The notes below the pieces were generated by a model that saw nothing but the letters and a program-made list of their open reading frames with translations, searched no databases and was not told the DNA's origin. Positions 1 through 64,000 of a DNA stretch of 64,000 bases are shown one piece after another (position 1 is the stretch's first letter; the number at the start of each line of letters is the position of its first letter). The stretch spans positions 1-64,000 of IMG/VR virus record IMGVR_UViG_3300035703_000045, one strand, 5' to 3'. This DNA is from a virus. The translations under genes and the position numbers were made by a program.

Positions 1-1
1 C

Positions 2-706
2 AGTTGCTGTGCCGAGTTCAATGTTCTTGTCGTCAACAGTCAGAGTTGTACTGTTGATTGTTGTAGTTGTGCCATTTACAACTAGGTCACCGTTAATAGT
101 TGTAGTGCTGTTTGAGGCACCGATGTTAACGGCAGTAGCCGCACCAGCGAAGTTAACAGTGGTAGCGGTGGTATTGACTAGATCAAACGAGGTAGAAGCA
201 GTTGTGATGCTAGTACTAATGGCTGGTGAGATGCTAAAGACCGCCTTAGCACCACTTGAATAACCAGTCTCATCAGATAGTACTGTTGCAAGTTCGGCTG
301 AGGTAGTTGATGCAAACTGGCTCAGACCGGTGGCTGTTACAGCAATACCGGTAATGACACCACTGTTTCCGTTTACACTGACAACACCGGTTGACGACGT
401 GAGGTATGTGGTGGTGTCAACAGACCATGTTCCTGATCCGTTGGTCTTGAGGAACCCGGATGTCCCCGTAAGTGCGGCGATGGCGGCTAGGTCAGCGTCG
501 TATGGTTGCCAAGTACCAGAGCCACCTGACGATAGTTCTACCCAAGTAGATCCGTTGTAGTATTTAACTTTGTTAACACCAGAACTGGTGTCAAAGTAGA
601 TACCACCAGCCTTAGCACTTGTGCTTGGAGGAGTGCTTAAGTTTTGAAGAACAACATTACGGAGTTCATTACCGTTAAGGTCAACATTATTTAGAAATTT
701 AGACAT
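2..706 (-). CDS. Tail fibre / virion structural protein (3' end runs off the window)
   Basis: Not in the ORF track. ATG at 706 gives MSKFLNNVDLNGNELRNVVLQNL...GGIYFDTSSGVNKVKYYNGSTWVEL...GDLVVNGTTTTINSTTLTVDDKNIELG, a Ser/Thr/Gly-rich sequence with motifs typical of phage tail fibres. Confidence 0.75.
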   Translation of the reverse strand, partial: MSKFLNNVDLNGNELRNVVLQNLSTPPSTSAKAGGIYFDTSSGVNKVKYYNGSTWVELSSGGSGTWQPYDADLAAIAALTGTSGFLKTNGSGTWSVDTTTYLTSSTGVVSVNGNSGVITGIAVTATGLSQFASTTSAELATVLSDETGYSSGAKAVFSISPAISTSITTASTSFDLVNTTATTVNFAGAATAVNIGASNSTTTINGDLVVNGTTTTINSTTLTVDDKNIELGTAT

Positions 707-713
707 TTAAACC

Positions 714-1169
714 TCACGATAAGTACGCTTTTCCACCAAACGAGGCAGAAAAGGCGATAGAAACGACATTCAACGATACATATGTTACATCACCCAGAAC
801 TGTATTTCCTCCGCTGTCAACAACAGTAACAGATGGGTAGAAGCCTAAGTTGTGGGTAATTGTCCACGTTGCTGACGAAACATTCTGGCTATGGATGTAT
901 GAACCGGCTGATGGTATTACAAAGTTCAATACTTGGTTGGGAGCGGTACCAGTAATAGTTACATCTAACTCACCGGCCTCTACGGTACCAATACTTAGGG
1001 TGTTTGGTGGACCTGCCGGTCCTTGATCAATTTTCTCTACAACTGAGGTGCGGGGAACACCAATAGTTACAGAAGATCTTGGTTTTTGAGAGTTGACCTC
1101 AACAGTATTAGGACCATTTTTAATGATCTCTACAGATGCTTTGTCATCACTAATCTGTACTGTTCCCAT
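714..1169 (-). CDS. Virion structural protein, tail-fibre associated
   Basis: GPAGP linker and C-terminal WTITHNLGFYPSVTVVDS motif common in phage tail-fibre accessory proteins. Confidence 0.6.
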   Translation of the reverse strand: MGTVQISDDKASVEIIKNGPNTVEVNSQKPRSSVTIGVPRTSVVEKIDQGPAGPPNTLSIGTVEAGELDVTITGTAPNQVLNFVIPSAGSYIHSQNVSSATWTITHNLGFYPSVTVVDSGGNTVLGDVTYVSLNVVSIAFSASFGGKAYLS

Positions 1170-1912
1170 TACGGCATCACCGATACAGAAGGTTCAATTA
1201 CCAAAGTACCTTTTGTAAGCCTGCTCCAGTCTCCTGCGCTGTCCTGAACGAAGATGTCAAAACTATAAGAACCTGCTGATATGGTGTTTGTATTAGAGAT
1301 GTGCAGGATAAGACTTGCTCCAGTTGCTGGGGCTAAGTAACCACGGCGGTTTCCGGTCAATCCAGTAATAGTGGCTTCTGATGGAGCGGAAGAGTACCAA
1401 CGAAGATCAATGACGGTGGCCCCAGCAGTATCCTGTGCCTGCATGTAAGCGTTTTGTACCGACACAATATCCCCGTTAGAGTCACGCCATGTGAAGGTAC
1501 GGTAAAAGTCCTCGCCCTTTCCAAGACGCAATTCCATATAATCAATCTCCTCTAGAGGGGTTATATTGCCCAGTTCTGATACTGATATGATACCTTTTGC
1601 AACAGGGCGAGTTACTGTGGTGCTGTCTCCGTCGTACAATGCTCTCTTTGGAAGAGTTGCTACAACGTCAAACTCAAGATCACCGGCTGGTAGATCCTTT
1701 GTTTCTTCTTCTGTTAAAGAAACTAAGATTCCACCTTCTGGAGTTATGGTGGTACCAAACTCCATGCGCCCAATACTGCTTGTTTTTACAACACCCCAAG
1801 AGTCGGTGGGCTTTATGATGCGGTGAGACCACTTGTCTCTAACAATAATCAATCTTTGCCAAGGAAGTCCCTTGGTAGCATTGTAGGTAAGATAAGTAGT
1901 CATACTTCCCAT
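1169..1912 (-). CDS. Putative virion structural protein with two similar beta-rich halves
   Basis: 247-aa ORF coupled to its neighbours; each half ends in an FD[VI]...KG pattern. The true start may be the ATG at 1903. Confidence 0.5.
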   Translation of the reverse strand: MGSMTTYLTYNATKGLPWQRLIIVRDKWSHRIIKPTDSWGVVKTSSIGRMEFGTTITPEGGILVSLTEEETKDLPAGDLEFDVVATLPKRALYDGDSTTVTRPVAKGIISVSELGNITPLEEIDYMELRLGKGEDFYRTFTWRDSNGDIVSVQNAYMQAQDTAGATVIDLRWYSSAPSEATITGLTGNRRGYLAPATGASLILHISNTNTISAGSYSFDIFVQDSAGDWSRLTKGTLVIEPSVSVMP

Positions 1913-1985
1913 TCTAACTTATATGGAAGATAGGGGTGGACCATCCTCGGACAGTCCACCCCATTAAAGAGTACTCGTGTATTTA

Positions 1986-2240
1986 TTATACACTCTTTTT
2001 AACGGGTTTACGGACTACCTTCGGCTGTTCCATGTTGGTTACACGCTCGTCAAGGCGGTCAACCTTTGCGTCTATGCGATCCACTTTGCTGTCTAGCCGA
2101 TCTTGTTTACCTTCAATGCGGCTAAGGGCTTCCATGTTTTTACCGTGTTGCTCGGTGTTCCTTTTATCAAAGCGTGATAGGAACCACATGACTGGACCGC
2201 CGATTAGGGCGACGACGACGGGAATGTATACCGGCTCCAT
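1986..2240 (-). CDS. Small membrane protein with coiled-coil tail (holin-like candidate)
   Basis: N-terminal hydrophobic helix followed by heptad repeats RLDSKVDRIDAKVDRLD. Confidence 0.5.
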   Translation of the reverse strand: MEPVYIPVVVALIGGPVMWFLSRFDKRNTEQHGKNMEALSRIEGKQDRLDSKVDRIDAKVDRLDERVTNMEQPKVVRKPVKKSV

Positions 2241-2551
2241 TACTCAGAGCCATCCTTCTTACCAGACGAGATTGCTCTACCAGCGGCAAGACCAGTGAGA
2301 GCACCACCAATGCTAAACATAAGAGGCTCAAGGATTTTAAGGAATGCCGCATCATTGGGACTTTGCTCCGCAGGTTGGTACACGAAGATAAGTGAATAAA
2401 GTAGAGCACCCACACTTCCTAGTAGGACACTCACTAAGCAGATGATTACAACGGCCCGTGTACGGGCTTCAATCTCTTCTGCTGATAACCGCTTACGATT
2501 ACGGTTGTTGGATGCTGACTGGGTAAGTCGTTGTCTGGTTTCTTGGGTCAT
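2240..2551 (-). CDS. Two-TM membrane protein
   Basis: Two hydrophobic segments (AVVIICLVSVLLGSVGALLYSLIFV; PLMFSIGGALTGLAAG); start uncertain. Confidence 0.6.
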   Translation of the reverse strand: MTQETRQRLTQSASNNRNRKRLSAEEIEARTRAVVIICLVSVLLGSVGALLYSLIFVYQPAEQSPNDAAFLKILEPLMFSIGGALTGLAAGRAISSGKKDGSE

Positions 2552-2642
2552 CTGCTGGATTCCTATACCGGTCTGAACATGCGGATACAAATGTAGCAAA
2601 GGCTGTCAGTGTAAGTATAGACAATAAAATCTTACTAGGCAT
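2499..2642 (-). CDS. Small putative lipoprotein (47 aa)
   Basis: Read manually: MPSKILLSILTLTAFATFVSAC-SDRYRNPADDPRNQ...; lipobox-like VSAC; GGAGAGG upstream. Confidence 0.55.
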   Translation of the reverse strand: MPSKILLSILTLTAFATFVSACSDRYRNPADDPRNQTTTYPVSIQQP

Positions 2643-2656
2643 TGCAACCTCTCCTT

Positions 2657-2827
2657 TCATTCTACTTCATCTTTACGAAGAGCACCGGCAAGGTGGGCAA
2701 CCAAAGAGATACCTGAAATCCATAAACCTATTGTTTGGGTGGTTCCACTAAGTGTAATTAGTACAAGAGCAGTACCTCCTAAGGTCCAAGCAAGGGAGGA
2801 GGTTTCGGATAGGAGTTTTTTAAACAT
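2657..2827 (-). CDS. Small membrane protein (56 aa)
   Basis: Read manually: MFKKLLSETSSLAWTLGGTALVLITLSGTTQTIGLWISGISLVAHLAGALRKDEVE; start overlaps the upstream stop (TGATG). Confidence 0.6.
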   Translation of the reverse strand: MFKKLLSETSSLAWTLGGTALVLITLSGTTQTIGLWISGISLVAHLAGALRKDEVE

Positions 2828-4023
2828 CATCGTTTCCTTGAAGTTACGGGGGCTGGAGTGGCAAATGAAGCGGCGGCGGCGGCAACAACCACACGACGTG
2901 CTCCTACGGATATGTTTGATCCGGTTGGTACATAAGTATCAAATTGTCCACCAAAGACGTTGATCTGGGATTCAAATTCTTGTTTTACGTCATCTGGGGC
3001 GTTGGTTAACGCTTCCGACAATGCCTCTGCTTGTTCACCCGTCAGTTCATCGGGGACAATAGAATCAATAAGTTCTACTACCTGATCATCAGATAGTTCA
3101 TTAAGTACTTCTTCGCTGAAGACAGCGGCAATTGATTCCTCGGTTAGTTCACTTACTTCTATAGATTCTACTAGGTCAGCAAGTTCTTCGCTAGATAGAT
3201 CTAAAATCTCTTCTTCAGAAATCTGTGGGCCATTGTCCACAGGTACAGTCGTCGGTATGGTCGTGCTGGTAGACGAACTGGTTGACTCCGGTATGGAGGT
3301 GCTCGTAGATGTTGAGGCGACCGTTGTTGTAGTAGACGTAGTAGGGGGAAGTGTCGGGGGCGTTGCAGGAGGGGCAATAGGGAGTGGTGCGGTCGTCGTA
3401 GTAGTTTCCACAGGGACAGTAGGTGTTACCGGGATAACAGATGTAACAGTCGGGGCCGCAGTGGTTGTCGTAGTCAACTCCACTGTAGTTGTTGTCTCCA
3501 CCACCGTAGTTGTAGTCGTTGTTGGTTCCGTTACAGGGACAGTCGTTTCGGGGACAGTGGTAGTAGTTGTCGTCGTCGGTTCCGTGGATGTTGTAGTTGA
3601 TACCCATGTAGTCGTAGTCTCCGGTACGGTGGTTGTTGGAGTAAGATCAGTTGTTAAGGTATATGACGAACCATACCATGCGTCAGGGTTTCCACAACAC
3701 ACTCCAGTACGCAGTCTATAGGTACCCGGTTGTACAGAAACCCTAAGATATGAGTCCAACCCAAAGTAATCATCATTTTGGGCTACTAAAGTATCTACAC
3801 CGCTACTTTCGTAACGGTAAAACCATAACATAGAGTCAATACCGTACTGCTGGGCGTACGTTCGCACCTCAAAGGTACTGGGTTCAGTAAACGCAAAGTA
3901 AAAATCCTGAGCACCAGTAACAAGGGTATCTGAAGCCTTGGCTGTACTTACGGGGAAAATTGATAAAACTAATAAAGACCACTTTGATATCTGTATGATA
4001 CTTCTCAGTAGTTTTTTAATCAA
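2827..4023 (-). CDS. Secreted/surface protein: PPC-like beta domain, long Thr/Pro linker, acidic helical domain
   Basis: Signal peptide ending AKA; IDSMLW...AQNDDYFGLDSYL...PGTYRL (PPC-like); mucin-like T/P tract. Confidence 0.65.
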   Translation of the reverse strand: MIKKLLRSIIQISKWSLLVLSIFPVSTAKASDTLVTGAQDFYFAFTEPSTFEVRTYAQQYGIDSMLWFYRYESSGVDTLVAQNDDYFGLDSYLRVSVQPGTYRLRTGVCCGNPDAWYGSSYTLTTDLTPTTTVPETTTTWVSTTTSTEPTTTTTTTVPETTVPVTEPTTTTTTVVETTTTVELTTTTTAAPTVTSVIPVTPTVPVETTTTTAPLPIAPPATPPTLPPTTSTTTTVASTSTSTSIPESTSSSTSTTIPTTVPVDNGPQISEEEILDLSSEELADLVESIEVSELTEESIAAVFSEEVLNELSDDQVVELIDSIVPDELTGEQAEALSEALTNAPDDVKQEFESQINVFGGQFDTYVPTGSNISVGARRVVVAAAAASFATPAPVTSRKR

Positions 4024-4157
4024 TACACTCCCTCACAACATGCATCTCGCCTACCACAATCTTTACACTTGTAGTGTGCATGTTCTGGGACAAGTTCTCC
4101 ACCACAGTAGACACACTGGGTAGATAAATCACACTGTATATCAGTTTCTTTGCTCAC
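4020..4157 (-). CDS. Small zinc-ribbon protein (45 aa), probably leaderless
   Basis: CVYC...HYKCKDC...CC; GTG at 4157 lies 6 nt downstream of a TATACT -10 hexamer. Confidence 0.55.
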   Translation of the reverse strand: MSKETDIQCDLSTQCVYCGGELVPEHAHYKCKDCGRRDACCEGVY

Positions 4158-4173
4158 TAATACAGTATAACAG

Positions 4174-4247
4174 TACCGGGTACGGGAATTGAACCCGTCT
4201 ACGAGTGTATATAAGACACCTTGCGTCAACCAGACGCACCACCCGGT
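4174..4247 (-). tRNA. tRNA-Ile, anticodon UAU (no encoded CCA)
   Basis: Cloverleaf on the minus strand: ACCGGGT acceptor; TGCG/CGCA D-stem; GGTGT-CTTATAT-ACACT anticodon arm; ACGGG-TTCAATT-CCCGT T-arm; ACCCGGT-A. Confidence 0.9.
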
Positions 4248-4254
4248 GAGTTCT

Positions 4255-4830
4255 TTATGCTCGGCAATGTATGGCGAATTGCCAATACCACTTGCCTACA
4301 ACAGGCCAGTTGATATTTGTTGATGGGTCTTCCCACCATTTAGAAGTCGCATTATTTGGAATGCGATCAAAGTAGTCTTCAATCTGTGTAAAGCCAAGTT
4401 TCTTTACTATTTCTTCAACACGTTGGTGATGACAGTTCCAATGGTGTGTTGCGCCATCCCACCATTGGTGCTCTCTGTCGGGTTGATAGTTGTGTTCTTG
4501 ATGCTCCATTGTAGAAAGAACCATTTCCCAAGGCTCTAGGCCGTCTTTCCAACGCTGAATAGTTTTATGCACATCAGGACCAACAATAAGTATGGGAGCA
4601 TTAGGTTTTGCCATTCGCTTCATGTCTTGAAGGAACGGAACAACTTTGTCCCAGTCAATGTGCTCAATCACATGTCCAAGGTAAATGGCATCAAAGTAAG
4701 AGTCTTCAAAAGGATATGGTTCATCAGGGGTTACTTGCACGTCGGGCTTTGTGTGCTCATCTACCCATACATCACAGTTAACCCAACCGTTTGCGTAATG
4801 TGTCCCGCACCCAGCGTTAAGTAGTTTCAT
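4255..4830 (-). CDS. Class I SAM-dependent methyltransferase (type 11-like)
   Basis: LNAGCG motif I, WVNCD, PFEDSYFDAIYLGHVIEH. Confidence 0.85.
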   Translation of the reverse strand: MKLLNAGCGTHYANGWVNCDVWVDEHTKPDVQVTPDEPYPFEDSYFDAIYLGHVIEHIDWDKVVPFLQDMKRMAKPNAPILIVGPDVHKTIQRWKDGLEPWEMVLSTMEHQEHNYQPDREHQWWDGATHHWNCHHQRVEEIVKKLGFTQIEDYFDRIPNNATSKWWEDPSTNINWPVVGKWYWQFAIHCRA

Positions 4831-5612
4831 CAGTCTTTACCGTAATACATTGTAAGATCTGTTTGCAAGGGAAAGTAGTAACCACCATTTGGTGATTTGA
4901 CCGCAGGAGGCATATCAGGGCGATGATTAATCCCAGAGTAGTGAGCGATGAGGGACCGCCGTTCCATCCCCGGTACGGTTGGCGCAGAACCACGGTGCAT
5001 GAGTCGCCCGTGCCAGATCAAGACATCACCACGGTTGGGAAGGTAGGAGACAACATTGTCACCTTCCTTCATGATTTTATCCTCAAAAATGGGAGTCAAG
5101 ATTCGCTCTGAGAACTTGGGCCAGCGATGGTCACGTTCTTCAGGTGACAGAGCCTGAAGAATGCGCTCTCGTGTTACTTGTCGCCATCTATGGGACTTTG
5201 GGACAAACTGAAACGGACCAGAATCTGGGTGAATCTTTCCTAGAGCAATCCATACTGCGGCGTAGTAATCGCCAACATGTGGAGGGTTCAGGTAAGAGTC
5301 TTGGTGCCAATCACGCTGAGTTGACCGCCATCCGGTCAAATTCAAATGAAGACCGGCAGGTTCTCCAATAAGTTTCTCCAACTGGTCTGCTAATGGTTTG
5401 TAAGTAAGAAGATCCAACAACTCTGGATGGCGTGTATAGGGAATAGGGTCAGGCCAACCCATTGGACGTTCTGCGTTTTCCCGTAACCAACATTCCTCAT
5501 ACTTGACCATTAGGTCTTCGGGAAAGAAATTGGAAAGAATAACAACACCGTCACTGTTCCAGTCTGCTGGAGACTTTTCGGGTGCTGGTACTGTTAGTTC
5601 TTCAAATGTCAT
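4830..5612 (-). CDS. Fe(II)/2-oxoglutarate dioxygenase, PhyH family
   Basis: WHQD, AVWIAL, GPFQFVPKSH, GDVLIWHGRLMHRGS...RRS. Confidence 0.88.
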   Translation of the reverse strand: MTFEELTVPAPEKSPADWNSDGVVILSNFFPEDLMVKYEECWLRENAERPMGWPDPIPYTRHPELLDLLTYKPLADQLEKLIGEPAGLHLNLTGWRSTQRDWHQDSYLNPPHVGDYYAAVWIALGKIHPDSGPFQFVPKSHRWRQVTRERILQALSPEERDHRWPKFSERILTPIFEDKIMKEGDNVVSYLPNRGDVLIWHGRLMHRGSAPTVPGMERRSLIAHYSGINHRPDMPPAVKSPNGGYYFPLQTDLTMYYGKD

Positions 5613-5833
5613 TACTTACGCCAAACTGATGGAGAGTGAGCCGCCTCAACGGCATCACGGTGGTCATTGTCTTCATACAACCGAATGACGTGGATACAAG
5701 GATCTCCCTCGTAATACTCATCCAGTTCTGCTTCTGACATGGGCAATCCGTCGTGTGTGTAGCACACAGCAGGACCGCACCAACCGTTGTTCATTCCTGT
5801 TTTTAACCATTCATTAAAGTTCATGAGTGCCAC
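5612..5833 (-). CDS. Hypothetical protein
   Basis: 73-aa ORF coupled to the dioxygenase start; GWCGPAVCYTHDGLP. Confidence 0.6.
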   Translation of the reverse strand: MALMNFNEWLKTGMNNGWCGPAVCYTHDGLPMSEAELDEYYEGDPCIHVIRLYEDNDHRDAVEAAHSPSVWRK

Positions 5834-5855
5834 TGTACCATCATTTAGATGACTG

Positions 5856-6119
5856 TCAAATCAAGTTACGGGCCTTTTGTTCCTCACGAATGTCGTAACG
5901 ACTTACGTTGTAATAAGACGGAGCATTGTCACGGAACAGGTCGTCATCAGGAACGTCTTGCAACGCCTGATTACTAATCTCATAAAGACGTTGGGACACA
6001 ACACTATGTGGGCTGATATCACTTTCAAGGTACAGCCCTCTAGGACCATACTTTTTACGATCATCAGGGTTTCTCCTAGTAGAGTCACCTATAACATATC
6101 CACGATGATTAATTGCCAT
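5856..6119 (-). CDS. Hypothetical protein
   Basis: ORF packed in the minus-strand array. Confidence 0.5.
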   Translation of the reverse strand: MAINHRGYVIGDSTRRNPDDRKKYGPRGLYLESDISPHSVVSQRLYEISNQALQDVPDDDLFRDNAPSYYNVSRYDIREEQKARNLI

Positions 6120-6127
6120 AATTTATC

Positions 6128-6541
6128 CTAACTAAAGCAGTTGCATCCAGCATTAAAATGTAAAGAACGCTTAGGTTCTTCACTTGGAACTATGACGTTT
6201 CCCTCATCATCTGTGCGTGAGTAAATGTTCTCGTACGCAGGATTCAGTGGATTGAAGTTCTTAGCGTTCCGTGCTCTGGATCGTGTCATATCACGAGCAT
6301 GGTTATCTAACGCCAACTCCTCTTTGGTCATCTTAGAACGACGGTCTTGAATACCCTTTTCAATATCTTGAGCAAAATGAAAGTATTGAAGTTTAAAAAG
6401 ACCGCCAACTTCAGGTCGTACATACCTACGGTCTATGTAGTATTTTTGACCATCACTAGCCTCGTAGTGATCGGTCATTTCTACTTCGCTCTCACGACCG
6501 TGTGGGTATGGGTAAGGAAGATCAATAGGTGGTTTAGGCAT
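6128..6541 (-). CDS. Hypothetical protein
   Basis: ORF packed in the minus-strand array. Confidence 0.55.
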   Translation of the reverse strand: MPKPPIDLPYPYPHGRESEVEMTDHYEASDGQKYYIDRRYVRPEVGGLFKLQYFHFAQDIEKGIQDRRSKMTKEELALDNHARDMTRSRARNAKNFNPLNPAYENIYSRTDDEGNVIVPSEEPKRSLHFNAGCNCFS

Positions 6542-6543
6542 AG

Positions 6544-8181
6544 TTATTTTACAATTCCGTGCTTTGCAATTATTTGATCAATTTTAGAACGAGTTGCTTC
6601 TGCATGCTCTTCTTTAAAACCTTTTGGTAATTCTGGAAGTTGAGCACCAGACTGACGAGCAAGACCGTAGGCTTTTGCGTACTCAATCTTTTTATCGTAC
6701 ACTAATTTGTCAATCCATTTAGAAATCTCTGGGTGTAGTTCCCCAGATTGGCTCATTCCTGCTATTTCATCACGTTTTGCTTTTTCAGCAGTATGCGCTT
6801 TCAATCTGTCACGAAGGTCTTCTCCTCGTGTGTCCTCATACTTAAACCTTGTTTTACCACCATGAGGATCTTTTACTACGGACATTCCACGTTTATTGAC
6901 ATACCGTTCTCGGGCAAGCACATGTTGATTTCGTGCTTGGCGTTCAATAGTGTGTTCAAACGGTACTTCTGTCCGTGCTCCAGCCAGTAACGCTTCACCA
7001 CGGGGAGACCTAGCAATAGGTGCTCCCGCTGGATTACCAAAGCGGTCAATATCTGGTGCAATGTCTGGGAATAGGGACTGTTGGATATGGTCCCCTTCAA
7101 CCGCTTTGATACGGTTTTGATATTCCGTTTCATGAGGAAGGTCAGTATGTCCCATTTCTTTTTGCAGTAGGTGGGTTGTCATACGATGTATGGCAGATGT
7201 GTCTCGTCTTGGGTTACGCTTACCCTCTAAATTAAGATCGTCCCTTAAAGTACCTGCTAAACGGGTTGCTTCAAGGATAAGGGAAGCAGGAACAACTTTT
7301 CCTGTTTGGTGTGAATAGTCAAAAGCCGTTTGATATGCCTGTGCCGCATCATCGCCACCAACACTTCTAAAAAAGTCAGGACTGTACATGGTATTAAAAT
7401 TACCTTTGCCCTGATACTTAGTACGATACCCCTCGGCAGATCCCTCGGTAATGGGGGTAGCGTTAAAGTGAATTGAGGGTGCTTCTAACTCACGGTAGCG
7501 ACCAGTATCAAAGTGTGCGTATCGGCTAAGGTTTTTACGACCAGATTTTCTAATGGCACTTCTGTCTGGGTTTGTAAATAAAACACCTATACCGCCGTCC
7601 ATAGATTTTGGTGCCTCTAGGTCTGGGGCATTCGCATCATTTTCCCAGATCCTTCTATGTACTTTATGTAATTCTAATTCTAATTGTGATTGGCTTAAGT
7701 CGTGTTGAAGAACGTGCGCTAATTCGTGAACCATGACGGCACGGCGGCTTTCCATAGGAAGGCTTGATTTGTAGGTGACCTCTCCACTTGTTATGTCGTG
7801 GGTGCCACCTACACCCTTAGTTAACGAACTAAAAAAGCCTTTTCCTGAATCAGATACAACAACTGACCCAGCACGTTGTAAATCAGTAACAGGCATATCT
7901 GACAGCCTTAACATGTTTACAACATCATTAGTTGGTTCTGAAAACGAACTACGTTTTCCACGACTCATATTTAAGTTATCGTGGAATAACTCACGAGACA
8001 TGGCCTTACCTAATTGATTTCTATACAAAGAGTTAAACCTATCTCCATATAGATAGTTTTCTTTGATAGTAGATATGCGGAAGTCTTTTTCTGCTTTATC
8101 TAAGTCAACGCCCGGAAGGGTCAATTGGTCAGGATTGTCACCGGGATTACGAGTAATTGAAAATTGTTTACTTAATTCCAT
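6544..8181 (-). CDS. Protein with zincin-like HExxH metallopeptidase motif
   Basis: AVMVHELAHVLQ with downstream TEGSAEGY; N-terminal LSKQF and NPDQLTL; internal QQSLF. Confidence 0.55.
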   Translation of the reverse strand: MELSKQFSITRNPGDNPDQLTLPGVDLDKAEKDFRISTIKENYLYGDRFNSLYRNQLGKAMSRELFHDNLNMSRGKRSSFSEPTNDVVNMLRLSDMPVTDLQRAGSVVVSDSGKGFFSSLTKGVGGTHDITSGEVTYKSSLPMESRRAVMVHELAHVLQHDLSQSQLELELHKVHRRIWENDANAPDLEAPKSMDGGIGVLFTNPDRSAIRKSGRKNLSRYAHFDTGRYRELEAPSIHFNATPITEGSAEGYRTKYQGKGNFNTMYSPDFFRSVGGDDAAQAYQTAFDYSHQTGKVVPASLILEATRLAGTLRDDLNLEGKRNPRRDTSAIHRMTTHLLQKEMGHTDLPHETEYQNRIKAVEGDHIQQSLFPDIAPDIDRFGNPAGAPIARSPRGEALLAGARTEVPFEHTIERQARNQHVLARERYVNKRGMSVVKDPHGGKTRFKYEDTRGEDLRDRLKAHTAEKAKRDEIAGMSQSGELHPEISKWIDKLVYDKKIEYAKAYGLARQSGAQLPELPKGFKEEHAEATRSKIDQIIAKHGIVK

Positions 8182-8218
8182 TACAATCCCTTACTAACCG
8201 AGGTACCTATAGGATACA

Positions 8219-8743
8219 TCATGAAAATGATGGATTATCCCCTAGACCTTCAAACAACCTTTGGTTCCAACCTTCTGGTCCTCTGAGGTCCATCTTTCCT
8301 TCCCTTGCATACACTAACTGCGCTCGTAAAGGATGGGAGAACCTAAAACTAGGTGCCATGAACTCATCGTCATTCTGAGGCTCATTTTGAAGGTTTAAAA
8401 GATGCTCAGGGGTTGCACGAGGACCATGAATGTTTTTGTCTACCATCCAATGACCCTCAGTCGGGGTAACCCTATAAACATACAAAGACTTTGGTAATCC
8501 ATTGCGACGTGGATAGTTAGCATGAGCCGCCCAAGAAATAGCGGTTCCAAGGTGACTAGTAGCATAGTTGAAGTTCTTACTCATATCCCATATAGGTTTT
8601 GAGGAACTTCTGTAGTCAATGTGTGTCAGATTTGGTTGATCAGTACCATGGTACAAATCACCAAACTGGTCTAGCGACACGGTGGTGTTGTTAGTGAGCC
8701 TTCCTTCTGGGGTAACTCCAAGGTAAAGTAGGGGATTTTTCAT
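8219..8743 (-). CDS. ADP-ribosyltransferase-like protein (Arr-like signature)
   Basis: LYHGT...FNYAT...AISWA...LYVYRVTPT...VDKN resembles the Arr pattern YHGT...YFT...VYxVEPTG...DPN. Confidence 0.55.
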   Translation of the reverse strand: MKNPLLYLGVTPEGRLTNNTTVSLDQFGDLYHGTDQPNLTHIDYRSSSKPIWDMSKNFNYATSHLGTAISWAAHANYPRRNGLPKSLYVYRVTPTEGHWMVDKNIHGPRATPEHLLNLQNEPQNDDEFMAPSFRFSHPLRAQLVYAREGKMDLRGPEGWNQRLFEGLGDNPSFS

Positions 8744-9280
8744 TTAGCGCACGTCCCCTAAGTTTGGAAGGTTATCAAAGGTTGTTGGAATAATTGGTCG
8801 CCTTCCCCGATAGTCGTACTCTCCGATAGTTCTAATGTCGTGTTTTGGATCAAAGCGGTCGTACACCAATGGTAGGTATATATCATGGCCTTGTTGCTCT
8901 AAATCAAAAGCCGCCGCAAAACGATGATGACCATTACCCATTTGGAAGTGACGAATACGGCTCATACTTGTTTGTTCTGGGGTCATATACGCCCGTGCTT
9001 TAGGACCGGGGGGCATAAGAACAATAGGTGTTTTAATTCCTTCTAACCGTACGCTATCAACCAGTCCAGAGCGATGTGCTTCTTCTAGTTTTGTTTTATG
9101 TAGTTTTGACGTAGCGTAGCGTTCAGGGGTAATTTCATCCCACTCAAGTTCATTTGAATCTAGGAAACCCCTAAGACGACCTAGTATTTCTGATGGTCGT
9201 GAAAATAACCTTAATTGGTCTGGGTTAGATCCGGGGTCACTACTTAATAGTTGGGGATTAATATGTTCAAATGCGCTCAT
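8744..9280 (-). CDS. ParB/Srx-like domain protein
   Basis: LVDSVRLEGIKTPIVL...GNGHHRFAAAFDL matches the ParB N-terminal GxxR motif. Confidence 0.7.
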   Translation of the reverse strand: MSAFEHINPQLLSSDPGSNPDQLRLFSRPSEILGRLRGFLDSNELEWDEITPERYATSKLHKTKLEEAHRSGLVDSVRLEGIKTPIVLMPPGPKARAYMTPEQTSMSRIRHFQMGNGHHRFAAAFDLEQQGHDIYLPLVYDRFDPKHDIRTIGEYDYRGRRPIIPTTFDNLPNLGDVR

Positions 9281-9286
9281 ACAGAC

Positions 9287-9730
9287 CTACTTAAATTGAG
9301 ACATATAGTCGTTGTACGTCTGGATATCCTCGTCCGTTACGCCTTCCTTACTCACCAGTAGTCGGGCAGGGAAGTTACCAACCACACGAGCACCACTGGC
9401 ATGGCGTGAGTCTGAAATTATGGCATGTCTTGATGAGGTGTCTCTTAGAAGGCGACCAGATGGTTCAACCACATGGATGAACCCTGAAGGAACTGTACTT
9501 TCATTTGCAGAGTCTTCAGGAGTCCATGCGTATTGTAGTGCCGTGATGGGGTGGGGTGTCATGTAAATACGATTGGGCTTATACCCTGTATTTGCCATAT
9601 CACGGGCTTTGATATGTTCTGGAGTACTGACCTTTAGAGCAGGAAGAACCGGCTCACCTACTGGGATACGAATTGGTGACCCGTGTAGCAAATATTTAAA
9701 CTGTGAACTAAGACTTCCTGATGCACTCAT
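9287..9730 (-). CDS. ADP-ribosyltransferase-like protein (Arr-like signature)
   Basis: LLHGS...PVGEPVLP...RIYMT...ALQYA...FIHVVEPSG. Confidence 0.6.
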   Translation of the reverse strand: MSASGSLSSQFKYLLHGSPIRIPVGEPVLPALKVSTPEHIKARDMANTGYKPNRIYMTPHPITALQYAWTPEDSANESTVPSGFIHVVEPSGRLLRDTSSRHAIISDSRHASGARVVGNFPARLLVSKEGVTDEDIQTYNDYMSQFK

Positions 9731-10209
9731 CCGTTATCTACTTTTTCCATACCAGCGTAACGAACTAGTCCATTTTTGACGGAATCTTTATGGAATATGT
9801 GAGAGATACTTCCGTAGTCTTCTACAGAGTTACGAAACTTAATTGCTGAAGTTGGGTTAACTAAAGAAACATCCGCTGGTTGTGTTTCCCACAATTCAGG
9901 TTGTTCACCACTTTTAAGTCCTAGTGGAGTATCACCTGATTGCATCATGTCGTCACCCCATAGTTCGGGGCGAACCATAGATACAGGAATGTCGTATTTA
10001 TGAATGTAATTTCTGCTAATTAACGACTTAGCCGCCGCTTCCGTACCAGCATAAATAAATCTGCCCTGTGGATTACTCTGAGTTAAGTGACCACTTTTTC
10101 TTATTTTCTGTGCATAGTCATCACTATCTTGCTCATGCACAGGTAGTGGACTATCAGAACTATGGAATACCCGAACGAACTGATCTCCAAGAGAGTTTTT
10201 AGCCGACAT
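9727..10209 (-). CDS. ADP-ribosyltransferase-like protein, paralog family A
   Basis: VFHSS...IYAGTEAAA...IHKYDIP...FRNSVEDYGSISH; clear paralog of the genes at 11602 and 12463. Confidence 0.55.
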   Translation of the reverse strand: MSAKNSLGDQFVRVFHSSDSPLPVHEQDSDDYAQKIRKSGHLTQSNPQGRFIYAGTEAAAKSLISRNYIHKYDIPVSMVRPELWGDDMMQSGDTPLGLKSGEQPELWETQPADVSLVNPTSAIKFRNSVEDYGSISHIFHKDSVKNGLVRYAGMEKVDNG

Positions 10210-10238
10210 CAGTCCCCCATAGACTGTAGTGCTACAAA

Positions 10239-10658
10239 TCAGTAGTTGTAGTCACTACGGTTGCGGATGGCCTCATTAAGGTCTTCTTTAGCCAGTGTGA
10301 CATTCTCACCCCGGTTCCGGGCGGCACGGTACCGATCAAGCATTGGCTGAGTATGGTACTCACTGATGTCATCATCATTTGTGACAGGAACCTTATCGCC
10401 ACCACCGGGGTAGTACGAGGGAAGCGAGTGCTTGCTGTGGAATTCTTCTACTGGGCCGTAGTCTGAAGGAGCAGGCATGTCATTCTCTTCGTACCAATCA
10501 TAATCCTCATGGAGACTCATTGCTGACTCGTTAAAGTAGTTAGCCAGAACACGAGAAAGACGTGGTAGGTCAGAACGACCAATATTCTTATTCATGTCGT
10601 GGGTTACCTTACCAGCGTGTAGGGGTCGGCCTCGGTGGTCGGATGCGGTCATATTCAA
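10239..10658 (-). CDS. Hypothetical protein
   Basis: AAGGAG RBS and TATTAT -10 upstream. Confidence 0.55.
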   Translation of the reverse strand: MNMTASDHRGRPLHAGKVTHDMNKNIGRSDLPRLSRVLANYFNESAMSLHEDYDWYEENDMPAPSDYGPVEEFHSKHSLPSYYPGGGDKVPVTNDDDISEYHTQPMLDRYRAARNRGENVTLAKEDLNEAIRNRSDYNY

Positions 10659-10700
10659 CTCCTTAATATTGAGTGCTCGGTCTATAATACACCAAATAAT

Positions 10701-11510
10701 TTAGTTGGGAAAATAACCTCTTGGATCAAGTTTAGCCCAAGTACCAGTTTCAAGATCTACAACATCATGAAAAGTCGTCTTGGGATTAACTGTATGACTA
10801 ACACCTAAAAATTGACCACTTAAATGATGTGGTTTATTTTGTCTGATACTAGATATTTCAGATTCTGGCATGTTAGTAATGAGTTCAGACAGACGTTCAG
10901 AAAGTTCAGGATTTGCGTTTCTTTTTCTATTGAATTCTCCAAAACGTGAATAAATATCGTCTCGTGCATGTAAAAATTTAAAATGTGAATCAGTATCGTG
11001 TGGATCCCAATGACTACTAAGAAGGTCTAGATTAAGTACCCGAGAATCTTTACTTGGTTCAAATACTGCCTTATCAATAGAACCATGCATTGCCTTATCA
11101 CCACTTGCGACTGTGCCAGAAAACGGTTTACGATGAGCGGCTTCATATACAAGGCTTCCATATGCGTCATCTTGTATGGCTTTTCGTAGTCCAACAGTCA
11201 TATTAGTGGGAAATACTGCCGCTTGAAGGATCGCTGATGGGTGAGAAAGCCCTTCTTCCCTCATATCAAAGCGTAGTGTGTCATCGGAGAATATATTTTT
11301 GTGTTTAGTTGGATCAATATTATATGATAATAGATCTTTTCCAATCATATGTGATATTTCTGATCCGGGCCTAATAAGGCCAGTACCCATATCAATACCA
11401 GCATTAAAATGAGACAACCTACGAATATGAAATTCAGGATCCCTTAAATTACCTAATCCTGATCTAAAACGAATATCAGATAAATTAGAGTTTCTAAGTA
11501 ATTCAGGCAT
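10701..11510 (-). CDS. Hypothetical protein carrying an HLSGQF tag
   Basis: 269-aa ORF with GGAGG RBS. Confidence 0.65.
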   Translation of the reverse strand: MPELLRNSNLSDIRFRSGLGNLRDPEFHIRRLSHFNAGIDMGTGLIRPGSEISHMIGKDLLSYNIDPTKHKNIFSDDTLRFDMREEGLSHPSAILQAAVFPTNMTVGLRKAIQDDAYGSLVYEAAHRKPFSGTVASGDKAMHGSIDKAVFEPSKDSRVLNLDLLSSHWDPHDTDSHFKFLHARDDIYSRFGEFNRKRNANPELSERLSELITNMPESEISSIRQNKPHHLSGQFLGVSHTVNPKTTFHDVVDLETGTWAKLDPRGYFPN

Positions 11511-11601
11511 ACAATCCTCCGAGTATATTCATTTTACTTTAAAATTGTGGTCATATACTACAAGATCTTTATTAGACGGCGATTTTTTGCACTTATACCT
11601 A

Positions 11602-12048
11602 TTAGTTGTCCCACAATGTGGGCTGGTACCTCCCGCCAGACATCACAGTTATAGCATTTGCAATGGCTTGACCGTCTTCTCCACGAAGTTCTTGGAATTG
11701 GGGACCAAGGTGCTTCACATGCTTACCTACAAAGTGGCTAGGGATAACATAGGAGGTAGAACCAACGTCCTCTACGGCGTTTGTGTACGGATAAATACGA
11801 TTAGTTTTGTGCTCAGGAACAATTTTTCCGCCCCTGTTGTATGGGTCTTCCCAATCCTTTACCCGTGAAGTAGGAGCAGTGTCGGGTATTTCATAGGCGT
11901 GTACCGTGGCGATGCCCCCAGACTCCTCCGCTTCATCTAAACGATCCTTAGCGGCCTTACGAGTACCGGCATGAAAGGTCTCTTGATCGTACTCATGGGG
12001 TGGTTTGGACTCAAATGTCCCGTGGTAGACGATCTTAGATGCGCTCAT
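11602..12048 (-). CDS. ADP-ribosyltransferase-like protein, paralog family A
   Basis: VYHGT...FHAGTRKAAKDR...VHAYEIP...YTNAVEDVGSTSYV; resembles polyvalent-protein ART domains. Confidence 0.6.
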   Translation of the reverse strand: MSASKIVYHGTFESKPPHEYDQETFHAGTRKAAKDRLDEAEESGGIATVHAYEIPDTAPTSRVKDWEDPYNRGGKIVPEHKTNRIYPYTNAVEDVGSTSYVIPSHFVGKHVKHLGPQFQELRGEDGQAIANAITVMSGGRYQPTLWDN

Positions 12049-12051
12049 GGC

Positions 12052-12435
12052 TCAATCCTTGAACTGGTCGCCTAGATGTGCTCGTTTTTCCATCTCATTC
12101 ATACGCCAAGAACGTAATTGACGCTCATAATCAGTTGCATGGCTGTGGCGAGGACCAAAAGCGGCAGGAGTGATCTCATGGTCTCCCCGTCCCAGTGCCA
12201 TTGGGCCAGAGCCACGGGGGTCATCATGCAACCAACCTTCGGAAAATCCTAGATTTATGAATGGTCTAGGTCGTTCAATGCCTTCAACACCACCCACAAC
12301 CAATCCAGAGTCAGTTGGAGTCTCAAACCGATGGTGAGGAGTCTCTAATCTAAAGGAGCCAGAACGGATAGGAAGACCACATTCAGCACATGATGGCTGT
12401 ACTAACGTCGGATCTTCAATGGGGAAATCAGTCAT
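12052..12435 (-). CDS. Hypothetical protein with CxxC motif and C-terminal HLGDQF
   Basis: CAECGLPI...WLH...H; leaderless-type promoter upstream. Confidence 0.6.
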   Translation of the reverse strand: MTDFPIEDPTLVQPSCAECGLPIRSGSFRLETPHHRFETPTDSGLVVGGVEGIERPRPFINLGFSEGWLHDDPRGSGPMALGRGDHEITPAAFGPRHSHATDYERQLRSWRMNEMEKRAHLGDQFKD

Positions 12436-12448
12436 GGCTCAATAATAC
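12433..12448 (-). promoter_or_regulatory. Leaderless promoter GTATTATTGAGCC-ATG, copy 1
   Basis: -10 TATTAT lies 6 nt before the ATG; identical 16-mer at 12895-12910. Confidence 0.55.
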
Positions 12449-12462
12449 ATTAGATTGTAAGG

Positions 12463-12897
12463 TCAGGATAAAGACATACCCATATACTTGATTTTATTAT
12501 CATTTATGTCTTTTTTATGCATAATGTAAGAAATACTGCCCTTATCTTCAACTTGGTTACGATACTGAAGTACTTCTCCGGGTTTAACGTCACGAGGTCT
12601 TACTGGAACTGTTTCCCACAAAGTGGGTCCACTTTTATCGGCAAGTTCCATAACTATGCGTGAGTCTCGTTCTGAGTCCGGGTCATGATCATCATCAGCC
12701 CAGATTTCAGGACGAAGCATACTTACAGGGATTCGGTAATGATGAATAACATCTCTACCTGACTCCATCATACGGTCAATTGCGGCTTGTTCAGTACCAG
12801 CAAAAACATGAGGATGACCATATCGTACATGGGGAGCATTGTTATCCATTGATGCGTGGTACACATCAATAAACTGTGGTCCGTCAGGTATTGGCAT
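12463..12897 (-). CDS. ADP-ribosyltransferase-like protein, paralog family A
   Basis: VYHAS...VFAGTEQAAIDR...IHHYRIP...YRNQVEDKGSISYI. Confidence 0.55.
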   Translation of the reverse strand: MPIPDGPQFIDVYHASMDNNAPHVRYGHPHVFAGTEQAAIDRMMESGRDVIHHYRIPVSMLRPEIWADDDHDPDSERDSRIVMELADKSGPTLWETVPVRPRDVKPGEVLQYRNQVEDKGSISYIMHKKDINDNKIKYMGMSLS

Positions 12898-12910
12898 GGC
12901 TCAATAATAC
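12895..12910 (-). promoter_or_regulatory. Leaderless promoter GTATTATTGAGCC-ATG, copy 2
   Basis: Identical to 12433-12448; heads the minus-strand array. Confidence 0.55.
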
Positions 12911-13021
12911 CAGAATAGGGCTACATTTGACTTTTGGCAGGTTACCCCCATTGCAGAATAGGGCTATTGCGTAGTTTTGGTGTTATTGGGTGGTTGGCCC
13001 TGCACCATTCGCCGTGAAGCC

Positions 13022-13717
13022 TGTGGATTAACCATGGGGGGTGTGGATATCCCTGTGGATAATGCCGTTATCCACAGCCCTATCTGTGGATAAGTGGTGT
13101 AGTTATCCACATCCCTGTGGGCAATTCTGTGGATAAGTGGCTGTCAAGGGGCAATTGTGTGACATTTGTCATGTGGATAACCCCATTTCCTGTGGATAAC
13201 TATGTGGATAACCCCGAAACCCTGTGTATAACCCATTTCAGCCTGTGGATAAAGATACCCCAAGGGGTACCGTACGCTGGGGAAATGCAAAGTGGGCTTG
13301 TTCATTGACTTTCTGCACGATTTCAGTGCATTTGCCCTGCTCAGAGGCACATTTCGTTGTCCACAGCGATCTGTGGAAATCGCCGTAGAGCCGTTTGGAG
13401 GCTCTGGAGGGGGTGCAGTGCCCCGAAACGCTGGAGGCTGTCAGAGGGCGAAATAGGGGGCAATGAGAGGAAAGTGTCATAACGTGGCATCAGCCCTAGA
13501 AATGGGGCTATGGGTGAGACAAATGTCACAAGTGGGGGGTAGGTGCAGGTATTTGCACTATGCAATCAATCCCCCATCAACTATTTGTACTCTGCAATAG
13601 TTGCACCCTACAAGTATCCCCGTCGCATCCCCCCTATGACCCCCTCTGATATCCCATTCATATATATGTCCAATTTCCGATCCAGTTATCCACAGGGGGC
13701 GCAGAAAGTTATCCACA
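13022..13717. promoter_or_regulatory. DnaA-box cluster (oriC-like or datA-like locus)
   Basis: Perfect TTATCCACA/TGTGGATAA starting at 13054, 13068, 13085, 13103, 13128, 13172, 13191, 13203, 13244, 13686, 13709; TGTGTATAA at 13223; TTGTCCACA at 13357; near-matches at 13022, 13042, 13116, 13372. Confidence 0.88.
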
Positions 13718-14018
13718 GACCCCGAATCGTCCCTACAGTGGCAGTGTGAGGTTCGCAGGGGTCACCATCGTCGGTGGCATCTCAGCATGCGTCCCTACCT
13801 CACGGTGATTCCCACCCTGCAAGGTCGCCACGCTCTCCGATGTCGCAAGTTTGACAGTGCGAGCACGACCGATGCCCCAGCGGTGCGCTGGCACGGATGG
13901 GAAGTCACCCCGTGATTACGAAATGCTCCGAACTGGGGGGATCAGAAGTTGGGCGGTCTAGCACCCGTCACCCCTGAATGCATAGCCAGTCCACCGGAGT
14001 ACGCATGCCAATTCCAAC

Positions 14019-14056
14019 GGTCTCAGGTCTCAGGTCTCACAAGGCGCAAGGTCTCA
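14019..14056 (+). repeat. GGTCTCA heptamer x4 (three tandem, one spaced)
   Basis: Copies at 14019, 14026, 14033 and 14050. Confidence 0.8.
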
Positions 14057-14119
14057 TCGTCCGTCCCCCATGTATGTGGGGGGCGATGGTCGCAGGGGTT
14101 CGCCCCGTAAAGCGACACC

Positions 14120-14175
14120 GTTGGGAGATGCCCCACTAGGGGGCGATTCATGAGGTGCGATCCCTCCTCCCAACA
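14120..14175 (+). ncRNA. tRNA-like mini-element 1 (acceptor stem plus T-arm)
   Basis: GTTGGGAG...GAGG-TGCGATC-CCTC-CTCCCAAC-A with an internal GCCCC/GGGGC hairpin. Confidence 0.4.
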
Positions 14176-14195
14176 CTGCTGACATCCCGTCAGCC

Positions 14196-14212
14196 TGCGT
14201 TCCCGTAACGCA
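14196..14212. repeat. Intergenic palindrome, copy 1 (TGCGTTCCCGTAACGCA, one mismatch)
   Basis: Matches consensus TGCGTTAC-S-GTAACGCA; lies just upstream of the GAAAGGAC RBS. Confidence 0.8.
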
Positions 14213-14231
14213 CCAACCCGAAAGGACAGCA

Positions 14232-14873
14232 ATGAACACCACCGACAACCGAGGGGTTCTCACCCCCATCCACACCGCCTGCGAGATCGCCGAGTCGGCT
14301 CTCGCTGATGCCAACGAGGTGCTCGCCTGCCTGCCAGTGATCATGGATGCCAGCGAGGGTGTCAGCAATCGTGACATCGCCTACTGGGGCGTGAGCGAGG
14401 GCATGGTTCGCCGGTACAAGGTGCTCGCCACCATCATCGCCTTGGGCGACGACGAGGGTGCCCAGTGCGATCTCTTCACGGCTCGCAAGGTCGTGAACGC
14501 CACGTTCAAGGTCAAGGGCATCACCACCGAGATGATGAACGAGGTCATCGCTGAGAGCGACACCGTGTCGCAGGCGGTCGCTGGTCTTCAGGCTCTCGCC
14601 TTGGCTCCGGTCATGACCGAGGTGGACGAGGACGAGACGGACGGCGACGGCGACGGCGACGAGGATCAGACCCCCGACCCCAAGGACGACCTCGCCAAGA
14701 AGGTCACCAACTGGCTCACGGCTGGTCAGGGTTCGCTTCGCAAGGTCGTGGAGGCGCAGGGCAACGGGTTCGTCCTGACCGATGAGCAGGTCGTCGCTCT
14801 CACCACCCTGACCGACCTCGTCGCTCAGATCAACGCCAACGCCAACGCTCAGAAGACGGTCGTCGCCGTCTGA
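14232..14873 (+). CDS. Hypothetical protein, first gene of the plus-strand region
   Basis: GAAAGGAC RBS, strong GC3 bias, acidic DGDGD linker. Confidence 0.8.
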   Translation: MNTTDNRGVLTPIHTACEIAESALADANEVLACLPVIMDASEGVSNRDIAYWGVSEGMVRRYKVLATIIALGDDEGAQCDLFTARKVVNATFKVKGITTEMMNEVIAESDTVSQAVAGLQALALAPVMTEVDEDETDGDGDGDEDQTPDPKDDLAKKVTNWLTAGQGSLRKVVEAQGNGFVLTDEQVVALTTLTDLVAQINANANAQKTVVAV

Positions 14874-14880
14874 TGACACC

Positions 14881-14948
14881 GCCAGTAGCAGTGGGGATGC
14901 CACGGGGCATCAGCAATCCCACGGGGGGTTCAACTCCCCCCACTGGCA
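14881..14948 (+). ncRNA. tRNA-like mini-element 2 (acceptor stem plus T-arm, no D-arm)
   Basis: GCCAGT...GTGGG-GATGCC-ACGG-GGCATC...CCCAC-G-GGGGG-TTCAACT-CCCCC-C-ACTGGC-A. Confidence 0.5.
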
Positions 14949-14998
14949 CTGCTGGACGAGTGCACGGGCAACTGTGCGCTCGTCTAGTATCAACACCG

Positions 14999-15015
14999 TG
15001 CGTTACCGTAACGCA
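14999..15015. repeat. Intergenic palindrome, copy 2
   Basis: TGCGTTACCGTAACGCA upstream of the RBS of the gene at 15035. Confidence 0.85.
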
Positions 15016-15034
15016 CCCGAATGAAAGGACAGCC

Positions 15035-15874
15035 ATGAACCAGCCCAGCGAGAAGCAGATCGGATTCATCCGGTCTCTCGTCAACGAGCGTCGTCAGACG
15101 CTCACCGACCTCAAGCCCGAGTGGCTCACCACTCCGACCACGACCCGTGAGGCGAGCGACATCATCTCCCGACTGATGGATCTGCCCCGTGACCCGAAGG
15201 CTCCGACCGCCGAAGATGCCGACCTCGCCACCGACATGGCAATCCTCAAGAACGGACTGGGCGAATTGTCGGGGCGTGACTTCCACTTCGCCTCGTCGCT
15301 CGTCAAGCAGTACGAAGAGCGTGGCACCCTGTCCGACCGCCAACGGGCGTTCATCCCCAAGTTGTTCAAGGCGATGGACGGTGCTGACAAGCCCGTGCCC
15401 ATGGGCATCCACCGTGCCAGCGACGGCACCATCGTCCTCGTCTACCTGACCAAGAACGGTCGTCAGGCTGGCAAGGTGCTGGACGAGGGCACCTTCATCT
15501 ACGCCAGCGGTGTCATCGCCCGTTTCAACCTGTCCGACGAGACGGTGATCTCGCAGGCGCAGGCTCAGGAGTTCGGGCGCACCCACGGCTTCTGCGTGGC
15601 ATGTGCCAAGCCCCTCACCGACGACCGCTCGCTCGCATCGGGCTACGGCGCAGTGTGCGCTGGCAAGTACGGGTGGCACTACTGCACCCGTGAAGAGGCG
15701 GTGGCGATCTTGGGTCGCCCCGTCGCCTGCCAGCACCAGTGGGAGTTGGTCAAGACGGACACCAACTACTACAACCCCCAATTGGGGACGGGGTCGTGGA
15801 CGGAGCACTACGAGTGCGCCAACTGCGACGAGTGCAAGACGGTCAACATCGTCAACAACCGCTCGGGCGACTGA
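15035..15874 (+). CDS. DUF6011-like zinc-binding protein
   Basis: GFCVACAKPLTDDRSLASGYGAVCA; N-terminal SEKQIGFIRSL; start moved to the ATG after GAAAGGAC. Confidence 0.7.
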   Translation: MNQPSEKQIGFIRSLVNERRQTLTDLKPEWLTTPTTTREASDIISRLMDLPRDPKAPTAEDADLATDMAILKNGLGELSGRDFHFASSLVKQYEERGTLSDRQRAFIPKLFKAMDGADKPVPMGIHRASDGTIVLVYLTKNGRQAGKVLDEGTFIYASGVIARFNLSDETVISQAQAQEFGRTHGFCVACAKPLTDDRSLASGYGAVCAGKYGWHYCTREEAVAILGRPVACQHQWELVKTDTNYYNPQLGTGSWTEHYECANCDECKTVNIVNNRSGD

Positions 15875-15935
15875 TCAGGGGGTGGTATCGGGCAATCTGA
15901 TATCCATCCCATATCCCATCCGACTGCTGGGGGGT

Positions 15936-15952
15936 TGCGTTACCGTAACGCA
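15936..15952. repeat. Intergenic palindrome, copy 3
   Basis: TGCGTTACCGTAACGCA flanked by a G-run and a C-run. Confidence 0.85.
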
Positions 15953-16002
15953 CCCCCTAGCCTGACCCTTCCAACCAACCCAACCACCGAAAGGACACCA
16001 CC

Positions 16003-17568
16003 ATGTCGTTCATTGACGACTTCCTCAACGACCTCCAGCCCACCGCTGGACGACCCTCGCCCCAACCTGTGGGCGTGTCCAGCCTCACCGTCCCGACCCT
16101 GCACCTGCCCCTGATGGACTACCAGCAGGAGTCGGTGCAGTTCGCATTGACCCGTCGCAGTGCCTACCTCGCCCTTGACATGGGCTTGGGCAAGACGGCA
16201 GTCGCCATCGCCATCGCCACTGCTGTTGCCCAGCAGGAGCACCGTCAGGTGCTCATCGTGGTGCCCCCGTCGCTCCGTACCAACTGGGTGCGAGAGTTCG
16301 GGAAGTTCAGCCCCGACCTCAGCATCCACGTCTTTGACAAGTCGGCTCCCACGCCGACCATCAGGGTGCCTCGCATGGTCAACGGCTCCCCGTTGACGGT
16401 GGACGGCAAGAAGGTCATGGACGAGGTTCCCAACCCGAACCCTCCGACCCTCCCGACCAGCAACGTGCTCATCGTGGGCGACTCCACCGTGGAGGGCTGG
16501 GCGCACTGGTTGTCCACCTCTCCCCGTCCGGTCGGTGCGGTCATCGTTGATGAGGCGCATCGGATGAAGAATCCGAAGGCGTTGCGAACCAAGGCTCTCG
16601 CCCAACTCATCAAGTCCATGCCCAGCGACGGCGTGAGGATCATGATGTCGGGCACCCCTGCGCCCAACGGTCGTGCGTCGGAACTCGCCACCGCACTGGA
16701 ACTGGTGGACGGCTGGAGCACGGTCTCCAAGGGCACGTTCTGGCACTACTACTGCCCCCCTGCCAAGTTCGGTCGTGAGCATCTGCCCGAGCGTGTGCAG
16801 GAGTTGGGCGAGAAGTGCCGGAGCACGTTCATGCTCCGTCGCCTCCGTGGTGAGGTGCTGACCCTCCCGAACAAGGGACGCAGTGCCATCGCCGTGGAGG
16901 GCAAGGGCACCGCCGTGCGTAAGTACATCAGCGCAGAGGAAGACCTCATTGAATTCCTCAGCGGTGAGGGTCGCTCCACTGAGGGTGCCGGTCGTGCAGA
17001 AGCACTGGTGCGTCTCACCACTCTCCGTGCCCTCGCTGGTCAGGCGAAGGTGGACGGTGCGGTCACCCTCATCAAGGAGATGCTGGAGGACGACCCCTCG
17101 GGCATCCTCGTCATCGCAGAGCATCAGGCGGTCATGGACGCACTGGAGATGGCGTTCATCGGCAAGGCTGTCAGCATCCGTGGTGGCATGACCGACACGC
17201 AGAAGAGCGATGCCGTGGACATGTTCAACGGTGGTCACGCTCAGGTGCTCATCGGTCAGATCACCAGTGCAGGCGTGGGCTTCACCCTGCACGGTGGTGG
17301 TCGCAACCATCGGGTCGTCGTCGTGCAGTTGCCGTGGACTCCTGCTGAACTCCAGCAGGCAGAGGATCGCCTCCACCGCATCGGGCAGACGCACGATGTG
17401 GAGGTGACCATTGTGCTCACGCACATTGATGGCAAGTGGAGCATTGATGAGCGACTGTGGGGTCTCTTGGAGCAGAAGGCGTTCAGTGCCACCGCCATGA
17501 TCAACGGCGAGGGAGAGTTCCTCACGGACAGCGAAATCCGTGAGGGTCTGCTGGACACCTACCGCTGA
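16003..17568 (+). CDS. SNF2-family (SF2) helicase/translocase
   Basis: DMGLGKT, VVPPSLRTNW, DEAH, SGTP, QAEDRLHRIGQ. Confidence 0.92.
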   Translation: MSFIDDFLNDLQPTAGRPSPQPVGVSSLTVPTLHLPLMDYQQESVQFALTRRSAYLALDMGLGKTAVAIAIATAVAQQEHRQVLIVVPPSLRTNWVREFGKFSPDLSIHVFDKSAPTPTIRVPRMVNGSPLTVDGKKVMDEVPNPNPPTLPTSNVLIVGDSTVEGWAHWLSTSPRPVGAVIVDEAHRMKNPKALRTKALAQLIKSMPSDGVRIMMSGTPAPNGRASELATALELVDGWSTVSKGTFWHYYCPPAKFGREHLPERVQELGEKCRSTFMLRRLRGEVLTLPNKGRSAIAVEGKGTAVRKYISAEEDLIEFLSGEGRSTEGAGRAEALVRLTTLRALAGQAKVDGAVTLIKEMLEDDPSGILVIAEHQAVMDALEMAFIGKAVSIRGGMTDTQKSDAVDMFNGGHAQVLIGQITSAGVGFTLHGGGRNHRVVVVQLPWTPAELQQAEDRLHRIGQTHDVEVTIVLTHIDGKWSIDERLWGLLEQKAFSATAMINGEGEFLTDSEIREGLLDTYR

Positions 17569-17582
17569 CCCCACCCCGACCA

Positions 17583-17615
17583 CGGTGGGGTGCGTTACGG
17601 TAACGCACCCCACCG
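17583..17615. repeat. Intergenic palindrome, copy 4 (33-bp inverted repeat)
   Basis: CGGTGGGG-TGCGTTACGGTAACGCA-CCCCACCG. Confidence 0.9.
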
Positions 17616-17707
17616 ATATCCATATCAAAGGTTGCAATATCAGATTGCGACCCCTAGAATCCCAGTTACAAGTTCAGACCAACCCAACCACAAGAAAGGC
17701 AATCAAC

Positions 17708-18934
17708 ATGGCAACCATCCAAGAACTCGCTCTCGCCAAGCGACAGAACAAGCAGGCTCTCGCCACATCGGGAACGATGGAGGGCATGCGGTGCGACATC
17801 ATGTCGGACTCGCTCGTCCCCGACGGACAGCCCAACCAGCGCAAGGTCGCTGTCAAGTGGGAGGACGGCGAGGAGGGCTTCTACCTGCCCCGTCAGTTGG
17901 AGGTCGTGGAGCCGAAGACCCACGCCTTCATCCCGACCGCACAGCCCGTCCTCGTTGGACAGGCACAGCCCCAGCCCGTGGCGTTGTCCAGTGCCCCTGC
18001 CGTCGTGATGGGTGCGCTTCCCAGCCACCCCGACCACGACTTCTACGACGAGTTCCGTCCGTCGCCCGTCGTCAAGGAGATGCACATCGCCCGTCAGGCG
18101 ATGCTGGGGAGCGACCTCAACTCCACCGAGTACCTCATGGAGTGGTGGAACAAGCGTGACGAGTCGGGCTTCAGCAAGCCCCTCGCCCTCGTCGGTGACA
18201 CGCAGGCTGGCAAGACCATGGAGGTGGAGCGTCTCGCATTCGCCATCGCAGAGCGCATGGGTCTCAGCAAGCCCGTCCCCGTCTTCACGGTGATGGGTTC
18301 CAACGGCGTGACCGATCACGATCTGTTCGGCACCACTCGCACTGACCCCATGACGGGTCAGCCCGTGTTCATGCGTGGCACCGTGCAGATGGCTTGCGAG
18401 GCTCCCGTCGCCATCCTCTACTTGGATGAGGTCAACGCCATGGGTGGCAACGTCACCAGTGCCCTGCACCCCATCATTGACGGACGACACAAGTTCACCA
18501 ACTTGCGTCTCCCCGTCCGTACCGAGGCTGGCTACAGCCCCATGACCATCAACGTCTCCAAGGGTCTGTGGGTCATCGCCTCTTGGAACCCTGCCTACGC
18601 TGGCATGAACAAGACCAACGAGGCGTTCACCGCACGGTTCAAGGTGCTGGAGTGGAACTACGACTCCGCACTGGAAGACCACATCATCGGCTCGCCTGCG
18701 CTCCGCATGCTGGCTGACCAGTTGCGGAACCTGCGCTCCAAGCGCATCCTCAACACGCCGGTCGGTATCACCGACCTCAAGGACATCAAGTGGGAGGCGC
18801 ACAAGTTCGGTGCCAAGGTCGCACTGGATTCCTTCTTGGGCAAGTTCATCAGCGAGGCTGAGAAGATGGCGGTCTCGTCGGCAATGACCGACGGCTCCAT
18901 CTATCAAACCCTCCAGTTGGAGGTGAACTCCTGA
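17708..18934 (+). CDS. MoxR/CbbQ-like AAA+ ATPase
   Basis: Walker A GDTQAGKT, Walker B LYLDEVN, ASWNPAYAG...NEAFTARF; start at the ATG after GAAAGG. Confidence 0.85.
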   Translation: MATIQELALAKRQNKQALATSGTMEGMRCDIMSDSLVPDGQPNQRKVAVKWEDGEEGFYLPRQLEVVEPKTHAFIPTAQPVLVGQAQPQPVALSSAPAVVMGALPSHPDHDFYDEFRPSPVVKEMHIARQAMLGSDLNSTEYLMEWWNKRDESGFSKPLALVGDTQAGKTMEVERLAFAIAERMGLSKPVPVFTVMGSNGVTDHDLFGTTRTDPMTGQPVFMRGTVQMACEAPVAILYLDEVNAMGGNVTSALHPIIDGRHKFTNLRLPVRTEAGYSPMTINVSKGLWVIASWNPAYAGMNKTNEAFTARFKVLEWNYDSALEDHIIGSPALRMLADQLRNLRSKRILNTPVGITDLKDIKWEAHKFGAKVALDSFLGKFISEAEKMAVSSAMTDGSIYQTLQLEVNS

Positions 18935-18939
18935 CAGCC

Positions 18940-18974
18940 TGAGGTGGGTGCGTTACGGTAACGCACCCACCTCA
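18940..18974. repeat. Intergenic palindrome, copy 5 (35-bp inverted repeat)
   Basis: TGAGGTGGG-TGCGTTACGGTAACGCA-CCCACCTCA. Confidence 0.9.
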
Positions 18975-19074
18975 TACCCCACCCATACCGATATCAACTG
19001 CAAGCAGAACCATCCACTTGCATTTGAACTTCATCACACCCACCCCGTACACTCATCAACAGAGAGGACACATC

Positions 19075-21156
19075 ATGACGAAGAAGCAGTTGACCCCCGA
19101 AGAGATGATGGAGCGCAACGTGCGTCGGCAGATGCAGAGGCACGGTGCCAAGATCCGTGAGCGCATCAAGGCTGACACCGAACTGCACGAAGAGCAGAAG
19201 CGTCAAGAGGCGCAGAAACTCATCGCACAGATGGAGGCGAGTGCCAACCGAGGCACGGTGGAGCACAGCGACTACGACAAGGCGCAGTGGCTGTGCGACA
19301 GCATCAAGCAGATCACCACGGTCGTGGCTCGCTCGTTTGGTCAAGACCAGCCCATCGTGCACAAGTACAGCAACATGATTGCTGACCGCATGTTGATGGC
19401 GTTCACTGACCTGAAGGTGGTGACCATCGGCATCAAGCCGTCGCTCGTTCAATTCTCCAGCGACGAAGAAGTGCGGCGCACCACTGCTGTGATCAAGGGT
19501 GCCACCTACCATGAGTTCGCCCACTGCATGTGGACGAAGCATCTCATCAAGGACTACTTCCCGATTGACGATAACGCCCACAAGAACTTCAAGGCGTGGA
19601 ACCTCTTGGAGGACGGACGCATTGAGGCTCTGCTCATCGTGAAGTCTCCGATCATCAAGAAGTACCTTCTTCCGATGATGTGGGACATCGTCGTGAACGT
19701 CGGTGACGAGAGCACTGATGAGTACGACAGGGTGTACCGAATCGCACGGGCAGTACCTTTCTTGCTTGTTCGCACCTACATTCCAAAGGGCATCCAGCGT
19801 CAGGCTGTCATGAACGTGTGGAAGGTACTGGATCTCTCAAACAGAGACACCCCAGCAACTCGTCAGAATGTCAAGAACATCATCAGCGAGATGCTGTCAG
19901 TGAGCCGTGGGTACAACGCCTGCACGGACATGAATGACCAAATCCCGTTCATCGTTCGGTTCAGCGAGTTGCTCAACGAGTGGGGACAACTGTTCGGTCG
20001 GGTCTTCACCAATGACAGTGCTGGTGACCCCAGTGGTCGTACTGGTGAATCATCGTCGGTGGAATCGGTGGAGTCCCCGTCCGAGTGGGACGAGTCCGAG
20101 TGGGACAACAGCACACCTGCACCCAGCACCTCCGATGGTGACAGCAAGCCGGAGAACTCAGCCAAGGGTGAGTCGCACAAGCCATCTGATATGGATATGG
20201 AATCGGACGATGACTCCGACTTCAGCGTCAAGCCCAGCGCAGACGACAAGGACGACAAGCCCAGCGACTCCGACGACAAGGAGAACGATGGCTCCAAGGA
20301 CGATGAGCAATCGCAGGGGAAGTCATCCGACCACGGTGACGAGTCCAACAACAATCCGCACGAAGAGTTGAACAAGGCTGTCAACGAAGCCGTGAGTGAC
20401 TACGAGTTGTCGGCGGTCATGAAGCACTGGGGTGACACCCTCCGCACTGGGTTGCCCTCCTACACGCAACCTCTCCCCACCGATAGCAAAGTGACCGATG
20501 ACGGAGAGATGGTTCGCATCGGCATGATCAATGCACTGGACACGGTGGTCATGACCGCCAGCCCGTCATGGAAGTACCGCATGGAGACTGGTGCCGTGCT
20601 GGATGTGGATGCCTTCACCAACCGTGAGGTGGGTGACGATGCCTACTGGATGGACAAGGACGACAGTGGTGAGCGTGGTCACGACCTCGCCATCAGCATC
20701 CTGCTGGACTGCTCAGGCTCCATGATGGGCACATACTCCGCACTGGGGTCGTGTGCATACGGAATCCATAGCGCATCACAGTCGCTTGGTATCCCGTGCA
20801 CGACGAGCATCTTCGGGACGCACCAGTACATCCTGTGGGGCGAGGACGAGACCCCGACTCCAGTGATCATGCCCGACCTTGGTGGTACTCAGGTTCGGGA
20901 ATGCTTGGAGTCGCTCCCGACTCAACGAGCAGGCAAGTCACGGCAGATCGTGTTCATCCTCACCGATGGTGATTGGGAGTACGACATCCCCACGCTCCTG
21001 CCCTACATGGATGAGGACGTGCACATCGTTCTGATCGGATTGGGGATGCCCTTGGCAAAGTTGACTCAGAAGTCCCCCAGCCGTGCGATCACCATCAAGT
21101 CGGTGATTGATCTGCCGAAGATGGTTGAGCAGGTCATCGGAGACTTCTTCCGGTGA
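19075..21156 (+). CDS. VWA-domain protein with N-terminal HExxH region (CobT-like architecture, MoxR partner)
   Basis: YHEFAH...WNLLEDGRIE; acidic linker; MIDAS motif LLDCSGSM...GGT...ILTDG. Confidence 0.85.
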   Translation: MTKKQLTPEEMMERNVRRQMQRHGAKIRERIKADTELHEEQKRQEAQKLIAQMEASANRGTVEHSDYDKAQWLCDSIKQITTVVARSFGQDQPIVHKYSNMIADRMLMAFTDLKVVTIGIKPSLVQFSSDEEVRRTTAVIKGATYHEFAHCMWTKHLIKDYFPIDDNAHKNFKAWNLLEDGRIEALLIVKSPIIKKYLLPMMWDIVVNVGDESTDEYDRVYRIARAVPFLLVRTYIPKGIQRQAVMNVWKVLDLSNRDTPATRQNVKNIISEMLSVSRGYNACTDMNDQIPFIVRFSELLNEWGQLFGRVFTNDSAGDPSGRTGESSSVESVESPSEWDESEWDNSTPAPSTSDGDSKPENSAKGESHKPSDMDMESDDDSDFSVKPSADDKDDKPSDSDDKENDGSKDDEQSQGKSSDHGDESNNNPHEELNKAVNEAVSDYELSAVMKHWGDTLRTGLPSYTQPLPTDSKVTDDGEMVRIGMINALDTVVMTASPSWKYRMETGAVLDVDAFTNREVGDDAYWMDKDDSGERGHDLAISILLDCSGSMMGTYSALGSCAYGIHSASQSLGIPCTTSIFGTHQYILWGEDETPTPVIMPDLGGTQVRECLESLPTQRAGKSRQIVFILTDGDWEYDIPTLLPYMDEDVHIVLIGLGMPLAKLTQKSPSRAITIKSVIDLPKMVEQVIGDFFR

Positions 21157-21252
21157 CCTGCCACCCATTTGATATCCAACCCATATCCATCCATATGGAC
21201 GGCACCGCATGCAACTGTGGTGCCGTCCAACTGGACGGTCACTGAAACAGTG

Positions 21253-21269
21253 TGCGTTACGGTAACGCA
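21253..21269. repeat. Intergenic palindrome, copy 6
   Basis: TGCGTTACGGTAACGCA, preceded by a GCAA-capped hairpin at about 21196-21229. Confidence 0.85.
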
Positions 21270-21333
21270 CTGAGTTGCAAGACACGACAAGAACAGATAG
21301 TTTGAAATCAAACACAACTAGGAAGGCACAACG

Positions 21334-21642
21334 ATGACGAACACAACGACAGAAGTAACATCCGACATGCTGTGGGACATGAACTTTGCGACCGGCGAAG
21401 ACATCAAGTTCATCTCTTACAGCGGTCGTGCGATGTACGGCAAGACCTGCTTTGGTGTGGTGCTCCCCTGCGCTGAGGATGCCGTGCTGTGGGCACTCAA
21501 CCTGAGCGCAGAAGAGTTCGCTCCGATCCTGAACAACCCTCGGATTGACAGCATGGGTCGCAACATCGTGGTCTACTTCCCGAACCTCATCATCAGCGAC
21601 GAGACGCTCGCTGAGTGGTCGGACGACGAGGACGAGGACTGA
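21334..21642 (+). CDS. Hypothetical phage protein
   Basis: YSGRAMYGKTCFGV...DSMGRNIVVYFP; AGGAAGG RBS. Confidence 0.7.
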   Translation: MTNTTTEVTSDMLWDMNFATGEDIKFISYSGRAMYGKTCFGVVLPCAEDAVLWALNLSAEEFAPILNNPRIDSMGRNIVVYFPNLIISDETLAEWSDDEDED

Positions 21643-21647
21643 CACAC

Positions 21648-21965
21648 ATGTACACATTCTTCTACGACGACAACGACAACCACACAGAAGGGAACACCAC
21701 CGTGAAGTACAACGAGAAGGCACTGGACTACGCCATCGGACACTTCCTGTCCGACTGGGACAAGAACATCCCCAACGACAAGTTGCTGGAGATGATGTAC
21801 TCAGGTGAGTACACAGTCAACGAGGATGGCTTGTCCTCCACGGAGACTGAGGATGCGAACGAGTACATCCTGCCGTGGGAGCCATTTGAGTACATGCCCC
21901 TCAACTGGATCGCAGAGCGCATTGAGATGATGGCGTGGTCTCTCACTGGGGAGGACTTCCGGTGA
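21648..21965 (+). CDS. Hypothetical protein
   Basis: Packed acidic ORF. Confidence 0.6.
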   Translation: MYTFFYDDNDNHTEGNTTVKYNEKALDYAIGHFLSDWDKNIPNDKLLEMMYSGEYTVNEDGLSSTETEDANEYILPWEPFEYMPLNWIAERIEMMAWSLTGEDFR

Positions 21966-22348
21966 GCGAGTACAGGACAACAATGACCCCTGCCATGAAG
22001 GAGTTTCTCATGAACGACTTTCTGAAGACCAAGAAGAAGGATGGGTCGGGACGCTGGCACATTGAGTACATCGTCCATGTGTATGTGGACGCTGACTCCC
22101 GTGAAGAAGCATTGGAGAAGGGTGCATACCACCTCCATATGCTGGAGATGTCAGGCAACCTCTCGGATCACTGCGAACTGCTGGCAGACGAGATTGAGGA
22201 TGACTCCACTCCCGACTGCTGGGAACCCGACGAGGATGGGAACATCATGTGCTTGGACTGCATGAACCCATACCCCTCCAACGAGATCGTCACCGATCCA
22301 CGCTGGAACGACCCACGGTGCGAAGAGTGCCACTACAAGAGCAAGTGA
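21962..22348 (+). CDS. Hypothetical protein with C-terminal CxxC...CxxC
   Basis: GTGA overlap with the upstream stop. Confidence 0.6.
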   Translation: MSEYRTTMTPAMKEFLMNDFLKTKKKDGSGRWHIEYIVHVYVDADSREEALEKGAYHLHMLEMSGNLSDHCELLADEIEDDSTPDCWEPDEDGNIMCLDCMNPYPSNEIVTDPRWNDPRCEECHYKSK

Positions 22349-22358
22349 GGAAACACAA

Positions 22359-22778
22359 ATGATCAACATCATTTCAAAACAAAATCCAGCAGGAACGCCC
22401 CCCAAGTACGACGGGGACGCACTCATTCTCGCCCAATGCGTCCTTGACGCAGGGGCATGGCTCGCATCCTCCGAATTCTCCTATTGGGGCTGTACCTCAT
22501 CGGGCTTCAGCATCACTACAAATCAAGTGAAGTCAGAGGACTCGTTCCTCTATGTTCCTGACGGAACCATGACCCTCCGCTGGTGCGAAACAGACGGAGC
22601 ATTCGCCAATGACCCGATGATGAAGATGTCCTACAAGGAGTCGCTGGCTTTCCAGCGGAACCTTGCCTCCCTGACGGAGGAGATTCTCCGACTCGCCCAA
22701 GAGCGAGGTCTGTCGCTGGAGAACATCAAGGTCGCCCGTGCCCTTGGCAAATACAAGGGAACATACTTTGGTGATTGA
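22359..22778 (+). CDS. Hypothetical protein
   Basis: GAGG RBS. Confidence 0.6.
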   Translation: MINIISKQNPAGTPPKYDGDALILAQCVLDAGAWLASSEFSYWGCTSSGFSITTNQVKSEDSFLYVPDGTMTLRWCETDGAFANDPMMKMSYKESLAFQRNLASLTEEILRLAQERGLSLENIKVARALGKYKGTYFGD

Positions 22779-22795
22779 GAACTAGGAGAAGCAAC

Positions 22796-23074
22796 ATGAT
22801 TCAAAAGTCAATTGATATGCCCAACACGGTCATCACTCATGCACCATTCATGATCTCCCATCACTCTGAAGGAGCATCATGGGAGGACAGCCCCGTGCTC
22901 AAAGCACTGCTGAAGCAGACAGTCATCCTCCTTGACGCAACAGGACTGGAGTTCTGTGGCGATGTCGTGGAGATCGCTCAGGAAGGAATCACCCTCATCC
23001 CGTCGCTCCCCAACAGTGGGTGGACGGTGGCGAACATTCGGTGGGAGAACATCAAGCACATCTACTACTGCTGA
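22796..23074 (+). CDS. Hypothetical protein
   Basis: AGGAG RBS. Confidence 0.55.
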   Translation: MIQKSIDMPNTVITHAPFMISHHSEGASWEDSPVLKALLKQTVILLDATGLEFCGDVVEIAQEGITLIPSLPNSGWTVANIRWENIKHIYYC

Positions 23075-23194
23075 CATCCCACCCATTTGATATCCCGATA
23101 TCAGATAGATAAGAAAGAAATCACAAATCAGGTTGCAAACATCTGTGCAAACTGATTGAATACAAACAGAGAAACCAACAGGAAGGAAACACCC

Positions 23195-23530
23195 ATGAGC
23201 ACAATCACCATCAGCCTCACGGCGAAGAAGCAAATGCCCGAAGACGAGATGTGGGACTTGATCACCGGAAACCCGTGGTTTGAATGGGTTCAGGAAGCCG
23301 AACTCAACGACGGCGTGTTCACTCTCGCAATGGACGATCCTGAGAATCAGGACGCAGTGATCACGCAGTCCTACACCATCACGGATGTCATCAACGGCAT
23401 CGGTCGCATCCCGACCAACACCCCGTGGGGAGAGGAAATCATGAAGGGTTTCTTGGACGAGGACTTGGACATGAACATGCAGGACTGCTTTTGGCAGTTC
23501 ATGCTCTTCAATGAGGTGGTGTACGGCTGA
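23195..23530 (+). CDS. Hypothetical phage protein
   Basis: AAGGA RBS; ends FNEVVYG. Confidence 0.65.
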   Translation: MSTITISLTAKKQMPEDEMWDLITGNPWFEWVQEAELNDGVFTLAMDDPENQDAVITQSYTITDVINGIGRIPTNTPWGEEIMKGFLDEDLDMNMQDCFWQFMLFNEVVYG

Positions 23531-23841
23531 TGGACTTCTCCACCGACCTCACCAATTACAACGACGCAGGAATTGATGCGTGGGTGAAGACGCTTGATGG
23601 ACAGGAATGGGTGTTCGCTCTTGCGACTGTCTCCGATCCCGAAATGCAAGACGAAGAATTCACCATTGCTGTTGGATTCGGGGAGCCTGAGAACATTGAG
23701 GACTTTCCTGAGTTGCTTCATTACGACTCGTCATTGATCTCGTTTTGGTTTCACGACCTTTCCGAAGCACTATCAATGATCGGTAAGAACATCTACGACA
23801 ATTGCACACTGGTCGGATTTCATGGAGCGAACAATGAATGA
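23530..23841 (+). CDS. Hypothetical protein
   Basis: TGATG translational coupling. Confidence 0.6.
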   Translation: MDFSTDLTNYNDAGIDAWVKTLDGQEWVFALATVSDPEMQDEEFTIAVGFGEPENIEDFPELLHYDSSLISFWFHDLSEALSMIGKNIYDNCTLVGFHGANNE

Positions 23842-24232
23842 TCTCGCAGTCATTGGAGTCACCTACGACGGAATGCAATCACTGTGTTTCCGCTGTGTGG
23901 CAACCCACTACCACGAATACCCCGACTCCGACAAGCGTCAACCTCTGACCACGCTTGAGCACCCCACTGGATTCAAATGCGACTCCTGCTATGACATGAT
24001 CAAACCATGTCCGGTGTACCCGACAATGGTGGTCACTAACACTGGGATCATGCGTAACGGAGACATTGAATTCGTGGTGGAACTCACCGATGAGGAAACT
24101 GGGATGACCACCATGTACACCGGATACGGGCTTGACAACATTCTCCCCGAAGAATGGGGAGGTACACCTTTCTACGATCCGTACCTCAACAAGACAGGAA
24201 GCGAGTACGACCATGACGAAGACCCCTTCTGA
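23834..24232 (+). CDS. Hypothetical protein with two CxxC motifs
   Basis: CFRC...CDSC. Confidence 0.55.
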   Translation: MNDLAVIGVTYDGMQSLCFRCVATHYHEYPDSDKRQPLTTLEHPTGFKCDSCYDMIKPCPVYPTMVVTNTGIMRNGDIEFVVELTDEETGMTTMYTGYGLDNILPEEWGGTPFYDPYLNKTGSEYDHDEDPF

Positions 24233-24479
24233 TACCGATCTCATATACCACAACGCACGGATAACGCTGTTCGTTCGTATCCCCGATGGGGTGTATGTGC
24301 CCGAAGAGTTCCAGTTTAGTGAGAGTGACATCCAGCAAGCCGAGCAGGAATTCGGTATCCACTCAACATCCATGTGCCGTGCAGTTGAGGTCAGCGACCA
24401 CATCATCAATGTCATTCAAGGTATGGGGGTTGATGTGGAGGGATGGGCTGTCTCCGATGTGTACGAGGTGCAAAAGTGA
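24213..24479 (+). CDS. Hypothetical protein
   Basis: Packed ORF. Confidence 0.5.
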   Translation: MTKTPSDTDLIYHNARITLFVRIPDGVYVPEEFQFSESDIQQAEQEFGIHSTSMCRAVEVSDHIINVIQGMGVDVEGWAVSDVYEVQK

Positions 24480-24853
24480 CCGAGTGCCCGTGGTGTTCAA
24501 CAGAACTATCAGATCAGTTTGATACCTACCATATGGGTGGGGAGTGCATCGGTAACTCGTACAACCAAACCCCTCACCCGTTCAGTCGGGAGTGGTGTGA
24601 CCCTGAATGGCGAAGCAAATGGTTGATTGATCTAGATGATGATCAACTGGAGTCACTCAGTGATGGGCAGTTGAGAGACATTCTTCCTGCCTTTGAACTA
24701 GTTGGTCTTCACCGTGTGTTCGGTCAACACGCAGTAGCGGTCAGACAAATGATTGAGTCAATCATCAATTTCAAAATGGTGAATACCATGACATTCAATG
24801 ACTTCAAGAATTACAAACAAGGTCTAGATCTACTCAGTAGTAGGAGTAAGTGA
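24476..24853 (+). CDS. Hypothetical protein
   Basis: GTGA overlap; CPWC. Confidence 0.5.
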   Translation: MTECPWCSTELSDQFDTYHMGGECIGNSYNQTPHPFSREWCDPEWRSKWLIDLDDDQLESLSDGQLRDILPAFELVGLHRVFGQHAVAVRQMIESIINFKMVNTMTFNDFKNYKQGLDLLSSRSK

Positions 24854-25203
24854 TGTCAGACATCAGCAAGTCCCAGTATGAAATTTCTCACGATGAGAAG
24901 ACCATGCGTAGGTTGAAGCATCTAGAAGAGCAGAAGCAAAAGCGGGCTTTCATTAATGAGATGGAGAACATTAAGAAGATGGAGAAACGTGATTATTTAT
25001 CCATGCCGTTCTCCAAGCCGAACGAGCCACGACTTCCTGACTTCCCCATGCAGAACAAGCAGTTTCGTAGTTGTCTCGCACTTGTACTTGAGGCAATTGT
25101 GGCAGAGGTTGACAAGCACGGGTTGGATTCAGTCCATCCGTCTCTTATCCTTGCTTATGGTCTTTCATACAACACACTCAACAACAACGGAAAGAATTAC
25201 TGA
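24850..25203 (+). CDS. Hypothetical protein
   Basis: AGGAG RBS. Confidence 0.55.
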   Translation: MMSDISKSQYEISHDEKTMRRLKHLEEQKQKRAFINEMENIKKMEKRDYLSMPFSKPNEPRLPDFPMQNKQFRSCLALVLEAIVAEVDKHGLDSVHPSLILAYGLSYNTLNNNGKNY

Positions 25204-25379
25204 TCATGCAGATGTTTGACATCATGGACAACCAAACATTCGCTGGACTCCTGATCTACATCGTGTTCTGCGGTTGCAAGTTCGCAGGATGGGCTGTGGA
25301 ACAGTTGAAGTACGAAGAAGAAGAGATCTCGGCGGAAACCAACCGCCGGTGAAATACAAACACACGGGAGATATACCAA

Positions 25380-25718
25380 ATGGATATCAAGACAATCATC
25401 AACCTCTTGACTGCGGGTCAGATAGAAGCCACGAAGGCGGTGGAACTGATCGCTATTGAATGCGACACAGACCCAGCCGTACTCATCACGGCACTCAAGA
25501 AGATCCACACGACCAAGACCTCAACTCGTTTCACCCCACAGGATATTGCTAGTGTCATCTCCATGTGGCAGAACGGCGCAACAAAGGGTCAGATCGCCAA
25601 GCAACTCGGGCGTGACCGCATCAGCATCAACAACCTGATCGCTCGTCTTCGCAAGAAGGGCATTGACCTTCCCGTGCGCCCCATCCGCACAGCCGACAAT
25701 CAGTTGAGCCTGTTCTGA
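25380..25718 (+). CDS. Helix-turn-helix DNA-binding protein ending in QLSLF
   Basis: GATKGQIAKQLGRDRISINNLIARLRKKG; the C-terminal QLSLF equals the beta-clamp-binding consensus. Confidence 0.75.
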   Translation: MDIKTIINLLTAGQIEATKAVELIAIECDTDPAVLITALKKIHTTKTSTRFTPQDIASVISMWQNGATKGQIAKQLGRDRISINNLIARLRKKGIDLPVRPIRTADNQLSLF

Positions 25719-25951
25719 TGATCCTCTCGTACATCACTTTCCACGACACCGACACGGGCGAGATGTATCGCTACGACGGTGGTGAGTGGATTGAGTACTG
25801 CGAAGGCGGTATCAAAGCCGAATGGCAGAACCTCATCTATGTGATGGACGAGGAGGGTAACCCAGCGATTGATATGGATGTTCGTCATGTCGCTGGTGCC
25901 ATCGCCTCGTATCTTGAATACGCAGATTCAGAAGACGAGGACGAGTCGTAA
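25718..25951 (+). CDS. Hypothetical protein
   Basis: TGATG translational coupling. Confidence 0.55.
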   Translation: MILSYITFHDTDTGEMYRYDGGEWIEYCEGGIKAEWQNLIYVMDEEGNPAIDMDVRHVAGAIASYLEYADSEDEDES

Positions 25952-26074
25952 GGAAGACACATTGGGGCGACGGATTATCTAGTCCTTTCTATCTGTCGGT
26001 CTTTCTCCCCCACCTCTGTGGTTGTTCGCAGGGGTGGGGGCGACACCCATCACGAAACAACAAAGGGGAATCAC

Positions 26075-26284
26075 ATGGCTCGCACACACGGTTCAAAGGA
26101 AATGAACAACCTTCTAAAGGACATCAAGAAGGCTGGGTTCACGGTGGAAAGATTGAAGAATGGGGTGTTCATCATCACGCCCCCTTCCCATATCAAAGCC
26201 CCGTCATATAAGACGCACGGCACACTCAAGGCGATCAAGCCGATCAAAGCGGATTTCCGCAAGATGTATGGAGTGGAGTTGTAG
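26075..26284 (+). CDS. HicA-like small basic protein
   Basis: LLKDIKKAGFTVERLKNGVFIITPP...THGT...IKADFRK fits the HicA-like alpha-beta3-alpha layout. Confidence 0.5.
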   Translation: MARTHGSKEMNNLLKDIKKAGFTVERLKNGVFIITPPSHIKAPSYKTHGTLKAIKPIKADFRKMYGVEL

Positions 26285-26340
26285 GCTGGACATGCCAGCC
26301 ACAAACTGTGGCGTTGTCCAATTCACAGAAAAGAGGGGAA

Positions 26341-26811
26341 ATGAAATTATGTCGTGCACCGCTGTGCAGTAAACCAGTGGTAGCCAAGGAGTTGTGTTCT
26401 GCCCACTACAAGCAGATGCAACGAGACGGTCGTCTTCACATCATTGAAGAGTTCAAGAACACCGAAGACAAGTTCTTCAAGAACATCCGCAAGGATGACA
26501 ACGGGTGCTGGGTATGGACTGGATCGGTGGACAAGGGATATGGTCGCATGTACATCGGGAGCAAGGCGTTCCAAACGCACCGCTGGTCGTACGAGCATCA
26601 CATGCATGTCTCGCTCCCCCGTACCGACACTCTTGACCATCTGTGCCGTAACACGCTGTGCTGTAACCCTGAGCACCTTGAGCGTGTGTCTCTCCTAGAG
26701 AACAACGAACGCAAGCACCTATACCGTGCGTTACAGGCAGAGATTGATCGGTTGCGTTTGTTCATCACCGATCTTGGATACAACCCCGACACCTTCATGA
26801 AGGAGATGTGA
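26341..26811 (+). CDS. HNH endonuclease
   Basis: LCSAHY; GCWVWTG...GYG; HRWSYE...LDHLCRNTLCCNPEHLERVS..EN. Confidence 0.9.
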   Translation: MKLCRAPLCSKPVVAKELCSAHYKQMQRDGRLHIIEEFKNTEDKFFKNIRKDDNGCWVWTGSVDKGYGRMYIGSKAFQTHRWSYEHHMHVSLPRTDTLDHLCRNTLCCNPEHLERVSLLENNERKHLYRALQAEIDRLRLFITDLGYNPDTFMKEM

Positions 26812-27047
26812 TGAAAATTAGTGAACTGAAAGAGATTATCAATACTTTGGGTATGAAAGATGATGACGAAGTGTGTGTCATCTTGTACCACAAATCGGCG
26901 TTTAACTACGACGAAGACGACGACATCGTGCTTACCGACGATGCGTGGGGCGAGGTCGTCAAATCATTTGAGGAGCAATCCTTTTATGATTTGTACGAAT
27001 CAGTAAGCATGGCATGTGCGGAGTTCGCAGAAATGAAAGAGATGTGA
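26808..27047 (+). CDS. Hypothetical protein
   Basis: Coupled ORF. Confidence 0.55.
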   Translation: MMKISELKEIINTLGMKDDDEVCVILYHKSAFNYDEDDDIVLTDDAWGEVVKSFEEQSFYDLYESVSMACAEFAEMKEM

Positions 27048-27253
27048 TGTCGGGTCATGTAGGAAAGTCTTTCCAACTGCCGACCACCGGCGGCGAGTTC
27101 ATCACAGCGGTGATTCTCGCTGATATCAAATGGGATATGGATAGGTATGCCGTAGTTGCATATGAGCAACAAAACTATCCGAATGTATTTCTTTGGCATT
27201 GGAATTCAGTTGAACAGTTGATAGCATGTGAAGTGGAGGAAGACAATGATTGA
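27047..27253 (+). CDS. Hypothetical protein
   Basis: TGATG translational coupling. Confidence 0.5.
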   Translation: MSGHVGKSFQLPTTGGEFITAVILADIKWDMDRYAVVAYEQQNYPNVFLWHWNSVEQLIACEVEEDND

Positions 27254-27749
27254 CAAAGAAGCAATGATCACGACGATCAGGAAGAGCAAGAAGATCTCAG
27301 AAGACAAGGTCACGATCAGTGACGCAGGTATTGAATTCGTCAACTTCAAGGACGGACAGTTCATGCCCGACGATCTCATGAAGTTGACCAACTACTACCA
27401 CGATCTGTGCAAAGAGAACATGATCCATTTCGTGAGCACTGGGGAACGAGTCCCCTCAATCACAAACTTCCATAGGATCACGGCTGAAATCCAAGTGGAT
27501 GCTGACCGACTGGAGTCGTTCCTGTTCACTGGTGAGATGCTCTGCTGGCAGGACGCTCTCTATGAGATGAGTGATGAGGAATACGATCAGGCATGCAAAG
27601 AGGTGTATTGCCCTGAAGAATATGAACTTGAGGAAGAAGATATGAATGATCTTCAAGAGCACATGAAAGCCATGGTGCTAGACCTTGAGAAGCGAGAAGA
27701 AGAAATTGACATGTTGAACAAGATGTTCTCGGAAGGAGAAGATCAATGA
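27246..27749 (+). CDS. Hypothetical protein
   Basis: GGAGG RBS. Confidence 0.6.
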   Translation: MIDKEAMITTIRKSKKISEDKVTISDAGIEFVNFKDGQFMPDDLMKLTNYYHDLCKENMIHFVSTGERVPSITNFHRITAEIQVDADRLESFLFTGEMLCWQDALYEMSDEEYDQACKEVYCPEEYELEEEDMNDLQEHMKAMVLDLEKREEEIDMLNKMFSEGEDQ

Positions 27750-28087
27750 GTAAGTACGACCAGTGGTTGGAGTCTCCGTATCAGGACGACTACCGCAATG
27801 GGGGCGCATTGGAAGCATATGAGGCTCAATACTTGGAGTCCGACGAATTCCGTGATGCCTTTGAGATTTGGCAACAGGATGACTTGCCTGAATTCCAACC
27901 GATCAGCGCATCCCCTTTGGACATCTACATGGACACCACCTCCTATGAGCGTGGACTGACCGCATACATTGAGGCTCGGGTGGAAGCACAAGCGGAGTGG
28001 GAAGAGACTATGTTCTCCGAAGACTACGCCGAAGAGACTCGCACCAATTTCCTTGCTGGGATTCTTAGGAAAGTGGCTGGACGATGA
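27746..28087 (+). CDS. Hypothetical protein
   Basis: ATGA overlap, AAGGAG RBS. Confidence 0.6.
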   Translation: MSKYDQWLESPYQDDYRNGGALEAYEAQYLESDEFRDAFEIWQQDDLPEFQPISASPLDIYMDTTSYERGLTAYIEARVEAQAEWEETMFSEDYAEETRTNFLAGILRKVAGR

Positions 28088-28308
28088 CGAACATGGCTGT
28101 TGATACCCCGTATCATGAGTTCCTGTACCAAGTACAGCAGATATGGTTGGAGGGTTCGTGGCGGTATGGACAGGCTTTGTTCAACTGCCTTCACACATTC
28201 CGACCCGACTTGGCTGACAAGGTACGGACAACCCCTCTTGATCCTTTCTACAAAGACCACTCTGATATCAACCCCGAACTGTGGGTATTCCTGATGGAGA
28301 ATTGGTGA
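28084..28308 (+). CDS. Hypothetical phage protein
   Basis: WRYGQALFNCL...RPDLA...DPFY. Confidence 0.65.
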   Translation: MTNMAVDTPYHEFLYQVQQIWLEGSWRYGQALFNCLHTFRPDLADKVRTTPLDPFYKDHSDINPELWVFLMENW

Positions 28309-28727
28309 TGCAGACATTCGTACCTCTTGGATCAGACTTTGCTGGCAATGCCAAAGTGCTGGACATGAAGCGACTTGGTAAACAGCGTGTGGAGGGTCTT
28401 CAGATCCTGCGTACTCTGACAGGTGTTGGCAAAGGCTGGGAGAACCACCCCATCGTGAAGATGTGGAAAGGTCATGAGTATGTACTCGGCTTGTACACCA
28501 TTGCGATGTGTGATGAATGGATATCCAAGGGGTACAAAGATACCTGTAGAGATCAGATCATATCAATAATGGAGTCGTTTGATATGCCCAAGGTGACACC
28601 CATGTGGCTTGAGGATCCCGAACTCAAACTATCTCACAAGTCCAACCTCATTCGGAAGATGCCCGACCACTACGGGAAACTGTGGGCTGGTGTGCCTAAC
28701 GATCTTCCGTACAAATGGGTTGCCTAG
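28308..28727 (+). CDS. Pyrimidine-dimer DNA glycosylase-like protein (MSMEG_6728 family)
   Basis: MQTFVP...LDMKRLGKQRVEGLQIL...WENHPIVKMWKG...SHKSNLIRKMPDHY. Confidence 0.85.
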   Translation: MQTFVPLGSDFAGNAKVLDMKRLGKQRVEGLQILRTLTGVGKGWENHPIVKMWKGHEYVLGLYTIAMCDEWISKGYKDTCRDQIISIMESFDMPKVTPMWLEDPELKLSHKSNLIRKMPDHYGKLWAGVPNDLPYKWVA

Positions 28728-29116
28728 AGTAATACCCCTTCTCGCAGACGGGACTTCCCCCACCCGTCTGTCTCTGTCCACACAGCCCTGTGAATGCCGT
28801 TCTCCATCAGGAGTTCTTGGCAGTTGGGACACGGTTTTGCCATCCCGATATAACCGCTCTTGGTGATGCGAGCAACGTAGATAGTGGCTCCTCTGACATC
28901 CCCAGCACGGCGTATGGCTACCTGTTCGGCGTGGTATGACACGCCATTGAGTTCAACCTGAGACGGGTCGTTTCGGTACCGGTTAAACCCGACACCAAGC
29001 ACCCTCCCCCCACCGACAATGACGGCTCCTACACGCCATTTGTCGTGGGGGGCGTTGGATGCCTGAGCGGTGGCTACGGCGAGCCACCTGAAGTCAGAGA
29101 CGCTCAGTGCTGGCAT
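28724..29116 (-). CDS. Cytidine/dCMP deaminase-family protein
   Basis: RVGAVIV...GFN...HAE...AKPCPNC. Confidence 0.85.
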   Translation of the reverse strand: MPALSVSDFRWLAVATAQASNAPHDKWRVGAVIVGGGRVLGVGFNRYRNDPSQVELNGVSYHAEQVAIRRAGDVRGATIYVARITKSGYIGMAKPCPNCQELLMENGIHRAVWTETDGWGKSRLREGVLL

Positions 29117-29540
29117 TTGCGATCAAGTGCTTGGCTTTGGCAACCGACACACCCAGCACCTCAGCAAAGTGCTGAATGAACGGAGTCTTGTGGTTCTTCC
29201 CTCGTACCTTGCGGAGATCCTTGATGATCGTGGACACCGGCATGGTGTGATCAAGGTTGTTGATATCCAACTTGCGACGTTCACGGGGAACCACGCCACC
29301 CCAAATGCCTTGGTGCTCTCCGTTCTCAAGAGCGAACATCAGACAATCACGGCGCACCGTGCAGGTGGCGCAGGTGAGACGGGAGGTAGCAATCTGATAG
29401 GAGCATGCGGAGTGGTTGTCCTTGGTCGGAAAGAACGTGTCGGGGTTGACCCCTGCACACGCTGAGTGCTTGCGCCACTCCCCATTTCCCCAGTTTCGTA
29501 GCATCGGTAGTTCAATCAGGTTTGGATTCTGTTCGTTCAT
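29094..29540 (-). CDS. whiB: WhiB-family transcription factor
   Basis: W...SAC...TFFP...CATCTVRRDCL...GIWGG...ERR. Confidence 0.9.
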   Translation of the reverse strand: MNEQNPNLIELPMLRNWGNGEWRKHSACAGVNPDTFFPTKDNHSACSYQIATSRLTCATCTVRRDCLMFALENGEHQGIWGGVVPRERRKLDINNLDHTMPVSTIIKDLRKVRGKNHKTPFIQHFAEVLGVSVAKAKHLIANASTERL

Positions 29541-29578
29541 GTTATGAATCTTATCGGGTGGGTGCTTGGTTTACCAAA

Positions 29579-30649
29579 TTACCAATTTGTCAGAACATCA
29601 ATTAGGTTCTTTGCCCCAATTGAGATATCTCGTTGGCGAACCAGATCTTGGAACTGACTCCCCAGATCCGTGCGGAGAGAGGGGTCACTAAGAGATTTGA
29701 TACCCCGTATCCAATCATGTGCATTCTTTGCTACCAACCCAATACCATAGTCATTTGCAAGGGACTTGTATGACGAGGTGTCTTGGGCGATGAATGGAAC
29801 ACCGGCTGAAGCGTACTCAAGACCTTTGATGTCGGACTTGGCTTCGTTGAATGGGATCTTGTTGAGAGGAACCACTCCGATATCCATATCCATTAGGTAT
29901 GGATACTCCTCCGCTGGCACCGAATTGCGGGTTCTCACCAACTCCTCAGAGACCCCAAGTTCGGAAGCAAAGGTGGGGGCAGACTCATGGTGACCACCGT
30001 GGTACAGATGTACAGCACCGTTCTCTGCCATGGGCTTCAGCCATCCCGACATCGTTTGGATGTCTTGGCTACGGTGCGCCGTGCTACCCACCCACCCCAC
30101 CGTAGGGGTAGTGCTTCCTGAATCGGTATGACACCCCTTGAAACGGGCGACATCCACATAGTTAGGTAGGACGATTATGGGGCACCGTACAAACTGCTTG
30201 ATACGGTCAGCAAGGTACGGGGTGCTGACAGTAACAAAGTTTGAACGAGCAATGACACCTTTGTAATGGTTGGTGTTCTCTGTCGGATTCTTGGAAGGGT
30301 GGTTGATCCAGTACGCCTGATTGGTGACACTCAGTCCCCAATACCAGTCGTCTAGATCGTTGATGATGATCTGACCGGCTTTCTGCGCCATGGGGATGTG
30401 GGTGAGAAGACCCTGATGCATGAGGCGTTGCATGTAGATGACATCTACATCGTGAACTCCCCCAGCAATATCAACGATGAAGAACCTGTTGGATATCCAA
30501 GTCAGAACCCCGACATGTGTTTCAAATGGAAATAGGGACACATACTGTCCCATCCGTGCCCATCCGCTACCGCCCCAATGGGGTTTGTCGCTATTCAGTT
30601 TCTTCGGATGGATCCAATCCCCCGACGCTATTCCTAGACGCACGGACAT
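29579..30649 (-). CDS. GT-B glycosyltransferase (family 1/4-like)
   Basis: NDLDD, TVSTPYLA, VGWVGS..H..D, DIGVVPL...FNEAKSDIKGLEYASAGVP. Confidence 0.85.
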   Translation of the reverse strand: MSVRLGIASGDWIHPKKLNSDKPHWGGSGWARMGQYVSLFPFETHVGVLTWISNRFFIVDIAGGVHDVDVIYMQRLMHQGLLTHIPMAQKAGQIIINDLDDWYWGLSVTNQAYWINHPSKNPTENTNHYKGVIARSNFVTVSTPYLADRIKQFVRCPIIVLPNYVDVARFKGCHTDSGSTTPTVGWVGSTAHRSQDIQTMSGWLKPMAENGAVHLYHGGHHESAPTFASELGVSEELVRTRNSVPAEEYPYLMDMDIGVVPLNKIPFNEAKSDIKGLEYASAGVPFIAQDTSSYKSLANDYGIGLVAKNAHDWIRGIKSLSDPSLRTDLGSQFQDLVRQRDISIGAKNLIDVLTNW

Positions 30650-30815
30650 TCCCTTTTCGTTCCATGACAAATGATTTACGGTTCTTGATGGTGTCACCCT
30701 TCTCTGTCATGGCTGAACACCTGTGGATAGGTGCCTGAGTCATGGGAACAAAGATACTTGTCGTTGCACGACAATTAGGGCACACATAGCGACCAGCAGG
30801 GAATGTCTCACTCAT
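30591..30815 (-). CDS. Small zinc-finger protein
   Basis: YVCPNC...HRC; TAGAAT -10 lies 7 nt before the ATG. Confidence 0.4.
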   Translation of the reverse strand: MSETFPAGRYVCPNCRATTSIFVPMTQAPIHRCSAMTEKGDTIKNRKSFVMERKGNVRASRNSVGGLDPSEETE

Positions 30816-30853
30816 ACAAGACATTCTACACTACTGGTCGCTTAGTGCAACAG

Positions 30854-31069
30854 TCAGACTGTCTTGGTGCGAGGTGCCCGACGCTTCCAAGTAGCCTTGA
30901 ATGCCTCAATGTGGCGACGATCCCACAGAGGAGTGGCACTCAGGTTTCCGATGGGCATGGGGAAGTTCTTCCGCTTGCGGAGCGCATGGATCTGTTGCTT
31001 GGGGCATTCCAAGATTTCAGCGACTTCTGCTGTTCCGCAAAGGTCGGAAAGTTGGTAGGACTCTTCCAT
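30854..31069 (-). CDS. Small HTH DNA-binding protein (AlpA/excisionase-like)
   Basis: GTAEVAEILECPKQQIHALRKRKNFPMP...PLW. Confidence 0.75.
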   Translation of the reverse strand: MEESYQLSDLCGTAEVAEILECPKQQIHALRKRKNFPMPIGNLSATPLWDRRHIEAFKATWKRRAPRTKTV

Positions 31070-31144
31070 TGGATTCTCCTTGTGTACGATATGTATATCA
31101 ATGGTGATACAAGACTACACCATAGGGCATGGTGTTTACAACTC

Positions 31145-31738
31145 TCACGGCTTATTTAAGTACGCCCACGGAGACCAACCCGAGGAATCCTGAAGCATGA
31201 CGGCAAAACGGAGGTTGGTTGCTGGGTCGTAGAGGGCATCACGGCTGATGCCAAGATCGGTCAACCACTTGCTGTGGACTTTGTAGTAGATCTGTGTGAG
31301 ACCGACGCAGTCCCCGTTGTCAGCGGTGGGGATACACCGGCTCTCAGTCCATAGGACTTGAGACCAAGTGCCCCAGTCTTCAAGGTCGCCTCCGACCTCT
31401 AGAAGAAGGGGCAACCATTCGGCACAGCGTGGATAGATGGTTGCGTAGTTATTGACCTGTTCCTGATACGCAATAACCATGGGGTCAATAGTTGTGGTGG
31501 TTACTTCAGTGGTAGTAGTTGGTGGAGGTGTGATGACAACGGTTGCACGGGGTTGGGCAACTGTTGTGGGTGTAGCAGTAGTGGTCGTGGGACTTGGGGA
31601 CTTTGGTGTTGATGCAAGAGTGATGATGGCGAGTGTGGTTGCAAGTGATATAGCAATGATCGTGAATGATTTATTGATGCTCAAGGTGACTCCTTGACTA
31701 GGGGATAAAAGCAATGCCCGACTACAAGAATCGGGCAC
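31145..31738 (-). CDS. Membrane-anchored lysozyme-like transglycosylase (SLT-like)
   Basis: TM helix, T/P linker, WTESRC...GLTQI...LYDPATNL...GWSPW. Confidence 0.75.
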   Translation of the reverse strand: MPDSCSRALLLSPSQGVTLSINKSFTIIAISLATTLAIITLASTPKSPSPTTTTATPTTVAQPRATVVITPPPTTTTEVTTTTIDPMVIAYQEQVNNYATIYPRCAEWLPLLLEVGGDLEDWGTWSQVLWTESRCIPTADNGDCVGLTQIYYKVHSKWLTDLGISRDALYDPATNLRFAVMLQDSSGWSPWAYLNKP

Positions 31739-31772
31739 CCTTCTAGTTTACCAAACGGTTACGGTTTGGCAA

Positions 31773-32153
31773 CTACTTACTTGACATCCTAAACACGACA
31801 TCATCAAGTTTGTAACTCTCTCCTTGTCGTGGAATAGAGTCAATTGATATCGGTAACGATATGTCCTTGGAACAACACGCAGAACAAGAACAACCGAATC
31901 GTTTACTTTCAATAGTTCCATGAGGAACACGATTTGGGTTTCGTCTTTCTTGCGGGGTTAGCCCACCCCAGCATCCCCACACTTCTTCGTTCTTTGTTCC
32001 GTATTCCAAACAGTCTTTCCACACTGGGCAGGAATAGCAAAGAGACTTACCAATCCGGTAATAGGCATTCTGATTTGGTGCTTCCAAAGGTGGGAACCAA
32101 AAGTCGGAATGAAGACCTTTACAAAGAGCGTCTTGCATCCAATCTAAATTCAT
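31773..32153 (-). CDS. whiB: WhiB-family transcription factor with extra C-terminal Cys cluster
   Basis: WMQDALC...FWFP...CYSCPVWKDCL...GCWGGLTPQERR; HGT...GCSCSAC. Confidence 0.9.
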   Translation of the reverse strand: MNLDWMQDALCKGLHSDFWFPPLEAPNQNAYYRIGKSLCYSCPVWKDCLEYGTKNEEVWGCWGGLTPQERRNPNRVPHGTIESKRFGCSCSACCSKDISLPISIDSIPRQGESYKLDDVVFRMSSK

Positions 32154-32449
32154 TGATCAAATTCACGACGGAACAAACATAGAGCAATGACGGTGTAAGT
32201 AGCGATGTCAAGAAGACTGTCTTCAACGCCTTCATTCTGAAGAGTTGATCCGTTGGCATAAGCCTGAAGGCGAACGATCTTGTCGTTCGCTCGCATCATG
32301 GCACCGATCCAAGGGCTGATACCCCATTCTGCTGATGCGCTGACGTTCGCAAAGAAGTCGTGATCCCGACCGTAGTCGGCACCTTTGCGTTGGTGCATCT
32401 CAAGAACTTCAGAGATGACTTGCTCAAATTCAGGGTTATTTCGTCCCAC
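32150..32449 (-). CDS. DUF1599 / nucleotide-modification-associated domain protein
   Basis: KGADYG...N...RANDKIVRL...EGVEDSLLDIATY. Confidence 0.8.
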   Translation of the reverse strand: MGRNNPEFEQVISEVLEMHQRKGADYGRDHDFFANVSASAEWGISPWIGAMMRANDKIVRLQAYANGSTLQNEGVEDSLLDIATYTVIALCLFRREFDQ

Positions 32450-32629
32450 GTCGCTCCTCTGCGATGATGTCTAGAACGTGGGCAACTGCCAATGGCAGAA
32501 AGGATGCTGTCGCAAACAACAGCAGGGTTGATGCCACGTCTCGGTTTGACTGATGAATGGATTCCGTGATGGTAAAGAACACCGTCACGATGAAGGCAAG
32601 TGTGTACCGCCGTCTGTGCTGATAAGTGT

Positions 32630-32860
32630 TCACGATGACTTCTTCGTTCCGTACATGGCGACCGACTGAATTTGGTCAAGAAGCCATGCTGATGCCTCGT
32701 TAATACCATCCTGTGAAACAATGTCCCAACTCTGCCAAAGAGTGCAGTGCTTCTCCTTCAACCACTCCCTGATCAGATCTTGGGTGATGGATACATCTTG
32801 GGTTTCGTTAAGTACGTCGTCCATGGACGGGAACTTATCAATTATCTTGGCTGATGTCAA
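32630..32860 (-). CDS. Hypothetical protein
   Basis: Packed ORF. Confidence 0.45.
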   Translation of the reverse strand: MTSAKIIDKFPSMDDVLNETQDVSITQDLIREWLKEKHCTLWQSWDIVSQDGINEASAWLLDQIQSVAMYGTKKSS

Positions 32861-34274
32861 TCACTGATTGAATAAAACGGTCAGTTTGATTTGCGTTCAT
32901 ACCGCCACCATCCAGTTGACGGGCGGTATCCCCTGCTCGTTGACCAAACAGCCTAGAAAGTACTCCTGAACTTCCACGGGCTTCAACTTCAATACGCATC
33001 ATATCCCGACTATCAGATATGTTCTTAAACCTATCAATGAGGGAGAACAGGCGATCCATCTCCGAGGATAGGGCTGGGTCAATACCCTGACCCTCCAGTT
33101 CTTCAGCAAACCGAGCGAACAAAACACGGCTTGCCTGCATCTCAATCATGGCTTGCAGTACTGCGGTCAACTGATCCTTTGTACGGATCTCAACAGGTAG
33201 ACGAAACCCACATTCTGAATTCTCTTGGAATGCAGGACAACGGCTGGCTAGATAGCAACTATTGCACTGTCGCAGAGGGTTGCTCTGATACCTAATAACA
33301 GGTGTCTCTTGAGGGTCAATTTCTATTAATTCTCCCTGCTCAGAGTGGGTTTGTGTACCCATTGAGAGCAGGTGTTCAATACCCATAACCGGTAGCAACA
33401 TACGGTCACTGTCGTGCCTCTTTTGTACTGGGGGTATATCAACATTTGTACCCTTCGGAACCATAGAAAGCCCACTTGGGGTTGAGGGGGATATATTAAC
33501 TATTTCCCCATCTTCAGAGTTTACAAACTCATTCTCATCATCCGCTGGGGATGGGTCATAGCCCCCAAATGTACGCTCCTCCCACTGCAACCACGAGCGG
33601 ATTGCAAGGGTTCCCACAGCGTCAACACTGTCCTCCATAACGGCTTCGTAGTCCACTCCGAGGCGCATGATGTCGGGGCGATGCTTCTTGCGTGATGACT
33701 CTTTCTGCTGGGCTGGGTACCGTCGTAGACCATGACCATCCCATACCTGAGTCTCGCCGTACCGGATAGCAGATGTCCATGATCCGACGACCACAACCTC
33801 CCATGGCAGGGCTTCAATGATGTCAGGTTTACTTGTTAAACCGAACAACTTGGTGTCCCAGCGGTTTGAAAGCGAACGAATGCGAGGAAGAGTTTTAGTA
33901 TCAATAGCCTTATCAGATATAGCAACACGCCCATATCGCTGGCATATCCAAGCGAGACGCTCTAAATCGTCACCGGCGTTCCAAACTGGGATGTACTTGT
34001 CTCCAAGCCAGTCGCCGTCCATGTCGGGGCGACCAATTACATAGGTCAAATAGTCGGCGTACTCACGCACAAAGTCTGTATACCCCGTCAGGTTCTCGTC
34101 ACCTTCGCTGGTGTAGACCAGCAGTTCCGCTCCAGCAAACACAACAGAAGGGTCAAACTCTTTCCGTTTGGGAACAGGGAGATGAGTGACATTGACACCC
34201 ATTCTTTGTACATTGTTAGCAATCAGGAGGTTTCTGTGGGTGCCTTTCTCGGCTCCACCTAGAAAGATTCTCAT
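32838..34274 (-). CDS. Large hypothetical protein with alpha/beta N-domain and C-terminal four-Cys cluster
   Basis: MRIFLGGAE...IPVW...LFGLT...SWTSAIRYG; CNSC...CPAF...C. Confidence 0.7.
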   Translation of the reverse strand: MRIFLGGAEKGTHRNLLIANNVQRMGVNVTHLPVPKRKEFDPSVVFAGAELLVYTSEGDENLTGYTDFVREYADYLTYVIGRPDMDGDWLGDKYIPVWNAGDDLERLAWICQRYGRVAISDKAIDTKTLPRIRSLSNRWDTKLFGLTSKPDIIEALPWEVVVVGSWTSAIRYGETQVWDGHGLRRYPAQQKESSRKKHRPDIMRLGVDYEAVMEDSVDAVGTLAIRSWLQWEERTFGGYDPSPADDENEFVNSEDGEIVNISPSTPSGLSMVPKGTNVDIPPVQKRHDSDRMLLPVMGIEHLLSMGTQTHSEQGELIEIDPQETPVIRYQSNPLRQCNSCYLASRCPAFQENSECGFRLPVEIRTKDQLTAVLQAMIEMQASRVLFARFAEELEGQGIDPALSSEMDRLFSLIDRFKNISDSRDMMRIEVEARGSSGVLSRLFGQRAGDTARQLDGGGMNANQTDRFIQSVIDISQDN

Positions 34275-34744
34275 TCTTCTCTCCACGCTTTCTCAGCCAT
34301 CTTTACTGCCTGATTGTCCATTTCCTCAACCATGGTATCCCATTCTTTGATGACACGCCCACCGTCCCATTCCGGTCGGATGATGTACGGGCAGGCAACT
34401 AGGAGAGTAGGAATGCCCAGTCTCAAGGTTTCGGCGCAGGTACGGGGGTCATTGTCAATGTACCAATCAACCTTTCCAAAGACAGCAGAGATTCGGTGAA
34501 CCTTCTCAGCCCTCAAGTTGGGGCTTGGTTCATCAAGGATCTCATAGAAGGAAGGCTTGAACCCCTCCTTCTTTAGCCAGTGCTCAATGATCGGACGTTC
34601 GTAGTCTTCATTGATAATGACGCACATACGCCCTATGGAGTTATCAAATAGGGCATTCCATATCTTGCGTCCGTCAGGATCAGGCTGGCGTAGAGCGAGT
34701 GTCTCAGCAGGGCGAGCCAGTACGGAGAAGTTGAACAGAATCAC
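34271..34744 (-). CDS. HAD-like protein with degenerate motifs
   Basis: ILFNFSVL...WYIDNDP...LGIPTLLV. Confidence 0.45.
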   Translation of the reverse strand: MILFNFSVLARPAETLALRQPDPDGRKIWNALFDNSIGRMCVIINEDYERPIIEHWLKKEGFKPSFYEILDEPSPNLRAEKVHRISAVFGKVDWYIDNDPRTCAETLRLGIPTLLVACPYIIRPEWDGGRVIKEWDTMVEEMDNQAVKMAEKAWREE

Positions 34745-35199
34745 CCGTCATACATCCCTTTGGCAAGGCGGTTCTTGTGAGTTACGAAAGCAGATGCTGG
34801 GCAGTAGTGGCAAAGGTATTGGCGGTTTTCCTTGGGAACGCCAATCTTACGACCGATGGTCTTCTCTTCGTTCTCATAGTCAATGCACATACCCTTAGGG
34901 GCACCATGTCGTTGGAAGCACTTCAGGGCTTCAACCTTGAGATCGTCACGGAGTTCCCGTACCGCCCACTCGTTCTTCAGGAGTTCCTTCTGAACGGCTG
35001 TCTCATCACCAAGTTTCTCCCATGTGGCTTCGTCCACACGGAAGATAAGGGACTGATGGGAATCAGGGTTCTTATCCTGAGCCTGACCAAGGTGACGGTT
35101 GATCAGTTCCTGAAGTTCCATGTCGTAGTCAGGTGACCCTGTGTAGTCACGCATTTTGTACATGGTACCGCATGAACGGCAGGCTAGAAGTCTAGGCAT
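34741..35199 (-). CDS. Hypothetical Cys-containing phage protein
   Basis: RLLACRSC...KCFQRH...C...YLCHYCP. Confidence 0.7.
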   Translation of the reverse strand: MPRLLACRSCGTMYKMRDYTGSPDYDMELQELINRHLGQAQDKNPDSHQSLIFRVDEATWEKLGDETAVQKELLKNEWAVRELRDDLKVEALKCFQRHGAPKGMCIDYENEEKTIGRKIGVPKENRQYLCHYCPASAFVTHKNRLAKGMYDG

Positions 35200-35234
35200 G
35201 TTGTGCTCCTTGTAAGTGTTACGAATAGTCTAGA

Positions 35235-35432
35235 TCAGTTGTATGGTGCTGTTTGGATGACACCCATCTTCAGATCACTAATGTTGTACTGAGGCTGAAG
35301 AAGAGTGGCTCGCTCATGGATATTCTGCATGTCCACATCTCCACCACGATCAGGGGCAAGACTCTTAAAAGCACCATCGTCTACACCGAGGCGAAGGTCT
35401 TTATTCATTGAACGATATACATTTTTAGCCAT
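35235..35432 (-). CDS. Hypothetical protein
   Basis: TAAAGT -10 lies 6 nt before the ATG (leaderless). Confidence 0.55.
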   Translation of the reverse strand: MAKNVYRSMNKDLRLGVDDGAFKSLAPDRGGDVDMQNIHERATLLQPQYNISDLKMGVIQTAPYN

Positions 35433-35473
35433 ATCAATACTTTACCATATCTATGTCGGTCGTTTGGTAACGA

Positions 35474-36712
35474 CTATTTTCTGGGGAACCGACCTTTTGA
35501 ACGACGACGGTCAGCGAGGGACGGTCGTGGTGCAGGGGGTGCAGGGGGGATTAGTCCACCGCCTAGAGCCTGTGTGTTTGTCCCCTTGTCATATTGCTTG
35601 GGCTGGGGGAACGGGCTAGAAGGACCGGATGGTGGTTGGTTGGGGTTAGGAACGATTGGGAAAGAAGGGAATGACCCTCCTCCCCCTCCGGGGGCGGTAG
35701 GCATTTGTGAAGGGGAAGGTAGAGCAGGTGCTCCACCACTACCTTGACTGGCATATGCCTCGTCAAGGCTCTCAAGAAGTTTACGATTGGCATCAGAAAC
35801 ATTGGATGGTAATGCTCCCATGCTTCCTGCTTTACCGGTGGGTCCAAGCATCCCGTATGGAGAACCTTCAGGGGTTATTGAAGGATCGGTGACGGTGGGG
35901 ATCCTACTGCGTGTACCGGCAAACCTTTCGGCGTTGCGCTCATTGATAACGTCCTGAATGGTGCGACTACCTTCGGGGCGGTTTGCGTTGGCTTCTGCGG
36001 CGGCGGCTTGTGTCTCAAGGGTATTGAGACGACCCATAGCCATGCGATTAGAAGAAGTAACCGTGGGTTCAAGGACATTGGCAGGGTTGGTTCTGTCTCT
36101 AGTAACACTGGCTACCACATTGGGGAGGTTTCCCTGAACCCGTGATGCAATATCTTGTTGGCGCAACTGTGCTTGTGACTGTCGTGATTGTTCACGCATA
36201 CCAGCAAGGTTCTTATTGATTTCTATCGTTTCTTTAAGGTTGTCATATTGCTGACCAACCTGCGCCTGTTGTTTATCAAGGTCACTTAGGCGTTGAACAT
36301 CTGCACCGTACTGCTTGTTAAATTTGTAGTTACCGTACAACTTTTGTGCCAGAGGAATACCCTCTTTGGCAAGAGGTCCAATAGTGGACCCCATGCGACC
36401 TTCTTCTCCACCTTCTACAGGTGGTGTCCCAAAGTTCTGTGGGGCAGTGAGTTGGCGTGGAGCAGGAAGCCCACCACGAATTGGGGCACGGCGAACCATC
36501 TCGGACGTTGGGGCGTTGACAGGAAGACGGGTACGGGCTTCCGATGTTGGCAAGTTAACGCCACCGCCACCAACGTCATTGAAGTTGGGGCGACTTCCAC
36601 GAGCAAACTCGTTTTTGTACATGAACTGAAAGCGAGCATTATGGAGATCGCTAAGAAGGTCAAATGGGTCTTTGAATTGGAAGGAACTCATTCCCCCTTG
36701 TGGTTGAGCCAT
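35474..36712 (-). CDS. Pro/Gly-rich, largely disordered hypothetical protein
   Basis: 412-aa low-complexity ORF. Confidence 0.65.
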   Translation of the reverse strand: MAQPQGGMSSFQFKDPFDLLSDLHNARFQFMYKNEFARGSRPNFNDVGGGGVNLPTSEARTRLPVNAPTSEMVRRAPIRGGLPAPRQLTAPQNFGTPPVEGGEEGRMGSTIGPLAKEGIPLAQKLYGNYKFNKQYGADVQRLSDLDKQQAQVGQQYDNLKETIEINKNLAGMREQSRQSQAQLRQQDIASRVQGNLPNVVASVTRDRTNPANVLEPTVTSSNRMAMGRLNTLETQAAAAEANANRPEGSRTIQDVINERNAERFAGTRSRIPTVTDPSITPEGSPYGMLGPTGKAGSMGALPSNVSDANRKLLESLDEAYASQGSGGAPALPSPSQMPTAPGGGGGSFPSFPIVPNPNQPPSGPSSPFPQPKQYDKGTNTQALGGGLIPPAPPAPRPSLADRRRSKGRFPRK

Positions 36713-37008
36713 TATGCACCTCCCAGACTGTTCATGGAGTACCGACCGGAGCCGGAGAACTCACCTTGATTGAAGTAATTTTGCATGACGGGCATACCGG
36801 ATACCCACGACCTATATGATACCCCATAGCGAGACATATTAAAGATGCTGTCCAAGGTTGGTTCCTGTTTGATCATCCCTCTGGATTGGGGAAACAACTG
36901 TTGTGGAACAGCAGGGCGAATTTGACGTATGGTCTCAGGGTCACTGATAGCGGTCTCAAGGGCGATATCAACCAACATCTCCTGACGGGATTGCCATGGT
37001 TTAGCCAT
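36712..37008 (-). CDS. Hypothetical protein
   Basis: MAKPWQS...; coupled to the downstream gene. Confidence 0.6.
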   Translation of the reverse strand: MAKPWQSRQEMLVDIALETAISDPETIRQIRPAVPQQLFPQSRGMIKQEPTLDSIFNMSRYGVSYRSWVSGMPVMQNYFNQGEFSGSGRYSMNSLGGA

Positions 37009-37165
37009 TGTCGCCATCCTTCGGGTTGGTTGTTAGATCGTAAAAGTTAGAAGCGTCCTTGTATCGGAAGAACCGTGCAGGGTGATCATCCATAGAGAGA
37101 GGGTAGGGGTGACCTTGCGGAGTTCCATCTTCGCTAATCAGCCTCAAGTCAGGCTTGATAGGCAT
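37001..37165 (-). CDS. Small hypothetical protein (54 aa)
   Basis: Read manually: MPIKPDLRLISEDGTPQGHPYPLSMDDHPARFFRYKDASNFYDLTTNPKDGDNG; fills the gap. Confidence 0.45.
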   Translation of the reverse strand: MPIKPDLRLISEDGTPQGHPYPLSMDDHPARFFRYKDASNFYDLTTNPKDGDNG

Positions 37166-37166
37166 A

Positions 37167-37487
37167 TCAGTTCTTCTTAGTTTTGATAACCGGTCGCTTC
37201 ATACCCATGGGAGGGGCTGGATCTGGTTCTGTGTACGGAGTACCACCAACTGCTGTGGAGTCCATAGCCTCTGCTCCTCGGGTGACACTGCCACCGTAAA
37301 CCATCCCTTTTATTCCCTCAGCAATGGTTTTACCCATGCGACTTACTTGATTGCTGACAGGGAGGCGAGGTCGTACCATACCTTGTGGGTTGGCATTATC
37401 GGATGACTCCATCCGTGCCCTCAGCGATAATGATGGTCTGTCCACTTTACGAGACGGATGGTTTGATGAGTCTTGACCTTTAGCCAT
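37167..37487 (-). CDS. Hypothetical protein with MAKGQDS...PSRKV N-terminus
   Basis: Shares its N-terminal 15-mer pattern with 37723-38157. Confidence 0.6.
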   Translation of the reverse strand: MAKGQDSSNHPSRKVDRPSLSLRARMESSDNANPQGMVRPRLPVSNQVSRMGKTIAEGIKGMVYGGSVTRGAEAMDSTAVGGTPYTEPDPAPPMGMKRPVIKTKKN

Positions 37488-37489
37488 GT

Positions 37490-37717
37490 TCAGTCTCGCA
37501 GTGTGGGTCCGGGTTGACGCAAGTAACCTTGGTTGCCCTTCATAGATTGGTCAGTAATACCCTTTTCCCACTTTTGGCTGGTGCTCATACCACCCTGATC
37601 TGACATAGACCATTCAAGATCACGGGGAGATTTAACTTGAAATGGGTTGCTGGAAGATTGGGTCAACTCTTGGGGCTGTAGGGGTTGAGCAAACTGTGGT
37701 CCACTGGGGGAGGGCAT
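37490..37717 (-). CDS. Hypothetical protein (N-terminal SGPQF)
   Basis: Packed ORF. Confidence 0.55.
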   Translation of the reverse strand: MPSPSGPQFAQPLQPQELTQSSSNPFQVKSPRDLEWSMSDQGGMSTSQKWEKGITDQSMKGNQGYLRQPGPTLRD

Positions 37718-37722
37718 GGTTA

Positions 37723-38157
37723 TCAGTCATCCAGTTGTGAGTTATGGGGACGAAGAGTCCAATGCATTGATTGACCGGAATCTGCACGAATACCGTTTGG
37801 AGCCATCCTGCCCTCGGCTACCCACTTTGCACCTGCACTTGGGTTGTTAGGGTTCGTGCCAAAGAATTTGTTGAAATGGTGGGCTGACCCAGAGTCCATA
37901 TAGGGGTGTTTGAAAGGAATGGAATGACTATCGGTGGCTCCTCCACCAGTGGATTCAGCCGTAAAATGGATGTTTCCGTCACCTTTAGCACCTGTGAACC
38001 CAGCAATACTTCCGCTGAACTTAGCGGTGCTATGACCGGTTACCCATTGCTTGGGTACTCCCATGCGTGTTGCCCACTCAGTATGCATCTTGTCCATATG
38101 CGCTTCGTGGGTTACTTTACGACTTGGGTCTAATCCTGAGTCTTGACCTTTAGCCAT
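37723..38157 (-). CDS. Hypothetical protein with MAKGQDS...PSRKV N-terminus
   Basis: AGGA RBS; shared leader peptide. Confidence 0.6.
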   Translation of the reverse strand: MAKGQDSGLDPSRKVTHEAHMDKMHTEWATRMGVPKQWVTGHSTAKFSGSIAGFTGAKGDGNIHFTAESTGGGATDSHSIPFKHPYMDSGSAHHFNKFFGTNPNNPSAGAKWVAEGRMAPNGIRADSGQSMHWTLRPHNSQLDD

Positions 38158-38190
38158 GTTACTTTCCTACTTTCGTAATTAAAATCTTAA

Positions 38191-38565
38191 TCAATCAGCG
38201 AAATGATTTCCCAAGAGAGATTTTCCAAGGCTGTTTAATTGAGGTTTTCCACTCGGTGCTTTTGCTGGTTTTGAAATACTATTTAGTTTCTTACCAGCAT
38301 CTTCGTGGGCTTGAGAACGCTCACCAAAGGGACTAGCGAAAGATGATACGTCTGTTCCAGAGATACCAGTCCACATATTCCGTTGCCCTGCCATATCCGC
38401 ACGAATTGCACCAAGGTTCTTTCGTACCTGACGACCAGTCAAGTTGTAAGCGTTCTTACCGTGCAACATTTCAGCGGCTGTTGGTGTTTTAGAATCGCCA
38501 CCGTGAGGGGAATCTCCACGCTTTCCGTAAGAACTGGATGAGGGTTTACGCTTAAATAGAGCCAT
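38191..38565 (-). CDS. Hypothetical basic protein
   Basis: GAGG RBS before MALFKRK. Confidence 0.55.
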   Translation of the reverse strand: MALFKRKPSSSSYGKRGDSPHGGDSKTPTAAEMLHGKNAYNLTGRQVRKNLGAIRADMAGQRNMWTGISGTDVSSFASPFGERSQAHEDAGKKLNSISKPAKAPSGKPQLNSLGKSLLGNHFAD

Positions 38566-38566
38566 G

Positions 38567-38731
38567 TCATTTTCCTCGCTTTTTAATGGAAGAGTTCGCA
38601 ATACGGACAGCCTTTGCATCGTCCCCTGTAGATTGTAGCACTTTATTGGCTACCTTTGCCCATTGCTTTTTCTCAGCAGGTGTATCGGCTTTTTTAGTCT
38701 TTTTACTGGCATCTTTAGGTTTCCAAGGCAT
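38567..38731 (-). CDS. Small basic ChaB-like phage protein (54 aa)
   Basis: Read manually: MPWKPKDASKKTKKADTPAEKKQWAKVANKVLQSTGDDAKAVRIANSSIKKRGK. Confidence 0.55.
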   Translation of the reverse strand: MPWKPKDASKKTKKADTPAEKKQWAKVANKVLQSTGDDAKAVRIANSSIKKRGK

Positions 38732-38733
38732 AT

Positions 38734-39243
38734 TTATCTCCACGGTGGTGTTAGTGATTTCAGCATTGACCTACGCTGTAAATCAATCACTTCTTGGTCA
38801 GGGCGGGACAGCCCACGGGGGATACCTCGTGGTCCAACCTTTCCGTCATTTGTCAAACGTACTGGTTCAGCACCAACGGGGGCATACTTCTTTCCCTTGG
38901 ACTCCATTTGGAGACCGGTATATAGGTTGAATTCAGCAGGCCAGATGTAATCGCCAGCGTTGATTCTCTCACCCTTGTGAACACCTCTTGAGTAAGAACG
39001 TGTGTTCGTACGCATGACTGCTTTAGTCAACTTGTCATCACGGCGGTTGCTGGACATTGTGCCCAGATACCCATCGGGGTATTGAACGTCAGGGGAGGCT
39101 CCCCAAGAGGCTAGTTGAGCATCCTTGGCTGTGCGGAATACCGGACTGGGTCCGATGGCTGGCTGTGTTTCGGGGGTATACGGATCATAACCACCGCTCC
39201 AGTTATTGAAGGTCTGCTGGTTACCACTAGCCACGACCGTCAC
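38734..39243 (-). CDS. Hypothetical phage protein
   Basis: YPDGYLGT...RRDDKL...YSRGVHKGERI...YIWP. Confidence 0.7.
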   Translation of the reverse strand: MTVVASGNQQTFNNWSGGYDPYTPETQPAIGPSPVFRTAKDAQLASWGASPDVQYPDGYLGTMSSNRRDDKLTKAVMRTNTRSYSRGVHKGERINAGDYIWPAEFNLYTGLQMESKGKKYAPVGAEPVRLTNDGKVGPRGIPRGLSRPDQEVIDLQRRSMLKSLTPPWR

Positions 39244-39523
39244 CTGTGCCCATACCAGTCAGAGTAGTACCTGCTCTACCGCCTCCATATGCTGATATGG
39301 GGCGTGGCGATACCTGCTTCTTACCTTTAACTTTATCCGACTTGACAGTCTTGTCAAGTTTCTTAGTAGATTTCTTTTTTGAAGCCATGCTTTTGATGCT
39401 TACCTTTACGGATGTCTTTGACTTCCTTAATTATCTCTTTTTCAAGTAGATCGTCGTATTCATCATCAAAGTCATCCCCGTATTGGTTAGCCATTTTACG
39501 GAGATCTTCTTTTTTAAGGTTTC

Positions 39524-40816
39524 TCATAGTTCAACGATTGGGTATCCTGCCATTGGGGTTTTGTCCAAGATCCGGTCATGGGTCTCAAGCGGATTATTGA
39601 TGTTGCGTGAGATGATGACGTTACGTCGTTGGTGGTCTTCTAACGGAGAAATGCGACCGTCTGGCAATTGGACTCCCAGACGTTGTCCAACATCTAGACG
39701 TGTGTTTATAGAAGGGGTTAGTCTGTAGCGATTTAGTCGCTTCTCGTTGTATTTGTCAAGTTCTTCTTGTTCTGCTTTTCGTGCCGCTAGACGTGCAAGG
39801 TTGGCTTGCTTTTCTTCTGGTGTGTCTTCTTTCATCACGGGTGGTGCTTCCTCTACTCTAGGTGGTGTATCAAAGTATGGCATAGGTGCCTTACTAACTT
39901 TAGGTGCTGGCTTTGGAGCAAGTTCTCTCTCTAATTGCAATCTTATTGCTTCTTTGTAGGATTCGGGTGTATGTATTGAAGGATCATACACGATACCCGG
40001 TACATGTTTGACATCAACAGACTTCGGAGTTTTTGGAGTACTTTGAACCGTACGTTCGGCACTTCGTTTTTCAAATTCCTTTTCTGCTTTAACTGTTTTT
40101 TCGCTAGGCGGGATTGCTTCTCCAGCCGACCGAGCCGCACGTTCTCTATCCATAGTAGGGGTGACATTAAGGGACTCGTTATCAATTGTAGGTCGTGTCT
40201 TTTTGTTTTTGAGGCGGTCAGCCAAGGAATCACTAACCAAGGAATCAGTAATAGAAGTCATAGGGGTACGCCCATGAACCATCATTTTACTCATTAGATC
40301 ATGGAGAGTACTGGCTTCGTCAAAGAGACGGGCTTCTTCACCAGTAAATATGCGTTGACCCTCTGCTGAACGATCAGCCTCTTGTGCAAGAAAACGTGTT
40401 GCCTCGTTGGTAGTCTTTCCTTCTGATGTTATCCGCATGGTTTGCCCAACAGGAAATCCGAAATACTGAGAAGTATTACGAATGTGTTTAAGGGCATCTC
40501 CAACAGTTCTAAATCCTGTTAAACCAAACTCTGCTAAAGCATCAGCGACATGTGGTTGTATAGGTGTTGTGCTGGTTGTGGGATGAATAGTTGTCATGTC
40601 TCCCATTGCCCACCGCTGGGATAATGTTGGTGCAGGATCGGGAAGTTTGATACTGGCACCAATGTCTCCGGCGAGGTTTGTGAAGGCTTTAGTTTGATTT
40701 CCAAGAAGGACATTTCTTGCCTTCTCTTGCTTCCAGTTGTGCTGTTCGTCAGGGTGCCACGAATCAAACCCTTCAGGGAACGGTTCTCCGTAGGCTGATA
40801 TTGGATCAATAGACAT
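39524..40816 (-). CDS. Hypothetical protein
   Basis: 430-aa ORF. Confidence 0.7.
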   Translation of the reverse strand: MSIDPISAYGEPFPEGFDSWHPDEQHNWKQEKARNVLLGNQTKAFTNLAGDIGASIKLPDPAPTLSQRWAMGDMTTIHPTTSTTPIQPHVADALAEFGLTGFRTVGDALKHIRNTSQYFGFPVGQTMRITSEGKTTNEATRFLAQEADRSAEGQRIFTGEEARLFDEASTLHDLMSKMMVHGRTPMTSITDSLVSDSLADRLKNKKTRPTIDNESLNVTPTMDRERAARSAGEAIPPSEKTVKAEKEFEKRSAERTVQSTPKTPKSVDVKHVPGIVYDPSIHTPESYKEAIRLQLERELAPKPAPKVSKAPMPYFDTPPRVEEAPPVMKEDTPEEKQANLARLAARKAEQEELDKYNEKRLNRYRLTPSINTRLDVGQRLGVQLPDGRISPLEDHQRRNVIISRNINNPLETHDRILDKTPMAGYPIVEL

Positions 40817-40873
40817 ATATCAAACACTTCCCATAGTAAGCATACGTCAATGATACCATCTACTCGTTAGTAT

Positions 40874-41155
40874 TTACCGAGGTACTGGCTTGAAGGATAT
40901 GGCAGAAATGGTATCTCCATTCTCTCCTTCAATATCATCAAATCCGATTACAAAGCAAAGGTCAACACCACGGGGGGCGACGAAACCACGGGCAATAGCA
41001 CAAGCCTTAACGGCTTGGTTAACGGCACTTGCTCCGATGGCTCGCATCTTTGGTGACTGACCGGCGATAACCGAACGGGCGACAATAGACCCTACTGACT
41101 GAGGGTTGCTACTTCCCGATACCTTGACGACATCGTCTACTGAATCTTGTGACAT
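40874..41155 (-). CDS. spoVS: Stage V sporulation protein S family
   Basis: VKVSGSSNPQSV...RAIGASAVNQAVKACAIARGFVAPRGVDL...F..I. Confidence 0.9.
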   Translation of the reverse strand: MSQDSVDDVVKVSGSSNPQSVGSIVARSVIAGQSPKMRAIGASAVNQAVKACAIARGFVAPRGVDLCFVIGFDDIEGENGDTISAISFKPVPR

Positions 41156-41197
41156 AGTGTACTCCATAAGTTAAAGGTTGTTTCCAACCCTTAAATT

Positions 41198-41563
41198 TTA
41201 AGAGTACCCACCCTCAGATAACAGGGTGACAAAGTCATCTAAGCGCATAACAACGTAAGTATCACCCAATGCTTTTTCACCTTTACCAGCACGTTTAACA
41301 ACTAAAGCAGGTAAAGACTTACCGAGACGGGCGGCTTGTTCAACTGTGGCATCCAGCCACCCGCTGAGATCAAACTTTCTTTGGTTCTTGCATTGGATTG
41401 CTAGGTGGCGTTCTGCACAGAAGTTGAGAATACCGTTGATATCCCCAGTGTCACCGCTCCCCTTTAAGGTGGTTCTTGATGCCTTTACGAAACCCTTACT
41501 GTGTAAGTAGTTAACAATAAGTGTCTCAAAGGCGGTACCCTTTTGTTTTGCTCTGTTTGCCAT
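41198..41563 (-). CDS. Holliday junction resolvase (Hjc-like PD-(D/E)xK)
   Basis: KQKGTAFE...GDTGDI...IQCKN...W. Confidence 0.8.
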   Translation of the reverse strand: MANRAKQKGTAFETLIVNYLHSKGFVKASRTTLKGSGDTGDINGILNFCAERHLAIQCKNQRKFDLSGWLDATVEQAARLGKSLPALVVKRAGKGEKALGDTYVVMRLDDFVTLLSEGGYS

Positions 41564-41564
41564 A

Positions 41565-41780
41565 TCAAACCTCTTTACTTACGATGATACTAATGCCAGT
41601 ATCAGTAAGTATGGGGTGCATATTAGATGTGAATAATTCACATGAAAGGATACACTCCTGTAAGGGGGTGTCATCCCGTATACCTAATTCTTCAAGTCGG
41701 TGCAACCACAGACGAACGTCATTAACCGTCTTACCGTTTTCAAGGGAGACCCAGATACTAGCGGTGTTAAGAATTGTCAT
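41565..41780 (-). CDS. Hypothetical protein
   Basis: Packed ORF. Confidence 0.45.
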   Translation of the reverse strand: MTILNTASIWVSLENGKTVNDVRLWLHRLEELGIRDDTPLQECILSCELFTSNMHPILTDTGISIIVSKEV

Positions 41781-41932
41781 GTTCAATAACAGCCTTTGTT
41801 AGGGAGTCTATTGACTCTTTAATACCAATAAGAACATTCTTTATATCACGAAGGATATCGTTCTGTGTGAAGGCGGCGTTTTGCATGGAACGCTGTCGTA
41901 GATCTTCGTTGAGTTCACGAATGCTCGTCATG

Positions 41933-42109
41933 TTATTCCTTTGTCTGTTGCTCAAACAATGCTGAACGCAAGCGAATGCGGTCTATCAGGGTATCCACAC
42001 GGTTCGGGGCTGGTGGATTCAATGCCTCCAGAATTGCTTGGCTTACGGCGGTGTCCCATTTGTATTGAATGCTCTCAAAGACTCGCCAGTCATTTAAGTT
42101 GTTAAGCAC
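41933..42109 (-). CDS. Small hypothetical protein (58 aa)
   Basis: Read manually from the GTG at 42109: MLNNLNDWRVFESIQYKWDTAVSQ...FEQQTKE. Confidence 0.4.
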   Translation of the reverse strand: MLNNLNDWRVFESIQYKWDTAVSQAILEALNPPAPNRVDTLIDRIRLRSALFEQQTKE

Positions 42110-42610
42110 TTATGCTCCAAATCGTTGGGTACGTTGTTCTTTACTATGTAGACCGATACGACGGCTGAGTTCACGAGACAGCAACTGCGAACTACGCTCG
42201 CACGATTCAAACATTGCCTCTACGAGTTTTCTATAGGCACGGGCAACTCGGTAACGCTCCTGCTGGTCAACGACCTCAGGGGTCACATCCCTCTTTGCTT
42301 TAGCGATAGTTACACGATCACCTTTGGAATCAGCACCCCATTGTTTGATTAGGGTTTGGGCTTCTGTAACACGGCACAGGTTTGATTCCCGATCCTCGTC
42401 AATCTCAGCCTTGACCAGTTGCGCTTTCATGTAGGAAACCCATGACATGAACTGAGTGTACAAGTCCATCAAGCCACTGTCGCTAAGGTCGTCTAGATGA
42501 TCAGGGATATCCGGTGGGTAGTCATCTGGGCGTACGGGAAGGGCAAACGACTTGTTAAACTTCGCAATAGCAGGATCTTCCGAACCATCTCGGGGAATGA
42601 CACGACTCAT
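42110..42610 (-). CDS. Helical hypothetical protein in the recombination cluster
   Basis: Coiled ORF ending LLSRELSRR; ATGA overlap with the exonuclease. Confidence 0.65.
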   Translation of the reverse strand: MSRVIPRDGSEDPAIAKFNKSFALPVRPDDYPPDIPDHLDDLSDSGLMDLYTQFMSWVSYMKAQLVKAEIDEDRESNLCRVTEAQTLIKQWGADSKGDRVTIAKAKRDVTPEVVDQQERYRVARAYRKLVEAMFESCERSSQLLSRELSRRIGLHSKEQRTQRFGA

Positions 42611-43482
42611 GCCCAGCACACTTTCTTGTAAGGACAGTACTTACAACCATTTGCTGTGGACGTGGTAGCCCATTGAGGGCGATCAGGAACGATATCCATA
42701 TCAAGGTGCTCTATTACCGACTTGCAACCATCAAGTACCGGCTGAATCAGTTCTTGTTGAAACTCAACGGTGAACTCTTTGACCTCTTGGGTTGGCTTCC
42801 ACTCATACACAAACACGATTGTGTGGATACCTGTGCACAACATGTACAAACTACCCTGACGGATGTGGGAGGCAAAGGGCTTCTTTATGTTTTTGAACAA
42901 GTCCTCAAACTTGACCTCACCTGATGTGTAGGCATTGAACAGTGTTGGATTCTCCCAACGAAGGGAACCCAAACCAACGCTCTTTATTTCAAGTAGGGCT
43001 TTTCCTTGAGCGTCTTGTATCTCCCCATCGGCGTGTCCAATGATCCGATATTCATCGCTGTGTATAGGGACTTCACGATATACAACGTCAAGATAACCGC
43101 ACCCGTGGCAACTATCAGGAGACACTGCATACCAACGATCACCGCATCCCATACATTCCCACGAACCTGCGAGGACACCGGCTTCTCGGAGCCACCCTTG
43201 CCACTTTTCGTGAATCGCATGACCCTCCTCAAAGATATTCAGGCGACCAAACGACATTGAGTCTTCAGTACCTTCGTACCCTTTTATTTTATACCAAGAT
43301 GAACGTGGACACCAGTCCTTCTTAGAGATCTCCGAAGGATGAAGATGCTTAGTGTCACGATGTGAGTTACGGTCAGCGGTCTTGTTTGCTAGAACCTGAG
43401 AAACAACAGGGAGTAGCCGACCTTTTGACTTCAAGGAGTCCTTAAAGTTCTGCTTATACCATTCTGTCGTGGGGTTACTCAT
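42607..43482 (-). CDS. Cas4/AddB-like PD-(D/E)xK exonuclease
   Basis: HPSE...CPR, GHAIH, GHADG...LEIKS, QxxxY, CKYCPYKKVC Fe-S cluster. Confidence 0.88.
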   Translation of the reverse strand: MSNPTTEWYKQNFKDSLKSKGRLLPVVSQVLANKTADRNSHRDTKHLHPSEISKKDWCPRSSWYKIKGYEGTEDSMSFGRLNIFEEGHAIHEKWQGWLREAGVLAGSWECMGCGDRWYAVSPDSCHGCGYLDVVYREVPIHSDEYRIIGHADGEIQDAQGKALLEIKSVGLGSLRWENPTLFNAYTSGEVKFEDLFKNIKKPFASHIRQGSLYMLCTGIHTIVFVYEWKPTQEVKEFTVEFQQELIQPVLDGCKSVIEHLDMDIVPDRPQWATTSTANGCKYCPYKKVCWA

Positions 43483-43862
43483 TCAAACTTCCATAACTGA
43501 TCAGGGCAGAAATTGAGAACTGCGGAGGCAGTCAATGCGATAAGCATCTTCTGAGTGTAGTAGTCAGTTGCAGACTGGTCTAGTGCGGTGGCAACATCCC
43601 ACGCCTGAGCACCGTTACGAAGTGAGTCGCACACAAGGTAGCCGGTCTCAAGGAGGTCACGGTCACTCACACCTGTGTTACCAACCTCATTCTGAATGTC
43701 GTAGAGGAACTCGTCCTCAGCAGTCCATGAGGCAATTGGTGCGTCGGTGGTCTTGACAACCTTGGTAGTTGTGTCAGGAGCCTCTGTTGCGGTGATGTAC
43801 ACAGTCTCGGTACCACCACACGCTGTTAACAGCAGTGCTCCAATTAGTAGTGTCTTCTTCAT
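43479..43862 (-). CDS. DUF732-like lipoprotein
   Basis: Lipobox LTAC; EDEFL...GYLVCDSLRNG...AVLNFCP. Confidence 0.75.
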   Translation of the reverse strand: MKKTLLIGALLLTACGGTETVYITATEAPDTTTKVVKTTDAPIASWTAEDEFLYDIQNEVGNTGVSDRDLLETGYLVCDSLRNGAQAWDVATALDQSATDYYTQKMLIALTASAVLNFCPDQLWKFE

Positions 43863-44200
43863 GGTTCCCCAATCATTAGTTGAAAGTCTTCTTCGGTTAG
43901 TACTACATAGTGATGACCTGCAAGATCAAACTGTAGTACGGGTATCCGATCTTGAAGAATCGCACGTTCGTTCAATTCTTTTAAATCGTTGTACTTGAGC
44001 GTATAGGACTTTGTGTTGGTCGTCAACTTGTTTTCAATTAAGAAGTCATGAGACCGTACATCATTTTTACGCAACCAACCAGAACCCGATCCAGCGTTAC
44101 GGCTTCCCTTGTAAATCTTTGCTGACCGTTCCTCCTGCTTTCGGGAGGCTTTCATGATTGAACGGTGCTTGTCCTTTGGGTCTTCCCGACCAAAGATCAT
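43859..44200 (-). CDS. Small PD-(D/E)xK nuclease (resolvase-like)
   Basis: KQE...GSGSGW..KNDV...LIENK.T. Confidence 0.7.
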   Translation of the reverse strand: MIFGREDPKDKHRSIMKASRKQEERSAKIYKGSRNAGSGSGWLRKNDVRSHDFLIENKLTTNTKSYTLKYNDLKELNERAILQDRIPVLQFDLAGHHYVVLTEEDFQLMIGEP

Positions 44201-45213
44201 AGGAAATGCTCCGTTGCCTTCTGCTTCAGTTCATTTTGAAGATCAAGGTCTTCACGAACGGCTAGGAGAAGTGCCTCTTTACCCTGCCACTTCTGACCGT
44301 TGTAGTTGTAGTACGCACCAGTTCGGTTGACAACCTCAATCGCAATGCAGATGTTGACAATGTCCTTGATGGTATCAAACTCTCCCATATGGAAACCACC
44401 ACTATCGGCAAAGTAGAAGTCCACTTGGGCGACCTGCTGGGGGCGGTAGGTCTTGTTCTTCATGGTACGAGCACGAATTGTCTGACCCACCGGCTCGTCC
44501 TTTTCCTTAATCCACTCGTCACGCTTGACTTCAACACGGGCAAAGTAGTGAAAGTTTTTAGCACGACCACCGGGTGTTGTACGGTTGTCTCCATACATCA
44601 CACCGATCTTCTCACGCCATTGGTTAATGATGAGACCAGTACATCCACGGTCGTCATCAATCATGGAACGCTTCTGTGAACTAGAAGACTTGCGGAGAAA
44701 CTTACCAGTCAGACGTGCGCCAAGACCAACGGTGAACTCTTCCATCATCTTCTCTGCCTCATCGTTAGGGACAAGGGCAGGTAGGGAGTCAATGACGATG
44801 CAGTCAACAGCACGGTTCTCAAGAGCACGGAGAATCAGGTCATATGCCTGCTCCATGATATTGGTTTCAATAACCCATAGGCGGTCAAGGTCAACACCAA
44901 TTGACTGTGCATACTCTGGAACGAACTCTTCTGCGGCGATCCACATGGCAGTCCAGTCAGGATCAATAGCCTGATTGGACGCAATTGTTTTGTAGGCAAG
45001 GGCGGTCTTACCTGATGACTCATCACCGATGATCTCTGACCATTGGTTCATGGGCCACCCACCACCTAGCATAAGGTCGTAAGCCAATATACCGGTGGTA
45101 ATACGGGGCAGTTCTTTCTTTACAAAGGAACCTTGAACAATTGTGTTGTTCCCGTACTTCTTGTTGATAGATGCGACAATAGATTGCCACGTTTCGTGTT
45201 GATCAGTTTTCAA
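44197..45213 (-). CDS. recA: RecA recombinase
   Basis: TTG...DLMLGGG, EIIGDESSGKT, IVIDSL.AL.P, INQWREKIGVMYGD..TTPGG.A..F. Confidence 0.95.
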   Translation of the reverse strand: MKTDQHETWQSIVASINKKYGNNTIVQGSFVKKELPRITTGILAYDLMLGGGWPMNQWSEIIGDESSGKTALAYKTIASNQAIDPDWTAMWIAAEEFVPEYAQSIGVDLDRLWVIETNIMEQAYDLILRALENRAVDCIVIDSLPALVPNDEAEKMMEEFTVGLGARLTGKFLRKSSSSQKRSMIDDDRGCTGLIINQWREKIGVMYGDNRTTPGGRAKNFHYFARVEVKRDEWIKEKDEPVGQTIRARTMKNKTYRPQQVAQVDFYFADSGGFHMGEFDTIKDIVNICIAIEVVNRTGAYYNYNGQKWQGKEALLLAVREDLDLQNELKQKATEHFL

Positions 45214-45225
45214 TTTGGCTCCTAG

Positions 45226-45636
45226 TTATGCCCAGTTTGTTTCTATACCTTGGTCGTATATGCCATTCCAACCGCACTCAAAGCATCGTGGGGCTGGGGC
45301 TTTTCCGTTGATGGTGGTGTTACCGCCTTTAGCGACACGGTGGAACACATTTGAACTACCGCATTCGGGGCATCGCAGATCGCCTTGCTTACGCATAGCC
45401 TCGCCACCTTTCCACATGCGGATAGCACTGCCCATATCAATCTGGGCATCAGCAGGCTGGGACTCATCAAGGAGGCGTTGGTTACCAACAGTCTGTGAAT
45501 GTTGCTGATACACAGGCTGTTGCTGTTGCGGTGGGAACCGCAAGGGAGGAGAGGTCGGGGGAATTGATGAAGGTTGTGATCTCTGTACAGGTTGGTTACC
45601 AGAGATGCGCCGTGACCACCAATCAGCGTTACTCAT
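45226..45636 (-). CDS. Zinc-ribbon hypothetical protein
   Basis: CPECGS.N...RCFECGW. Confidence 0.65.
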   Translation of the reverse strand: MSNADWWSRRISGNQPVQRSQPSSIPPTSPPLRFPPQQQQPVYQQHSQTVGNQRLLDESQPADAQIDMGSAIRMWKGGEAMRKQGDLRCPECGSSNVFHRVAKGGNTTINGKAPAPRCFECGWNGIYDQGIETNWA

Positions 45637-46075
45637 CTTCTATATCCTCGTCATCCTCATCGTATTCGTCTGCTGGAACGATTGTTAAGAACAAACCCAT
45701 GAAGTCCATGAAGTTCGTCTTTAGGTTATCAGGGTTGTGTGCCTCAGGGTTGATTAACACAATCTCACTGTCTATTAAATGAGACAGAAGACCAACACCA
45801 AATGAAACGATGATGTTGTTTATATTTTCTTTCTCTTCTGCTTCCCATTCATTGGTGTCCTCCAACATGTCTAACATCCAGTTGGAGCAGGCTTTTATGG
45901 ATTCAAGGGCACCTATTCCAGAGAGGGTGATCCATCGTTGTATAATGTCAAGTAATTCGCTCTCTTGAACCTCTGGTGAGGGTATGGAAAATCCAGCAGA
46001 GTGCGCTAACTGTTGACCTTCTAATACTGATAAGGTCAAATAGAAGTTGCGTTGCTCTACTGGGCTGTACCCCAT
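45629..46075 (-). CDS. Hypothetical protein
   Basis: Coupled to the polymerase gene. Confidence 0.65.
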   Translation of the reverse strand: MGYSPVEQRNFYLTLSVLEGQQLAHSAGFSIPSPEVQESELLDIIQRWITLSGIGALESIKACSNWMLDMLEDTNEWEAEEKENINNIIVSFGVGLLSHLIDSEIVLINPEAHNPDNLKTNFMDFMGLFLTIVPADEYDEDDEDIEDE

Positions 46076-48171
46076 TACTTGCCTTTAGCCTCTGACCAAC
46101 TAGATGCAGAGTGGCAAGAAACCTTGAGGGGGATACCTTGATGGATTTCTCCATCTCCCATCGCTGTAATTAGTAATGGCATGTAGGTGTCTACCTCGTC
46201 CTCAGGAACTATGACCACCAACTCGTCATGGACTTGCACCAAGAGTTTTGCTGGTGTGTTATAGAAGGTATCATACACCCTAACCATAGCCTTTTTACAT
46301 ATATCAGCCGCTGATCCTTGAACAACAGCGTTTACTGCTTGACGTTCGGCTCGTGCACGAAGTTCATTACTATCGGACCTAAGGTCAGGCAAACGGCGAC
46401 GGCGACCAGAGAGTGTCTCTACATACCCCTTCTTAGCCCCGTCACGGATCACCTGCTGTTTCCACTTGGTGATACCGGAAAACTGCTGGTAGTAACGATC
46501 AATTACAAACTTGGCGTGATCCAAGTCAATGCCTGTGGTGTTGGCTAGTTTGTGGGCACCACCACCGTAGGCGGTCAAGAAGTTGACACCCTTACCAAGT
46601 TGGCGTTCTTCAGAAGTAACTTCCTCAACTGGTTTATTAAGTACCAAAGCCGCCGCACCTGAGTGAATGTCTTCCCCAGTTAGGAAGAACTCGCTCATCT
46701 TTTTATCACCGGAGAACATGCACATAACCCGCAGTTCAATCTGGTCGTAGTCAGCCACCAACATTTTGTACCCAGCAGGGGCGACGAATAAACCACGGAC
46801 ACTGCTGTCACGGGGAATGTTCTGCAAGTTGGGGTTGCTGGATGACAGGCGACCAGTAGCGGTGCGATGAAGATGGAACGAGGGGTGAAGCGATCCTTGA
46901 TACAACTTTGTCAATAGGCTGTCAACGTAGGTTGACTTCATCTTTTTCATTTCTGCCCATTGAATAAGCATGGGTACGACCGGATGCTTGTTCTCCATAG
47001 ATCGGAGAACCTCCTCATCAACGGAGGCGGCTCCTGTACCAGTTATTTTGGTGGGCTTGAGACCGAGACCACCTTCACGCTTTTTGTTAAAGAGCAGTTG
47101 CTGTTTGTGCTTGGTGCTATCGGGGTTGAACCCCGGAGGGGCGTAGTCCATCATGGACAGAAGAAGTTCGTTAAGGTTCTTATCAAGTTCTACACCCAGT
47201 TTCTTCATGGACTTTTGATCCACTGGGATTCCGTTGTCTTCCATCTCCATGAGTACATACAGGACTCGCATGTCCTGACGGAGACAGTCAAGTAGTTCAT
47301 TGTTTGAAGACAACTTGGACCATAGTTTGCGGTAAAGCAACCATGTCCAACGAACGTCTAGGTGCACATACTTAGATGCTTTATTGAATGGCTCAAAGTC
47401 AATAGTGGCACCGATCTTGCCGATCTTGCTGTAGGGGTCGTACCCATTGAAGTTGTGGGCGATTAACCCCTGAAGAGAGTACGACGAGAGGTTCTCGTTC
47501 ACGATGTGTTGCATAATCATCGTGTCCAAGAAAGGTTCATTTGGGAGATCTTGGTTGTAGTACTTCCGTATAGAACGGGTATCAAACTTTACGTTATGCC
47601 CTACTTTTGTGATGTCACTAAAGAACAAGGGCTTAAGAATCTCAAAGACATCAGAGCGATTCAGTTGCACGGGGGGTTCTGAGAATACGGCAGGCTTGAA
47701 GTAGCGAGCCTTAGCCATTGATTCTTTACCGTTAGCAAGTAGTTTGCGGTAGCCGGTAGGGGGAACCGTTGACCCATCACCACGCTCTTCAGGAACAATG
47801 ATGTCGCCGTTCCGATGACCCATGGGGATAGCCCATGACATTCCTTCTGTGGCGATGCCAATCCAGAAGATCTCGTTACGCATTGGGTCAAGAGCAAGAG
47901 TTGACCGCCACCGATCCACGATGATCTCACGGGAACGAGCGATGATGTCGTCATTCTTGGTCTTCAAGGTAGAGACATGTGCTTTGCACTCTTGGTCAAT
48001 CCACGCCATGACATCGGGGTGACGTTCCACAACACCACGGGTCTCAACGTCGTATGCAAAGTGTCCGGTTGATTGGCAGATACGAACTACTTCTTGCAGT
48101 TGTTCTACCGTAGAAACAACATGGGGGGCTGTGAAGCCCCCCACGCTGTCATGACTGTTAGTCATGGTCAA
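46075..48171 (-). CDS. polA: Family A DNA polymerase with 3'-5' exonuclease domain
   Basis: YDVET, GHNVKFD, TATGRLSSSNPNLQNIP, ADYDQIELR, RQLGKGVNFLTAYG, QGSAAD, QVHDE. Confidence 0.95.
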   Translation of the reverse strand: MTMTNSHDSVGGFTAPHVVSTVEQLQEVVRICQSTGHFAYDVETRGVVERHPDVMAWIDQECKAHVSTLKTKNDDIIARSREIIVDRWRSTLALDPMRNEIFWIGIATEGMSWAIPMGHRNGDIIVPEERGDGSTVPPTGYRKLLANGKESMAKARYFKPAVFSEPPVQLNRSDVFEILKPLFFSDITKVGHNVKFDTRSIRKYYNQDLPNEPFLDTMIMQHIVNENLSSYSLQGLIAHNFNGYDPYSKIGKIGATIDFEPFNKASKYVHLDVRWTWLLYRKLWSKLSSNNELLDCLRQDMRVLYVLMEMEDNGIPVDQKSMKKLGVELDKNLNELLLSMMDYAPPGFNPDSTKHKQQLLFNKKREGGLGLKPTKITGTGAASVDEEVLRSMENKHPVVPMLIQWAEMKKMKSTYVDSLLTKLYQGSLHPSFHLHRTATGRLSSSNPNLQNIPRDSSVRGLFVAPAGYKMLVADYDQIELRVMCMFSGDKKMSEFFLTGEDIHSGAAALVLNKPVEEVTSEERQLGKGVNFLTAYGGGAHKLANTTGIDLDHAKFVIDRYYQQFSGITKWKQQVIRDGAKKGYVETLSGRRRRLPDLRSDSNELRARAERQAVNAVVQGSAADICKKAMVRVYDTFYNTPAKLLVQVHDELVVIVPEDEVDTYMPLLITAMGDGEIHQGIPLKVSCHSASSWSEAKGK

Positions 48172-48872
48172 TCGTCCAATTCCTCCACGGCGATCTTCAA
48201 GAGATCCTTGCGTGACGGAATCTGAATGATCTCAGGACCGTAAGCCTGCTTGCGGAGAGCCTTGATATCGGTCTCAGTAAGAGCCTCAATCTTCCACTCG
48301 TCAAGGTCACGCTCCTTGACCAACTGATGGTTGGTTGCGGAGGTGGCACCCTTACCGGAACGGCTGACCGCCCAGTAGTGCTTGGAGAGTGGTCCCTGAC
48401 GGGGATCGGTGTGGAAGTTCTTCAACTGGTCAATGACACGGGGTCCGACCTCGTAGGACTTCAACAGTGGCTCCGTGTCGGGGGACAGGAGAACAACATT
48501 GAACGCAAAGCGTGTTGCAGGGCGGTTGCCAGCCTTGCAGAGGGGGCAGTCCTCAATGTCTGCAATGCAGGTGAATGACTTCTGACCCTGACGCTCCAGC
48601 CAGTGCTGACGGAATGTTGCGTACGGCTCATCCTCAACAAACTTGATGATGGTGGGTTCCTCTGCCACACGCAGACGCTGTGCGAAAGGTGAGTCAGCGG
48701 TCTTTGCCTGTTCCACGGCACCCCATCCACGACGGATGATGCGAGGGGCGTTGGCAGGACGAGCAGGGGCGGTTTCTTCCATCTCATCCTCGTCGTCGTC
48801 AGTGACGGTGCGAGTCTTCGTGTTCTTGATGGGGACTTCGTCTTCGTCGTCGTAATCGTCGTATTTGCTCAT
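48168..48872 (-). CDS. Putative single-stranded DNA-binding protein (gp32-like)
   Basis: IKF...RQHW...C...CPLC...FNV; adjacent to the polymerase. Confidence 0.65.
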   Translation of the reverse strand: MSKYDDYDDEDEVPIKNTKTRTVTDDDEDEMEETAPARPANAPRIIRRGWGAVEQAKTADSPFAQRLRVAEEPTIIKFVEDEPYATFRQHWLERQGQKSFTCIADIEDCPLCKAGNRPATRFAFNVVLLSPDTEPLLKSYEVGPRVIDQLKNFHTDPRQGPLSKHYWAVSRSGKGATSATNHQLVKERDLDEWKIEALTETDIKALRKQAYGPEIIQIPSRKDLLKIAVEELDD

Positions 48873-48883
48873 GGTCTTCTTTC

Positions 48884-49321
48884 CTATGTGTTGGGCCAGT
48901 TGTCTTTTATGTGTTTGCGGAAGCCTTCCCAGTTAGCCTTCACTGGGTCGTCAATTTGATACCGCTCCGCTCCGGTTAGGACGCAGTCTAACTGCTCAAG
49001 GCTGTAAAGCCTACGCCCTTTTGGGGGTTTTCCAACAATTGTTGGACTCTTTGGTACGGACGTTCTGTAGTTCGCCTTCGGAATCCAACCTTGCTGTTCC
49101 CACATCCTTATGGTCACTGCTTTGCGCCCTAAGGCACGAGCAAACTCTCCCACAGTGAAGAGCACCCTGTCAACTCCATTGATGGAATATACCTTGGATT
49201 TTGCTCCACGGTACCGATCTTCGGCAAGACGTGGCTTTGAACCCTTACGATTCTTTGGTGGAGTCTTGCCGGGGTAATCGGGAAGGTCACCAAACATCCG
49301 CATGATGGGGTCGTCACTCAA
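48884..49321 (-). CDS. MerR-like HTH DNA-binding protein
   Basis: FTVGEFARALGRKAVTIRMWEQQGWIP...RRLYS. Confidence 0.8.
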   Translation of the reverse strand: MSDDPIMRMFGDLPDYPGKTPPKNRKGSKPRLAEDRYRGAKSKVYSINGVDRVLFTVGEFARALGRKAVTIRMWEQQGWIPKANYRTSVPKSPTIVGKPPKGRRLYSLEQLDCVLTGAERYQIDDPVKANWEGFRKHIKDNWPNT

Positions 49322-49736
49322 AGGGAGTCCACCCCTCGTTGATAAAGGAACGATTGAGAGTACGCAACCATCCCTTTTTGCTCATCAGTTGCCCGTGACC
49401 TCCGGTGATTTCGCAGGTCATGGCACTGATGTGTTCGTACTTCTGGACGATGTTTCGCATCTTCTCTGATACCTCGTTGTTAGACATGTCAGAGATATCA
49501 AAGTAATAACGCAGGGTACCAAACTTCTCTTTTACTTGAACTACTTTGTAGTCAGGGTCTACCGACGACAGTTCACGATCTAGAGATGAGAGAAGATTAA
49601 ACCAACCTTCACCACATGAGATTATGGGTTTTAAGTCTTCACGAAATCTCTTGATAATTGGTTGGATGACCTCAGGATAACTAGTTACATCACTCACCAC
49701 GCACCGCCTTATCACGGAAGTAGATAACGCCGTCAC
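49314..49736 (-). CDS. Hypothetical phage protein
   Basis: CGEGW...QVKEKFGTLRYY...TCEITG...GWLRTL; start uncertain. Confidence 0.65.
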   Translation of the reverse strand: MTALSTSVIRRCVVSDVTSYPEVIQPIIKRFREDLKPIISCGEGWFNLLSSLDRELSSVDPDYKVVQVKEKFGTLRYYFDISDMSNNEVSEKMRNIVQKYEHISAMTCEITGGHGQLMSKKGWLRTLNRSFINEGWTPFE

Positions 49737-49884
49737 CGTTCAGTTTCCTGATGACCTTGGACAGCGTGTCAATTTCGGCTTGCAGTCGTTCAATCTCCTT
49801 GATGGCATCGCGTACATCCTGTGGGTCGGGGTGAATCATTTGTAGCGATTCCCGTAGTCGGGTCACGATGTCGTCAGTCATCAC
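49690..49884 (-). CDS. Hypothetical protein
   Basis: DDIVTRLR...AIKEIERLQ. Confidence 0.5.
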   Translation of the reverse strand: MMTDDIVTRLRESLQMIHPDPQDVRDAIKEIERLQAEIDTLSKVIRKLNGDGVIYFRDKAVRGE

Positions 49885-50290
49885 TGTAATCCTTCTTGGC
49901 TACGACCTTGAAAGCCCAAGTCTCACGCTGGTTATAGAACTCTGGCATCTGTTCTTTTAGTGTGGGATCTTCCCATGCGAGACCGAGCATCTTCTCTTCG
50001 CTCACGAACTCACGAACCTCTTTGACCAAATCCCATTTGCCTGAGGCTTTAGCCCATCCTTCAGCCATGTTTTCATTGAATGAGTTGGACACACGTCGTT
50101 CACGCTTTAACTGAACATCACCAACGGTTAGCCACAGATGACCTTTATCATCGGTATACCCGTGGGCAATAACTGCGTCATTGAGAAGTTGCTTGATCTC
50201 ATCCACACGCTGTTGGGCACGGTTGGCAAACTCCTTTGCCTCTTCAAACTCTTTGGTCAAACGTGCGTAGTAGGCTTCGTCAATTGACAT
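49874..50290 (-). CDS. Hypothetical phage protein
   Basis: Coiled N-terminus, DDKGHLW. Confidence 0.65.
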   Translation of the reverse strand: MSIDEAYYARLTKEFEEAKEFANRAQQRVDEIKQLLNDAVIAHGYTDDKGHLWLTVGDVQLKRERRVSNSFNENMAEGWAKASGKWDLVKEVREFVSEEKMLGLAWEDPTLKEQMPEFYNQRETWAFKVVAKKDYSDD

Positions 50291-51837
50291 TATACTCCCG
50301 ATTCTCGTAAGAAGGTTGAAAGACTGCTGAGGGTGATATCCATGCCACCCTTACCGTCATGGTGTTTACCATCAACAAAGGCTTCGTTGACGGATCGTTT
50401 GTGCTGAAGCATCTCGTATTGGCGTTCTTCAATTGACCCCTGCATAACGAACGTAGCAATCGTAACATGCGGAAACTTGGAAGACAACCTAATAATTCGT
50501 GCTTCTCGTTGTTCCAACTTACCGCTACTCCAAGGTAAGTCATAAGATATCAGGTAGTTAGCCATCGGAAGGTCAACACCGTACCCACCGGCATCCGATG
50601 AAAGGAACAGACGGGTATTGGGATCGGTAGAGAACTGTTGCTTTGCCTCATCACGTTCTTCAGCCGACATGCCTCCCATGAATAAAACACTGTTAGTGAG
50701 TTTGGCTGTTGCCTTTTGTATGAGGCGCAGATTCTCTTTAAAGAATGAGAACAACACCACTTTGTTATCGGGGTGTTGATAAAGAACATCTTCAATGTAC
50801 TCAACGACTGCGTCTAGTTTCGGGGTGGCGGTAACCCCTGTCAGCAACCCAGCCTTGACCAAGGTAGCCGCATAGCGACTTCCCTCGTCTGGCTTGGTGT
50901 TGTCGTTGTACAAACCAGCCGACCTAACGATGAGTTCTGGGTTGTCGCAAAGCATCCTCAAGACGGTGAGACGAGACATGATCTCCCCTTGCGCCTCATT
51001 GGATTGTGGGTCGTTGTAGTGCTTCCAGATGTTGAACGCCCCACCATGCATGCTCATTGCTTGATGGAGATGGTATAACAGATCTTCTGATATCTTACGA
51101 TACAGCCCTGCCCCACGGGTATCATATGGGATCGGAATGGTCTGGTGGACAATGTCCGGCAATTGGTCGGCAATGTCCTCCCGTGTCTTACGAATCATGC
51201 ACTCTGACATGGACTTATGCAAAACAGACAAGTTTCGGTAACGAGTAGGTTTTCCGAAATAGTCTCTGACGATGAAAGTACGGTCAAACTCGTCAAACTT
51301 ACCAAGGACTGTTGGGTCAACAAACTCCATAATAGAATACAGTTCTTCTGGGCGATTCTCAATGGGTTGTCCTGTCAAAGCATACCGGTAGAGGATTGGC
51401 TTTGATATACGTTTGATCATTCGTGATCTCTTACTTGTGCGGGACTTCAACATCGTGGCTTCATCCACTACAATGCATTGACAGGGGGTGCGCTTGAGAA
51501 ACTCTTGGTCTTTGATCAGTGACTCAGGGTTCACGATGATGTACTGAGCCGATACTGCCCCACGCCATGATTTCTCCCGTGCTTTGGGTGAGCCGTCAAT
51601 TAGGGCAACACGGGAATCAGTAAACCTTTCTATCTCACGCTTCCATTGGTACTTAAGGGAAGCAGGGACGACCACCAAGCAACGGTCAATCTCCCCAAGT
51701 TCAAACAAGCGATTTACGGCGGCGATTGTGGTGACCGTCTTACCAGCACCCATGACCAATCCAAGTAGCACTTGACCACGGTCAAGCATCTTCTCAACTG
51801 ATTCTTCTTGGTAGGGATACAGAGTTCCGTTAAACAT
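50290..51837 (-). CDS. SNF2-family helicase (second copy)
   Basis: LYPYQ, MGAGKT, VVPASLKYQW, VDEAT, LTGQPIEN, YDLPW...EQREARIIR. Confidence 0.92.
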   Translation of the reverse strand: MFNGTLYPYQEESVEKMLDRGQVLLGLVMGAGKTVTTIAAVNRLFELGEIDRCLVVVPASLKYQWKREIERFTDSRVALIDGSPKAREKSWRGAVSAQYIIVNPESLIKDQEFLKRTPCQCIVVDEATMLKSRTSKRSRMIKRISKPILYRYALTGQPIENRPEELYSIMEFVDPTVLGKFDEFDRTFIVRDYFGKPTRYRNLSVLHKSMSECMIRKTREDIADQLPDIVHQTIPIPYDTRGAGLYRKISEDLLYHLHQAMSMHGGAFNIWKHYNDPQSNEAQGEIMSRLTVLRMLCDNPELIVRSAGLYNDNTKPDEGSRYAATLVKAGLLTGVTATPKLDAVVEYIEDVLYQHPDNKVVLFSFFKENLRLIQKATAKLTNSVLFMGGMSAEERDEAKQQFSTDPNTRLFLSSDAGGYGVDLPMANYLISYDLPWSSGKLEQREARIIRLSSKFPHVTIATFVMQGSIEERQYEMLQHKRSVNEAFVDGKHHDGKGGMDITLSSLSTFLRESGV

Positions 51838-52753
51838 TTTGAATCCACGGTGGCATGACGGTCGCTGTTTTAAGACCGTTCTCTATTTCGTCGTCAGTCA
51901 TATCCCCGATATCCTTTGCTGAGGTTCCAGCATAGTTCCACCACAGCAACCCTTTTCGTGGACGATTCATGAATTTGTACAACTTCTTACTGGATTCAAT
52001 ACCAGCCTCGTCGTTGTCCATAGCCACAATAACACGATCAGCGACATGGGTTACTAAGTGCATCTGGTCTTTTGAGACCTGTGCTCCGAAGGTGGCTAAA
52101 GCCTGTGGCTTTTCAAAGACCCCAGCAAATCGGATGATGTCCAATGGGGACTCCACCAAGATGGCTGTGCGTGAGCGAAAGCGTTCTATACCAAACAGGG
52201 TTTTTCCCTTTTCTACGCCTACGGGGAAGTTGCGTACCCACCCAGTCTTCTTTTCCTGCCAGCCATCTAAACGACCAGTGGCAGACATGATCGGGATCGC
52301 CCACGCCTTTGACTTGGGATTCCAACGGACTCCATATCGGTGTACCAAGTCTGGGTCTAGGTTCTTGAAGGCACACTTGGCATCGGACACACGGTCAAAC
52401 CGAAAGAAAGCATCCCGATCCACATAGACAGTTTCCTCACCCTCTTTGGGAAGGGTGAGATTATTGAAGTTCGTGGAAACCAAGAACTTCTGTATTTCAA
52501 GACCGGCTTCAATCCCAGTCAGTTCTGCCAGTAGTGACGAGAGTGTTCCACGGGCACCGCATGAAAAGCAGATCCATAGACCAGTGTTGGCGTTGATACT
52601 CCAAGAAGGTGAGCGGTCTTCACGCCCCACAGTGCGTATGTGTACTGGGCATTTGCCGGTGATTTCCCGATCACCGACACGCTTTAGTTCTACTCCTACG
52701 GACTGTAGGACTTCTGCGAGGTTAGTCGTATGAGGGGTTGATGTTTGAGTCAT
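51830..52753 (-). CDS. DNA primase (CHC2 zinc finger plus TOPRIM)
   Basis: CPVH...PSW...CFSCG; LVESPLD; AMDNDEAG; KDIGD. Confidence 0.9.
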   Translation of the reverse strand: MTQTSTPHTTNLAEVLQSVGVELKRVGDREITGKCPVHIRTVGREDRSPSWSINANTGLWICFSCGARGTLSSLLAELTGIEAGLEIQKFLVSTNFNNLTLPKEGEETVYVDRDAFFRFDRVSDAKCAFKNLDPDLVHRYGVRWNPKSKAWAIPIMSATGRLDGWQEKKTGWVRNFPVGVEKGKTLFGIERFRSRTAILVESPLDIIRFAGVFEKPQALATFGAQVSKDQMHLVTHVADRVIVAMDNDEAGIESSKKLYKFMNRPRKGLLWWNYAGTSAKDIGDMTDDEIENGLKTATVMPPWIQNV

Positions 52754-53975
52754 AGTCGTTTATCTCTTCAAACTCCATCGTTGACCAATCCCACTTAACG
52801 TGGACTTCTCCAGTTGGGGCAGTACGAGCGAGCACAACACGGATGATTGCTTGATCATCCATATCTGGGTTGCGCTCCACACCGAGAATCAGGTCAGCAT
52901 CTTGGGCAAACGAAGAGGTGTATCCGATTGCGTCAGCAGTCACCGCACGGGTCTTTCGGTTTTGGAGTTTCCATGAGAGAACCTGAGTGGTGGCTACGAC
53001 AGGAATATCAAACCGTTGTGCTAACCGTTTCAAAGAACGAGTGATGTTGGTCAATGCCTGTGGTGATCCCTTTGGCTCACCTTCCTCGTCGTCCATCAAA
53101 TACACACCGTCAACAAACAGAACGTCAGGGTTGTACTCCTGAATCTTTCCTGCGAGGGCACTAACAGTCGTAAGCGATGATGTGTCTTCACTGAACACGA
53201 AGGGTTGCATGTGCTTGCGTAGCGACAAGGCTTGACGAATCTTCTTCATATCATCCTTGTTAAGGTCACCACTAAGAATGCGTGTGTATGGAACCTTGGA
53301 TATCAGAGAGTCATAACGTGCTTCTTGTTCCTCAATACTCATTTCAAAGGAAACGAAGAGGGGCCGTTTCCCGTGGATGTGTGAGGAATTAGCGAGAATA
53401 AGAGCGAAGAGGGACTTACCACGCTTGGGTTCACCGGCAAAGACGATGAACTGCTGTGGACGTAGTCCGTGGGTAATTCGGTCAAGCCCATGGAATCCGG
53501 TAGGAATGCCACGAAGAGCATTGGGTTGTTGACGCATCTCATCGTAACGAGCAAGGCGGTTCTCCCAGTTCTGAATGATGTCAATGTCACGAAGACGTGA
53601 TGCCTCTACCGAGGATTTCTGAATGGCTGACGACAACGAACTGATAGCAGTGTTGATGTCGTTGTCATTGATTGCTGGAATAGCAGACGACAAAGCGTCA
53701 ACGATGATTCGCTGACGGTAAGAGTCAAACACCTCATCCAGCAGACGGGAGAATGTCTCGTCAGTTGCGTCTTCTAGTTGGATGTCCCCGTACTGTTGGC
53801 TGAACACACGGTCTGTAGGAAGAGCACCATGGGTGCGGTTGAAGTCAAGCAACCATTCCCAGATGGGTGACCACGTTGATGAGAAGTGGTCAGGCTTGAG
53901 TCCTGCACGAACCGGGGTATTGATGTCTTTCTCTTGAATGATCTTTGAGATAAGTAAGAGTTCGCTAGACGACAT
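52722..53975 (-). CDS. dnaB: Replicative DnaB-like helicase
   Basis: GIPTGF..LD, AGEPKRGKS, SFEM, FVDGVYLM, LKRLA, QDAD. Confidence 0.92.
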   Translation of the reverse strand: MSSSELLLISKIIQEKDINTPVRAGLKPDHFSSTWSPIWEWLLDFNRTHGALPTDRVFSQQYGDIQLEDATDETFSRLLDEVFDSYRQRIIVDALSSAIPAINDNDINTAISSLSSAIQKSSVEASRLRDIDIIQNWENRLARYDEMRQQPNALRGIPTGFHGLDRITHGLRPQQFIVFAGEPKRGKSLFALILANSSHIHGKRPLFVSFEMSIEEQEARYDSLISKVPYTRILSGDLNKDDMKKIRQALSLRKHMQPFVFSEDTSSLTTVSALAGKIQEYNPDVLFVDGVYLMDDEEGEPKGSPQALTNITRSLKRLAQRFDIPVVATTQVLSWKLQNRKTRAVTADAIGYTSSFAQDADLILGVERNPDMDDQAIIRVVLARTAPTGEVHVKWDWSTMEFEEINDYDSNINPSYD

Positions 53976-54418
53976 CAAATGCTCCACGGCTTGTCAGGGC
54001 TGACAACTTTACCACGCAATCCAAGAATTGAAGAGTAGTCCTCATGTGGTGTGTAGACAACCGCAATAGAACGGTCGTAGACCAAGTCACTTGCGAACTC
54101 AATAATTGATGGGTACCACAAAACTGGGGTGCTTACACCTTTACGGATTAGCCACTTCTCAATTGGATCAACCGCATCAGGGGAAAGGAAAGTGATGACA
54201 TGAGTAGCGATGCCCCGCCGGTTAACGCAATCAGAGAGCGACCGCATCGGCATATCATGAACAGTCCATAGGGGTATCACAGATGACCAGTCAGATGTTC
54301 GCTTATGGTAAGCACCCTTAACCTTGCCAACGATGGTTGATGGTGGGGATGCAAGAACTCCTTCAAACATGGTGACCTGTTTGATACGGGACACGGGATG
54401 AATGTCGTTCTTTTCCAT
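53975..54418 (-). CDS. Hypothetical protein (possibly HAD-like)
   Basis: MFEGVL...VITF; coupled within the replication operon. Confidence 0.55.
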   Translation of the reverse strand: MEKNDIHPVSRIKQVTMFEGVLASPPSTIVGKVKGAYHKRTSDWSSVIPLWTVHDMPMRSLSDCVNRRGIATHVITFLSPDAVDPIEKWLIRKGVSTPVLWYPSIIEFASDLVYDRSIAVVYTPHEDYSSILGLRGKVVSPDKPWSI

Positions 54419-55026
54419 CAGGCGATCCGAATACCCGTCATGTCAGAGACTGCTACGGCAATGCGGTCACCATACCGACGAGTGAAGTCAATCTGTGACA
54501 GCGTCGTGGTGATGATCGTCGTACGAGAGTCCTCATAACGACGACGAATCAAAGAACCCACCTCATGGACTGAGTAATCGGTTTGACGTTCCTGCCCGAC
54601 ACCATCTAGCACCACGACATCAAAGACACCTTGGATGTACTTCAAGAGGTAAGGCATTGAGTACATCTCTGGGAGAAGACCATTGTCTCCTTCAAAGGAA
54701 TCCTTCAGCATGTCAATGTAGCGGTCTGCGCTAATGAACCGACCTGACACGCCTTTTTCACGAATCAGGTACTGAAGGATCGCCTGTGAGGTAACACTCT
54801 TTCCACTGCCGTTGACACCGGTCAGGATCAGTGAGTTACCAAACTCGTAGTTGTGAACCCAGTGGTTGATTGACTTCATCGCCTTGTCGGAAATGGTCAG
54901 GTCATCTAGCCCGATAGAACGCCAACGATTGGGTACCCGAGAATGGAACATGCGTTCGTCTACGGGGCGATTACGCCACCACTTCTCCGACTTCCAGTCG
55001 GTCGGAACAACATATGTCTGTGACAT
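54418..55026 (-). CDS. DnaC/IstB-like helicase-loader ATPase
   Basis: VPNRW, LTGVNGSGKS, VVLDGVGQE, LIRRRYE...TIITT...YGDRI. Confidence 0.85.
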   Translation of the reverse strand: MSQTYVVPTDWKSEKWWRNRPVDERMFHSRVPNRWRSIGLDDLTISDKAMKSINHWVHNYEFGNSLILTGVNGSGKSVTSQAILQYLIREKGVSGRFISADRYIDMLKDSFEGDNGLLPEMYSMPYLLKYIQGVFDVVVLDGVGQERQTDYSVHEVGSLIRRRYEDSRTTIITTTLSQIDFTRRYGDRIAVAVSDMTGIRIA

Positions 55027-55034
55027 GGAACTCC

Positions 55035-56261
55035 TTAGTTACGATTGATGCGTCGGTAGTTGTACACAGCAGAAACTATGCTATCTGCCGCTGGTCTAAT
55101 GCTCTGTTTTGTTGTTGACAGCAATTCTTTTGGCAATGGAATATCAGATAATGTTGAATGTATATCTGATACATCAACATCTTCCTCATCCAAATGCCAG
55201 CGAACCAGTGAGTTTAAAGCACTCAACATGGGCTGGAAGTTCGGGGTATCAAACGATGTGTCAATGATACTAGCCACCAACTCAGGGTAGCGGTAGGAGG
55301 CATCTAATCCACGGAGGATGACAGCCTGCTGGATCACACTGTCAAAGGCATCATTCCACGGAAGGTTGATACCTGACCGGTCAAAGTCTGACATCAGGAA
55401 CCGCAGGGTCACTCCCATGTCGTCATCCAACGTGACTGGCATGTTCTCCATGAGACTGGTCTGTACTGACTTGGTGCAAAACATGAGCACGGGGGAGTCG
55501 GCTTTGATGAACCGTTCGTTGGTGAAAAACCGGTCAATCATTCCCTTGATGGTGGGTCGGGTAAGACCACCGTCAAGTAGTAACCGGATGTTGCGCCGAA
55601 GGATGTTCATGTCCTGAAAGGTGTACGAGCAGTTCATGACAGACCGTGGATGGTAGACGAAGTAGTTCGTCAGGTCGTTGACCTCTGGGCGTGGCTTCCG
55701 TTTGGTTTCTGACTGCTTGGTCTGTTCAGGTTTGTCTGGGTCTGCCCCAATGATCATGTCGCCCTCGGCCCTCTTTAATAATTCTCTATGTATCTCTTTA
55801 TCTATTATTACTCTATGGTTTTCGTTTTGCTGGTCACACGCTGGAGTTTCTTTGATTTCAATAGGGTCATGGGTGACCCTATCAACCTCATTGGATAGGG
55901 TCATGGGTGACCCTATAATAGGGTCATGGGTGACCCCATATGGGGTCATGGGTGACCCTATTACCTTCTGTGTATAATGCACTTTATATACCGAAGATGC
56001 GGGGCGTGGTCGTCGTACAATATTAATGATGTGGTGTTGTTCCAACCACTTCAATGACCGCTTAACAGTCTCTTTGGAAGTGCGTGATTTGATGGCGATG
56101 TCGGAAATGGAAGCGTCAATCTCTTTGGTGTTGAGGCTCATCATGGACACCAACGTGACCAGAATCTGCAAGTCTCGGGGTTGCCCGTGCTCGTTGATGT
56201 AGTCCACGGACCACTCAGGAACAGCAATAAATCTACCCCCGAAGACATTACTGGTTCCCAT
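55035..56261 (-). CDS. HTH replication initiator (lambda O-like organisation)
   Basis: N-terminal wHTH SISDIA...SKETVKRSLKWLE; internal DNA repeats; directly upstream of the loader, helicase and primase. Confidence 0.7.
   Translation of the reverse strand: MGTSNVFGGRFIAVPEWSVDYINEHGQPRDLQILVTLVSMMSLNTKEIDASISDIAIKSRTSKETVKRSLKWLEQHHIINIVRRPRPASSVYKVHYTQKVIGSPMTPYGVTHDPIIGSPMTLSNEVDRVTHDPIEIKETPACDQQNENHRVIIDKEIHRELLKRAEGDMIIGADPDKPEQTKQSETKRKPRPEVNDLTNYFVYHPRSVMNCSYTFQDMNILRRNIRLLLDGGLTRPTIKGMIDRFFTNERFIKADSPVLMFCTKSVQTSLMENMPVTLDDDMGVTLRFLMSDFDRSGINLPWNDAFDSVIQQAVILRGLDASYRYPELVASIIDTSFDTPNFQPMLSALNSLVRWHLDEEDVDVSDIHSTLSDIPLPKELLSTTKQSIRPAADSIVSAVYNYRRINRN
55861..55961. repeat. Four iteron-like repeats, putative phage replication origin
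   Basis: Core GGGTCATGGGTGACCC at 55864, 55898, 55921 and 55943; AT-rich tract at about 55770-55830. Confidence 0.8.
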
Positions 56262-56349
56262 GAGGTGGAGGACGTTATCACCTTTTTTGTCCCTCTGCAA
56301 CACACGTCACAGAGTGATATTCTGTAATTTGCCGAGCACTGGAGACAAA

Positions 56350-56784
56350 GTGAAAGATTTAATTAAATCGCTGAAAGTGGTCATGTCCGATGTAGTTACT
56401 TTCTACTTCATGGCTCATGGGTACCATTGGAACGTGGAAGGTCAAGACTTCAGCCAGTACCACTCTTTGTTCTCCGACATCTATGAGGATGTGTACGGTT
56501 CCATTGATCCACTTGCAGAAAACATCCGCAAACTTGACGACTACGCACCTTTCAACCTTCAGAAGTTTATTGATCTACGAACCATTGAATTCAAGGATGT
56601 ACAGCCAAGTCCAAAGGCAATGGCTGGTTCTCTGATGAAGGCTAACGACATCTTGCTTGAGCGTCTTAACGAAGCGTTTGATCAGGCAACTAAAGATAAA
56701 CAGCAGGGCATCGCCAACTTCCTTGCTGACCGCATTGATATGCATATGAAATGGCGTTGGCAACTTAAAGCATCAACGAAATAG
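56350..56784 (+). CDS. dps: Dps-family ferritin-like DNA-protection protein
   Basis: AHGYHWNVEG..F..YH.LF...YE...ID.LAE.IR...QGIANFL...H.KW.W.L. Confidence 0.9.
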   Translation: MKDLIKSLKVVMSDVVTFYFMAHGYHWNVEGQDFSQYHSLFSDIYEDVYGSIDPLAENIRKLDDYAPFNLQKFIDLRTIEFKDVQPSPKAMAGSLMKANDILLERLNEAFDQATKDKQQGIANFLADRIDMHMKWRWQLKASTK

Positions 56785-56792
56785 GAGTTACC

Positions 56793-57083
56793 GTGGCAAG
56801 TAAAAAAGATCCCCGTCTTGAACGGGCAGGTGTTGATGGTTACAACAAACCAAAGCGTACGCCTGACCACCCAACTAAGTCGCACATTGTTGTTGCCAAA
56901 GAAGGCGACAAGGTAAAGACCATCCGCTTTGGTGAACAGGGTGCCGAGACTGCCGGTAAGCCCAAGGCTGGAGAGTCTGAGCGCATGAAAGATAAACGTG
57001 CGTCGTTCAAGGCTCGTCACGCTAAAAACATTGCCAAGGGAAAGATGTCAGCCGCCTACTGGGCTAACAAGGAGAAGTGGTGA
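56793..57083 (+). CDS. Small basic phage protein
   Basis: GYNKPKRTP.HPTKSH.V...IRFG.QG...SFKARH...SAAYWA. Confidence 0.7.
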   Translation: MASKKDPRLERAGVDGYNKPKRTPDHPTKSHIVVAKEGDKVKTIRFGEQGAETAGKPKAGESERMKDKRASFKARHAKNIAKGKMSAAYWANKEKW

Positions 57084-57274
57084 TGGCTTCTAAAAAGAAG
57101 ACTGAATCAAAGGTTAACGAGGCTGGTAACTACACAAAGCCAGCCCTTCGTAAGCGTCTCTTCAACGAGATTAAGGCTGGCACAAAAGGGGGAGACCCCG
57201 GTGAATGGTCAGCACGAAAAGCCCAACTCCTTGCCAAACGGTACAAGGAAGCCGGTGGTGGGTACAAGGACTGA
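57083..57274 (+). CDS. Small basic protein (DUF5872 N-half-like)
   Basis: YTKPALRKRL...GTKGGDPGEWSARKAQLLAKRYKEAGGGY. Confidence 0.7.
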   Translation: MASKKKTESKVNEAGNYTKPALRKRLFNEIKAGTKGGDPGEWSARKAQLLAKRYKEAGGGYKD

Positions 57275-57276
57275 CC

Positions 57277-57525
57277 ATGGCTAAGAAAGAACCACAGAAG
57301 GATTTAGACAAGTGGACTAAAGAGAAGTGGCGCACTTCTGATGGTTCAGAGTCAAAGGGCAAGAAGCGGTACCTTCCTGATAAGGCGTGGAATGAATTGT
57401 CTCCACAAGAGAAAGCCGCTACCAATAAAGCCAAGGCTGAAGGAAACAAGAAGGGAAAGCAGTTTGTTCCCCAGCCCAAGAGCATCGCAGAAAAGACAGC
57501 GAAACACCGGAAGGGAGGTAAGTGA
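57277..57525 (+). CDS. Small basic protein (DUF5872 C-half-like)
   Basis: QKDLDKWTKEKWRT...RYLPDKAW..LS..EK.ATN..K...GKQFV. Confidence 0.7.
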   Translation: MAKKEPQKDLDKWTKEKWRTSDGSESKGKKRYLPDKAWNELSPQEKAATNKAKAEGNKKGKQFVPQPKSIAEKTAKHRKGGK

Positions 57526-57527
57526 TT

Positions 57528-57644
57528 ATGTGTGCATCATGTGGATGTGGTCTCAAGGACAAGAAAGATCCCGGCTACGGCAAGGGACCAAAGAACAGCA
57601 AGAAGGCTTCAGAGAAGAAAGCCGCCCCAAAGAAGAAGAAGTGA
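57528..57644 (+). CDS. Tiny Lys-rich peptide with N-terminal CxxCGC (38 aa)
   Basis: MCASCGCGLKDKKDPGYGKGPKNSKKASEKKAAPKKKK; GGAGG RBS. Confidence 0.5.
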   Translation: MCASCGCGLKDKKDPGYGKGPKNSKKASEKKAAPKKKK

Positions 57645-57675
57645 ACTCACTGATTACTCACAGTTGTGGGTAATA

Positions 57676-57708
57676 GAAAAACCCCTAGCCGTGCGCTAGG
57701 GGTTTTTC
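57676..57708. terminator. Bidirectional intrinsic terminator
   Basis: GAAAAACCCCTAGC-CGTGC-GCTAGGGGTTTTTC between convergent gene blocks. Confidence 0.85.
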
Positions 57709-57781
57709 ATGTGGTGGGGGAACCACGTTTTTTATTTAGCCCAATGTGACTACTCACATCGGTATGTCATGGAGCACTGTA

Positions 57782-58540
57782 TCAGTGGGTAGTGTGACTG
57801 ACAACCATCTTGAACATTTTATTTAAAAGTTCTGGGTCTCCCTTAAACCCAAGTTCAACACCGTTGTTGAACAGCACAATGATTGTGCTGATCTCCCCGT
57901 CGTTTTCCTTTGGGTCTTCCTCATGGGTGTTGTTGCCCACAAGCACACGGATTGCTTCCTCTTTGGTCTTCACATCATGACCGGCATCACGGGCCATCCG
58001 CTTTACAGATGCGGCTGGCATAACCTGAAGGGTCTCTTCATCAAAAGACATCTCCCCAACGCTAGGGAGTTCTGCGTCACTGACAGGCTTCTCAGGCTCA
58101 GACACCTCATCAATAATGATCGGGGTCAGTCCATTGGTGAGTTCTAGTGAAGGGATACCTGATTCAATGCAGGATGTGGCAATCTCAATGGATCGCTCAG
58201 GGTGGCTCTCATCCCAAACGAGCAAAGCAATACCTTTGATATCACGTTCAGCAAGTATGTTGATGATATCAAAGTCAACATCGTCGGACTCAATCGTTTC
58301 CTTAGCCTTGTCCATGAGAACCTTAGGTGGTTTACGCCCCTCGTTGCTGACAACCAAGGAAAACATTGCGTCGTTATCCAACATCCAGTCGTAAACAATC
58401 TCCATGGATGCCGACACTTTCTTGTTGCCGTACCACGGAACGACGTACATAACTTTTGTGGAGACATCCCCCAATGAAGCAATTACTGTGGATGGCTCAA
58501 CCTCATTGGTTGATCCAATAACCCCGTACAACTCTTGCAT
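57782..58540 (-). CDS. Hypothetical protein
   Basis: AGGAG RBS before MQELYGVIG. Confidence 0.65.
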   Translation of the reverse strand: MQELYGVIGSTNEVEPSTVIASLGDVSTKVMYVVPWYGNKKVSASMEIVYDWMLDNDAMFSLVVSNEGRKPPKVLMDKAKETIESDDVDFDIINILAERDIKGIALLVWDESHPERSIEIATSCIESGIPSLELTNGLTPIIIDEVSEPEKPVSDAELPSVGEMSFDEETLQVMPAASVKRMARDAGHDVKTKEEAIRVLVGNNTHEEDPKENDGEISTIIVLFNNGVELGFKGDPELLNKMFKMVVSHTTH

Positions 58541-58547
58541 GTTGCTC

Positions 58548-58805
58548 CTATCGCAAACTCTTTCGGTGTGCCGCATCCCCACTGAGCGTAAGGAGGCGAT
58601 GAACAGCATGCACTGTACCAGACAGTGAAGCAATCGCCAATCCATTAATCACAAGATTTTCACATCCGATGATTAGTCCAGCAACGTACCCAAGAACGAT
58701 CCCTGCCAAGATCTTTACCCACGGCATTGCTTCTCGGGGAAGAACTGCGTCTATGAATTGGAGCGTTTTATATACCGCTAGTGAGGCTAAAAGTATGCTT
58801 ATCAT
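58548..58805 (-). CDS. Small multi-TM membrane protein (holin-like candidate)
   Basis: Two to three hydrophobic helices at the end of the tail operon. Confidence 0.5.
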   Translation of the reverse strand: MISILLASLAVYKTLQFIDAVLPREAMPWVKILAGIVLGYVAGLIIGCENLVINGLAIASLSGTVHAVHRLLTLSGDAAHRKSLR

Positions 58806-60493
58806 AATCCCGGTATGTTGTTGTAAGTGACTGTGTACTTCAGGTTTGAAGTTGGAATCACATTACTATAAACAGTACCGGATGTCACCAATTCGGATGC
58901 TGGCAAGATACTGGGGATCAATCTCTTGATCACATTTTTGGTCTTTTGATAGTTAGCCGTGTACACAGAGAACGACGCATTTGGGTTTGCTGGGTCTAAC
59001 CAGCGGTAGTCAGAAATTGTGTTCACTCCGTCAACAAGCCAACCACCAAGACGGGTGTACCCATCAAAGTATTCGCCCTCGTAATTACGCTCTAGTAAGA
59101 GGTACTTAAAGTCGTCAAAGTTATAGTTTACAGAGTTGTAAACAGACGTGAATGTGATCCGTACCTTTGCGTTAGTGTAACTAGAGAAACTGCTGGGTAC
59201 GTCAAGTTTCCAGTATTTAGTTGAACCCACTCTAACTGGAGAGGTGTCCTCGGCAATCAATGCTGAGGCAGAGGTGTACAACCCCACTGATACCACAGCA
59301 TCTTGAACGGGCTTCAAAAGGCTTCCGGTTTGGATAGAGAAGTACAAAGAATCCCCCGAGATAACGGGAACATCTGCTCCTGCTGTTTCCAAAACAAACT
59401 GGGTACCATTAGATGGGTTCGGGTAACCAACCCACTTCTGGGTAGTTACTGTGGCATTGCTTCCACCATCTGTTGGTGTGCCTCCGGTATAAGTAGGGCT
59501 AAACGATACCGTCCCTGCAAGACCTGCGTCGTAAACAGTAACGGAGGTCATGTCAGTAGATGGATAACCACCATCTAGACCCGCCGCTACCCCGTTAACC
59601 AGCATAGGGTCTTTTATTAAGTTACAACGCTGAGTGTAGATTTTAATTGTGTTAGTTGCTGTATCAACTGTTGCTTGTGCCCCAGCCAGCACACTTAGTT
59701 CTTTTTCTATTGACGAAATGGTTCCCTTGCTTCGTCGTATAATGCCTGCGGCATCCATGAGGTTCCGTAGTCGTTCACTACTCAGTTCTGAAGCCGTAAG
59801 GTTGATACCCATTTCATAGGCCAACTTGTTCAAAGTTTCCACTTCGGCTATCTGGGGGTCTTTCATAACGATCATGTAATCAAGTACCGACCGGATATAA
59901 TCCATGTCCCATCCGAATATGGAAAGATATTTGTACAACGGACTTCCGTTTTCTTGATCCAACATTCGGTAATAGGCAGGCACTCGTTTATAGAGTGCAT
60001 CAGTACTTCCATAATTAGTAGGAAGTAGAACCGACAAACGTGCTACAGGTTCGTAGTAATCATCAGTGCCATTAGAAAGGAATCGTACGAACATCGTGTA
60101 GTACGCCCATGTCCCACTAACATCCGTGTGTGTTATCTCCGACTGAGTTCTAGTGTTAATTAGTGTGACACCCTCAGCAATTGTTTCGGGGTGACCAAAG
60201 GGTGAATACACGATGTACACAGAGTAGGGAACAGGGGTAGAGGTTGTTGGGGTCTGTAGGGTTATACCCCAATTTAGATTTACCTTCCCGTAGTCATATG
60301 CGTAAGCCTCAAACAGTTCTGGGCTACTAAGGACAGCACCAACTTCCCCACTCGGGGCAATCTGTATTTCATCACCACGCAGGTATGTAGCAGATGCGGC
60401 TCCTGCCGATGCAGAGGAGTCAGAAGGGTAATACTGAAGGTATGACCCTCCTTCAAATGTGGTTCTGCGTAGGGTAAAGGATTTGCGAGCCAT
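58802..60493 (-). CDS. Baseplate wedge / tail protein I-like
   Basis: LYKRVPAYYR.LD...LYKYLSIFG...SKGT..SI; follows baseplate J. Confidence 0.7.
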   Translation of the reverse strand: MARKSFTLRRTTFEGGSYLQYYPSDSSASAGAASATYLRGDEIQIAPSGEVGAVLSSPELFEAYAYDYGKVNLNWGITLQTPTTSTPVPYSVYIVYSPFGHPETIAEGVTLINTRTQSEITHTDVSGTWAYYTMFVRFLSNGTDDYYEPVARLSVLLPTNYGSTDALYKRVPAYYRMLDQENGSPLYKYLSIFGWDMDYIRSVLDYMIVMKDPQIAEVETLNKLAYEMGINLTASELSSERLRNLMDAAGIIRRSKGTISSIEKELSVLAGAQATVDTATNTIKIYTQRCNLIKDPMLVNGVAAGLDGGYPSTDMTSVTVYDAGLAGTVSFSPTYTGGTPTDGGSNATVTTQKWVGYPNPSNGTQFVLETAGADVPVISGDSLYFSIQTGSLLKPVQDAVVSVGLYTSASALIAEDTSPVRVGSTKYWKLDVPSSFSSYTNAKVRITFTSVYNSVNYNFDDFKYLLLERNYEGEYFDGYTRLGGWLVDGVNTISDYRWLDPANPNASFSVYTANYQKTKNVIKRLIPSILPASELVTSGTVYSNVIPTSNLKYTVTYNNIPGL

Positions 60494-60494
60494 A

Positions 60495-61964
60495 TTATGC
60501 CGACGTGGTCATTCCACCAGTTGTTGTTACCACTACCGTTCCCTTTTTCAATAGTTCTACAGGTGAGAGTGCCCCAGTTGATATGGGGTTATTACTTGGG
60601 TCATACATTTGGAATGTACTAATAGTGCAGTAATCAACACCTTCAACTGCCATAACCAACTTGTATACATCGGCTACCCGTATTTCTTTTCCAAAGTCAA
60701 CAGAACTAAACGAAAACAGACCATCAAGCGCATCACTTACATCTGATTTAACCCAAGCCGCTACATAATTGTCCGACACTTTTACATCAACGCTGATATT
60801 TAGTTTATTGACAACCAAAGAACTAGCAATAGTGAGGGTGGTACCAAGTACCTTTTTAGGGGTAATTATGCCGGAAACAAGTGATTGAAGATCAGCAGAG
60901 ACGCTAATGCTGTTTGCTGACAGATTGAGGTAGTCACTTACATAAGGAAGTGGGTACACGGTTACTGATGCACCACCTGCTCCTGATGTATAAGAAGCCA
61001 CAGCCTTATACACACCATCTGCCCTAAGTGCGAGATCCTTGTAGTCCTCTAGGGTAACTGCACGGTCTTGTGACCGTACAACTGCCTGTAGAGAGCGTCG
61101 TATTGATTCAACATTCTCTCCGTCTCCACCACCTGTTGCAACAGAGGAACCAGAGATGGAGAGTGAAGCAGATGGGGAACTCTTAAATGATCTGATTGCA
61201 TTTTGCGGTATGTTTCCAAGAGAACCAGACCCAACAGTGTAAGTCACTGTGATGGTGCTACCAGCAACAGGTATACGTCCATTAGCACGGTTACCAAACA
61301 CAATTTCAATCTCGTCATTGGCTGTTAGGTAAAGAACATAACCGGGGGTACCAATTGGAATATCGGTGATGTTTCCGTACCGAATCCACCGTTGTGACGT
61401 TCCCTCTTCAGTAACGTACACTTGGATAGTTGAAGGCACTACTTTTGTAGTTGGTATTTTATACCTTTGGCTTGGTTGACCGGAAGACGATGAAGTCAGT
61501 ACTTGGTCAACGACACGAGTTCCTTCTTTTACAAGAACCGATACAGTGGAGGCACTGGCGGCTGTTACTTCTGAGGTGGCATAGAAGTAAAAGTATTCAT
61601 CGTTTGAGATTCCAACAAACTCTGTGTACTGAGGGATGCTCACCGATGATGAACTGGAGTTTGAAACGTACACAGTTGCTTCAGAAGATGTTTTAAAGTT
61701 TGGCGTATAGTCATACAGATTTGCGTATGCAAGAACGCTCTCTCGCTGTGTAGCGGTCTCAATAAATGCCTCTTGAGATGCCCGATCAATGTAGTAATGA
61801 ATGACATCTCCCATGTACGACCATAGGTCTACAAACATCATTCCAAAGTCAGAGGGGTCACGATCAGTCCACTCGGGAACCGTCGTGGATGCACGGCGCA
61901 ATAGGTCTTGTTTGATATTGGAAAAGTTACGACTTGCGTAATCAAATGCTGGGTTAGTAGCCAT
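60495..61964 (-). CDS. Baseplate J-like (gp6-like) wedge protein
   Basis: DYASRNF...PEWTD...DFG...EAFIETA..RES; GGGDGE..E..R; RAVTLEDY; VEGVDY. Confidence 0.9.
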   Translation of the reverse strand: MATNPAFDYASRNFSNIKQDLLRRASTTVPEWTDRDPSDFGMMFVDLWSYMGDVIHYYIDRASQEAFIETATQRESVLAYANLYDYTPNFKTSSEATVYVSNSSSSSVSIPQYTEFVGISNDEYFYFYATSEVTAASASTVSVLVKEGTRVVDQVLTSSSSGQPSQRYKIPTTKVVPSTIQVYVTEEGTSQRWIRYGNITDIPIGTPGYVLYLTANDEIEIVFGNRANGRIPVAGSTITVTYTVGSGSLGNIPQNAIRSFKSSPSASLSISGSSVATGGGDGENVESIRRSLQAVVRSQDRAVTLEDYKDLALRADGVYKAVASYTSGAGGASVTVYPLPYVSDYLNLSANSISVSADLQSLVSGIITPKKVLGTTLTIASSLVVNKLNISVDVKVSDNYVAAWVKSDVSDALDGLFSFSSVDFGKEIRVADVYKLVMAVEGVDYCTISTFQMYDPSNNPISTGALSPVELLKKGTVVVTTTGGMTTSA

Positions 61965-61972
61965 AGTTATCC

Positions 61973-62374
61973 TTAGAAAGCAGTGTCTTCTGTTATGGTA
62001 CCGGGATAGGCTACTTTGATAGTGGCTAGTTGTGTAACACCAAGTGGCAATCTGTATTCAACGTATACCATCATAACATTTTTGCTCTCCTGTAATGAAC
62101 CCATATTGTTCATGTACATATTACTAATGTTTGCTGTTGATATGTTGTCCTTCAGATCCATAACGGCATCGGTTCGGTAGTCAGAAAAGATTAACGGATC
62201 GTTTATTTCATGAACCATTCCCATGAGTCCAGAGCCGTACGTCGGGATAGACACTCTTTCCAAAGGCTCTGTGACCAGCACATTTGCAATCTTTTGCTCT
62301 GTAATGGTCTCTAAATCTCGGGTTATAGATACCCGACCGTTATCAAATGAGAATGGTATTTTCATAGATTTCAT
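61973..62374 (-). CDS. gp25/GPW-like baseplate protein
   Basis: PF.F..G...I.NVL.T...ERV..P.YGS.L. Confidence 0.8.
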   Translation of the reverse strand: MKSMKIPFSFDNGRVSITRDLETITEQKIANVLVTEPLERVSIPTYGSGLMGMVHEINDPLIFSDYRTDAVMDLKDNISTANISNMYMNNMGSLQESKNVMMVYVEYRLPLGVTQLATIKVAYPGTITEDTAF

Positions 62375-62384
62375 GGCATCTCCA

Positions 62385-62621
62385 TCAGATCACATTAAGT
62401 AGATAAACTTTATCAAAGTTATTACCCTCAACAGCAACAATAATCTGTGAGTCAACAGGTGGTGCCCATGTCAGGTATTGCCCATTAGAAGGCTTATGTA
62501 GTGCAATACTTTCTGATGGTCCAAGAATGTGGGGTATCTTTACATACACATTTCCCGTTGTTGTGTCAGACTGGACTACCAATGCACGGTAGACATCCAT
62601 ATTTGGTTTAGGTGTACTCAT
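62385..62621 (-). CDS. Short baseplate spike OB-fold-like protein
   Basis: VYRALVV..D...G.V.VKIP.ILG...PP..SQI.VA.EG. Confidence 0.65.
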   Translation of the reverse strand: MSTPKPNMDVYRALVVQSDTTTGNVYVKIPHILGPSESIALHKPSNGQYLTWAPPVDSQIIVAVEGNNFDKVYLLNVI

Positions 62622-63768
62622 TAACTTTCTCCAATGATGATACCCATACCCCATTTTTCATTATGGGGGTTGGTGGTTTTATGAAGTTTGATACGTTTGG
62701 TACCTCAGGGTCTTGTGTGTAATCATCATTTTTAAATAACTCTAAATTAGTTACATACTTTTCTTTTCCAATTTTATGGTGAACACTTGAGACATACCAT
62801 AAACCATCAAACGCTGAGTCATACTTATTTAAATTAACGGTACCACCGGGTACTATCCCACCACCAGCGGCTATCTCTGCTTTGGCTCGGTACACACTTT
62901 TGTAGCGTTCACTAGAGGCTATTGCTCTTATGTTTTCCTCCACCGTTTGGTACGGGGTCTTTAGAGGAATAGTAAACTTAGAACTAAGAACTGTCTTATG
63001 GTTAGCAATATCTGTGTTAGTTGCATCCATTTCAAAGACATTTCCTTCACGATCAAGGATCGTGTTGGTTGTTTTACTTGAGTTACCTAGTGATGATAGA
63101 TGACCTAAGTAGGGGGAAAAAGCCATCACAGAGCACGGGCTGTTATTAGAATCAGTTTTCATTGTTAATAAGTCATGGTAAGAAGTGAGCCTTCCAACTG
63201 ACTTATCACGGTCCCATATGTGCATATGTGTTCCATGCACAGACATGGTGTAACCAAATGTATCTATAACCTTACGAAGAAACGACCAGTCACTTTCAGA
63301 CGACTGAACAAGTCGTGTTGGCTTAAATGAATCCTTTGGGTAATCCACACTAAAGTGGTATTTTGCCGCCATCTCTTTAATAATGTTTCCAAGGGTTGGG
63401 TAATCCCATACACGAGATGAAACGGTCTTCATATTTAAGGATGCACCAATACAGTTGAGCCGTGTTATCTGTACCGGACTTCTATTTACTAACCCATTTC
63501 TTGTAACAATTTGTGGTTCAGTTGATATGATATATCCATAAAAAGACTGGCTTCTACCATACCCAGAGTCAACAAGAACGTAAACACCGGCACCAAGGTA
63601 ATCAGTTACGGCTCTTGGGGGTAACCCAACAATGTCTATTGAGAGCATGTCATGCTCATTCTCCGTCAAATACAAATCCATTCCTTGAACGGCGGTGTAA
63701 TCAACGGCTACCCCATCAATTGAAAACTCAACATTTGGGGATAATGGGTGAAGACTTTTGGTAATCAT
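62608..63768 (-). CDS. Baseplate hub (late control D / gp27-like)
   Basis: Q..ESDWSFLRK...G; PGGTVNL...FDGLWYVSSVHHKI. Confidence 0.8.
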   Translation of the reverse strand: MITKSLHPLSPNVEFSIDGVAVDYTAVQGMDLYLTENEHDMLSIDIVGLPPRAVTDYLGAGVYVLVDSGYGRSQSFYGYIISTEPQIVTRNGLVNRSPVQITRLNCIGASLNMKTVSSRVWDYPTLGNIIKEMAAKYHFSVDYPKDSFKPTRLVQSSESDWSFLRKVIDTFGYTMSVHGTHMHIWDRDKSVGRLTSYHDLLTMKTDSNNSPCSVMAFSPYLGHLSSLGNSSKTTNTILDREGNVFEMDATNTDIANHKTVLSSKFTIPLKTPYQTVEENIRAIASSERYKSVYRAKAEIAAGGGIVPGGTVNLNKYDSAFDGLWYVSSVHHKIGKEKYVTNLELFKNDDYTQDPEVPNVSNFIKPPTPIMKNGVWVSSLEKVNEYT

Positions 63769-63998
63769 ATTGGAATACGCAAAGAACTTCCTGTTGGTAT
63801 TTGGTCAGGCCATTCAATCTGTGGGTTAATATCAGCAATTTCCCAGTACCTATTACTGTCACCGAGGAATTTGACTGCCAACAAATCAAATGTGTCACCA
63901 TCTCTAGATGTGTAGACAGCAAATTTAGTGGATTCCTGCGGCTTGCGATCAGCATAACGCTTACTATCAGTAAGTTTATAGCGGTCTGTAGATAGGTA
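63765..63998 (-). CDS. LysM / tail-X-like baseplate protein (start lies beyond the window)
   Basis: Not in the ORF track. Frame reads YTSRDGDTFDLLAVKFLGDSNRYWEIADINPQIEWPDQIPTGSSLRIPI*. Confidence 0.8.
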   Translation of the reverse strand, partial: YLSTDRYKLTDSKRYADRKPQESTKFAVYTSRDGDTFDLLAVKFLGDSNRYWEIADINPQIEWPDQIPTGSSLRIPI

Positions 63999-64000
63999 AC

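Follow-up and report, generated by a model that had tools for sequence, protein, structure and literature searches.

DnaA regulates promoters such as those of dnaA and nrdAB in Escherichia coli and stimulates the lambda promoter pR, with 1 to 5 DnaA boxes at each. Some phage proteins are also known to interfere with the initiation of host replication; for example, cryptic-prophage YfdR and YqaH bind or counteract DnaA. Chromosomal clusters of DnaA boxes have been described as well: those of Bacillus subtilis are intergenic and bind DnaA stably, and datA lowers the initiation potential (PMC5742627, PMC2533591). For phages, a published precedent for DnaA-box arrays is provided by the T5-like phages, where the boxes are located in the noncoding injection-stop (iss) region and the replication genes and origins lie elsewhere (bioRxiv 10.1101/866236). 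The locus analyzed here is an array of candidate DnaA boxes in an actinobacteriophage genome, where phage DNA, rather than a phage protein, would engage the host DnaA.

The DnaA-box array and its control region

The window, that is, the whole 64,000-nucleotide stretch that was analyzed, contains 11 perfect TTATCCACA boxes, all within positions 13054 to 13717 (Table 1). In shuffled versions of the window, 0.72 perfect boxes are expected (standard deviation, 0.79; maximum, 3), and none of the 100 shuffles reached 11. Together with the four one-mismatch boxes between 13022 and 13717, one of which (TTGTCCACA) has the form that is usual in high-GC actinobacteria, the array amounts to 15 boxes in ∼700 bp; two additional sites, at ∼13116 and 13372, carry two mismatches. 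The main cluster (10 minus-strand and 2 plus-strand boxes) includes same-orientation pairs spaced 12 bp start to start, that is, with a 3-bp gap (13042/13054 and 13191/13203), as well as inverted pairs (13054/13068 and 13085/13103). The whole 93-kb genome holds only one further perfect box, at 85274, bringing the number per genome to 12. The array is a real, nonrandom, selected cluster of candidate DnaA sites.

Table 1. Coordinates of the features of the array, its control region, the phage origin, and the host-lineage markers
Feature	Position	Strand	Remark
First leftward gene, 144 aa, swappable cassette	12463..12897	-	No known family
Divergent, gene-free early control region, 1.33 kb	12898..14231		Holds the array; from ORF maps
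P1	12914..12924	+	17 bp upstream of the start codon of the left gene
P2	12957..12967	+	Aligns in 6 of 6 control regions compared
Main DnaA-box cluster	13022..13252		12 boxes: 9 perfect TTATCCACA and 3 one-mismatch
One-mismatch box TAATCCACA	13022	-	
Conserved block AACCATGGGGG	13030..13040	+	
One-mismatch box ATATCCACA	13042	-	
Degenerate CRP-type palindrome TGTGACATTTGTCATG	13158..13173		8 of 10 positions; abuts the box at 13172; inverted repeat I1
One-mismatch box TTATACACA	13223..13231	-	Perfect box in another strain (run X2)
One-mismatch box TTGTCCACA	13357..13365	+	
P3 (AATGGGGCTAT)	13501..13511	+	CRP-type palindrome follows after 3 bp
CRP-type palindrome TGAGACAAATGTCACA	13515..13530		9 of 10 specified positions of TGTGA-N6-TCACA
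Least stable 40-mer of the control region, 68% AT	13649..13688		1.5th genome percentile
Perfect-box pair, 13686 and 13709	13686..13717	+	Faces the main cluster
First rightward gene, 213 aa	14232..14873	+	No known family
WhiB-family gene 1, host-lineage marker	29094..29540	-	73 bits versus a cutoff of 23.6
WhiB-family gene 2	31773..32153	-	
DnaG-type primase	51830..52753	-	
DnaB-type helicase	52722..53987	-	
IstB/DnaC-like loader	54418..55026	-	
Putative initiator, 422 aa	55035..56303	-	Contains the iterons; no Pfam match at default settings
Iteron origin, four tandem 22-bp palindromes ATAGGGTCA-TGGG-TGACCCTAT	55861..55961		AT-rich flanks

The array is located between two divergent genes, a minus-strand gene with its start at 12897 and a plus-strand gene with its start at 14232; the region that they bound is homologous to the control regions of related phages, and the GC content steps up here from ∼0.43 to 0.63. 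The first rightward gene opens a high-GC early module and is followed by DUF6011, SNF2 helicase, and AAA_5 genes. The first leftward gene is exchanged between strains: X2 has 451 different letters in its place, between 12449 and 12911, and contigs of X3 and X7 break off with loose ends at these positions. A family search of the two flanking genes returned no matches, a scan of the control region for sigma-70 promoters and terminators returned 0 sites, and Rfam searches, at the gathering level for the whole window and at an E value of ≤1 for the control region, returned chance matches only. A DNA search of positions 12000 to 15000 against cultured phages likewise gave no matches. No sigma factor and no DnaA-like domain are encoded by the phages examined, so that the early promoters must use the host RNA polymerase and are readable by host factors.

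An earlier note on this DNA, prepared from the letters alone, had described 11 perfect consensus DnaA boxes plus near-matches, most of them packed into 13022 to 13252 in both orientations at a switch of strand and GC content, in a window devoid of dnaA and dnaN. The recount against the shuffled background agrees with this description. The boxes are indeed consensus DnaA boxes, 12 of the 15 fall in that interval, the “four near-matches” are accounted for once the two two-mismatch sites are included, and the divergent genes and the GC step mark the switch; furthermore, neither a DnaA DNA-binding domain nor dnaN was detected anywhere in the genome.

The boxes are interleaved with two other types of sites. 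A family-specific 11-mer, AATAGG[GT]CTA[TC], denoted P, is almost confined to the control region in eight of the nine family genomes, and its copy P1 lies near 12911, the gene-swap breakpoint of other strains. P resembles neither the sigma-70 nor the actinobacterial −10 element, and its assignment as a −10 element on either strand was dropped, being inconsistent between genomes. The second type consists of CRP-type palindromes; the actinobacterial regulator GlxR has the consensus TGTGA-N6-TCACA (PMC10187061, PMC7999487). These sites are clustered in the control region, which contains 5 of the 9 genome matches in G001, 4 of 7 in G005, and 4 of 8 in G008; a second composite that joins a CRP-type site to a box is present in the genome of this phage (G000) at 85253 to 85282.

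Homologous positions are taken by DnaA boxes in some genomes and by CRP-type palindromes in others. For example, the site directly to the left of AACCATGGGGG is occupied by a DnaA box in G000 and G001 but by a CRP-type palindrome, TGTGACGNNCGTCAC, in G005 and G008. Similarly, P3 is flanked by two DnaA-box pairs in G004 and followed within 1 to 3 bp by a CRP-type palindrome in G000 and G005. The relatives G002 and G004, where DnaA boxes lie 3 to 9 bp from P, share one order, namely, P, 6 bp, box, 9 bp, box. Judging from these arrangements, the boxes appear to occupy operator positions equivalent to the operators of other transcription factors. Because P is not a recognizable promoter and the promoter scan was empty, it is conservation that carries the claim that the boxes sit beside a promoter element.

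Relatives, independent strains, and the host lineage

To place the array in its family, a set of nine complete genomes was assembled, consisting of G000 and eight relatives that were found via PolA; single-protein searches of viral contigs with the two flanking genes and the SNF2 gene yielded no relatives. The closest PolA matches are those of Streptomyces phages, at 35%. The search for an array at the syntenic position, which the earlier note had proposed, found one in three of the eight relatives, namely, G001 (7 boxes), G004 (8 boxes), and G002 (4 boxes). The four array-bearing phages fall within one PolA clade, with ∼26 to 29% PolA divergence from G000. The remaining five of the nine genomes lack the array, and most of these keep the iteron origin described below. 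Apart from the number of boxes, the way they face with respect to the flanking genes is not the same in G000/G001 as in G002/G004. Five partial relatives (50 to 73% complete) and two others, G009 and G010 (81 to 83% complete), contain no perfect boxes; these were left out of the counts because the control region possibly lies outside their sequence. Beyond the family, arrays of three boxes occur in at least 120 other viral contigs, mostly outside long ORFs, and the phenomenon is therefore general. A WhiB search of these 120 loci gave 0 matches, the loci being short pieces that are uninformative on hosts.

The array was also found in contigs from four independent studies, three of which run on into the high-GC module, the comparison being of contigs placed on the region rather than of raw reads. 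One contig in X1, which may be the source sample, spans 12021 to 15500 with 0 differences, and independent strains with the same junctions are represented by X2 (13141 to 15500), X3 (12911 to 13634 and 13629 to 14420), and X7. Between strains, the array block diverges by 0.2 to 0.3% (X3, 2 differences in 724 bp; X7, 1 difference in 546 bp) versus 1 to 2.4% in the flanks, being 5 to 7 times more conserved. In X2, a T>G difference at 13227 changes TGTGTATAA to TGTGGATAA and restores a perfect box. The sharp GC step at the array and its oriC-like look might be taken as signs of an assembly chimera, with the phage joined to a piece of host oriC, a join that the earlier note had named as a refuting outcome. 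The probability of such an artifact is negligible: the same junctions are present in the X1, X2, X3, and X7 contigs, the G001 array is flanked by homologous left and right modules, the GC content rises into the right module in every family genome examined, and the genome has neither dnaA nor dnaN. The synteny in G001 and the contigs from independent studies refute the chimera, and a recently captured copy of one of the sampled host oriCs was likewise rejected, given that similarity to these loci stops at about 33 bp.

The presence of two WhiB genes in each phage tested assigns the host to the phylum Actinomycetota, in line with the actinobacterial host that had been proposed. An alignment (A1) of the family WhiB copies matches Actinomycetota genomes, with the sole exception of a short contig in a “Ca. 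Fonsibacter” MAG; searched against genome contigs, WhiB1 alone gave no matches and the WhiB2 alignment gave matches. As a reference for host oriC, six actinobacterial dnaA-dnaN intergenic loci (L270 to L275) were taken from sampled genomes. Like the phage array, these loci contain many perfect TTATCCACA boxes, 12 to 16 per locus, or 15 to 19 when one-mismatch boxes are included, and the two share the spacings of 12 and 20 bp in the same orientation and of 14 and 17 bp in opposite orientations. Also common to both are two box pairs, TGTGGATAA-gtggNgtNg-TTATCCACA (inverted) and TGTGGATAT-CC(C)-TGTGGATAA. The suspected oriC-like layout is thus matched in box spacing by all six loci. However, host oriC ends in a box pair, a GC cluster, (TTA)n trio-like repeats, and an element of 78 to 88% AT, all of which are missing from the phage array; host oriC adjoins dnaA, whereas the array does not, and the homology is confined to the boxes.

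The phage origin and possible roles of the array

The phage has an origin of its own, 42 kb from the array. Beside its iterons, an 80% AT 40-mer at 55776 is the least stable DNA of the genome (0.01 percentile), and the replication genes at 51830 to 55026 follow downstream of the putative initiator on the same strand. Near the initiator N terminus (56010 to 56123) there is a weak winged-helix HTH_Crp_2 match, and weak HTH_Crp_2 matches are also present in the initiator homologs of G002 and G004, next to their iterons. The iteron motif cluster is conserved in G002, G003, G004, G006, and G007. The separate initiator/iteron/DnaC/DnaB module that had been placed at 52 to 56 kb is accordingly real, with iterons, loader, and helicase all found, and since this lambda-like origin is conserved in the family, the array is accessory.

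The array could nonetheless be a second origin driven by host DnaA, used, for example, for a first round before the phage initiator is made; the strands would then be opened by transcription or at the modest AT patch at 13649 to 13688. This possibility draws on the oriC-like number and spacing of the boxes, the location where transcription diverges, the least stable local DNA abutting the box pair 13686/13709, and the DnaC-like loader and DnaB of the phage, which could be recruited. We consider it improbable, however. The best 40-mer, with only 68% AT and not on the side of the plus-strand boxes that the host layout would require, is not a credible unwinding element; in the host loci, (TTA)n directly follows the last boxes, whereas runs of four or more trio-like triplets are missing from both strands of 12898 to 14231. 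The AT excess is 0.16 to 0.22 in all four family arrays (0.215 in G000) versus 0.36 to 0.44 at the six host oriCs, and the array does not stand out in the GC skew, which is weak. Furthermore, the iteron origin with its 80% AT flank is kept even where the array is absent, and neither the orientation nor the number of boxes is conserved. Lacking a DNA-melting part, the array therefore most likely docks DnaA, either for the control of early genes or to soak it up, rather than serving as a start site of phage replication. The earlier note had offered a choice between a first-round origin and a DnaA sponge. Its boxes, layout, host, and separate origin stand; the first-round origin is weakened by the lack of an AT-rich unwinding element and of DnaA trios and by the missing array in five of nine genomes; and docking is a third option that it missed.

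The reading that we tentatively prefer, while stopping a little short of calling it probable, is that the array is a docking platform through which host DnaA gates early transcription in this freshwater (lake) actinobacteriophage. Host DnaA would assemble on the boxes beside P and the CRP-type palindromes and would gate both divergent early operons according to the replication and growth state of the host, and the phage would replicate from its own origin. This reading is favored by the apparent operator positions of the boxes, the identical P-box order in G002 and G004, the swaps with CRP-type palindromes, the low divergence of the array, the restored box in X2, and the second composite at 85253 to 85282; that DnaA binds, that P acts in a promoter, and which way the regulation runs are inferences. 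The 4 boxes of G002 would be enough for regulation and few for a sponge. Conversely, 15 boxes at spacings of 12, 14, 17, and 20 bp far exceed the needs of known DnaA-regulated promoters, and this number looks more like a device for a large DnaA oligomer, whether as a decoy or as an origin; the CRP-type palindromes could instead bind a phage protein; and the orientation difference between G000/G001 and G002/G004 is unexpected for a single fixed regulatory geometry. With an array enlarged to about 15 boxes in this phage, titration of DnaA is a probable by-product of docking, perhaps adding to its effect.

Titration as the main function is a reading that we regard as rather unlikely, although the box counts are favorable to it. 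As a decoy origin, or a sponge for DnaA encoded in DNA, the array would mimic the DnaA-assembly part of oriC, with its spacing kept and the unwinding element and trios left out, and would sequester DnaA or promote its inactivation as datA does. Multiplying with the phage copies, it would shut off host initiation, and the phage, equipped with a complete set of initiator, loader, helicase, primase, and PolA, would use its DnaA-independent origin. The 11 perfect and 4 near-perfect consensus boxes belong to the highest-affinity class, and 12 small actinobacterial genomes contain 5 to 26 perfect boxes each in total, with at most 2 to 3 per locus among the matches listed. With 12 boxes per phage, a single phage genome thus adds roughly 50 to 240% of the chromosomal complement before it replicates, as calculated from stand-in actinobacterial genomes, possibly incomplete, and not from the genome of the actual host. 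Known chromosomal box clusters titrate or inactivate DnaA (datA, PMC5742627; B. subtilis, PMC2533591); a literature search turned up no phage with a DnaA sponge encoded in its DNA, which is not proof of absence. Nevertheless, the box count in relatives goes down to 4, five of the nine genomes have none, a pure sponge would not need the fixed register with P or the swaps with CRP-type sites, and it is not obvious what a probably lytic phage whose hosts grow slowly would gain from blocking new host initiations. A very improbable alternative, by analogy with T5, is a site for anchoring or entry control. DnaA is largely membrane associated; it would grab the entering DNA or tether the genome, and its grip would pause injection or position the genome. 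T5-like phages keep about 8 boxes, with pairs separated by 3 bp, in noncoding DNA (bioRxiv 10.1101/866236), and such pairs are present here too, at 13042/13054 and 13191/13203, in an array that borders early genes. However, the T5 model is itself a hypothesis, no homology to T5 was seen (the PolA is closest to that of Streptomyces phages), the physical genome ends are not given by a contig with a 249-bp assembly overlap, and if the array served an essential entry step, its absence from five of nine genomes would be surprising.

Implications and comparison with known systems

The family amounts to an unusually clean natural experiment, with 0, 4, 7, 8, or 15 boxes at the same place, swaps with CRP-type sites, an independent origin, and oriC spacing without the melting element. 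If both DnaA and CRP bind, these phages would build early control regions from operator sites of the host's master regulators, and phages of slow-growing freshwater actinobacteria would read the replication and energy state of their hosts. If, instead, the array were a sponge, it would represent a new, DNA-encoded form of host takeover that operates by sequence alone and not through a protein inhibitor.

The origin at 55.9 kb resembles lambda ori in arrangement, with four iterons inside the initiator gene (O in lambda), an AT-rich flank, and the loader gene (P in lambda) next to it. It differs in that the iterons are 22-bp perfect palindromes and in that this phage has its own DnaB, primase, and PolA. 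The array itself resembles datA and the B. subtilis clusters in being a cluster of consensus boxes without an unwinding element, away from the origin; it differs from them in its location on a phage genome that multiplies during infection and in the interleaving of the boxes with the phage 11-mer and CRP-type sites. The IHF-binding site that datA has between its essential boxes is a feature that probably does not apply to this array. With the iss region of T5, the array shares the multiple boxes, the noncoding location next to early genes, and the 3-bp-separated pairs, which are also found in G004. However, T5-like phages are siphoviruses of enterobacteria, whereas the phage analyzed here is an unrelated, myovirus-like actinophage with up to 15 boxes, compared with 8 in T5, and its array is absent from several relatives, whereas that of T5-like phages is kept in all. 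Finally, the array resembles DnaA-regulated promoters in that its boxes lie beside candidate promoter-region elements, where the host initiator would act as a transcription factor. Unlike those promoters, with their 1 to 5 boxes, the arrays of this phage family comprise 4 to 15 boxes, and the promoter is a candidate only.

A family of freshwater actinobacteriophages

The genome under study (G000) was recovered as a 93,044-bp contig, the first 64 kb of which form the window. The first 50 bases of the contig are repeated at 92796, as part of a 249-bp direct terminal overlap (1-249 versus 92796-93044), so that the genome was assembled complete; its unique sequence amounts to ~92.8 kb, and IMG/VR nevertheless classes it as "linear." The encoded proteins include baseplate J and P2-I-like proteins, a family A DNA polymerase, two SNF2 helicases, a DnaG-type primase, a DnaB-type helicase, and an IstB/DnaC-like loader. 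Its relatives in culture are only remote, with Streptomyces phages at 35% identity as the top PolA matches; uncultured relatives of 87 to 99 kb show 60 to 78% PolA identity, and eight complete ones (G001 to G008) were taken for comparison. Two WhiB-family genes are present in each of the five phages tested. Among 14 control genomes, the WhiB family matched Corynebacterium only, and the WhiB alignment search returned only Actinomycetota genomes, except for one short contig in a "Ca. Fonsibacter" metagenome-assembled genome (MAG). Given these matches and the origin of the runs containing the locus (12 studies of freshwater, lake, and subsurface metagenomes), G000 and its relatives are a family of freshwater actinobacteriophages. 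The WhiB sequence most similar to that of the phage (48%) is encoded on locus L230 (RFXN01000128.1), a 2.5-kb contig of the alphaproteobacterial "Candidatus Fonsibacter lacus" MAG; this contig probably belongs to a phage of the present family and was binned wrongly. No tyrosine integrase, sigma factor, or DnaA DNA-binding domain was found in the five family phages tested, and no dnaN in G000.

Features of the G000 window
Feature	Position	Strand
tRNA-Ile, anticodon TAT	4173-4247	-
Gene at left border of control region	starts 12897	-
Gene at right border of control region	starts 14232	+
Copies of the 18-19-bp palindrome	14196-14214, 14999-15017, 15936-15954, 17589-17607, 18947-18965, 21251-21269	
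Pyrimidine-dimer DNA glycosylase (DenV-like) gene	28281-28727	+
Four tandem 22-bp palindromes, ATAGGGTCA-TGGG-TGACCCTAT	55861-55961	
Ferritin/Dps-like gene	56260-56784	+

The DnaA-box array and its distribution

All 11 perfect DnaA boxes (TTATCCACA) in the window fall within 13054-13717, compared with 0.72 expected from shuffles, none of 100 of which reached 11; the rest of the genome adds a single perfect box, at 85274. With four one-mismatch boxes, the array comprises 15 sites, and 12 of these (ten minus-strand and two plus-strand boxes) crowd into 13022-13252. It occupies 1.33 kb devoid of credible ORFs between divergent genes, where GC content rises from ~43% to 63%. The earlier note thus described the array at the strand and GC switch accurately, and the background count it called for bears out the clustering. 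Judged from the sites themselves, there is a strong case that the array docks host DnaA.

The same junctions recur in metagenomic strains. A single contig from run X1, which may be the source sample, spans 12021-15500 with zero differences, and strains from other studies cover 13141-15500 (X2), 12911-13634 and 13629-14420 (X3), and 12911-13456 (X7). Furthermore, the array of G001 is flanked by homologs of the left-hand genes of G000 and of the DUF6011 and SNF2 genes, and all family genomes examined become richer in GC on entering the right-hand early module. These observations rule out an assembly chimera with a host oriC, a join that the earlier note had named as fatal to its proposal and whose probability is now negligible. 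Within strains, the array block is conserved 5 to 7 times better than its flanks, with 2 differences in 724 bp in X3 and 1 in 546 bp in X7, compared to 1 to 2.4% in flanking pieces. One change in X2 (13227 T>G) converts the near-box TGTGTATAA to the perfect TGTGGATAA.

Across the family, perfect and one-mismatch boxes number 15 in G000, 8 in G004, 7 in G001, and 4 in G002, always in the homologous control region, and the other five genomes contain none; the syntenic position proposed for inspection in the earlier note is therefore occupied in three of the eight relatives. On the PolA tree, the four array-bearing phages belong to one well-supported clade of seven, which also includes a nearly identical array-less lineage (G003, G006, and G007), with G005 and G008 as the sister clade. 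From this distribution, the array is old and maintained yet accessory, and box number and orientation are fluid. Beyond the family, triple-box arrays were detected in at least 120 viral contigs, outside long ORFs in 92 of those 120. A 96-aa lysine-rich ORF of G000 (56793-57083, plus strand; no Pfam family) has copies with 51 to 86% identity in eight otherwise unrelated viral contigs, all with DnaA-box arrays, ~4.5 to 7 kb from the array.

Comparison with host and phage origins

The triple-box pattern occurs at one locus each in 21 of 301 sampled Actinomycetota genomes, and in all five tested, this locus lies just downstream of dnaA, the oriC position. Host oriCs contain 15 to 19 boxes per ~450 bp, followed by a terminal box pair, a GC cluster, (TTA)n trio-like repeats, a 78 to 88% AT stretch, and dnaN. 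The phage arrays favor the same spacings (12 and 20 bp in the same orientation, 14 and 17 bp in the opposite one) and share specific box pairs with host oriCs. Similarity never extends beyond ~33 bp, and hence there is no evidence of recent oriC capture from the sampled genomes. In contrast to the host origins, the phage control region lacks both the trio-like repeats and the AT-rich stretch: its least stable 40-mer is 68% AT (1.5th percentile), and the AT excess near the array is 0.16 to 0.22 in all four family arrays versus 0.36 to 0.44 in six host oriCs. Thus, the origin-defining unwinding module was sought in the phage control region and is absent.

An unbiased scan for clustered 9-mers identified a second locus, the four tandem 22-bp palindromes, which lie within a 422-aa ORF. 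The N-terminal part of this ORF, like its homologs in relatives, gives weak winged-helix matches, and the genes located downstream are those for the DnaC-like protein, DnaB, and the primase. The 40-mer at 55776 (80% AT, 0.01 percentile) is among the least stable DNA of the genome. The motif cluster is also found in G002, G003, G004, G006, and G007, including genomes without the DnaA-box array. This locus, where the earlier note had correctly placed a separate initiator/iteron/DnaC/DnaB module (52 to 56 kb), is the conserved origin of the family, an iteron origin inside the initiator gene as in lambda. Given this separate origin, the missing unwinding module, and the accessory nature of the array, the array is unlikely to be the primary origin, and the case for the first-round origin envisaged in the earlier note is weakened; a role as a second origin is likewise improbable.

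The control region and the role of the array

The family-specific 11-mer P (AATAGG[GT]CTA[TC]) is almost confined to the control region in eight of the nine genomes, in two or three copies, usually just upstream of the ribosome-binding site (RBS) of a leftward gene. G002 and G004 share the identical order of P, 6 bp, box, 9 bp, box, and the third P of G004 is flanked by two box pairs. The third P in G000 and G005 is followed after 1 to 3 bp by a palindrome fitting TGTGA-N6-TCACA, the consensus of CRP proteins in general and of actinobacterial GlxR (PMC10187061, PMC7999487). Left of the conserved block AACCATGGGGG, a DnaA box in G000 and G001 is replaced by TGTGACGNNCGTCAC in G005 and G008, and the control regions of G001, G005, and G008 contain clusters of TGTGA-N6-TCACA palindromes. 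Between the P copies of G003, G006, and G007 (e.g., locus L195:14150-14215), there are no DnaA boxes but another palindrome, TAACCGGTTA, which puts a putative third kind of operator in this place. The P-box order, the swaps between boxes and CRP-type sites, the palindrome clusters, and the lack of a phage sigma factor fit a control region that would be assembled from interchangeable host-regulator sites.

Several additional features were observed. At 12450-12910, the X2 strain has 451 unrelated letters in place of the first leftward gene, whose 144-aa product matches no known family, and the X3 and X7 contigs break at the same two points; because the right breakpoint, 12911, is 3 bp from P, P may bound swappable gene cassettes. 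The sole perfect CRP-type palindrome of the genome, TGTGACTAAAGTCACA, lies 5 bp from the sole perfect DnaA box outside the array (85253-85282), and both fall within the 5' part of a short minus-strand ORF with a hydrophobic product (84953-85306); this composite is found in G000 only and is missing from the homologous place in the eight relatives. The rightward early module (14000-22000; DUF6011, SNF2 helicase, AAA_5 ATPase, and others) has a GC content 10 to 20 points above the rest of the genome, as do the homologous regions of every family member examined (G001 to G008), so this contrast is a family trait and no assembly artifact. Only this module contains the six copies of a near-perfect 18-19-bp palindrome, TGCGTTAC-C/G-GTAACGCA; at least two of them precede an RBS and ATG (gaaaggacagc-ATG) by ~17 nt, and none of the eight relatives has the palindrome in this form. 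The copies resemble a set of phage-specific, "stoperator"-like operators, and the one at 14999 suggests that the DUF6011 gene actually starts near 15036.

In the mechanism ranked first, host DnaA would dock at the array beside P and the CRP-type sites, with regulation as the tentatively favored main role. Regulation, rather than an array that is primarily a DnaA sponge or decoy, is favored by the placement of the boxes, by their exchange for CRP-type sites, and by the array of 4 boxes in G002. Conversely, the expansion to 15 consensus boxes with oriC-like spacing points to titration, as do the 12 perfect boxes per phage genome versus 5 to 26 apiece in twelve small genomes of actinobacteria, where the counts are themselves close to those of the reversed-pattern control. 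The evidence is mixed and the two roles are compatible with each other; the sponge of the earlier note, somewhat unlikely as the primary role, retains second place. Anchoring of the kind conceivable in T5-like phages, which carry about eight boxes, with pairs separated by 3 bp, in the non-coding injection-stop region and with speculative function (bioRxiv 10.1101/866236), is very improbable here.

DnaA-box clusters outside oriC are described in bacteria, such as datA and the B. subtilis clusters (PMC5742627, PMC2533591). Three things are new in the present family: a phage array has been compared directly with genuine oriCs of actinobacteria, the unwinding module has been shown to be missing in a phage that has a conserved, independent origin of its own, and presence, absence, and site swaps form a series inside one phage family.

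Follow-up and report, generated by a model that had tools for sequence, protein, structure and literature searches.

Punctuation of mRNAs by tRNA-like units is known from organelles and from the MALAT1/mascRNA module. To our knowledge, it is not established for the organisation of early phage transcripts. In phage T7, a long leader of several hundred nucleotides precedes the first early gene, and RNase III sites are located between the cistrons. An acceptor stem and a T-arm constitute the minimal substrate of RNase P (PMC3858429). In the same source, the tRNA-like precursor of C4 RNA from phages P1 and P7 and polycistronic mRNAs are further substrates of RNase P, and pre-tmRNA and the his operon mRNA are cited as other bacterial non-tRNA substrates. 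In plant mitochondria, t-elements in mRNA leaders direct cuts by RNase P and RNase Z (PMC1920247). For phage T5, a role of a 1.6-kb DnaA-box region as an injection stop has only been proposed (bioRxiv 10.1101/866236).

The locus studied here is the region 13746–14175 in the first 64,000 nt (the window) of IMG/VR record IMGVR_UViG_3300035703_000045. The phage is an uncultured freshwater myovirus of 93 kb. The initial annotation described the region as a candidate structured RNA of roughly 430 nt at the head of the early region, either a new phage ncRNA or a switchable leader. Within this 430-base candidate, only the last 56 bases formed a well-supported element, which is tRNA-like and is referred to as element A.

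Genome setting of the proposed leader

To the left of the region are the motif TGATATCC-N4-CATAT and two DnaA boxes; to its right, the first plus-strand gene follows. The motif is located at 13647–13663 on the plus strand, upstream of the leader. Exact plus-strand copies were found at three positions in 93 kb, 13647, 15898 and 21170, all of them intergenic and within the early block. Judged by this distribution, the motif may be an early promoter or a regulator site. Neither a sigma-70-type promoter nor terminator-like sites were detected in 12700–14400.

The two perfect DnaA boxes (13686–13694 and 13709–13717, plus strand) form the end of an array spanning 13022–13717. Exact copies of TTATCCACA were found 11 times in the 64-kb window, every one within 13054–13717, and the whole 93-kb genome held one more at 85274. 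The DnaA control region comprised about 1.3 kb with 11 perfect and five near boxes at the sole divergent strand switch. Strain variants turn two near boxes into perfect ones, and the array is therefore regarded as being under selection. Consensus DnaA boxes in non-coding DNA, a feature resembling the T5 iss region, are thus present in the adjacent 13022–13717.

Composition and coding potential

The leader segment 13746–14113 (plus strand), which contains the four proposed helix domains, is non-coding and GC-rich (61%). The early gene block to its right has a GC content of 63%, compared to about 45% on the left, and is compositionally foreign. The leader resembles this block and not the DnaA-box array. 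In the interval 13300–14240, k-mer enrichment was observed for the GGTCTCA heptamer and the DnaA boxes and for nothing else. Three heptamers are arranged in tandem at 14019–14039, with a fourth at 14050. When the leader was compared with the genome by BLAST, a palindrome described below was the only paralogous sequence. An R-loop or primer RNA was rejected in view of balanced G and C (0.30 and 0.31).

GC contents at codon positions 1, 2 and 3 were about 0.6/0.6/0.6 in the region and 0.65/0.41/0.86 in adjacent genes. Third-position GC was 0.80–0.86 in the neighbouring genes, and 13746–14175 showed no such enrichment. Codon log-odds were negative for all ORFs of the region versus +0.55 to +0.79 for genes. 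Since the ORFs lack the strong codon bias of their neighbours, the region is non-coding. A pseudogene remnant was rejected in view of the absence of residual codon periodicity. One or more small proteins could nevertheless be encoded on the plus strand by the ORFs 13787–13915, 13949–14110 and 13978–14139 or by a 10-codon ORF at 14150. Several ORFs of 36–53 aa are present, and the ATG at 14150 is preceded by AGGGGG at a distance of 6 nt. Besides the codon statistics, the missing ribosome binding site of the GAAAGGAC type in front of all these ORFs speaks against such products. Furthermore, none of ten ORF translations was a called protein in a collection of 15 billion proteins, a lookup that covered ORFs of at least 36 aa. 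Small proteins are an extremely improbable explanation of the region.

Folding of the 430-nt region

The complementary segments named in the initial annotation were all found in place, and MFE folding recovered the four closed domains. Folding of the whole region did not exceed that of shuffles or of the genomic background. The dinucleotide-shuffle check proposed with the annotation yielded an MFE of −174.8 versus a mean of −167.6 (z −1.25), and 11 of 100 shuffles folded equally well as the plus strand. The antisense strand had a z of −1.20. Because folding no better than shuffles had been given as the first refuting outcome, the claim of a multi-domain structured RNA is unsupported. Individual domains had, in order, plus-strand z values of −2.15, −2.31, 0.01 and −3.67 and minus-strand z values of −3.01, −3.56, −1.41 and −3.38, calculated at the helix-closing boundaries of the annotation, which biases them in favour of the domains. 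Three of the four domains were more stable on the minus strand, and the G-U pairs do not hold as a mark of plus-strand RNA.

A RNALfold z scan of 93 kb assigned 68% of the plus-strand positions to local structures with z ≤ −2 and 29% to structures with z ≤ −3. Within 13746–14175, the strongest local structure had a z of −2.82. Among 430-nt windows, the region was at the 73rd percentile on the plus strand, i.e. less structured than typical, and at the 46th on the minus strand. The segment 13746–14113 showed no fold beyond that of any sequence with like composition. As the 430 bases fold like shuffled sequence, most of the stretch is probably an ordinary non-coding leader. The statement that it belongs to no named family was corroborated by an Rfam scan of the 64-kb window, which had no match at gathering scores. 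At E ≤ 10, the sole Rfam match overlapping 13746–14175 was an antisense TPP at chance level, with 15.5 bits compared to a threshold of 54.3.

Helices that are as good or better on the minus strand are expected of DNA palindromes. Together with the neighbouring 11 perfect and five near boxes at the strand switch and the strain variants that perfect near boxes, they would fit a stretch that acts as DNA. It would be the right part of the 1.3-kb DnaA-box region, serving as origin, DnaA regulatory or titration site or T5-like injection stop, with repeats that bind proteins or form cruciforms. In T5-like phages, the 1.6-kb non-coding region by the pre-early genes likewise has DnaA boxes, repeats and palindromes (bioRxiv 10.1101/866236). 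However, 13746–14175 contained no DnaA box, the last one ending at 13717, and its GC content of 61% is unlike that of an unwinding element. Its only repeated motif was the GGTCTCA heptamer, its composition is that of the genes on its right and differs from that of the box array on its left, and RNA-type features were observed at its 3′ end on the plus strand only. Altogether, a function as DNA is considered unlikely.

Alternative pairing of the acceptor strand

The sequence GTTGGGA was reported to pair either upstream or downstream, and both helices, 14012–14021/14117–14126 and 14120–14127/14167–14174, were confirmed. In a folding comparison, the upstream 5′ strand (14012–14021, plus strand) could pair with 14117–14126 and thereby compete with the tRNA-like acceptor stem. 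The two folds were near-isoenergetic with −66.9 and −68.7 kcal/mol and ensemble probabilities of 0.42 and 0.58. A pair of helices of at least 8 bp with a shared strand was found in 7% of dinucleotide shuffles of the region alone. Helices of at least 8 bp numbered two in the region versus 2.6 expected from shuffles. The leader contained no T-runs of at least 4 nt and no complements of at least 6 bp to 14216–14236. An expression platform of a riboswitch or attenuator, either a U-tract terminator or a helix sequestering the Shine-Dalgarno (SD) or start site, was absent from the leader. The paralogous module before gene 2 had no competing upstream helix. On these grounds, the designation as switchable was not upheld.

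A bistable leader, in which the 10-bp helix 14012–14021/14117–14126 hides the cleavage flank and the 5′ strand of the acceptor and thus gates a cut by RNase P and RNase Z, is very unlikely. If it were true, the leader fold or a bound factor would gate the processing of the first early mRNA and the release of a CCA-addable mini-tRNA. The early operon of the phage would then be punctuated by tRNA-like units, with regulation of the first cut.

tRNA-like elements before the first two early genes

Element A is located at 14120–14175 on the plus strand and was identified by its fold (z −2.82) and by a descriptor scan. An acceptor stem of 8 bp stacks coaxially on a T-arm with a 4-bp stem and the 7-nt loop TGCGATC, and the stack has 12 bp in total. 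The element further contains an internal hairpin of 5 bp and a discriminator-like A. In the T-loop, G replaces the near-invariant U55. A paralog outside the region, element B, is located at 14881–14948 on the plus strand (RNALfold z −4.73; descriptor scan). It has a 6-bp acceptor stem, a 6-bp T-stem and a canonical T-loop, TTCAACT. The stem sequences of the two elements differ and pairing is kept. Both exhibit the minimal geometry of RNase P and RNase Z substrates (a stack of about 12 bp, a 7-nt G-C-closed T-loop and a discriminator), element A with 8 + 4 bp and element B with 6 + 6 bp. The T-arm motif GGTTCRANYCC was matched by GGTTCAACTCC of element B; GGTGCGATCCC of element A deviates from it by one mismatch at the U55 position.

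The descriptor demanded that the T-loop read T[TG]CRANY, that it be closed by a G-C pair, and that T-stem and acceptor stem add up to 12 bp. On both strands of 93 kb, it matched the true tRNA-Ile, 14120–14175 and 14881–14948 and nothing else, compared to a mean of 0.1 matches in each of 30 shuffled genomes; it was composed post hoc, with elements A and B already known. The flanks of the elements are identical. GACACC at 14114–14119 (plus strand) abuts the +1 G of element A and recurs at 14875–14880 before element B. CTGCTG at 14176–14181 (plus strand) follows element A, and the same hexamer is located 3′ of element B. The combination GACACCG-N40-80-ACTGCTG had only two occurrences in a scan of the plus strand of the 93 kb. 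The tRNA-Ile of the phage (4173–4247) has no encoded CCA and is directly followed by CTG, as are the elements. The T-loop, the discriminator and the conserved flanks of element A were present on the plus strand only.

Element A had no match in Rfam or with default ARAGORN. Default ARAGORN detected the tRNA-Ile at 4173–4247 alone and no canonical cloverleaf at the elements. A relaxed ARAGORN search (80% threshold) was rejected as noise, with 87 matches in 93 kb or about one per kb. Element B had weak, sub-threshold Rfam matches to mascRNA, Tymo_tRNA-like and tRNA-Sec. Antisense targets of the elements were limited to 9- to 11-mers scattered genome-wide at chance rate.

Downstream of element A, a small hairpin CTGAC-loop-GTCAG was observed at 14178–14192 (plus strand), within a fold of 14176–14231 with a z of −2.68. 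The first copy of a 17-nt palindrome, TGCGTTCCCGTAACGCA, is located at 14196–14212 (plus strand), and its six genome copies all precede early plus-strand genes. The first early gene (213 aa) has its Shine-Dalgarno sequence GAAAGGAC and its ATG at 14220–14234 on the plus strand. Genes 2 and 3 are preceded by the same GAAAGGAC ribosome binding site. When the two pre-gene modules were compared with MAFFT, only the palindrome and the ribosome binding site could be aligned. An N4-type hairpin promoter was rejected for the palindrome, as no ORF for a giant virion RNA polymerase was present and the largest ORF had 921 aa. If the palindrome at 14196 were a promoter or operator starting each transcript, the upstream region would not be a gene-1 leader.

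Strain variation and relatives

The sequence was present in 20 listed DNA runs from freshwater, lake and subsurface metagenomes, and no RNA run was among those listed. Contigs of two other metagenome studies contained the leader with 98–99% identity, and parts of gene 1 differed by up to 13.5%. In run X14, contigs over 13805–14082 differed at four sites and by one indel in 278 nt, and contigs over 14292–14793 differed at 36 of 450 sites. The comparison comprised four runs with short contigs, none of which covered 14106–14239; two runs had no cover of 13637–14373, and these gaps are uninformative. There were no compensatory events among the five leader variants because none of them was in a stem. 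The variation points weakly to sequence constraint on the leader, and the low divergence could instead result from strain mixing or recombination in the metagenomes.

The possibility that all of 13746–14175 acts as one functional multi-domain RNA, either as a new ncRNA or as a leader that responds to a ligand or factor, with a switch of early gene expression at 14120–14126, draws on the recovered domains, the near-isoenergetic helices, a high GC content despite the lack of coding and the lower divergence of the leader than of the adjacent gene in run X14. In addition, all five natural variants were at predicted unpaired positions (permutation p 0.004), although these were five events in low-depth contigs and the result was equally good for the minus strand (p 0.006). 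This is opposed by z values of −1.25 and −1.20 for the two strands, the 73rd percentile and a best local z of −2.82, compared to −3 or below for 29% of the genome. Strand asymmetry was absent, long helices were no more frequent than in shuffles and the bistable pair occurred in 7% of the latter. Moreover, an Rfam aptamer, a U-tract terminator, T-runs of at least 4 nt and complements to the Shine-Dalgarno sequence or ATG were all absent, as was the competitor helix from the paralogous module. We regard such an RNA as quite improbable.

Relatives of the phage were searched at several levels. A blastn search against phage records retrieved no homologous DNA, and tblastn against phages had no match for gene 1 and only matches of ≤30% identity for the SNF2 helicase. 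Peptide-pattern scans of viral contigs with three neighbouring proteins and a 7-sequence alignment revealed no relative, and neither did the same alignment against metagenome and genome contigs. The palindrome was not found in viral contigs, and none of its 20 loci in metagenome contigs was related in the early region. Homologs of gene 1, among them three of 75%, four of 60% and four of 50% identity, are located on contigs of 85–92 kb. A representative protein library contained six gene-1 homologs, none of them N-terminally extended; a search for longer proteins was also empty. Gene-2 homologs had no N-terminal extensions.

Gene callers extended gene-1 homologs of 50–60% identity at the N-terminus, and these extensions would permit GGTTCRANYCC at positions −78 and −68 relative to the ATG, where back-translation indicates compatibility and not actual nucleotides and the shuffle null for a site anywhere was 3.5–10%. 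The T-arm of element A is at −78 from the gene-1 ATG. A tblastn search of the extensions against the region had a best E of 0.28, collinear at 14004–14141 and not significant.

The weak collinearity of these upstream translations from 60%-identity relatives at 14004–14141 alone would agree with an inert spacer at 13746–14113 that was brought in with the GC-rich early gene module, function being confined to 14114–14231. So would folding at background level, the absence of coding signal, known family and internal paralog, and a GC content equal to that of the foreign block (63% versus about 45% on the left). The module in front of gene 2 functions with no comparable stretch upstream. On the other hand, about 370 nt of inert DNA are rarely retained in phage genomes, the leader was 98–99% identical where parts of gene 1 differed by up to 13.5%, and the variants avoided predicted helices. 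A spacer is an unlikely reading.

Proposed processing of the early transcript

The region is non-coding and folds without excess, and its 3′ end is an element with defined geometry, a paralog and conserved flanks. As the best explanation, held with about even confidence, 13746–14175 would precede the plus-strand early operon as its untranslated 5′ leader, downstream of the DnaA array, and end in a t-element-like processing signal. The original designation as a leader is thus plausible with regard to the lack of coding, the position and the RNA-type element with a paralog at the 3′ end, and the part of the claim concerning a new ncRNA or switch was not supported. By their sequence, elements A and B may be processing signals cut by host tRNA-processing enzymes.

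The leader transcript would begin downstream of the DnaA array and the promoter-like motif. Host enzymes would recognise the acceptor/T-arm minihelix 14120–14175, and the predicted cuts are by RNase P on the 5′ side of G14120 and by RNase Z, or an enzyme equivalent to it, on the 3′ side of A14175. These cuts would strip the leader, and the gene-1 mRNA would start with CUGCUG, followed by two hairpins and the Shine-Dalgarno sequence. The CTGAC-loop-GTCAG hairpin would be near the 5′ end of the processed mRNA. Element B would repeat the same processing between genes 1 and 2. The exact predicted RNA ends are 14119/14120 and 14175/14176, and they have indirect support from the flanks GACACC|G and A|CTGCTG, which are the same in both copies. 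Cuts at the elements by the RNase P and RNase Z of the host would amount to tRNA-style punctuation of the mRNAs of this phage.

The proposed 430-nt RNA is mostly unsupported, and the present evidence does not justify following it up as a new RNA family. The surviving part is narrower: each of the first two early genes is preceded by an armless tRNA-like minihelix, and the flanks of the two minihelices are identical.

Comparison with known systems

Like elements A and B, the t-elements of plant mitochondria (Forner et al. 2007, PMC1920247) are non-canonical units of acceptor and T-arm in leaders or between genes. Their ends define mRNA ends, and the ends of elements A and B would do likewise. 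Element B carries the GGTTCRANYCC motif that was used for finding t-elements (PMC1920247). In contrast to the organellar t-elements, elements A and B are from a phage of bacteria and their cleavage is predicted. A D-arm and an anticodon arm are not recognisable in them, and the T-loop of element A deviates (TGCGATC).

The C4 precursor of P1 and P7 resembles element A as a tRNA-like fold in the leader of a phage operon that host RNase P could cut (PMC3858429). C4 is an antisense regulator acting on downstream complementary sites, whereas the complementarity of elements A and B was not above chance. Unlike the C4 precursor and the other RNase P substrates compared, the elements have no 3′ RCCA. 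The mascRNA/MALAT1 module (Rfam RF01684) is a tRNA-like unit that is excised from a longer transcript by tRNA-processing enzymes, as proposed here. Element B scored 20.1 bits against RF01684 (E 0.67), far below the gathering score of 42.5, and element A had no match. The mascRNA family is eukaryotic, whereas the elements originate from a phage.

The T5 iss region is similar to the surroundings at 13022–13717, being a large non-coding region by early genes with repeats, palindromes and consensus DnaA boxes. The phage studied here is a myovirus unrelated to T5, and its DnaA boxes are to the left of 13746–14175 and not inside. In T5, the role attributed to the boxes is no more than a hypothesis (bioRxiv 10.1101/866236). 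The early operon of T7 shares a long 5′ leader and structured signals between early cistrons with this phage. T7 uses long RNase III hairpins, whereas the candidate signals of this phage are tRNA-like minihelices together with a conserved 17-nt palindrome.

Genome setting and coding potential

The virus record comprised 93,044 bp in all, with the window as its first 64 kb, and was classed as linear and 99% complete. Genes for a tail sheath, baseplate J, SPP1-type portal, terminase, family A DNA polymerase, DnaB-like helicase and two SNF2 helicases were present, and this gene set indicates a myovirus-type phage. Metagenomes of freshwater, lake and subsurface origin yielded near-identical DNA in 20 runs belonging to 13 studies; none of the deposited or cultured phages searched resembled it. 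Nearly all genes were located on the minus strand. A block of plus-strand genes began at ATG 14232, and the 1,335-nt gap between this codon and the last minus-strand gene (start 12897) held the region 13746-14175. GC content was about 45% to the left of 13000 and climbed to 63% in 14000-19000. The early plus-strand block (14000-24000) showed 61-64% overall GC and a GC3 of 0.80-0.86, with a gradual drop to about 48% by 24 kb; with 42-50% GC in the remaining genome, the block is compositionally foreign.

The region 13746-14175 was non-coding and is best described as a non-coding leader. Codon-position GC was flat at about 0.6 at each of the three positions, compared with 0.65/0.41/0.86 in neighbouring genes. 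All ORFs of the region had negative codon log-odds in a model trained on the early genes, which themselves scored +0.55 to +0.79, and none of ten ORF translations was present as a called protein in a collection of 15 billion proteins. The Rfam scan was empty at gathering scores, in agreement with the initial annotation, which had recognised no named family, and only chance-level matches appeared at E <= 10.

Folding of the leader

The leader had been proposed as a structured RNA of about 430 nt with four closed helix domains (13746-13803, 13804-13909, 13925-14000 and 14012-14126). The complementary segments were present and each domain was recovered by MFE folding, but the fold as a whole was unexceptional: z was -1.25 for the plus strand, where 11 of 100 dinucleotide shuffles were equally stable, and -1.20 for the minus strand. 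Domain-wise z-scores of -2.2 to -3.7 depend on boundaries picked to close helices. They were equalled or exceeded on the minus strand, and the argument that G-U pairs mark a plus-strand RNA therefore falls. Local structure was common in the background computed by RNALfold with z-scores over the whole genome and both strands: 68% of plus-strand positions were inside local structure at z <= -2 and 29% at z <= -3. The best local structure within 13746-14175 reached z -2.82, and its mean per-position score was at the 73rd percentile on the plus and the 46th on the minus strand. Within the early block, inter-gene hairpins and not the leader formed the strongest structures on the plus strand. A 430-nt structured RNA in the proposed form is not supported; that 13746-14113 is nevertheless a genuine structured RNA, as its closed domains would allow, is improbable given the shuffles.

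A switch had also been suggested for GTTGGGA at 14120, which can pair with either 14012-14021 (10 bp) or 14167-14174 (8 bp). Both helices exist, were the only ones of at least 8 bp in 13746-14231 (shuffle mean 2.6) and gave similar constrained folds (-66.9 and -68.7 kcal/mol, respectively). However, a comparable shared-strand pair occurred in 7% of shuffles, and no expression platform was detected: terminator-like sites were sought over 12700-14400 and none found, and the leader contained neither a T-run of at least 4 nor a complement of at least 6 bp to the SD or start codon.

Within 14019-14056, the heptamer GGTCTCA was present three times in tandem, with a fourth copy 10 nt on; AGGTCTCA had four copies in the genome, three of them in this segment.

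Two tRNA-like elements

The part of the proposal that holds up is the 3' end of the region. Element A (14120-14175, plus strand) is a tRNA-like minihelix with the acceptor GTTGGGAG/CTCCCAAC, the T-stem GAGG/CCTC and the T-loop TGCGATC. Its paralog, element B (14881-14948, plus strand), comprises the acceptor GCCAGT/ACTGGC, the T-stem GGGGGG/CCCCCC and the canonical T-loop TTCAACT. The interiors differ in sequence while the fold and a 12-bp stack are kept, and at the level of sequence the different stems with the same pairing amount to covariation between paralogs. The flanks are identical: GACACC leads into the +1 G, and the discriminator-like A runs on into CTGCTG. On the plus strand of the 93 kb, this joint pattern occurred at these two sites alone.

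Both strands of the 93 kb were searched with a descriptor for a loop of 7 nt, T[TG]CRANY, with a G-C closing pair, on a T-stem of 4-7 bp that directly abuts the 3' strand of the acceptor; T-stem and acceptor had to add up to 12 bp, with no more than one G-U in the acceptor. Exactly three loci matched, namely elements A and B and a tRNA-Ile (4174-4247, minus), the one true tRNA of the genome, which served as control. Thirty dinucleotide-shuffled genomes gave a mean of 0.1 matches and 29 gave none, a significance that is overstated because the descriptor was composed after both elements had been seen. The tRNA-Ile(TAT), at 4173-4247 on the minus strand, does not encode CCA and continues from its discriminator A into CTG, the trailer start common to all three loci. 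Element B showed weak sub-threshold Rfam matches to mascRNA (20.1 bits), Tymo_tRNA-like (18.3) and tRNA-Sec (17.5); element A had no Rfam match.

Element B begins 8 nt past the stop codon of the first early gene (gene 1). The next gene does not correspond to the long ORF 14873-15874: its homologs have 279 aa and a palindrome copy and RBS precede ATG 15035, and 14874-15034 is therefore intergenic. Each element is followed, in order, by a hairpin, a 17-nt palindrome and the RBS GAAAGGAC. The last 56 nt of the leader are best described as part of a repeated tRNA-like pre-gene module.

Repeated motifs and DnaA boxes

The palindrome, TGCGTTAC(C/G)GTAACGCA, was present in six copies (14196, 14999, 15936, 17591, 18949 and 21253), all of them between plus-strand genes of the early block. 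The sequences flanking copies 3-6 vary and stay complementary, extending the hairpin. Searched as an exact pattern in metagenome contigs, the palindrome returned 20 loci, all unrelated. The motif TGATATCC-N4-CATAT had three exact copies, at 13647-13663, 15898-15914 and 21170-21186, on the plus strand only and at early intergenic sites only; partial copies lay near 17614 and 18989. The motif may be an early promoter or a regulator site; no sigma-70-like promoter was found in 12700-14400, around the first copy. Because one copy is located 100 nt upstream of the leader, and from its surroundings, a plausible layout is a promoter or regulator motif, two DnaA boxes, a leader of about 400 nt, the tRNA-like unit, hairpins, SD and gene 1.

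A dense DnaA-box array in both orientations occupied 13022-13717, with 11 exact copies of TTATCCACA and five with one mismatch. All 11 exact copies in the 64-kb window were within 13054-13717. Two near-boxes become perfect in other metagenome strains through 13227 T>G and 13359 G>A, which argues that the array is under selection; the remaining strain variants fall outside exact boxes. Within the intergenic region, local folding was strongest at 13502-13624 and 13011-13142 (z -4.7 and -4.8), to the left of the leader, amid these boxes and an imperfect inverted repeat of 32 nt (13158-13189 / 13499-13530). Box-rich non-coding DNA of T5-like phages (10.1101/866236) offers a DNA-level analogy, but 13746-14175 itself contains no DnaA box, and a function of 13746-14113 at the DNA level is unlikely.

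Relatives and strain variation

Gene-1 homologs from metagenomes showed 97-40% identity, some on contigs of 85-92 kb; scans of contig collections for the DNA of these relatives found none. The N-terminal extensions of P0005/P0021 and P0020 are gene-caller artefacts, representing translated upstream DNA of relatives with 50-60% identity. In two different frames, the T-arm motif GGTTCRANYCC could underlie the peptides GSTP(P) and GFNS(P) of these extensions, at -78 and -68 relative to the ATG; the T-arm of this phage is at -78. Among composition-preserving peptide shuffles, 3.5% and 10% contained a compatible site at any position. This peptide compatibility, as distinct from actual sequence, suggests conservation of the tRNA-like T-arm throughout the lineage. 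The P0020 extension had, further upstream, only weak collinear similarity to 14004-14141 (E 0.28).

Population variation was read from short contigs of four runs. Over 13805-14082, contigs of run X14 differed at four sites and by one 2-nt insertion in 278 nt; over 14292-14793, 36 of 450 sites differed, mostly at third codon positions. The acidic GACGGC/GACGAG repeat of gene 1 (14619-14676) draws many unrelated metagenome contigs and differs between strains by 6-nt indels at 14640/14641. The five changes in the leader (13851, 13883, 13911, after 13917, and 13985) were all at predicted unpaired positions, with a permutation p of 0.004 when the plus-strand ensemble was used and 0.006 with the minus strand. 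This placement hints at constraint, from five events in low-depth contigs possibly of different strains and with the strands not discriminated. That 13746-14113 is an inert spacer would fit its ordinary fold and less readily this placement, and is doubtful.

Proposed processing and known systems

Transcription, its start site and two cuts are what we infer for the preferred reading, a transcribed, untranslated leader at 13746-14175. Host RNase P would recognise the minihelix at the leader's 3' end and cut before G14120, and a 3' tRNA-processing endonuclease would likewise recognise it and cut after A14175. Both cuts would free the leader, and the mRNA would then start with CUGCUG, hairpin, palindrome and SD. 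Element B may separate cistrons 1 and 2 likewise. An acceptor stem with a T-arm is a minimal RNase P substrate, and this enzyme also cleaves some polycistronic mRNAs as well as the C4 precursor of P1/P7, which is tRNA-like (PMC3858429). In plant mitochondria, such RNA processing is directed by t-elements (PMC1920247).

Follow-up and report, generated by a model that had tools for sequence, protein, structure and literature searches.

The early region of an uncultured phage (G000, a 93 kb record) raises a simple question: what do six copies of one short palindrome do, each placed in front of a gene? We addressed it in a window of 64,000 nucleotides (positions 1 to 64,000 of the record), in the full record and in related phages. 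The sites are most likely docking points for a phage DNA-binding regulator, because related phages bear their own, different palindrome at the same places. In its specific form, this reading takes the six palindromes as operators that serve an HTH regulator of the phage and that lie within or beside GC-rich hairpins without a U-tract; we give it a probability of about one half.

Six palindromes mark the junctions of one early block

The 17-bp palindrome TGCGTTAC-S-GTAACGCA was found six times in the window, five times exactly and once with one mismatch (table 1). Written as arms, the core reads TGCGTTA-CSG-TAACGCA, with two 7-bp inverted arms and 3 bp between them. The arms are invariant among the copies except in site 1 (TGCGTTCCCGTAACGCA), the sole inexact copy, where the mismatch falls in the left arm (TGCGTTC-CCG-TAACGCA). 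Sites 1–3 have C at the central position and sites 4–6 have G, so that both orientations are used. All six sites lie within one 7-kb block, in non-coding gaps and never inside a gene, with a single site in the gap ahead of each of the first six plus-strand genes and 19 to 109 nt between site and start codon.

This arrangement had been noted before from the letters of the window, and our scan reproduced it. The same sequence-only reading had seen no copies elsewhere, which holds for the full virus record: its 93,044 bp contain only these six, even with up to three mismatches tolerated. Within the window, a scan allowing up to two mismatches gave no seventh site, where shuffles expect 0.02. The perfect 33-bp and 35-bp inverted repeats described around sites 4 and 5 were likewise recovered, with arms of 16 and 17, and the reported absence of a U-tract was confirmed, since a T-run follows none of the six sites.

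The 17-mer is otherwise rare. In prokaryote genomes it occurred in 39 stretches in 596 Gb, as scattered single copies, and none of the 185,579 species searched had more than one. A further three viral contigs and 89 metagenome stretches held it, which is the level expected by chance. Two copies were present in 2 of the 89 metagenome stretches as part of a 95-bp tandem duplication with no detected similarity to G000, and tblastx of the loci holding the 17-mer revealed none related to this phage.

Table 1. Palindromic sites (cores placed by window scan), neighbouring hairpins, promoter-like matches and genes, in window coordinates.
Feature	Coordinates	Strand	Description
Small hairpin	14178–14194	+	6-bp stem; directly upstream of site 1
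Site 1	14196–14212	no strand	20 nt before gene 1 start codon; downstream gene starts at 14232
Gene 1	14232–14873	+	213 aa; first gene of the block
GC-rich hairpin	14955–14984	+	13 bp, one sense-strand G.U pair; 14 nt upstream of site 2; region −36 kcal/mol, z −5.3
Site 2	14999–15015	no strand	Exact; 19 nt before DUF6011 gene start codon; downstream gene starts at 15035
Genes 2–6	15035–21642	+	DUF6011 protein, SNF2 helicase, AAA_5 (MoxR-like) ATPase, large acidic protein, 102-aa protein
Site 3	15926–15961 (core 15936–15952)		Tip of extended GC hairpin; 50 nt before SNF2 helicase gene; z −4.5; downstream gene starts at 16003
Site 4	17583–17615 (core 17591–17607)		Within 33-bp perfect inverted repeat; 14 nt past SNF2 stop codon; z −5.9; downstream gene starts at 17708
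Promoter-like match	17632–17660	+	Sigma-70-like TTGCAA-17-TAGAAT; 24 nt after site 4, upstream of AAA_5 gene; consensus match only
Site 5	18940–18974 (core 18949–18965)		Within 35-bp perfect inverted repeat; 5 nt past AAA_5 stop codon; z −6.0; downstream gene starts at 19075 or 19018
GC-rich hairpin	21196–21229	+	14 bp, separate; upstream of site 6
Site 6	21253–21269	no strand	Exact; 64 nt before gene 6; downstream gene starts at 21334
Promoter-like match	21275–21303	+	TTGCAA-17-TAGTTT; begins 5 nt after site 6; consensus match only
Tandem-HTH protein	25380–25718	+	112 aa; weak HTH_23 match; GcrA-like in L102 ortholog

The sites lie in or beside strong GC-rich hairpins

Folding energies range from −14.6 to −44.1 kcal/mol over the six junction windows (z −3.0 to −6.0), and windows centred on sites 3–5 fold at −27 to −30 kcal/mol. 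Sites 4 and 5 have stems of 15–16 bp and site 3 has one of about 15 bp, with one mismatch and one G.U pair; the stems of sites 1, 2 and 6 measure 7–8 bp. These last three show little stem extension, and each has a separate GC hairpin immediately upstream. The flanks, of the GGGG/CCCC type at sites 3–5, differ among sites but remain complementary through compensatory changes, and all five wobble pairs in the flank stems are sense-strand G.U, with no A.C. Such changes, together with the G.U-only wobbles, point to selection on RNA, which an operator alone would not need. A terminator scan of the plus strand gave no intrinsic terminator: the GC-rich stem-loop of such an element is present and the U-run directly after the stem is absent.

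The element could work as RNA, with the junction hairpins of a polycistronic early transcript serving termination or attenuation, 3'-end protection or cleavage. Its reader would be RNase III-like or a phage hairpin-specific RNA-binding protein, comparable to what acts at T7 early sites or on Cas6-type repeat hairpins. The strength of the stems, the compensated flanks with their one-sided wobbles and the separate GC hairpin alongside each core without an extended stem all favour such a role. Processing of the T7 type, which the sequence-only reading had listed and which uses irregular double-stranded RNA stems of about two helical turns between cistrons, may apply to the long stems at sites 3–5; even 15–16 bp is short for RNase III, and the other three stems are shorter still. 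The core itself also argues against a role in RNA. In 40 of the 47 sites of G000 and G002–G005, against 25% expected, positions 8 and 10 complement each other, although they are unable to pair in the hairpin because a 1-nt loop cannot form, and the loop base read along the transcript is C at some sites and G at others. We regard a role in RNA alone as rather improbable, and the relatives described below bear on it further.

The core also invites comparison with promoters. A 7-bp stem with a 3-nt loop has the size of N4 early promoter hairpins, and each gene is preceded by one site, so the palindromes might be hairpin promoters of this type, or promoters of a different class that a phage polymerase or sigma factor reads. 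A promoter has to have a direction, whereas this palindrome is perfect and occurs in both orientations (three C, three G), and its spacing to the start codon varies widely. No phage RNA polymerase was found among the 13 scanned window ORFs of at least 330 aa. Given both orientations and the lack of a polymerase in the scanned ORFs, this earlier suggestion appears highly implausible. Ordinary sigma-70-like matches adjoin sites 4 and 6; there was no evident promoter-like match at sites 1–3 and 5, and the window as a whole shows no enrichment of such matches.

Relatives keep the sites and change the core

Megablast and tblastn searches against 50,697 phage records returned nothing closer than 25–35% protein identity. 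The AAA_5 and gene 1 products have counterparts at 90–97% identity; the relatives compared here are more distant kin, among them the syntenic G001–G005, whose structural proteins are 50–80% identical. Syntenic relatives carry 8–17 copies of an analogous palindrome, limited to the same GC-enriched early block. In the whole records of G001–G005, there are 8–12 copies of a 17-bp 7+3+7 palindrome, all in one block of about 18 kb. We also considered that the GC-rich block might be a recent foreign island, and rejected this because the relatives share its GC enrichment.

The cores are private to their lineages. Those with the 7+3+7 layout read TGTCCCA-CSG-TGGGACA, TGTCCCG-AST-CGGGACA and TGTCCCG-TWA-CGGGACA, and other lineages use GTCTCA-N3-TGAGAC, TGTAAC-N-GTTACA, CTAAT-S-ATTAG or CTAAC-N-GTTAG. 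Three such 17-mers, written in full, are TGCGTTACSGTAACGCA, TGTCCCACSGTGGGACA and TGTCCCGASTCGGGACA. Comparison of G002 with G003 at six orthologous junctions revealed 309 of 360 flank positions identical, while the central 5 nt agreed at only 3 of 30; at one junction the 60 flank bases were all identical and the core had changed. Positions are conserved even within a gene. In L097/098, L102 (16 sites, four of them intragenic) and L103, the AAA_5 gene holds each lineage's own palindrome, in frame and at one shared position, 12–15 codons before the conserved SLDDP motif. Because the cores switch jointly and the flanks co-vary for pairing, both sequence and structure appear to be selected, as had been supposed from G000 alone; these relatives retain the sites.

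The relatives bear on a role in RNA in both directions. In G002-like phages, sites mostly follow the stop codon within about 40 nt (10–16 nt at most junctions) and lie 35–65 nt before the Shine–Dalgarno sequence, which counts for a role in RNA. Against this, some relatives' sites have arms of only 6–7 bp, a variable centre and no extended stem, and some of these are intragenic; in some lineages the palindrome precedes the hairpin instead of capping it. Moreover, the concerted change of all cores calls for a reader of the sequence.

Recombination could offer a different account, in which the palindromes are recombination substrates or selfish mini-repeats at cassette borders, kept uniform by gene conversion and with no regulatory role. 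Several similarity breakpoints between G002 and G003 lie within about 50 nt of sites, and a 236-bp segment has been relocated from beside one site to beside another. Small genes between sites vary among relatives, each with its own site, and two indels flanked by the repeat are reported for Cluster O phages (PMC4351075). Recombination at the repeats probably happens, since mosaic breakpoints lie near them. A breakpoint near a site is, however, expected anyway because nearly every gap of the block has one, and no recombinase was detected among the block proteins scanned. The sites are also confined to one block and not spread genome-wide. Positions, including that of the in-frame AAA_5 site, are kept across lineages whose proteins are about 40% identical and whose site sequences differ, which indicates selection on the site and not the spread of a repeat. 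The proposal of exchangeable cassettes leaves the conserved positions unexplained; as the whole explanation, it seems quite unlikely.

Other candidates were discarded. The sites do not resemble attC-type cassette sites of integrons, as the palindromes are perfect and not imperfect with extrahelical bases, and the scanned block proteins include no recombinase, whereas attC sites lie next to a tyrosine recombinase. Nor does the palindrome behave as a −35 element: a GATAGT box follows some of the relatives' sites by 14–18 nt, but this spacing varies and most sites are without the box. A further palindrome, TGTGAC-N4-GTCACA, forms tandem clusters in L147, L148 and L153, in one non-coding region adjoining DnaA boxes; we treated these clusters as a different thing and left them out of all counts.

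In relatives, a 3xHTH protein co-varies with the core

Among the 20 G002 block products scanned, a 3xHTH protein is the only sequence-specific DNA-binding protein recognisable by Pfam. The G002 and G003 versions differ only by S33T and L40F, with five synonymous codon changes elsewhere. In the AF2 model, the first of these substitutions lies just before, and the second inside, the recognition helix of HTH-1 (helix 34–46), although residue 40 may be partly buried. G001 shares the core of G002, and its 3xHTH protein differs only outside the HTH-1 recognition helix. Changes at or in this helix track the core switch, a pattern drawn from two switches in distant kin. The 3xHTH proteins of two relatives are encoded at L161:1558–2046 and L162:12059–12547. 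That the co-varying protein has HTH DNA-binding folds again speaks against a purely RNA role. The 3xHTH family was found only in six contigs. No repeated palindrome was detected in the 20 kb scanned of many relatives with this HTH family.

In G000 no 3xHTH ortholog is present, and the only similar product is a tandem-HTH protein of weak relationship (table 1). By sequence comparison (hhalign E 1e-4, probability 57%), this protein is probably the counterpart of the relatives' 3xHTH protein, and it also has a sub-threshold HTH_ParB match. We take it as the first candidate for a putative site-binding regulator.

The product of gene 1 is a second putative candidate. This fast-evolving protein consists of a helical N-domain, an acidic linker and a helical C-domain, and the N-domain holds an HTH-like stretch (GVSNRD..YWGVSE..VRRY). 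It had no match in Pfam, PHROGs or NCBIfam. An HMM search of the whole library gave seven representatives, six of them clear members and one weak (E 1e-4), and the gene 1 alignment returned no matches when run against viral contigs. No ParB-like or other known DNA-binding fold was recognised: the AF2 model is fair (pLDDT 80) and neither Foldseek nor VIA gave a match above background. The top Foldseek rows were DNA-binding domains of ParB, SopB and VirB, but at E 0.3–3, and VIA gave Z 3.2 for 2ntz. Elsewhere in the block, the large acidic protein is partnered with the AAA_5 ATPase.

The palindromes as proposed operators of one regulon

An operator for an HTH regulator is the best supported of the four mechanisms that had been put forward for these sites. 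The 17-mer is a perfectly two-fold symmetric double-stranded site, within the size of about 14–20 bp of phage repressor operators, and the full dyad symmetry, the intragenic copies in relatives and the recognition helix that changes with the core in relatives agree with it. WhiB regulators, named in the same proposal, are not implicated. Counting against operators, promoter-like matches lie near only two of the six sites, and many relatives with the HTH family show no repeated palindrome in the 20 kb scanned; gene conversion among the repeats could also make the cores uniform.

We propose that the six sites would be bound by a phage-encoded, sequence-specific and two-fold symmetric DNA-binding protein. 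This would most probably be of the tandem-HTH kind encoded at the end of table 1, with the gene 1 product as the second choice. Every junction of the early block would then offer it one site, capping a strong GC hairpin or closely following one and, at two junctions, just ahead of a sigma-70-like promoter match. With a site placed at each junction, occupancy would control each early gene at its own junction, either by repressing re-initiation or by blocking read-through in the manner of a roadblock operator. The hairpins may act on the transcript, through termination, attenuation or 3'-end protection.

A bolder version is that the early block runs on a private code, in which one tandem-HTH reader and about a dozen operators, some of them intragenic, have been re-coded together, each operator being fused to an intercistronic RNA hairpin. 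We consider this possible but doubtful. If it were true, G002 and G003 would no longer read each other's early genes, which would amount to an immunity-like barrier spanning an entire regulon, and a single element would act on both DNA and RNA.

Palindromes at gene junctions of actinophages have been noted since phiC31 and Cluster O. This group is a natural experiment on the function of such repeats, as near-identical phages have switched every core in step: only two amino-acid changes separate the one recognisable DNA-binding protein of G002 from that of G003, and site positions are kept even inside a gene. The group could also reveal how a code of operators evolves along with the protein that reads it. 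For uncultured phages without genetics, whose hosts are probably freshwater or soil Actinobacteria, this would provide a first handle on early gene control.

Comparison with known systems

Hairpins between early genes are familiar from the RNase III sites of T7 and from nut/boxB of lambda, and every lambdoid phage has its own boxB sequence, which co-varies with the N protein. Those hairpins act as RNA, are directional and are not symmetric through the loop, in contrast to the sites described here. A parallel in DNA is offered by the OB operators of KorB (plasmid RK2) and the SopB sites of phage N15, where up to a dozen dispersed palindromes are served by one HTH reader and control many genes. 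The KorB and SopB readers belong to the ParB family, whereas gene 1 of G000 reaches only weak Foldseek and VIA scores against such proteins. As an analogy for binding mode only, the archaeal Cbp1 of Sulfolobus (PDB 2lvs), a CRISPR-repeat-binding protein, also has three HTH units in one chain and binds interspersed DNA repeats. When the relatives' 3xHTH model was searched with Foldseek, Cbp1 was among the top rows (probability 0.99, 26% identity over 95 columns), though with a weak E of 0.07.

Among actinophages, the Streptomyces phage phiC31 carries CIR, a 17-bp conserved inverted repeat with many intergenic copies in the early region, which is bound by the repressor. That phage is temperate, 41 kb in size and has an early promoter class of its own. 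The likeness to G000 lies in the 17-bp early intergenic repeats; no repressor homologue was identified in G000. Stoperators of cluster A phages (L5 and D29) are likewise operator-like sites at gene junctions that act on passing transcription, and for D29 they are described as scattered genome-wide and as resembling a −35 element (PMC12266134). They are asymmetric, 13 bp long and biased in orientation, whereas the G000 sites are perfect palindromes in both orientations.

The nearest case in the literature is a 17-bp repeat of 7+3+7 layout in Cluster O mycobacteriophages, 5'-TGTTCGG-NNN-CCGAACA (Cresawn et al. 2015, PMC4351075). Its authors proposed that the copies are sites for a dimeric regulator, and reported that the repeat is absent from host genomes and that indels occur between copies (PMC4351075). 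The Cluster O repeat differs in having 34 genome-wide copies, one third of them intragenic, an A/T-rich centre and no reported long hairpins, whereas G000 has six intergenic copies in one GC-rich block, palindromic through the centre and associated with long GC hairpins. tblastn of two candidate proteins against phage records showed no similarity to Cluster O proteins. Both repeats measure 17 bp and consist of 7-bp inverted arms that enclose 3 bp; both have TG...CA ends and neighbouring bases rich in G/C, and both are found in many copies in an actinophage, mostly in the short gaps of one non-structural operon.

Six palindromes confined to the early gene block

A scan of the window with the pattern TGCGTTAC-N-GTAACGCA gave six matches (table) and no extra site with up to two mismatches, where shuffled sequences give 0.02 expected. 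The virus record of which the window forms the first 64 kb is about 99% complete, and across its full 93,044 bp the six remained the only sites even when three mismatches were allowed, in agreement with the sequence-only reading, which had noticed no copies elsewhere. All six lie in non-coding gaps, each before one of the first six plus-strand genes, in a stretch (14 to 21 kb) of 56-63% G+C compared with about 45-48% elsewhere. Perfect inverted repeats of 33 and 35 bp are centred on sites 4 and 5, respectively, and no T-run follows any of the six. On positions, gaps, inverted repeats and the missing U-tract, the first observation was correct in all details. The palindromes are real, strongly non-random and part of a family-wide system.

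Outside this phage, the exact 17-mer was found in 3 of 2.9 million viral contigs, in 89 metagenome stretches and in 39 stretches among 596 Gb of prokaryote genomes, almost always as a single copy and in carriers spread over unrelated phyla. None of these stretches showed similarity to the phage by tblastx. The 17-mer appears to be neither a host motif nor a general motif. One metagenome contig (L012, WNGR01000762.1), whose DNA has no detected similarity to the phage, holds a 95-bp tandem duplication at 7590-7760, each unit of which contains the 17-mer TGCGTTACTGTAACGCA and, after it, a GC hairpin.

Palindromes, associated genes and promoter-like matches in the window and in related viral records (G) and loci (L)
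Feature	Position or record	Sequence or gene product	Remark
Site 1	14196	Gene 1, no functional assignment	One mismatch to pattern
Site 2	14999	Gene 2, DUF6011 protein	
Site 3	15936	Gene 3, SNF2 helicase	
Site 4	17591	Gene 4, AAA_5 (MoxR-like) ATPase	
Site 5	18949	Gene 5, large acidic partner protein	
Site 6	21253	Gene 6, 102-aa protein	
Sigma-70-like match	After site 4	TTGCAA-17-TAGAAT	Consensus match only
Sigma-70-like match	After site 6	TTGCAA-17-TAGTTT	Consensus match only
Core	G001, G002, G005	TGTCCCA-CSG-TGGGACA	8-12 per record
Core	G003	TGTCCCG-AST-CGGGACA	12 per record
Core	G004	TGTCCCG-TWA-CGGGACA	9 per record
Core	L102, L145	GTCTCA-N3-TGAGAC	16 and 8 copies, without long stems
Core	L097, L098	TGTAAC-N-GTTACA	7 and 6 copies
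Core	L099, L100, L103, L104	CTAAT-S-ATTAG	5-11 copies, abutting the ribosome-binding site
Core	L109-L112	CTAAC-N-GTTAG	3-4 copies
AAA_5 intragenic palindromes	L097:7204, L102:10237, L103:10247		Variable linker of the ATPase gene, in frame

Relatives carry palindromes with lineage-specific cores

No close cultured phage was found, the best DNA polymerase matches being Streptomyces phages at 35% identity; the presence of WhiB genes indicates an actinobacterial host. With an alignment of AAA_5 homologues as query we retrieved 60 viral loci, five of which, all whole virus records (G001-G005), show synteny to this phage and have structural and replication proteins 50-80% identical to its own. Each carries 8-12 copies of a 17-bp palindrome built as 7+3+7, confined to one early block of about 18 kb that is GC-enriched too. 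Most sites in G002 begin 10-16 nt past a stop codon and 35-65 nt ahead of a Shine-Dalgarno sequence and start codon; many of them form the tip of an extended GC hairpin, and the remainder have a separate hairpin alongside. The core varies with lineage; extending the motif scan to relatives, as the sequence-only reading had proposed, revealed analogous palindromes with other cores. Locus L102 keeps the gene order of the window, with proteins 41-52% identical, and its leader after the palindrome that precedes one small gene resembles the window's leader after site 1; the palindromes themselves differ.

At many sites of the CTAAT-S-ATTAG and CTAAC-N-GTTAG types (L103, L100, L109, L112) the right end of the palindrome passes directly into the ribosome-binding site (..TTAGgag..). 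These palindromes contain stop codons in two of three reading frames per strand and could also act on translation. G002 further has one palindrome amid minus-strand genes (86813; L161:6813), immediately upstream of the ribosome-binding site that serves a 369-aa gene, with equivalents in G001 and G003-G005. The window homologue of that gene (29579-30697, minus) has no palindrome and a promoter-like match at 30850-30823.

Cores switch in concert and keep their positions

The DNA of G002 and G003 is 91-98% identical over most of the block, yet all cores differ. Across six orthologous junctions, 309/360 flank positions and 3/30 positions of the central five bases are shared; at one junction the core has changed between flanks that are identical at 60/60. 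Such a concerted switch needs either a common sequence reader or homogenisation between copies, and independent hairpin drift cannot produce it. That the array is a recombination or selfish repeat appears improbable.

L097/L098, L102 and L103 each carry their own lineage's palindrome at the same place within the AAA_5 gene, 12-15 codons before a conserved SLDDP motif, where it encodes VVTVT, VSQRET or LIIS; three further sites in L102 also lie within genes. Position is thus kept at about 40% protein identity while the sequence tracks the lineage, as selection on a binding site predicts. The AAA_5 palindrome is possibly an internal start or internal control point. In L097 an ATG lies close behind it.

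In 40 of 47 sites from this phage and G002-G005, the bases at positions 8 and 10, on either side of the central base, complement each other (25% by chance), even though pairing between them would require a 1-nt loop, which cannot form. Relative to transcription, the central base is found either way round (three C and three G in this phage). This symmetry would suit a protein that binds double-stranded DNA with two-fold symmetry, not loop-specific RNA recognition, although it is supporting evidence and not proof since the 47 sites are non-independent.

Candidate reader proteins

Among 20 products scanned from the G002 block, the one Pfam-recognisable sequence-specific DNA-binding protein besides WhiB matches was a 162-aa chain of three helix-turn-helix units (HTH_23, HTH_28), encoded right after the ATPase gene. 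Between G002 and G003, S33T and L40F are the only residue differences in this 3xHTH protein, and five further codons differ synonymously. Both substitutions lie at or in the HTH-1 recognition helix, which spans 34-46 in an AF2 model (pLDDT 78). G001, which shares the G002 core, has three substitutions, all outside this helix. In a second pair, residue 40 is I in G005 (A-CSG-T type) and V in G004 (G-TWA-C type). The HTH-2 and HTH-3 helices are conserved in all compared 3xHTH proteins, like the outer TGTCCC arms. Sequence and model together are suggestive of co-variation between 3xHTH residues and core over two switches.

No further contigs with the 3xHTH family were found, and the window has no 3xHTH gene. 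Its tandem-HTH product at 25380-25718 (112 aa) has sub-threshold HTH_23 and ParB-HTH matches and aligns to HTH-2 and HTH-3 of the family (hhalign E 1e-4, probability 57%). Seventeen of the 60 loci encode a homologue, and the L102 ortholog (43% identical) gives a weak GcrA match. The product of gene 1, the first of the block, is a second, putative candidate reader: it has an HTH-like stretch, and G002, G003 and L102 each have a counterpart at the equivalent position that evolves fast. Fold comparison gave no assignment for it, with ParB, SopB and VirB rows at E 0.3-3 and Z 3.2.

Hairpins accompany the sites

Site 3 sits at the tip of a hairpin of about 15 bp, and sites 1, 2 and 6 have arms of 7-8 bp with a separate GC hairpin just upstream of each. 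RNA fold z-scores of the six junction windows range from -3.0 to -6.0. At junctions 1-3, CTGCTG lies ahead of the hairpins (14170-14195, 14940-14960, 15925-15935).

Compensatory changes keep the flanks complementary, and the hairpins occupy positions expected of terminators or 3'-end protectors. Five wobble pairs occur within extended stems, all sense-strand G.U with no A.C, albeit few and partly paralogous. An element acting solely as RNA would account for these features. However, loop-specific recognition is a misfit with the symmetry at positions 8 and 10 and the two orientations of the central base, and the short-armed intragenic sites are poor terminators. We consider this explanation rather unlikely.

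Our best reading, with a probability of about one half, is that the sites are private operators of a predicted phage HTH regulator, coupled to intercistronic hairpins. The HTH operator was among the mechanisms the sequence-only reading had listed; RNA and recombination rank lower. We therefore read each junction as a coupled pair of modules, in which a GC hairpin would act at the transcript level and a 17-bp operator on DNA. Hairpin and palindrome are fused at some junctions, adjacent at others and reversed in order in some lineages.

Promoter-like matches and other motifs

Sigma-70-like matches are not enriched in the window. A third, with the same -35 box as the two after sites 4 and 6 (TTGCAA-17-TTGAAT, 23133-23161), lies in the next large block gap, which has no palindrome. 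That the palindromes are themselves hairpin promoters, also listed earlier, is unlikely.

DnaA-box-like 9-mers (TGTGGATAA / TTATCCACA) cluster densely at 13042-13252 (11 exact within 13054-13252, plus 13686 and 13709), within a 1.3-kb non-coding gap between minus-strand genes and the early block; similar clusters head the blocks of L105 and L148. GATATCC, with 24 matches in the window vs 6.8 expected, adjoins junctions 3, 4 and 6 (15899, 17615, 21171) and occurs at 23089 (gap 23075-23194), 13046 and 13648, often in the context ..cccatttGATATCCa.., and is possibly a second motif of the junctions. L149 and L151 repeat ATCGATATCGAT. The minus-strand ORF 32838-34286 has a PHROG match for queuine tRNA-ribosyltransferase (E 1.6e-41), a family that in phages often marks 7-deazaguanine DNA modification.

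Comparison with known operator-like arrays

Possibly comparable operator systems include the phiC31 CIR operators, the KorB OB sites and the N15 SopB sites. The repeat TGTTCGG-NNN-CCGAACA of Cluster O mycobacteriophages, present in 34 copies, shares with the sites here the 17-bp length, the 7+3+7 design and G/C-rich flanks, as well as a location mostly in gaps within a single operon and the presence of indels between copies (PMC4351075). The authors of that study suggested sites for a dimeric regulator and doubted a transcriptional role (PMC4351075). The stoperators of L5 and D29 are likewise dispersed operator-like sites (PMC12266134). This kind of array is already known; what is new is the concerted re-coding between near-identical phages, the conservation of where sites lie within a gene and the coupling of sites to hairpins.
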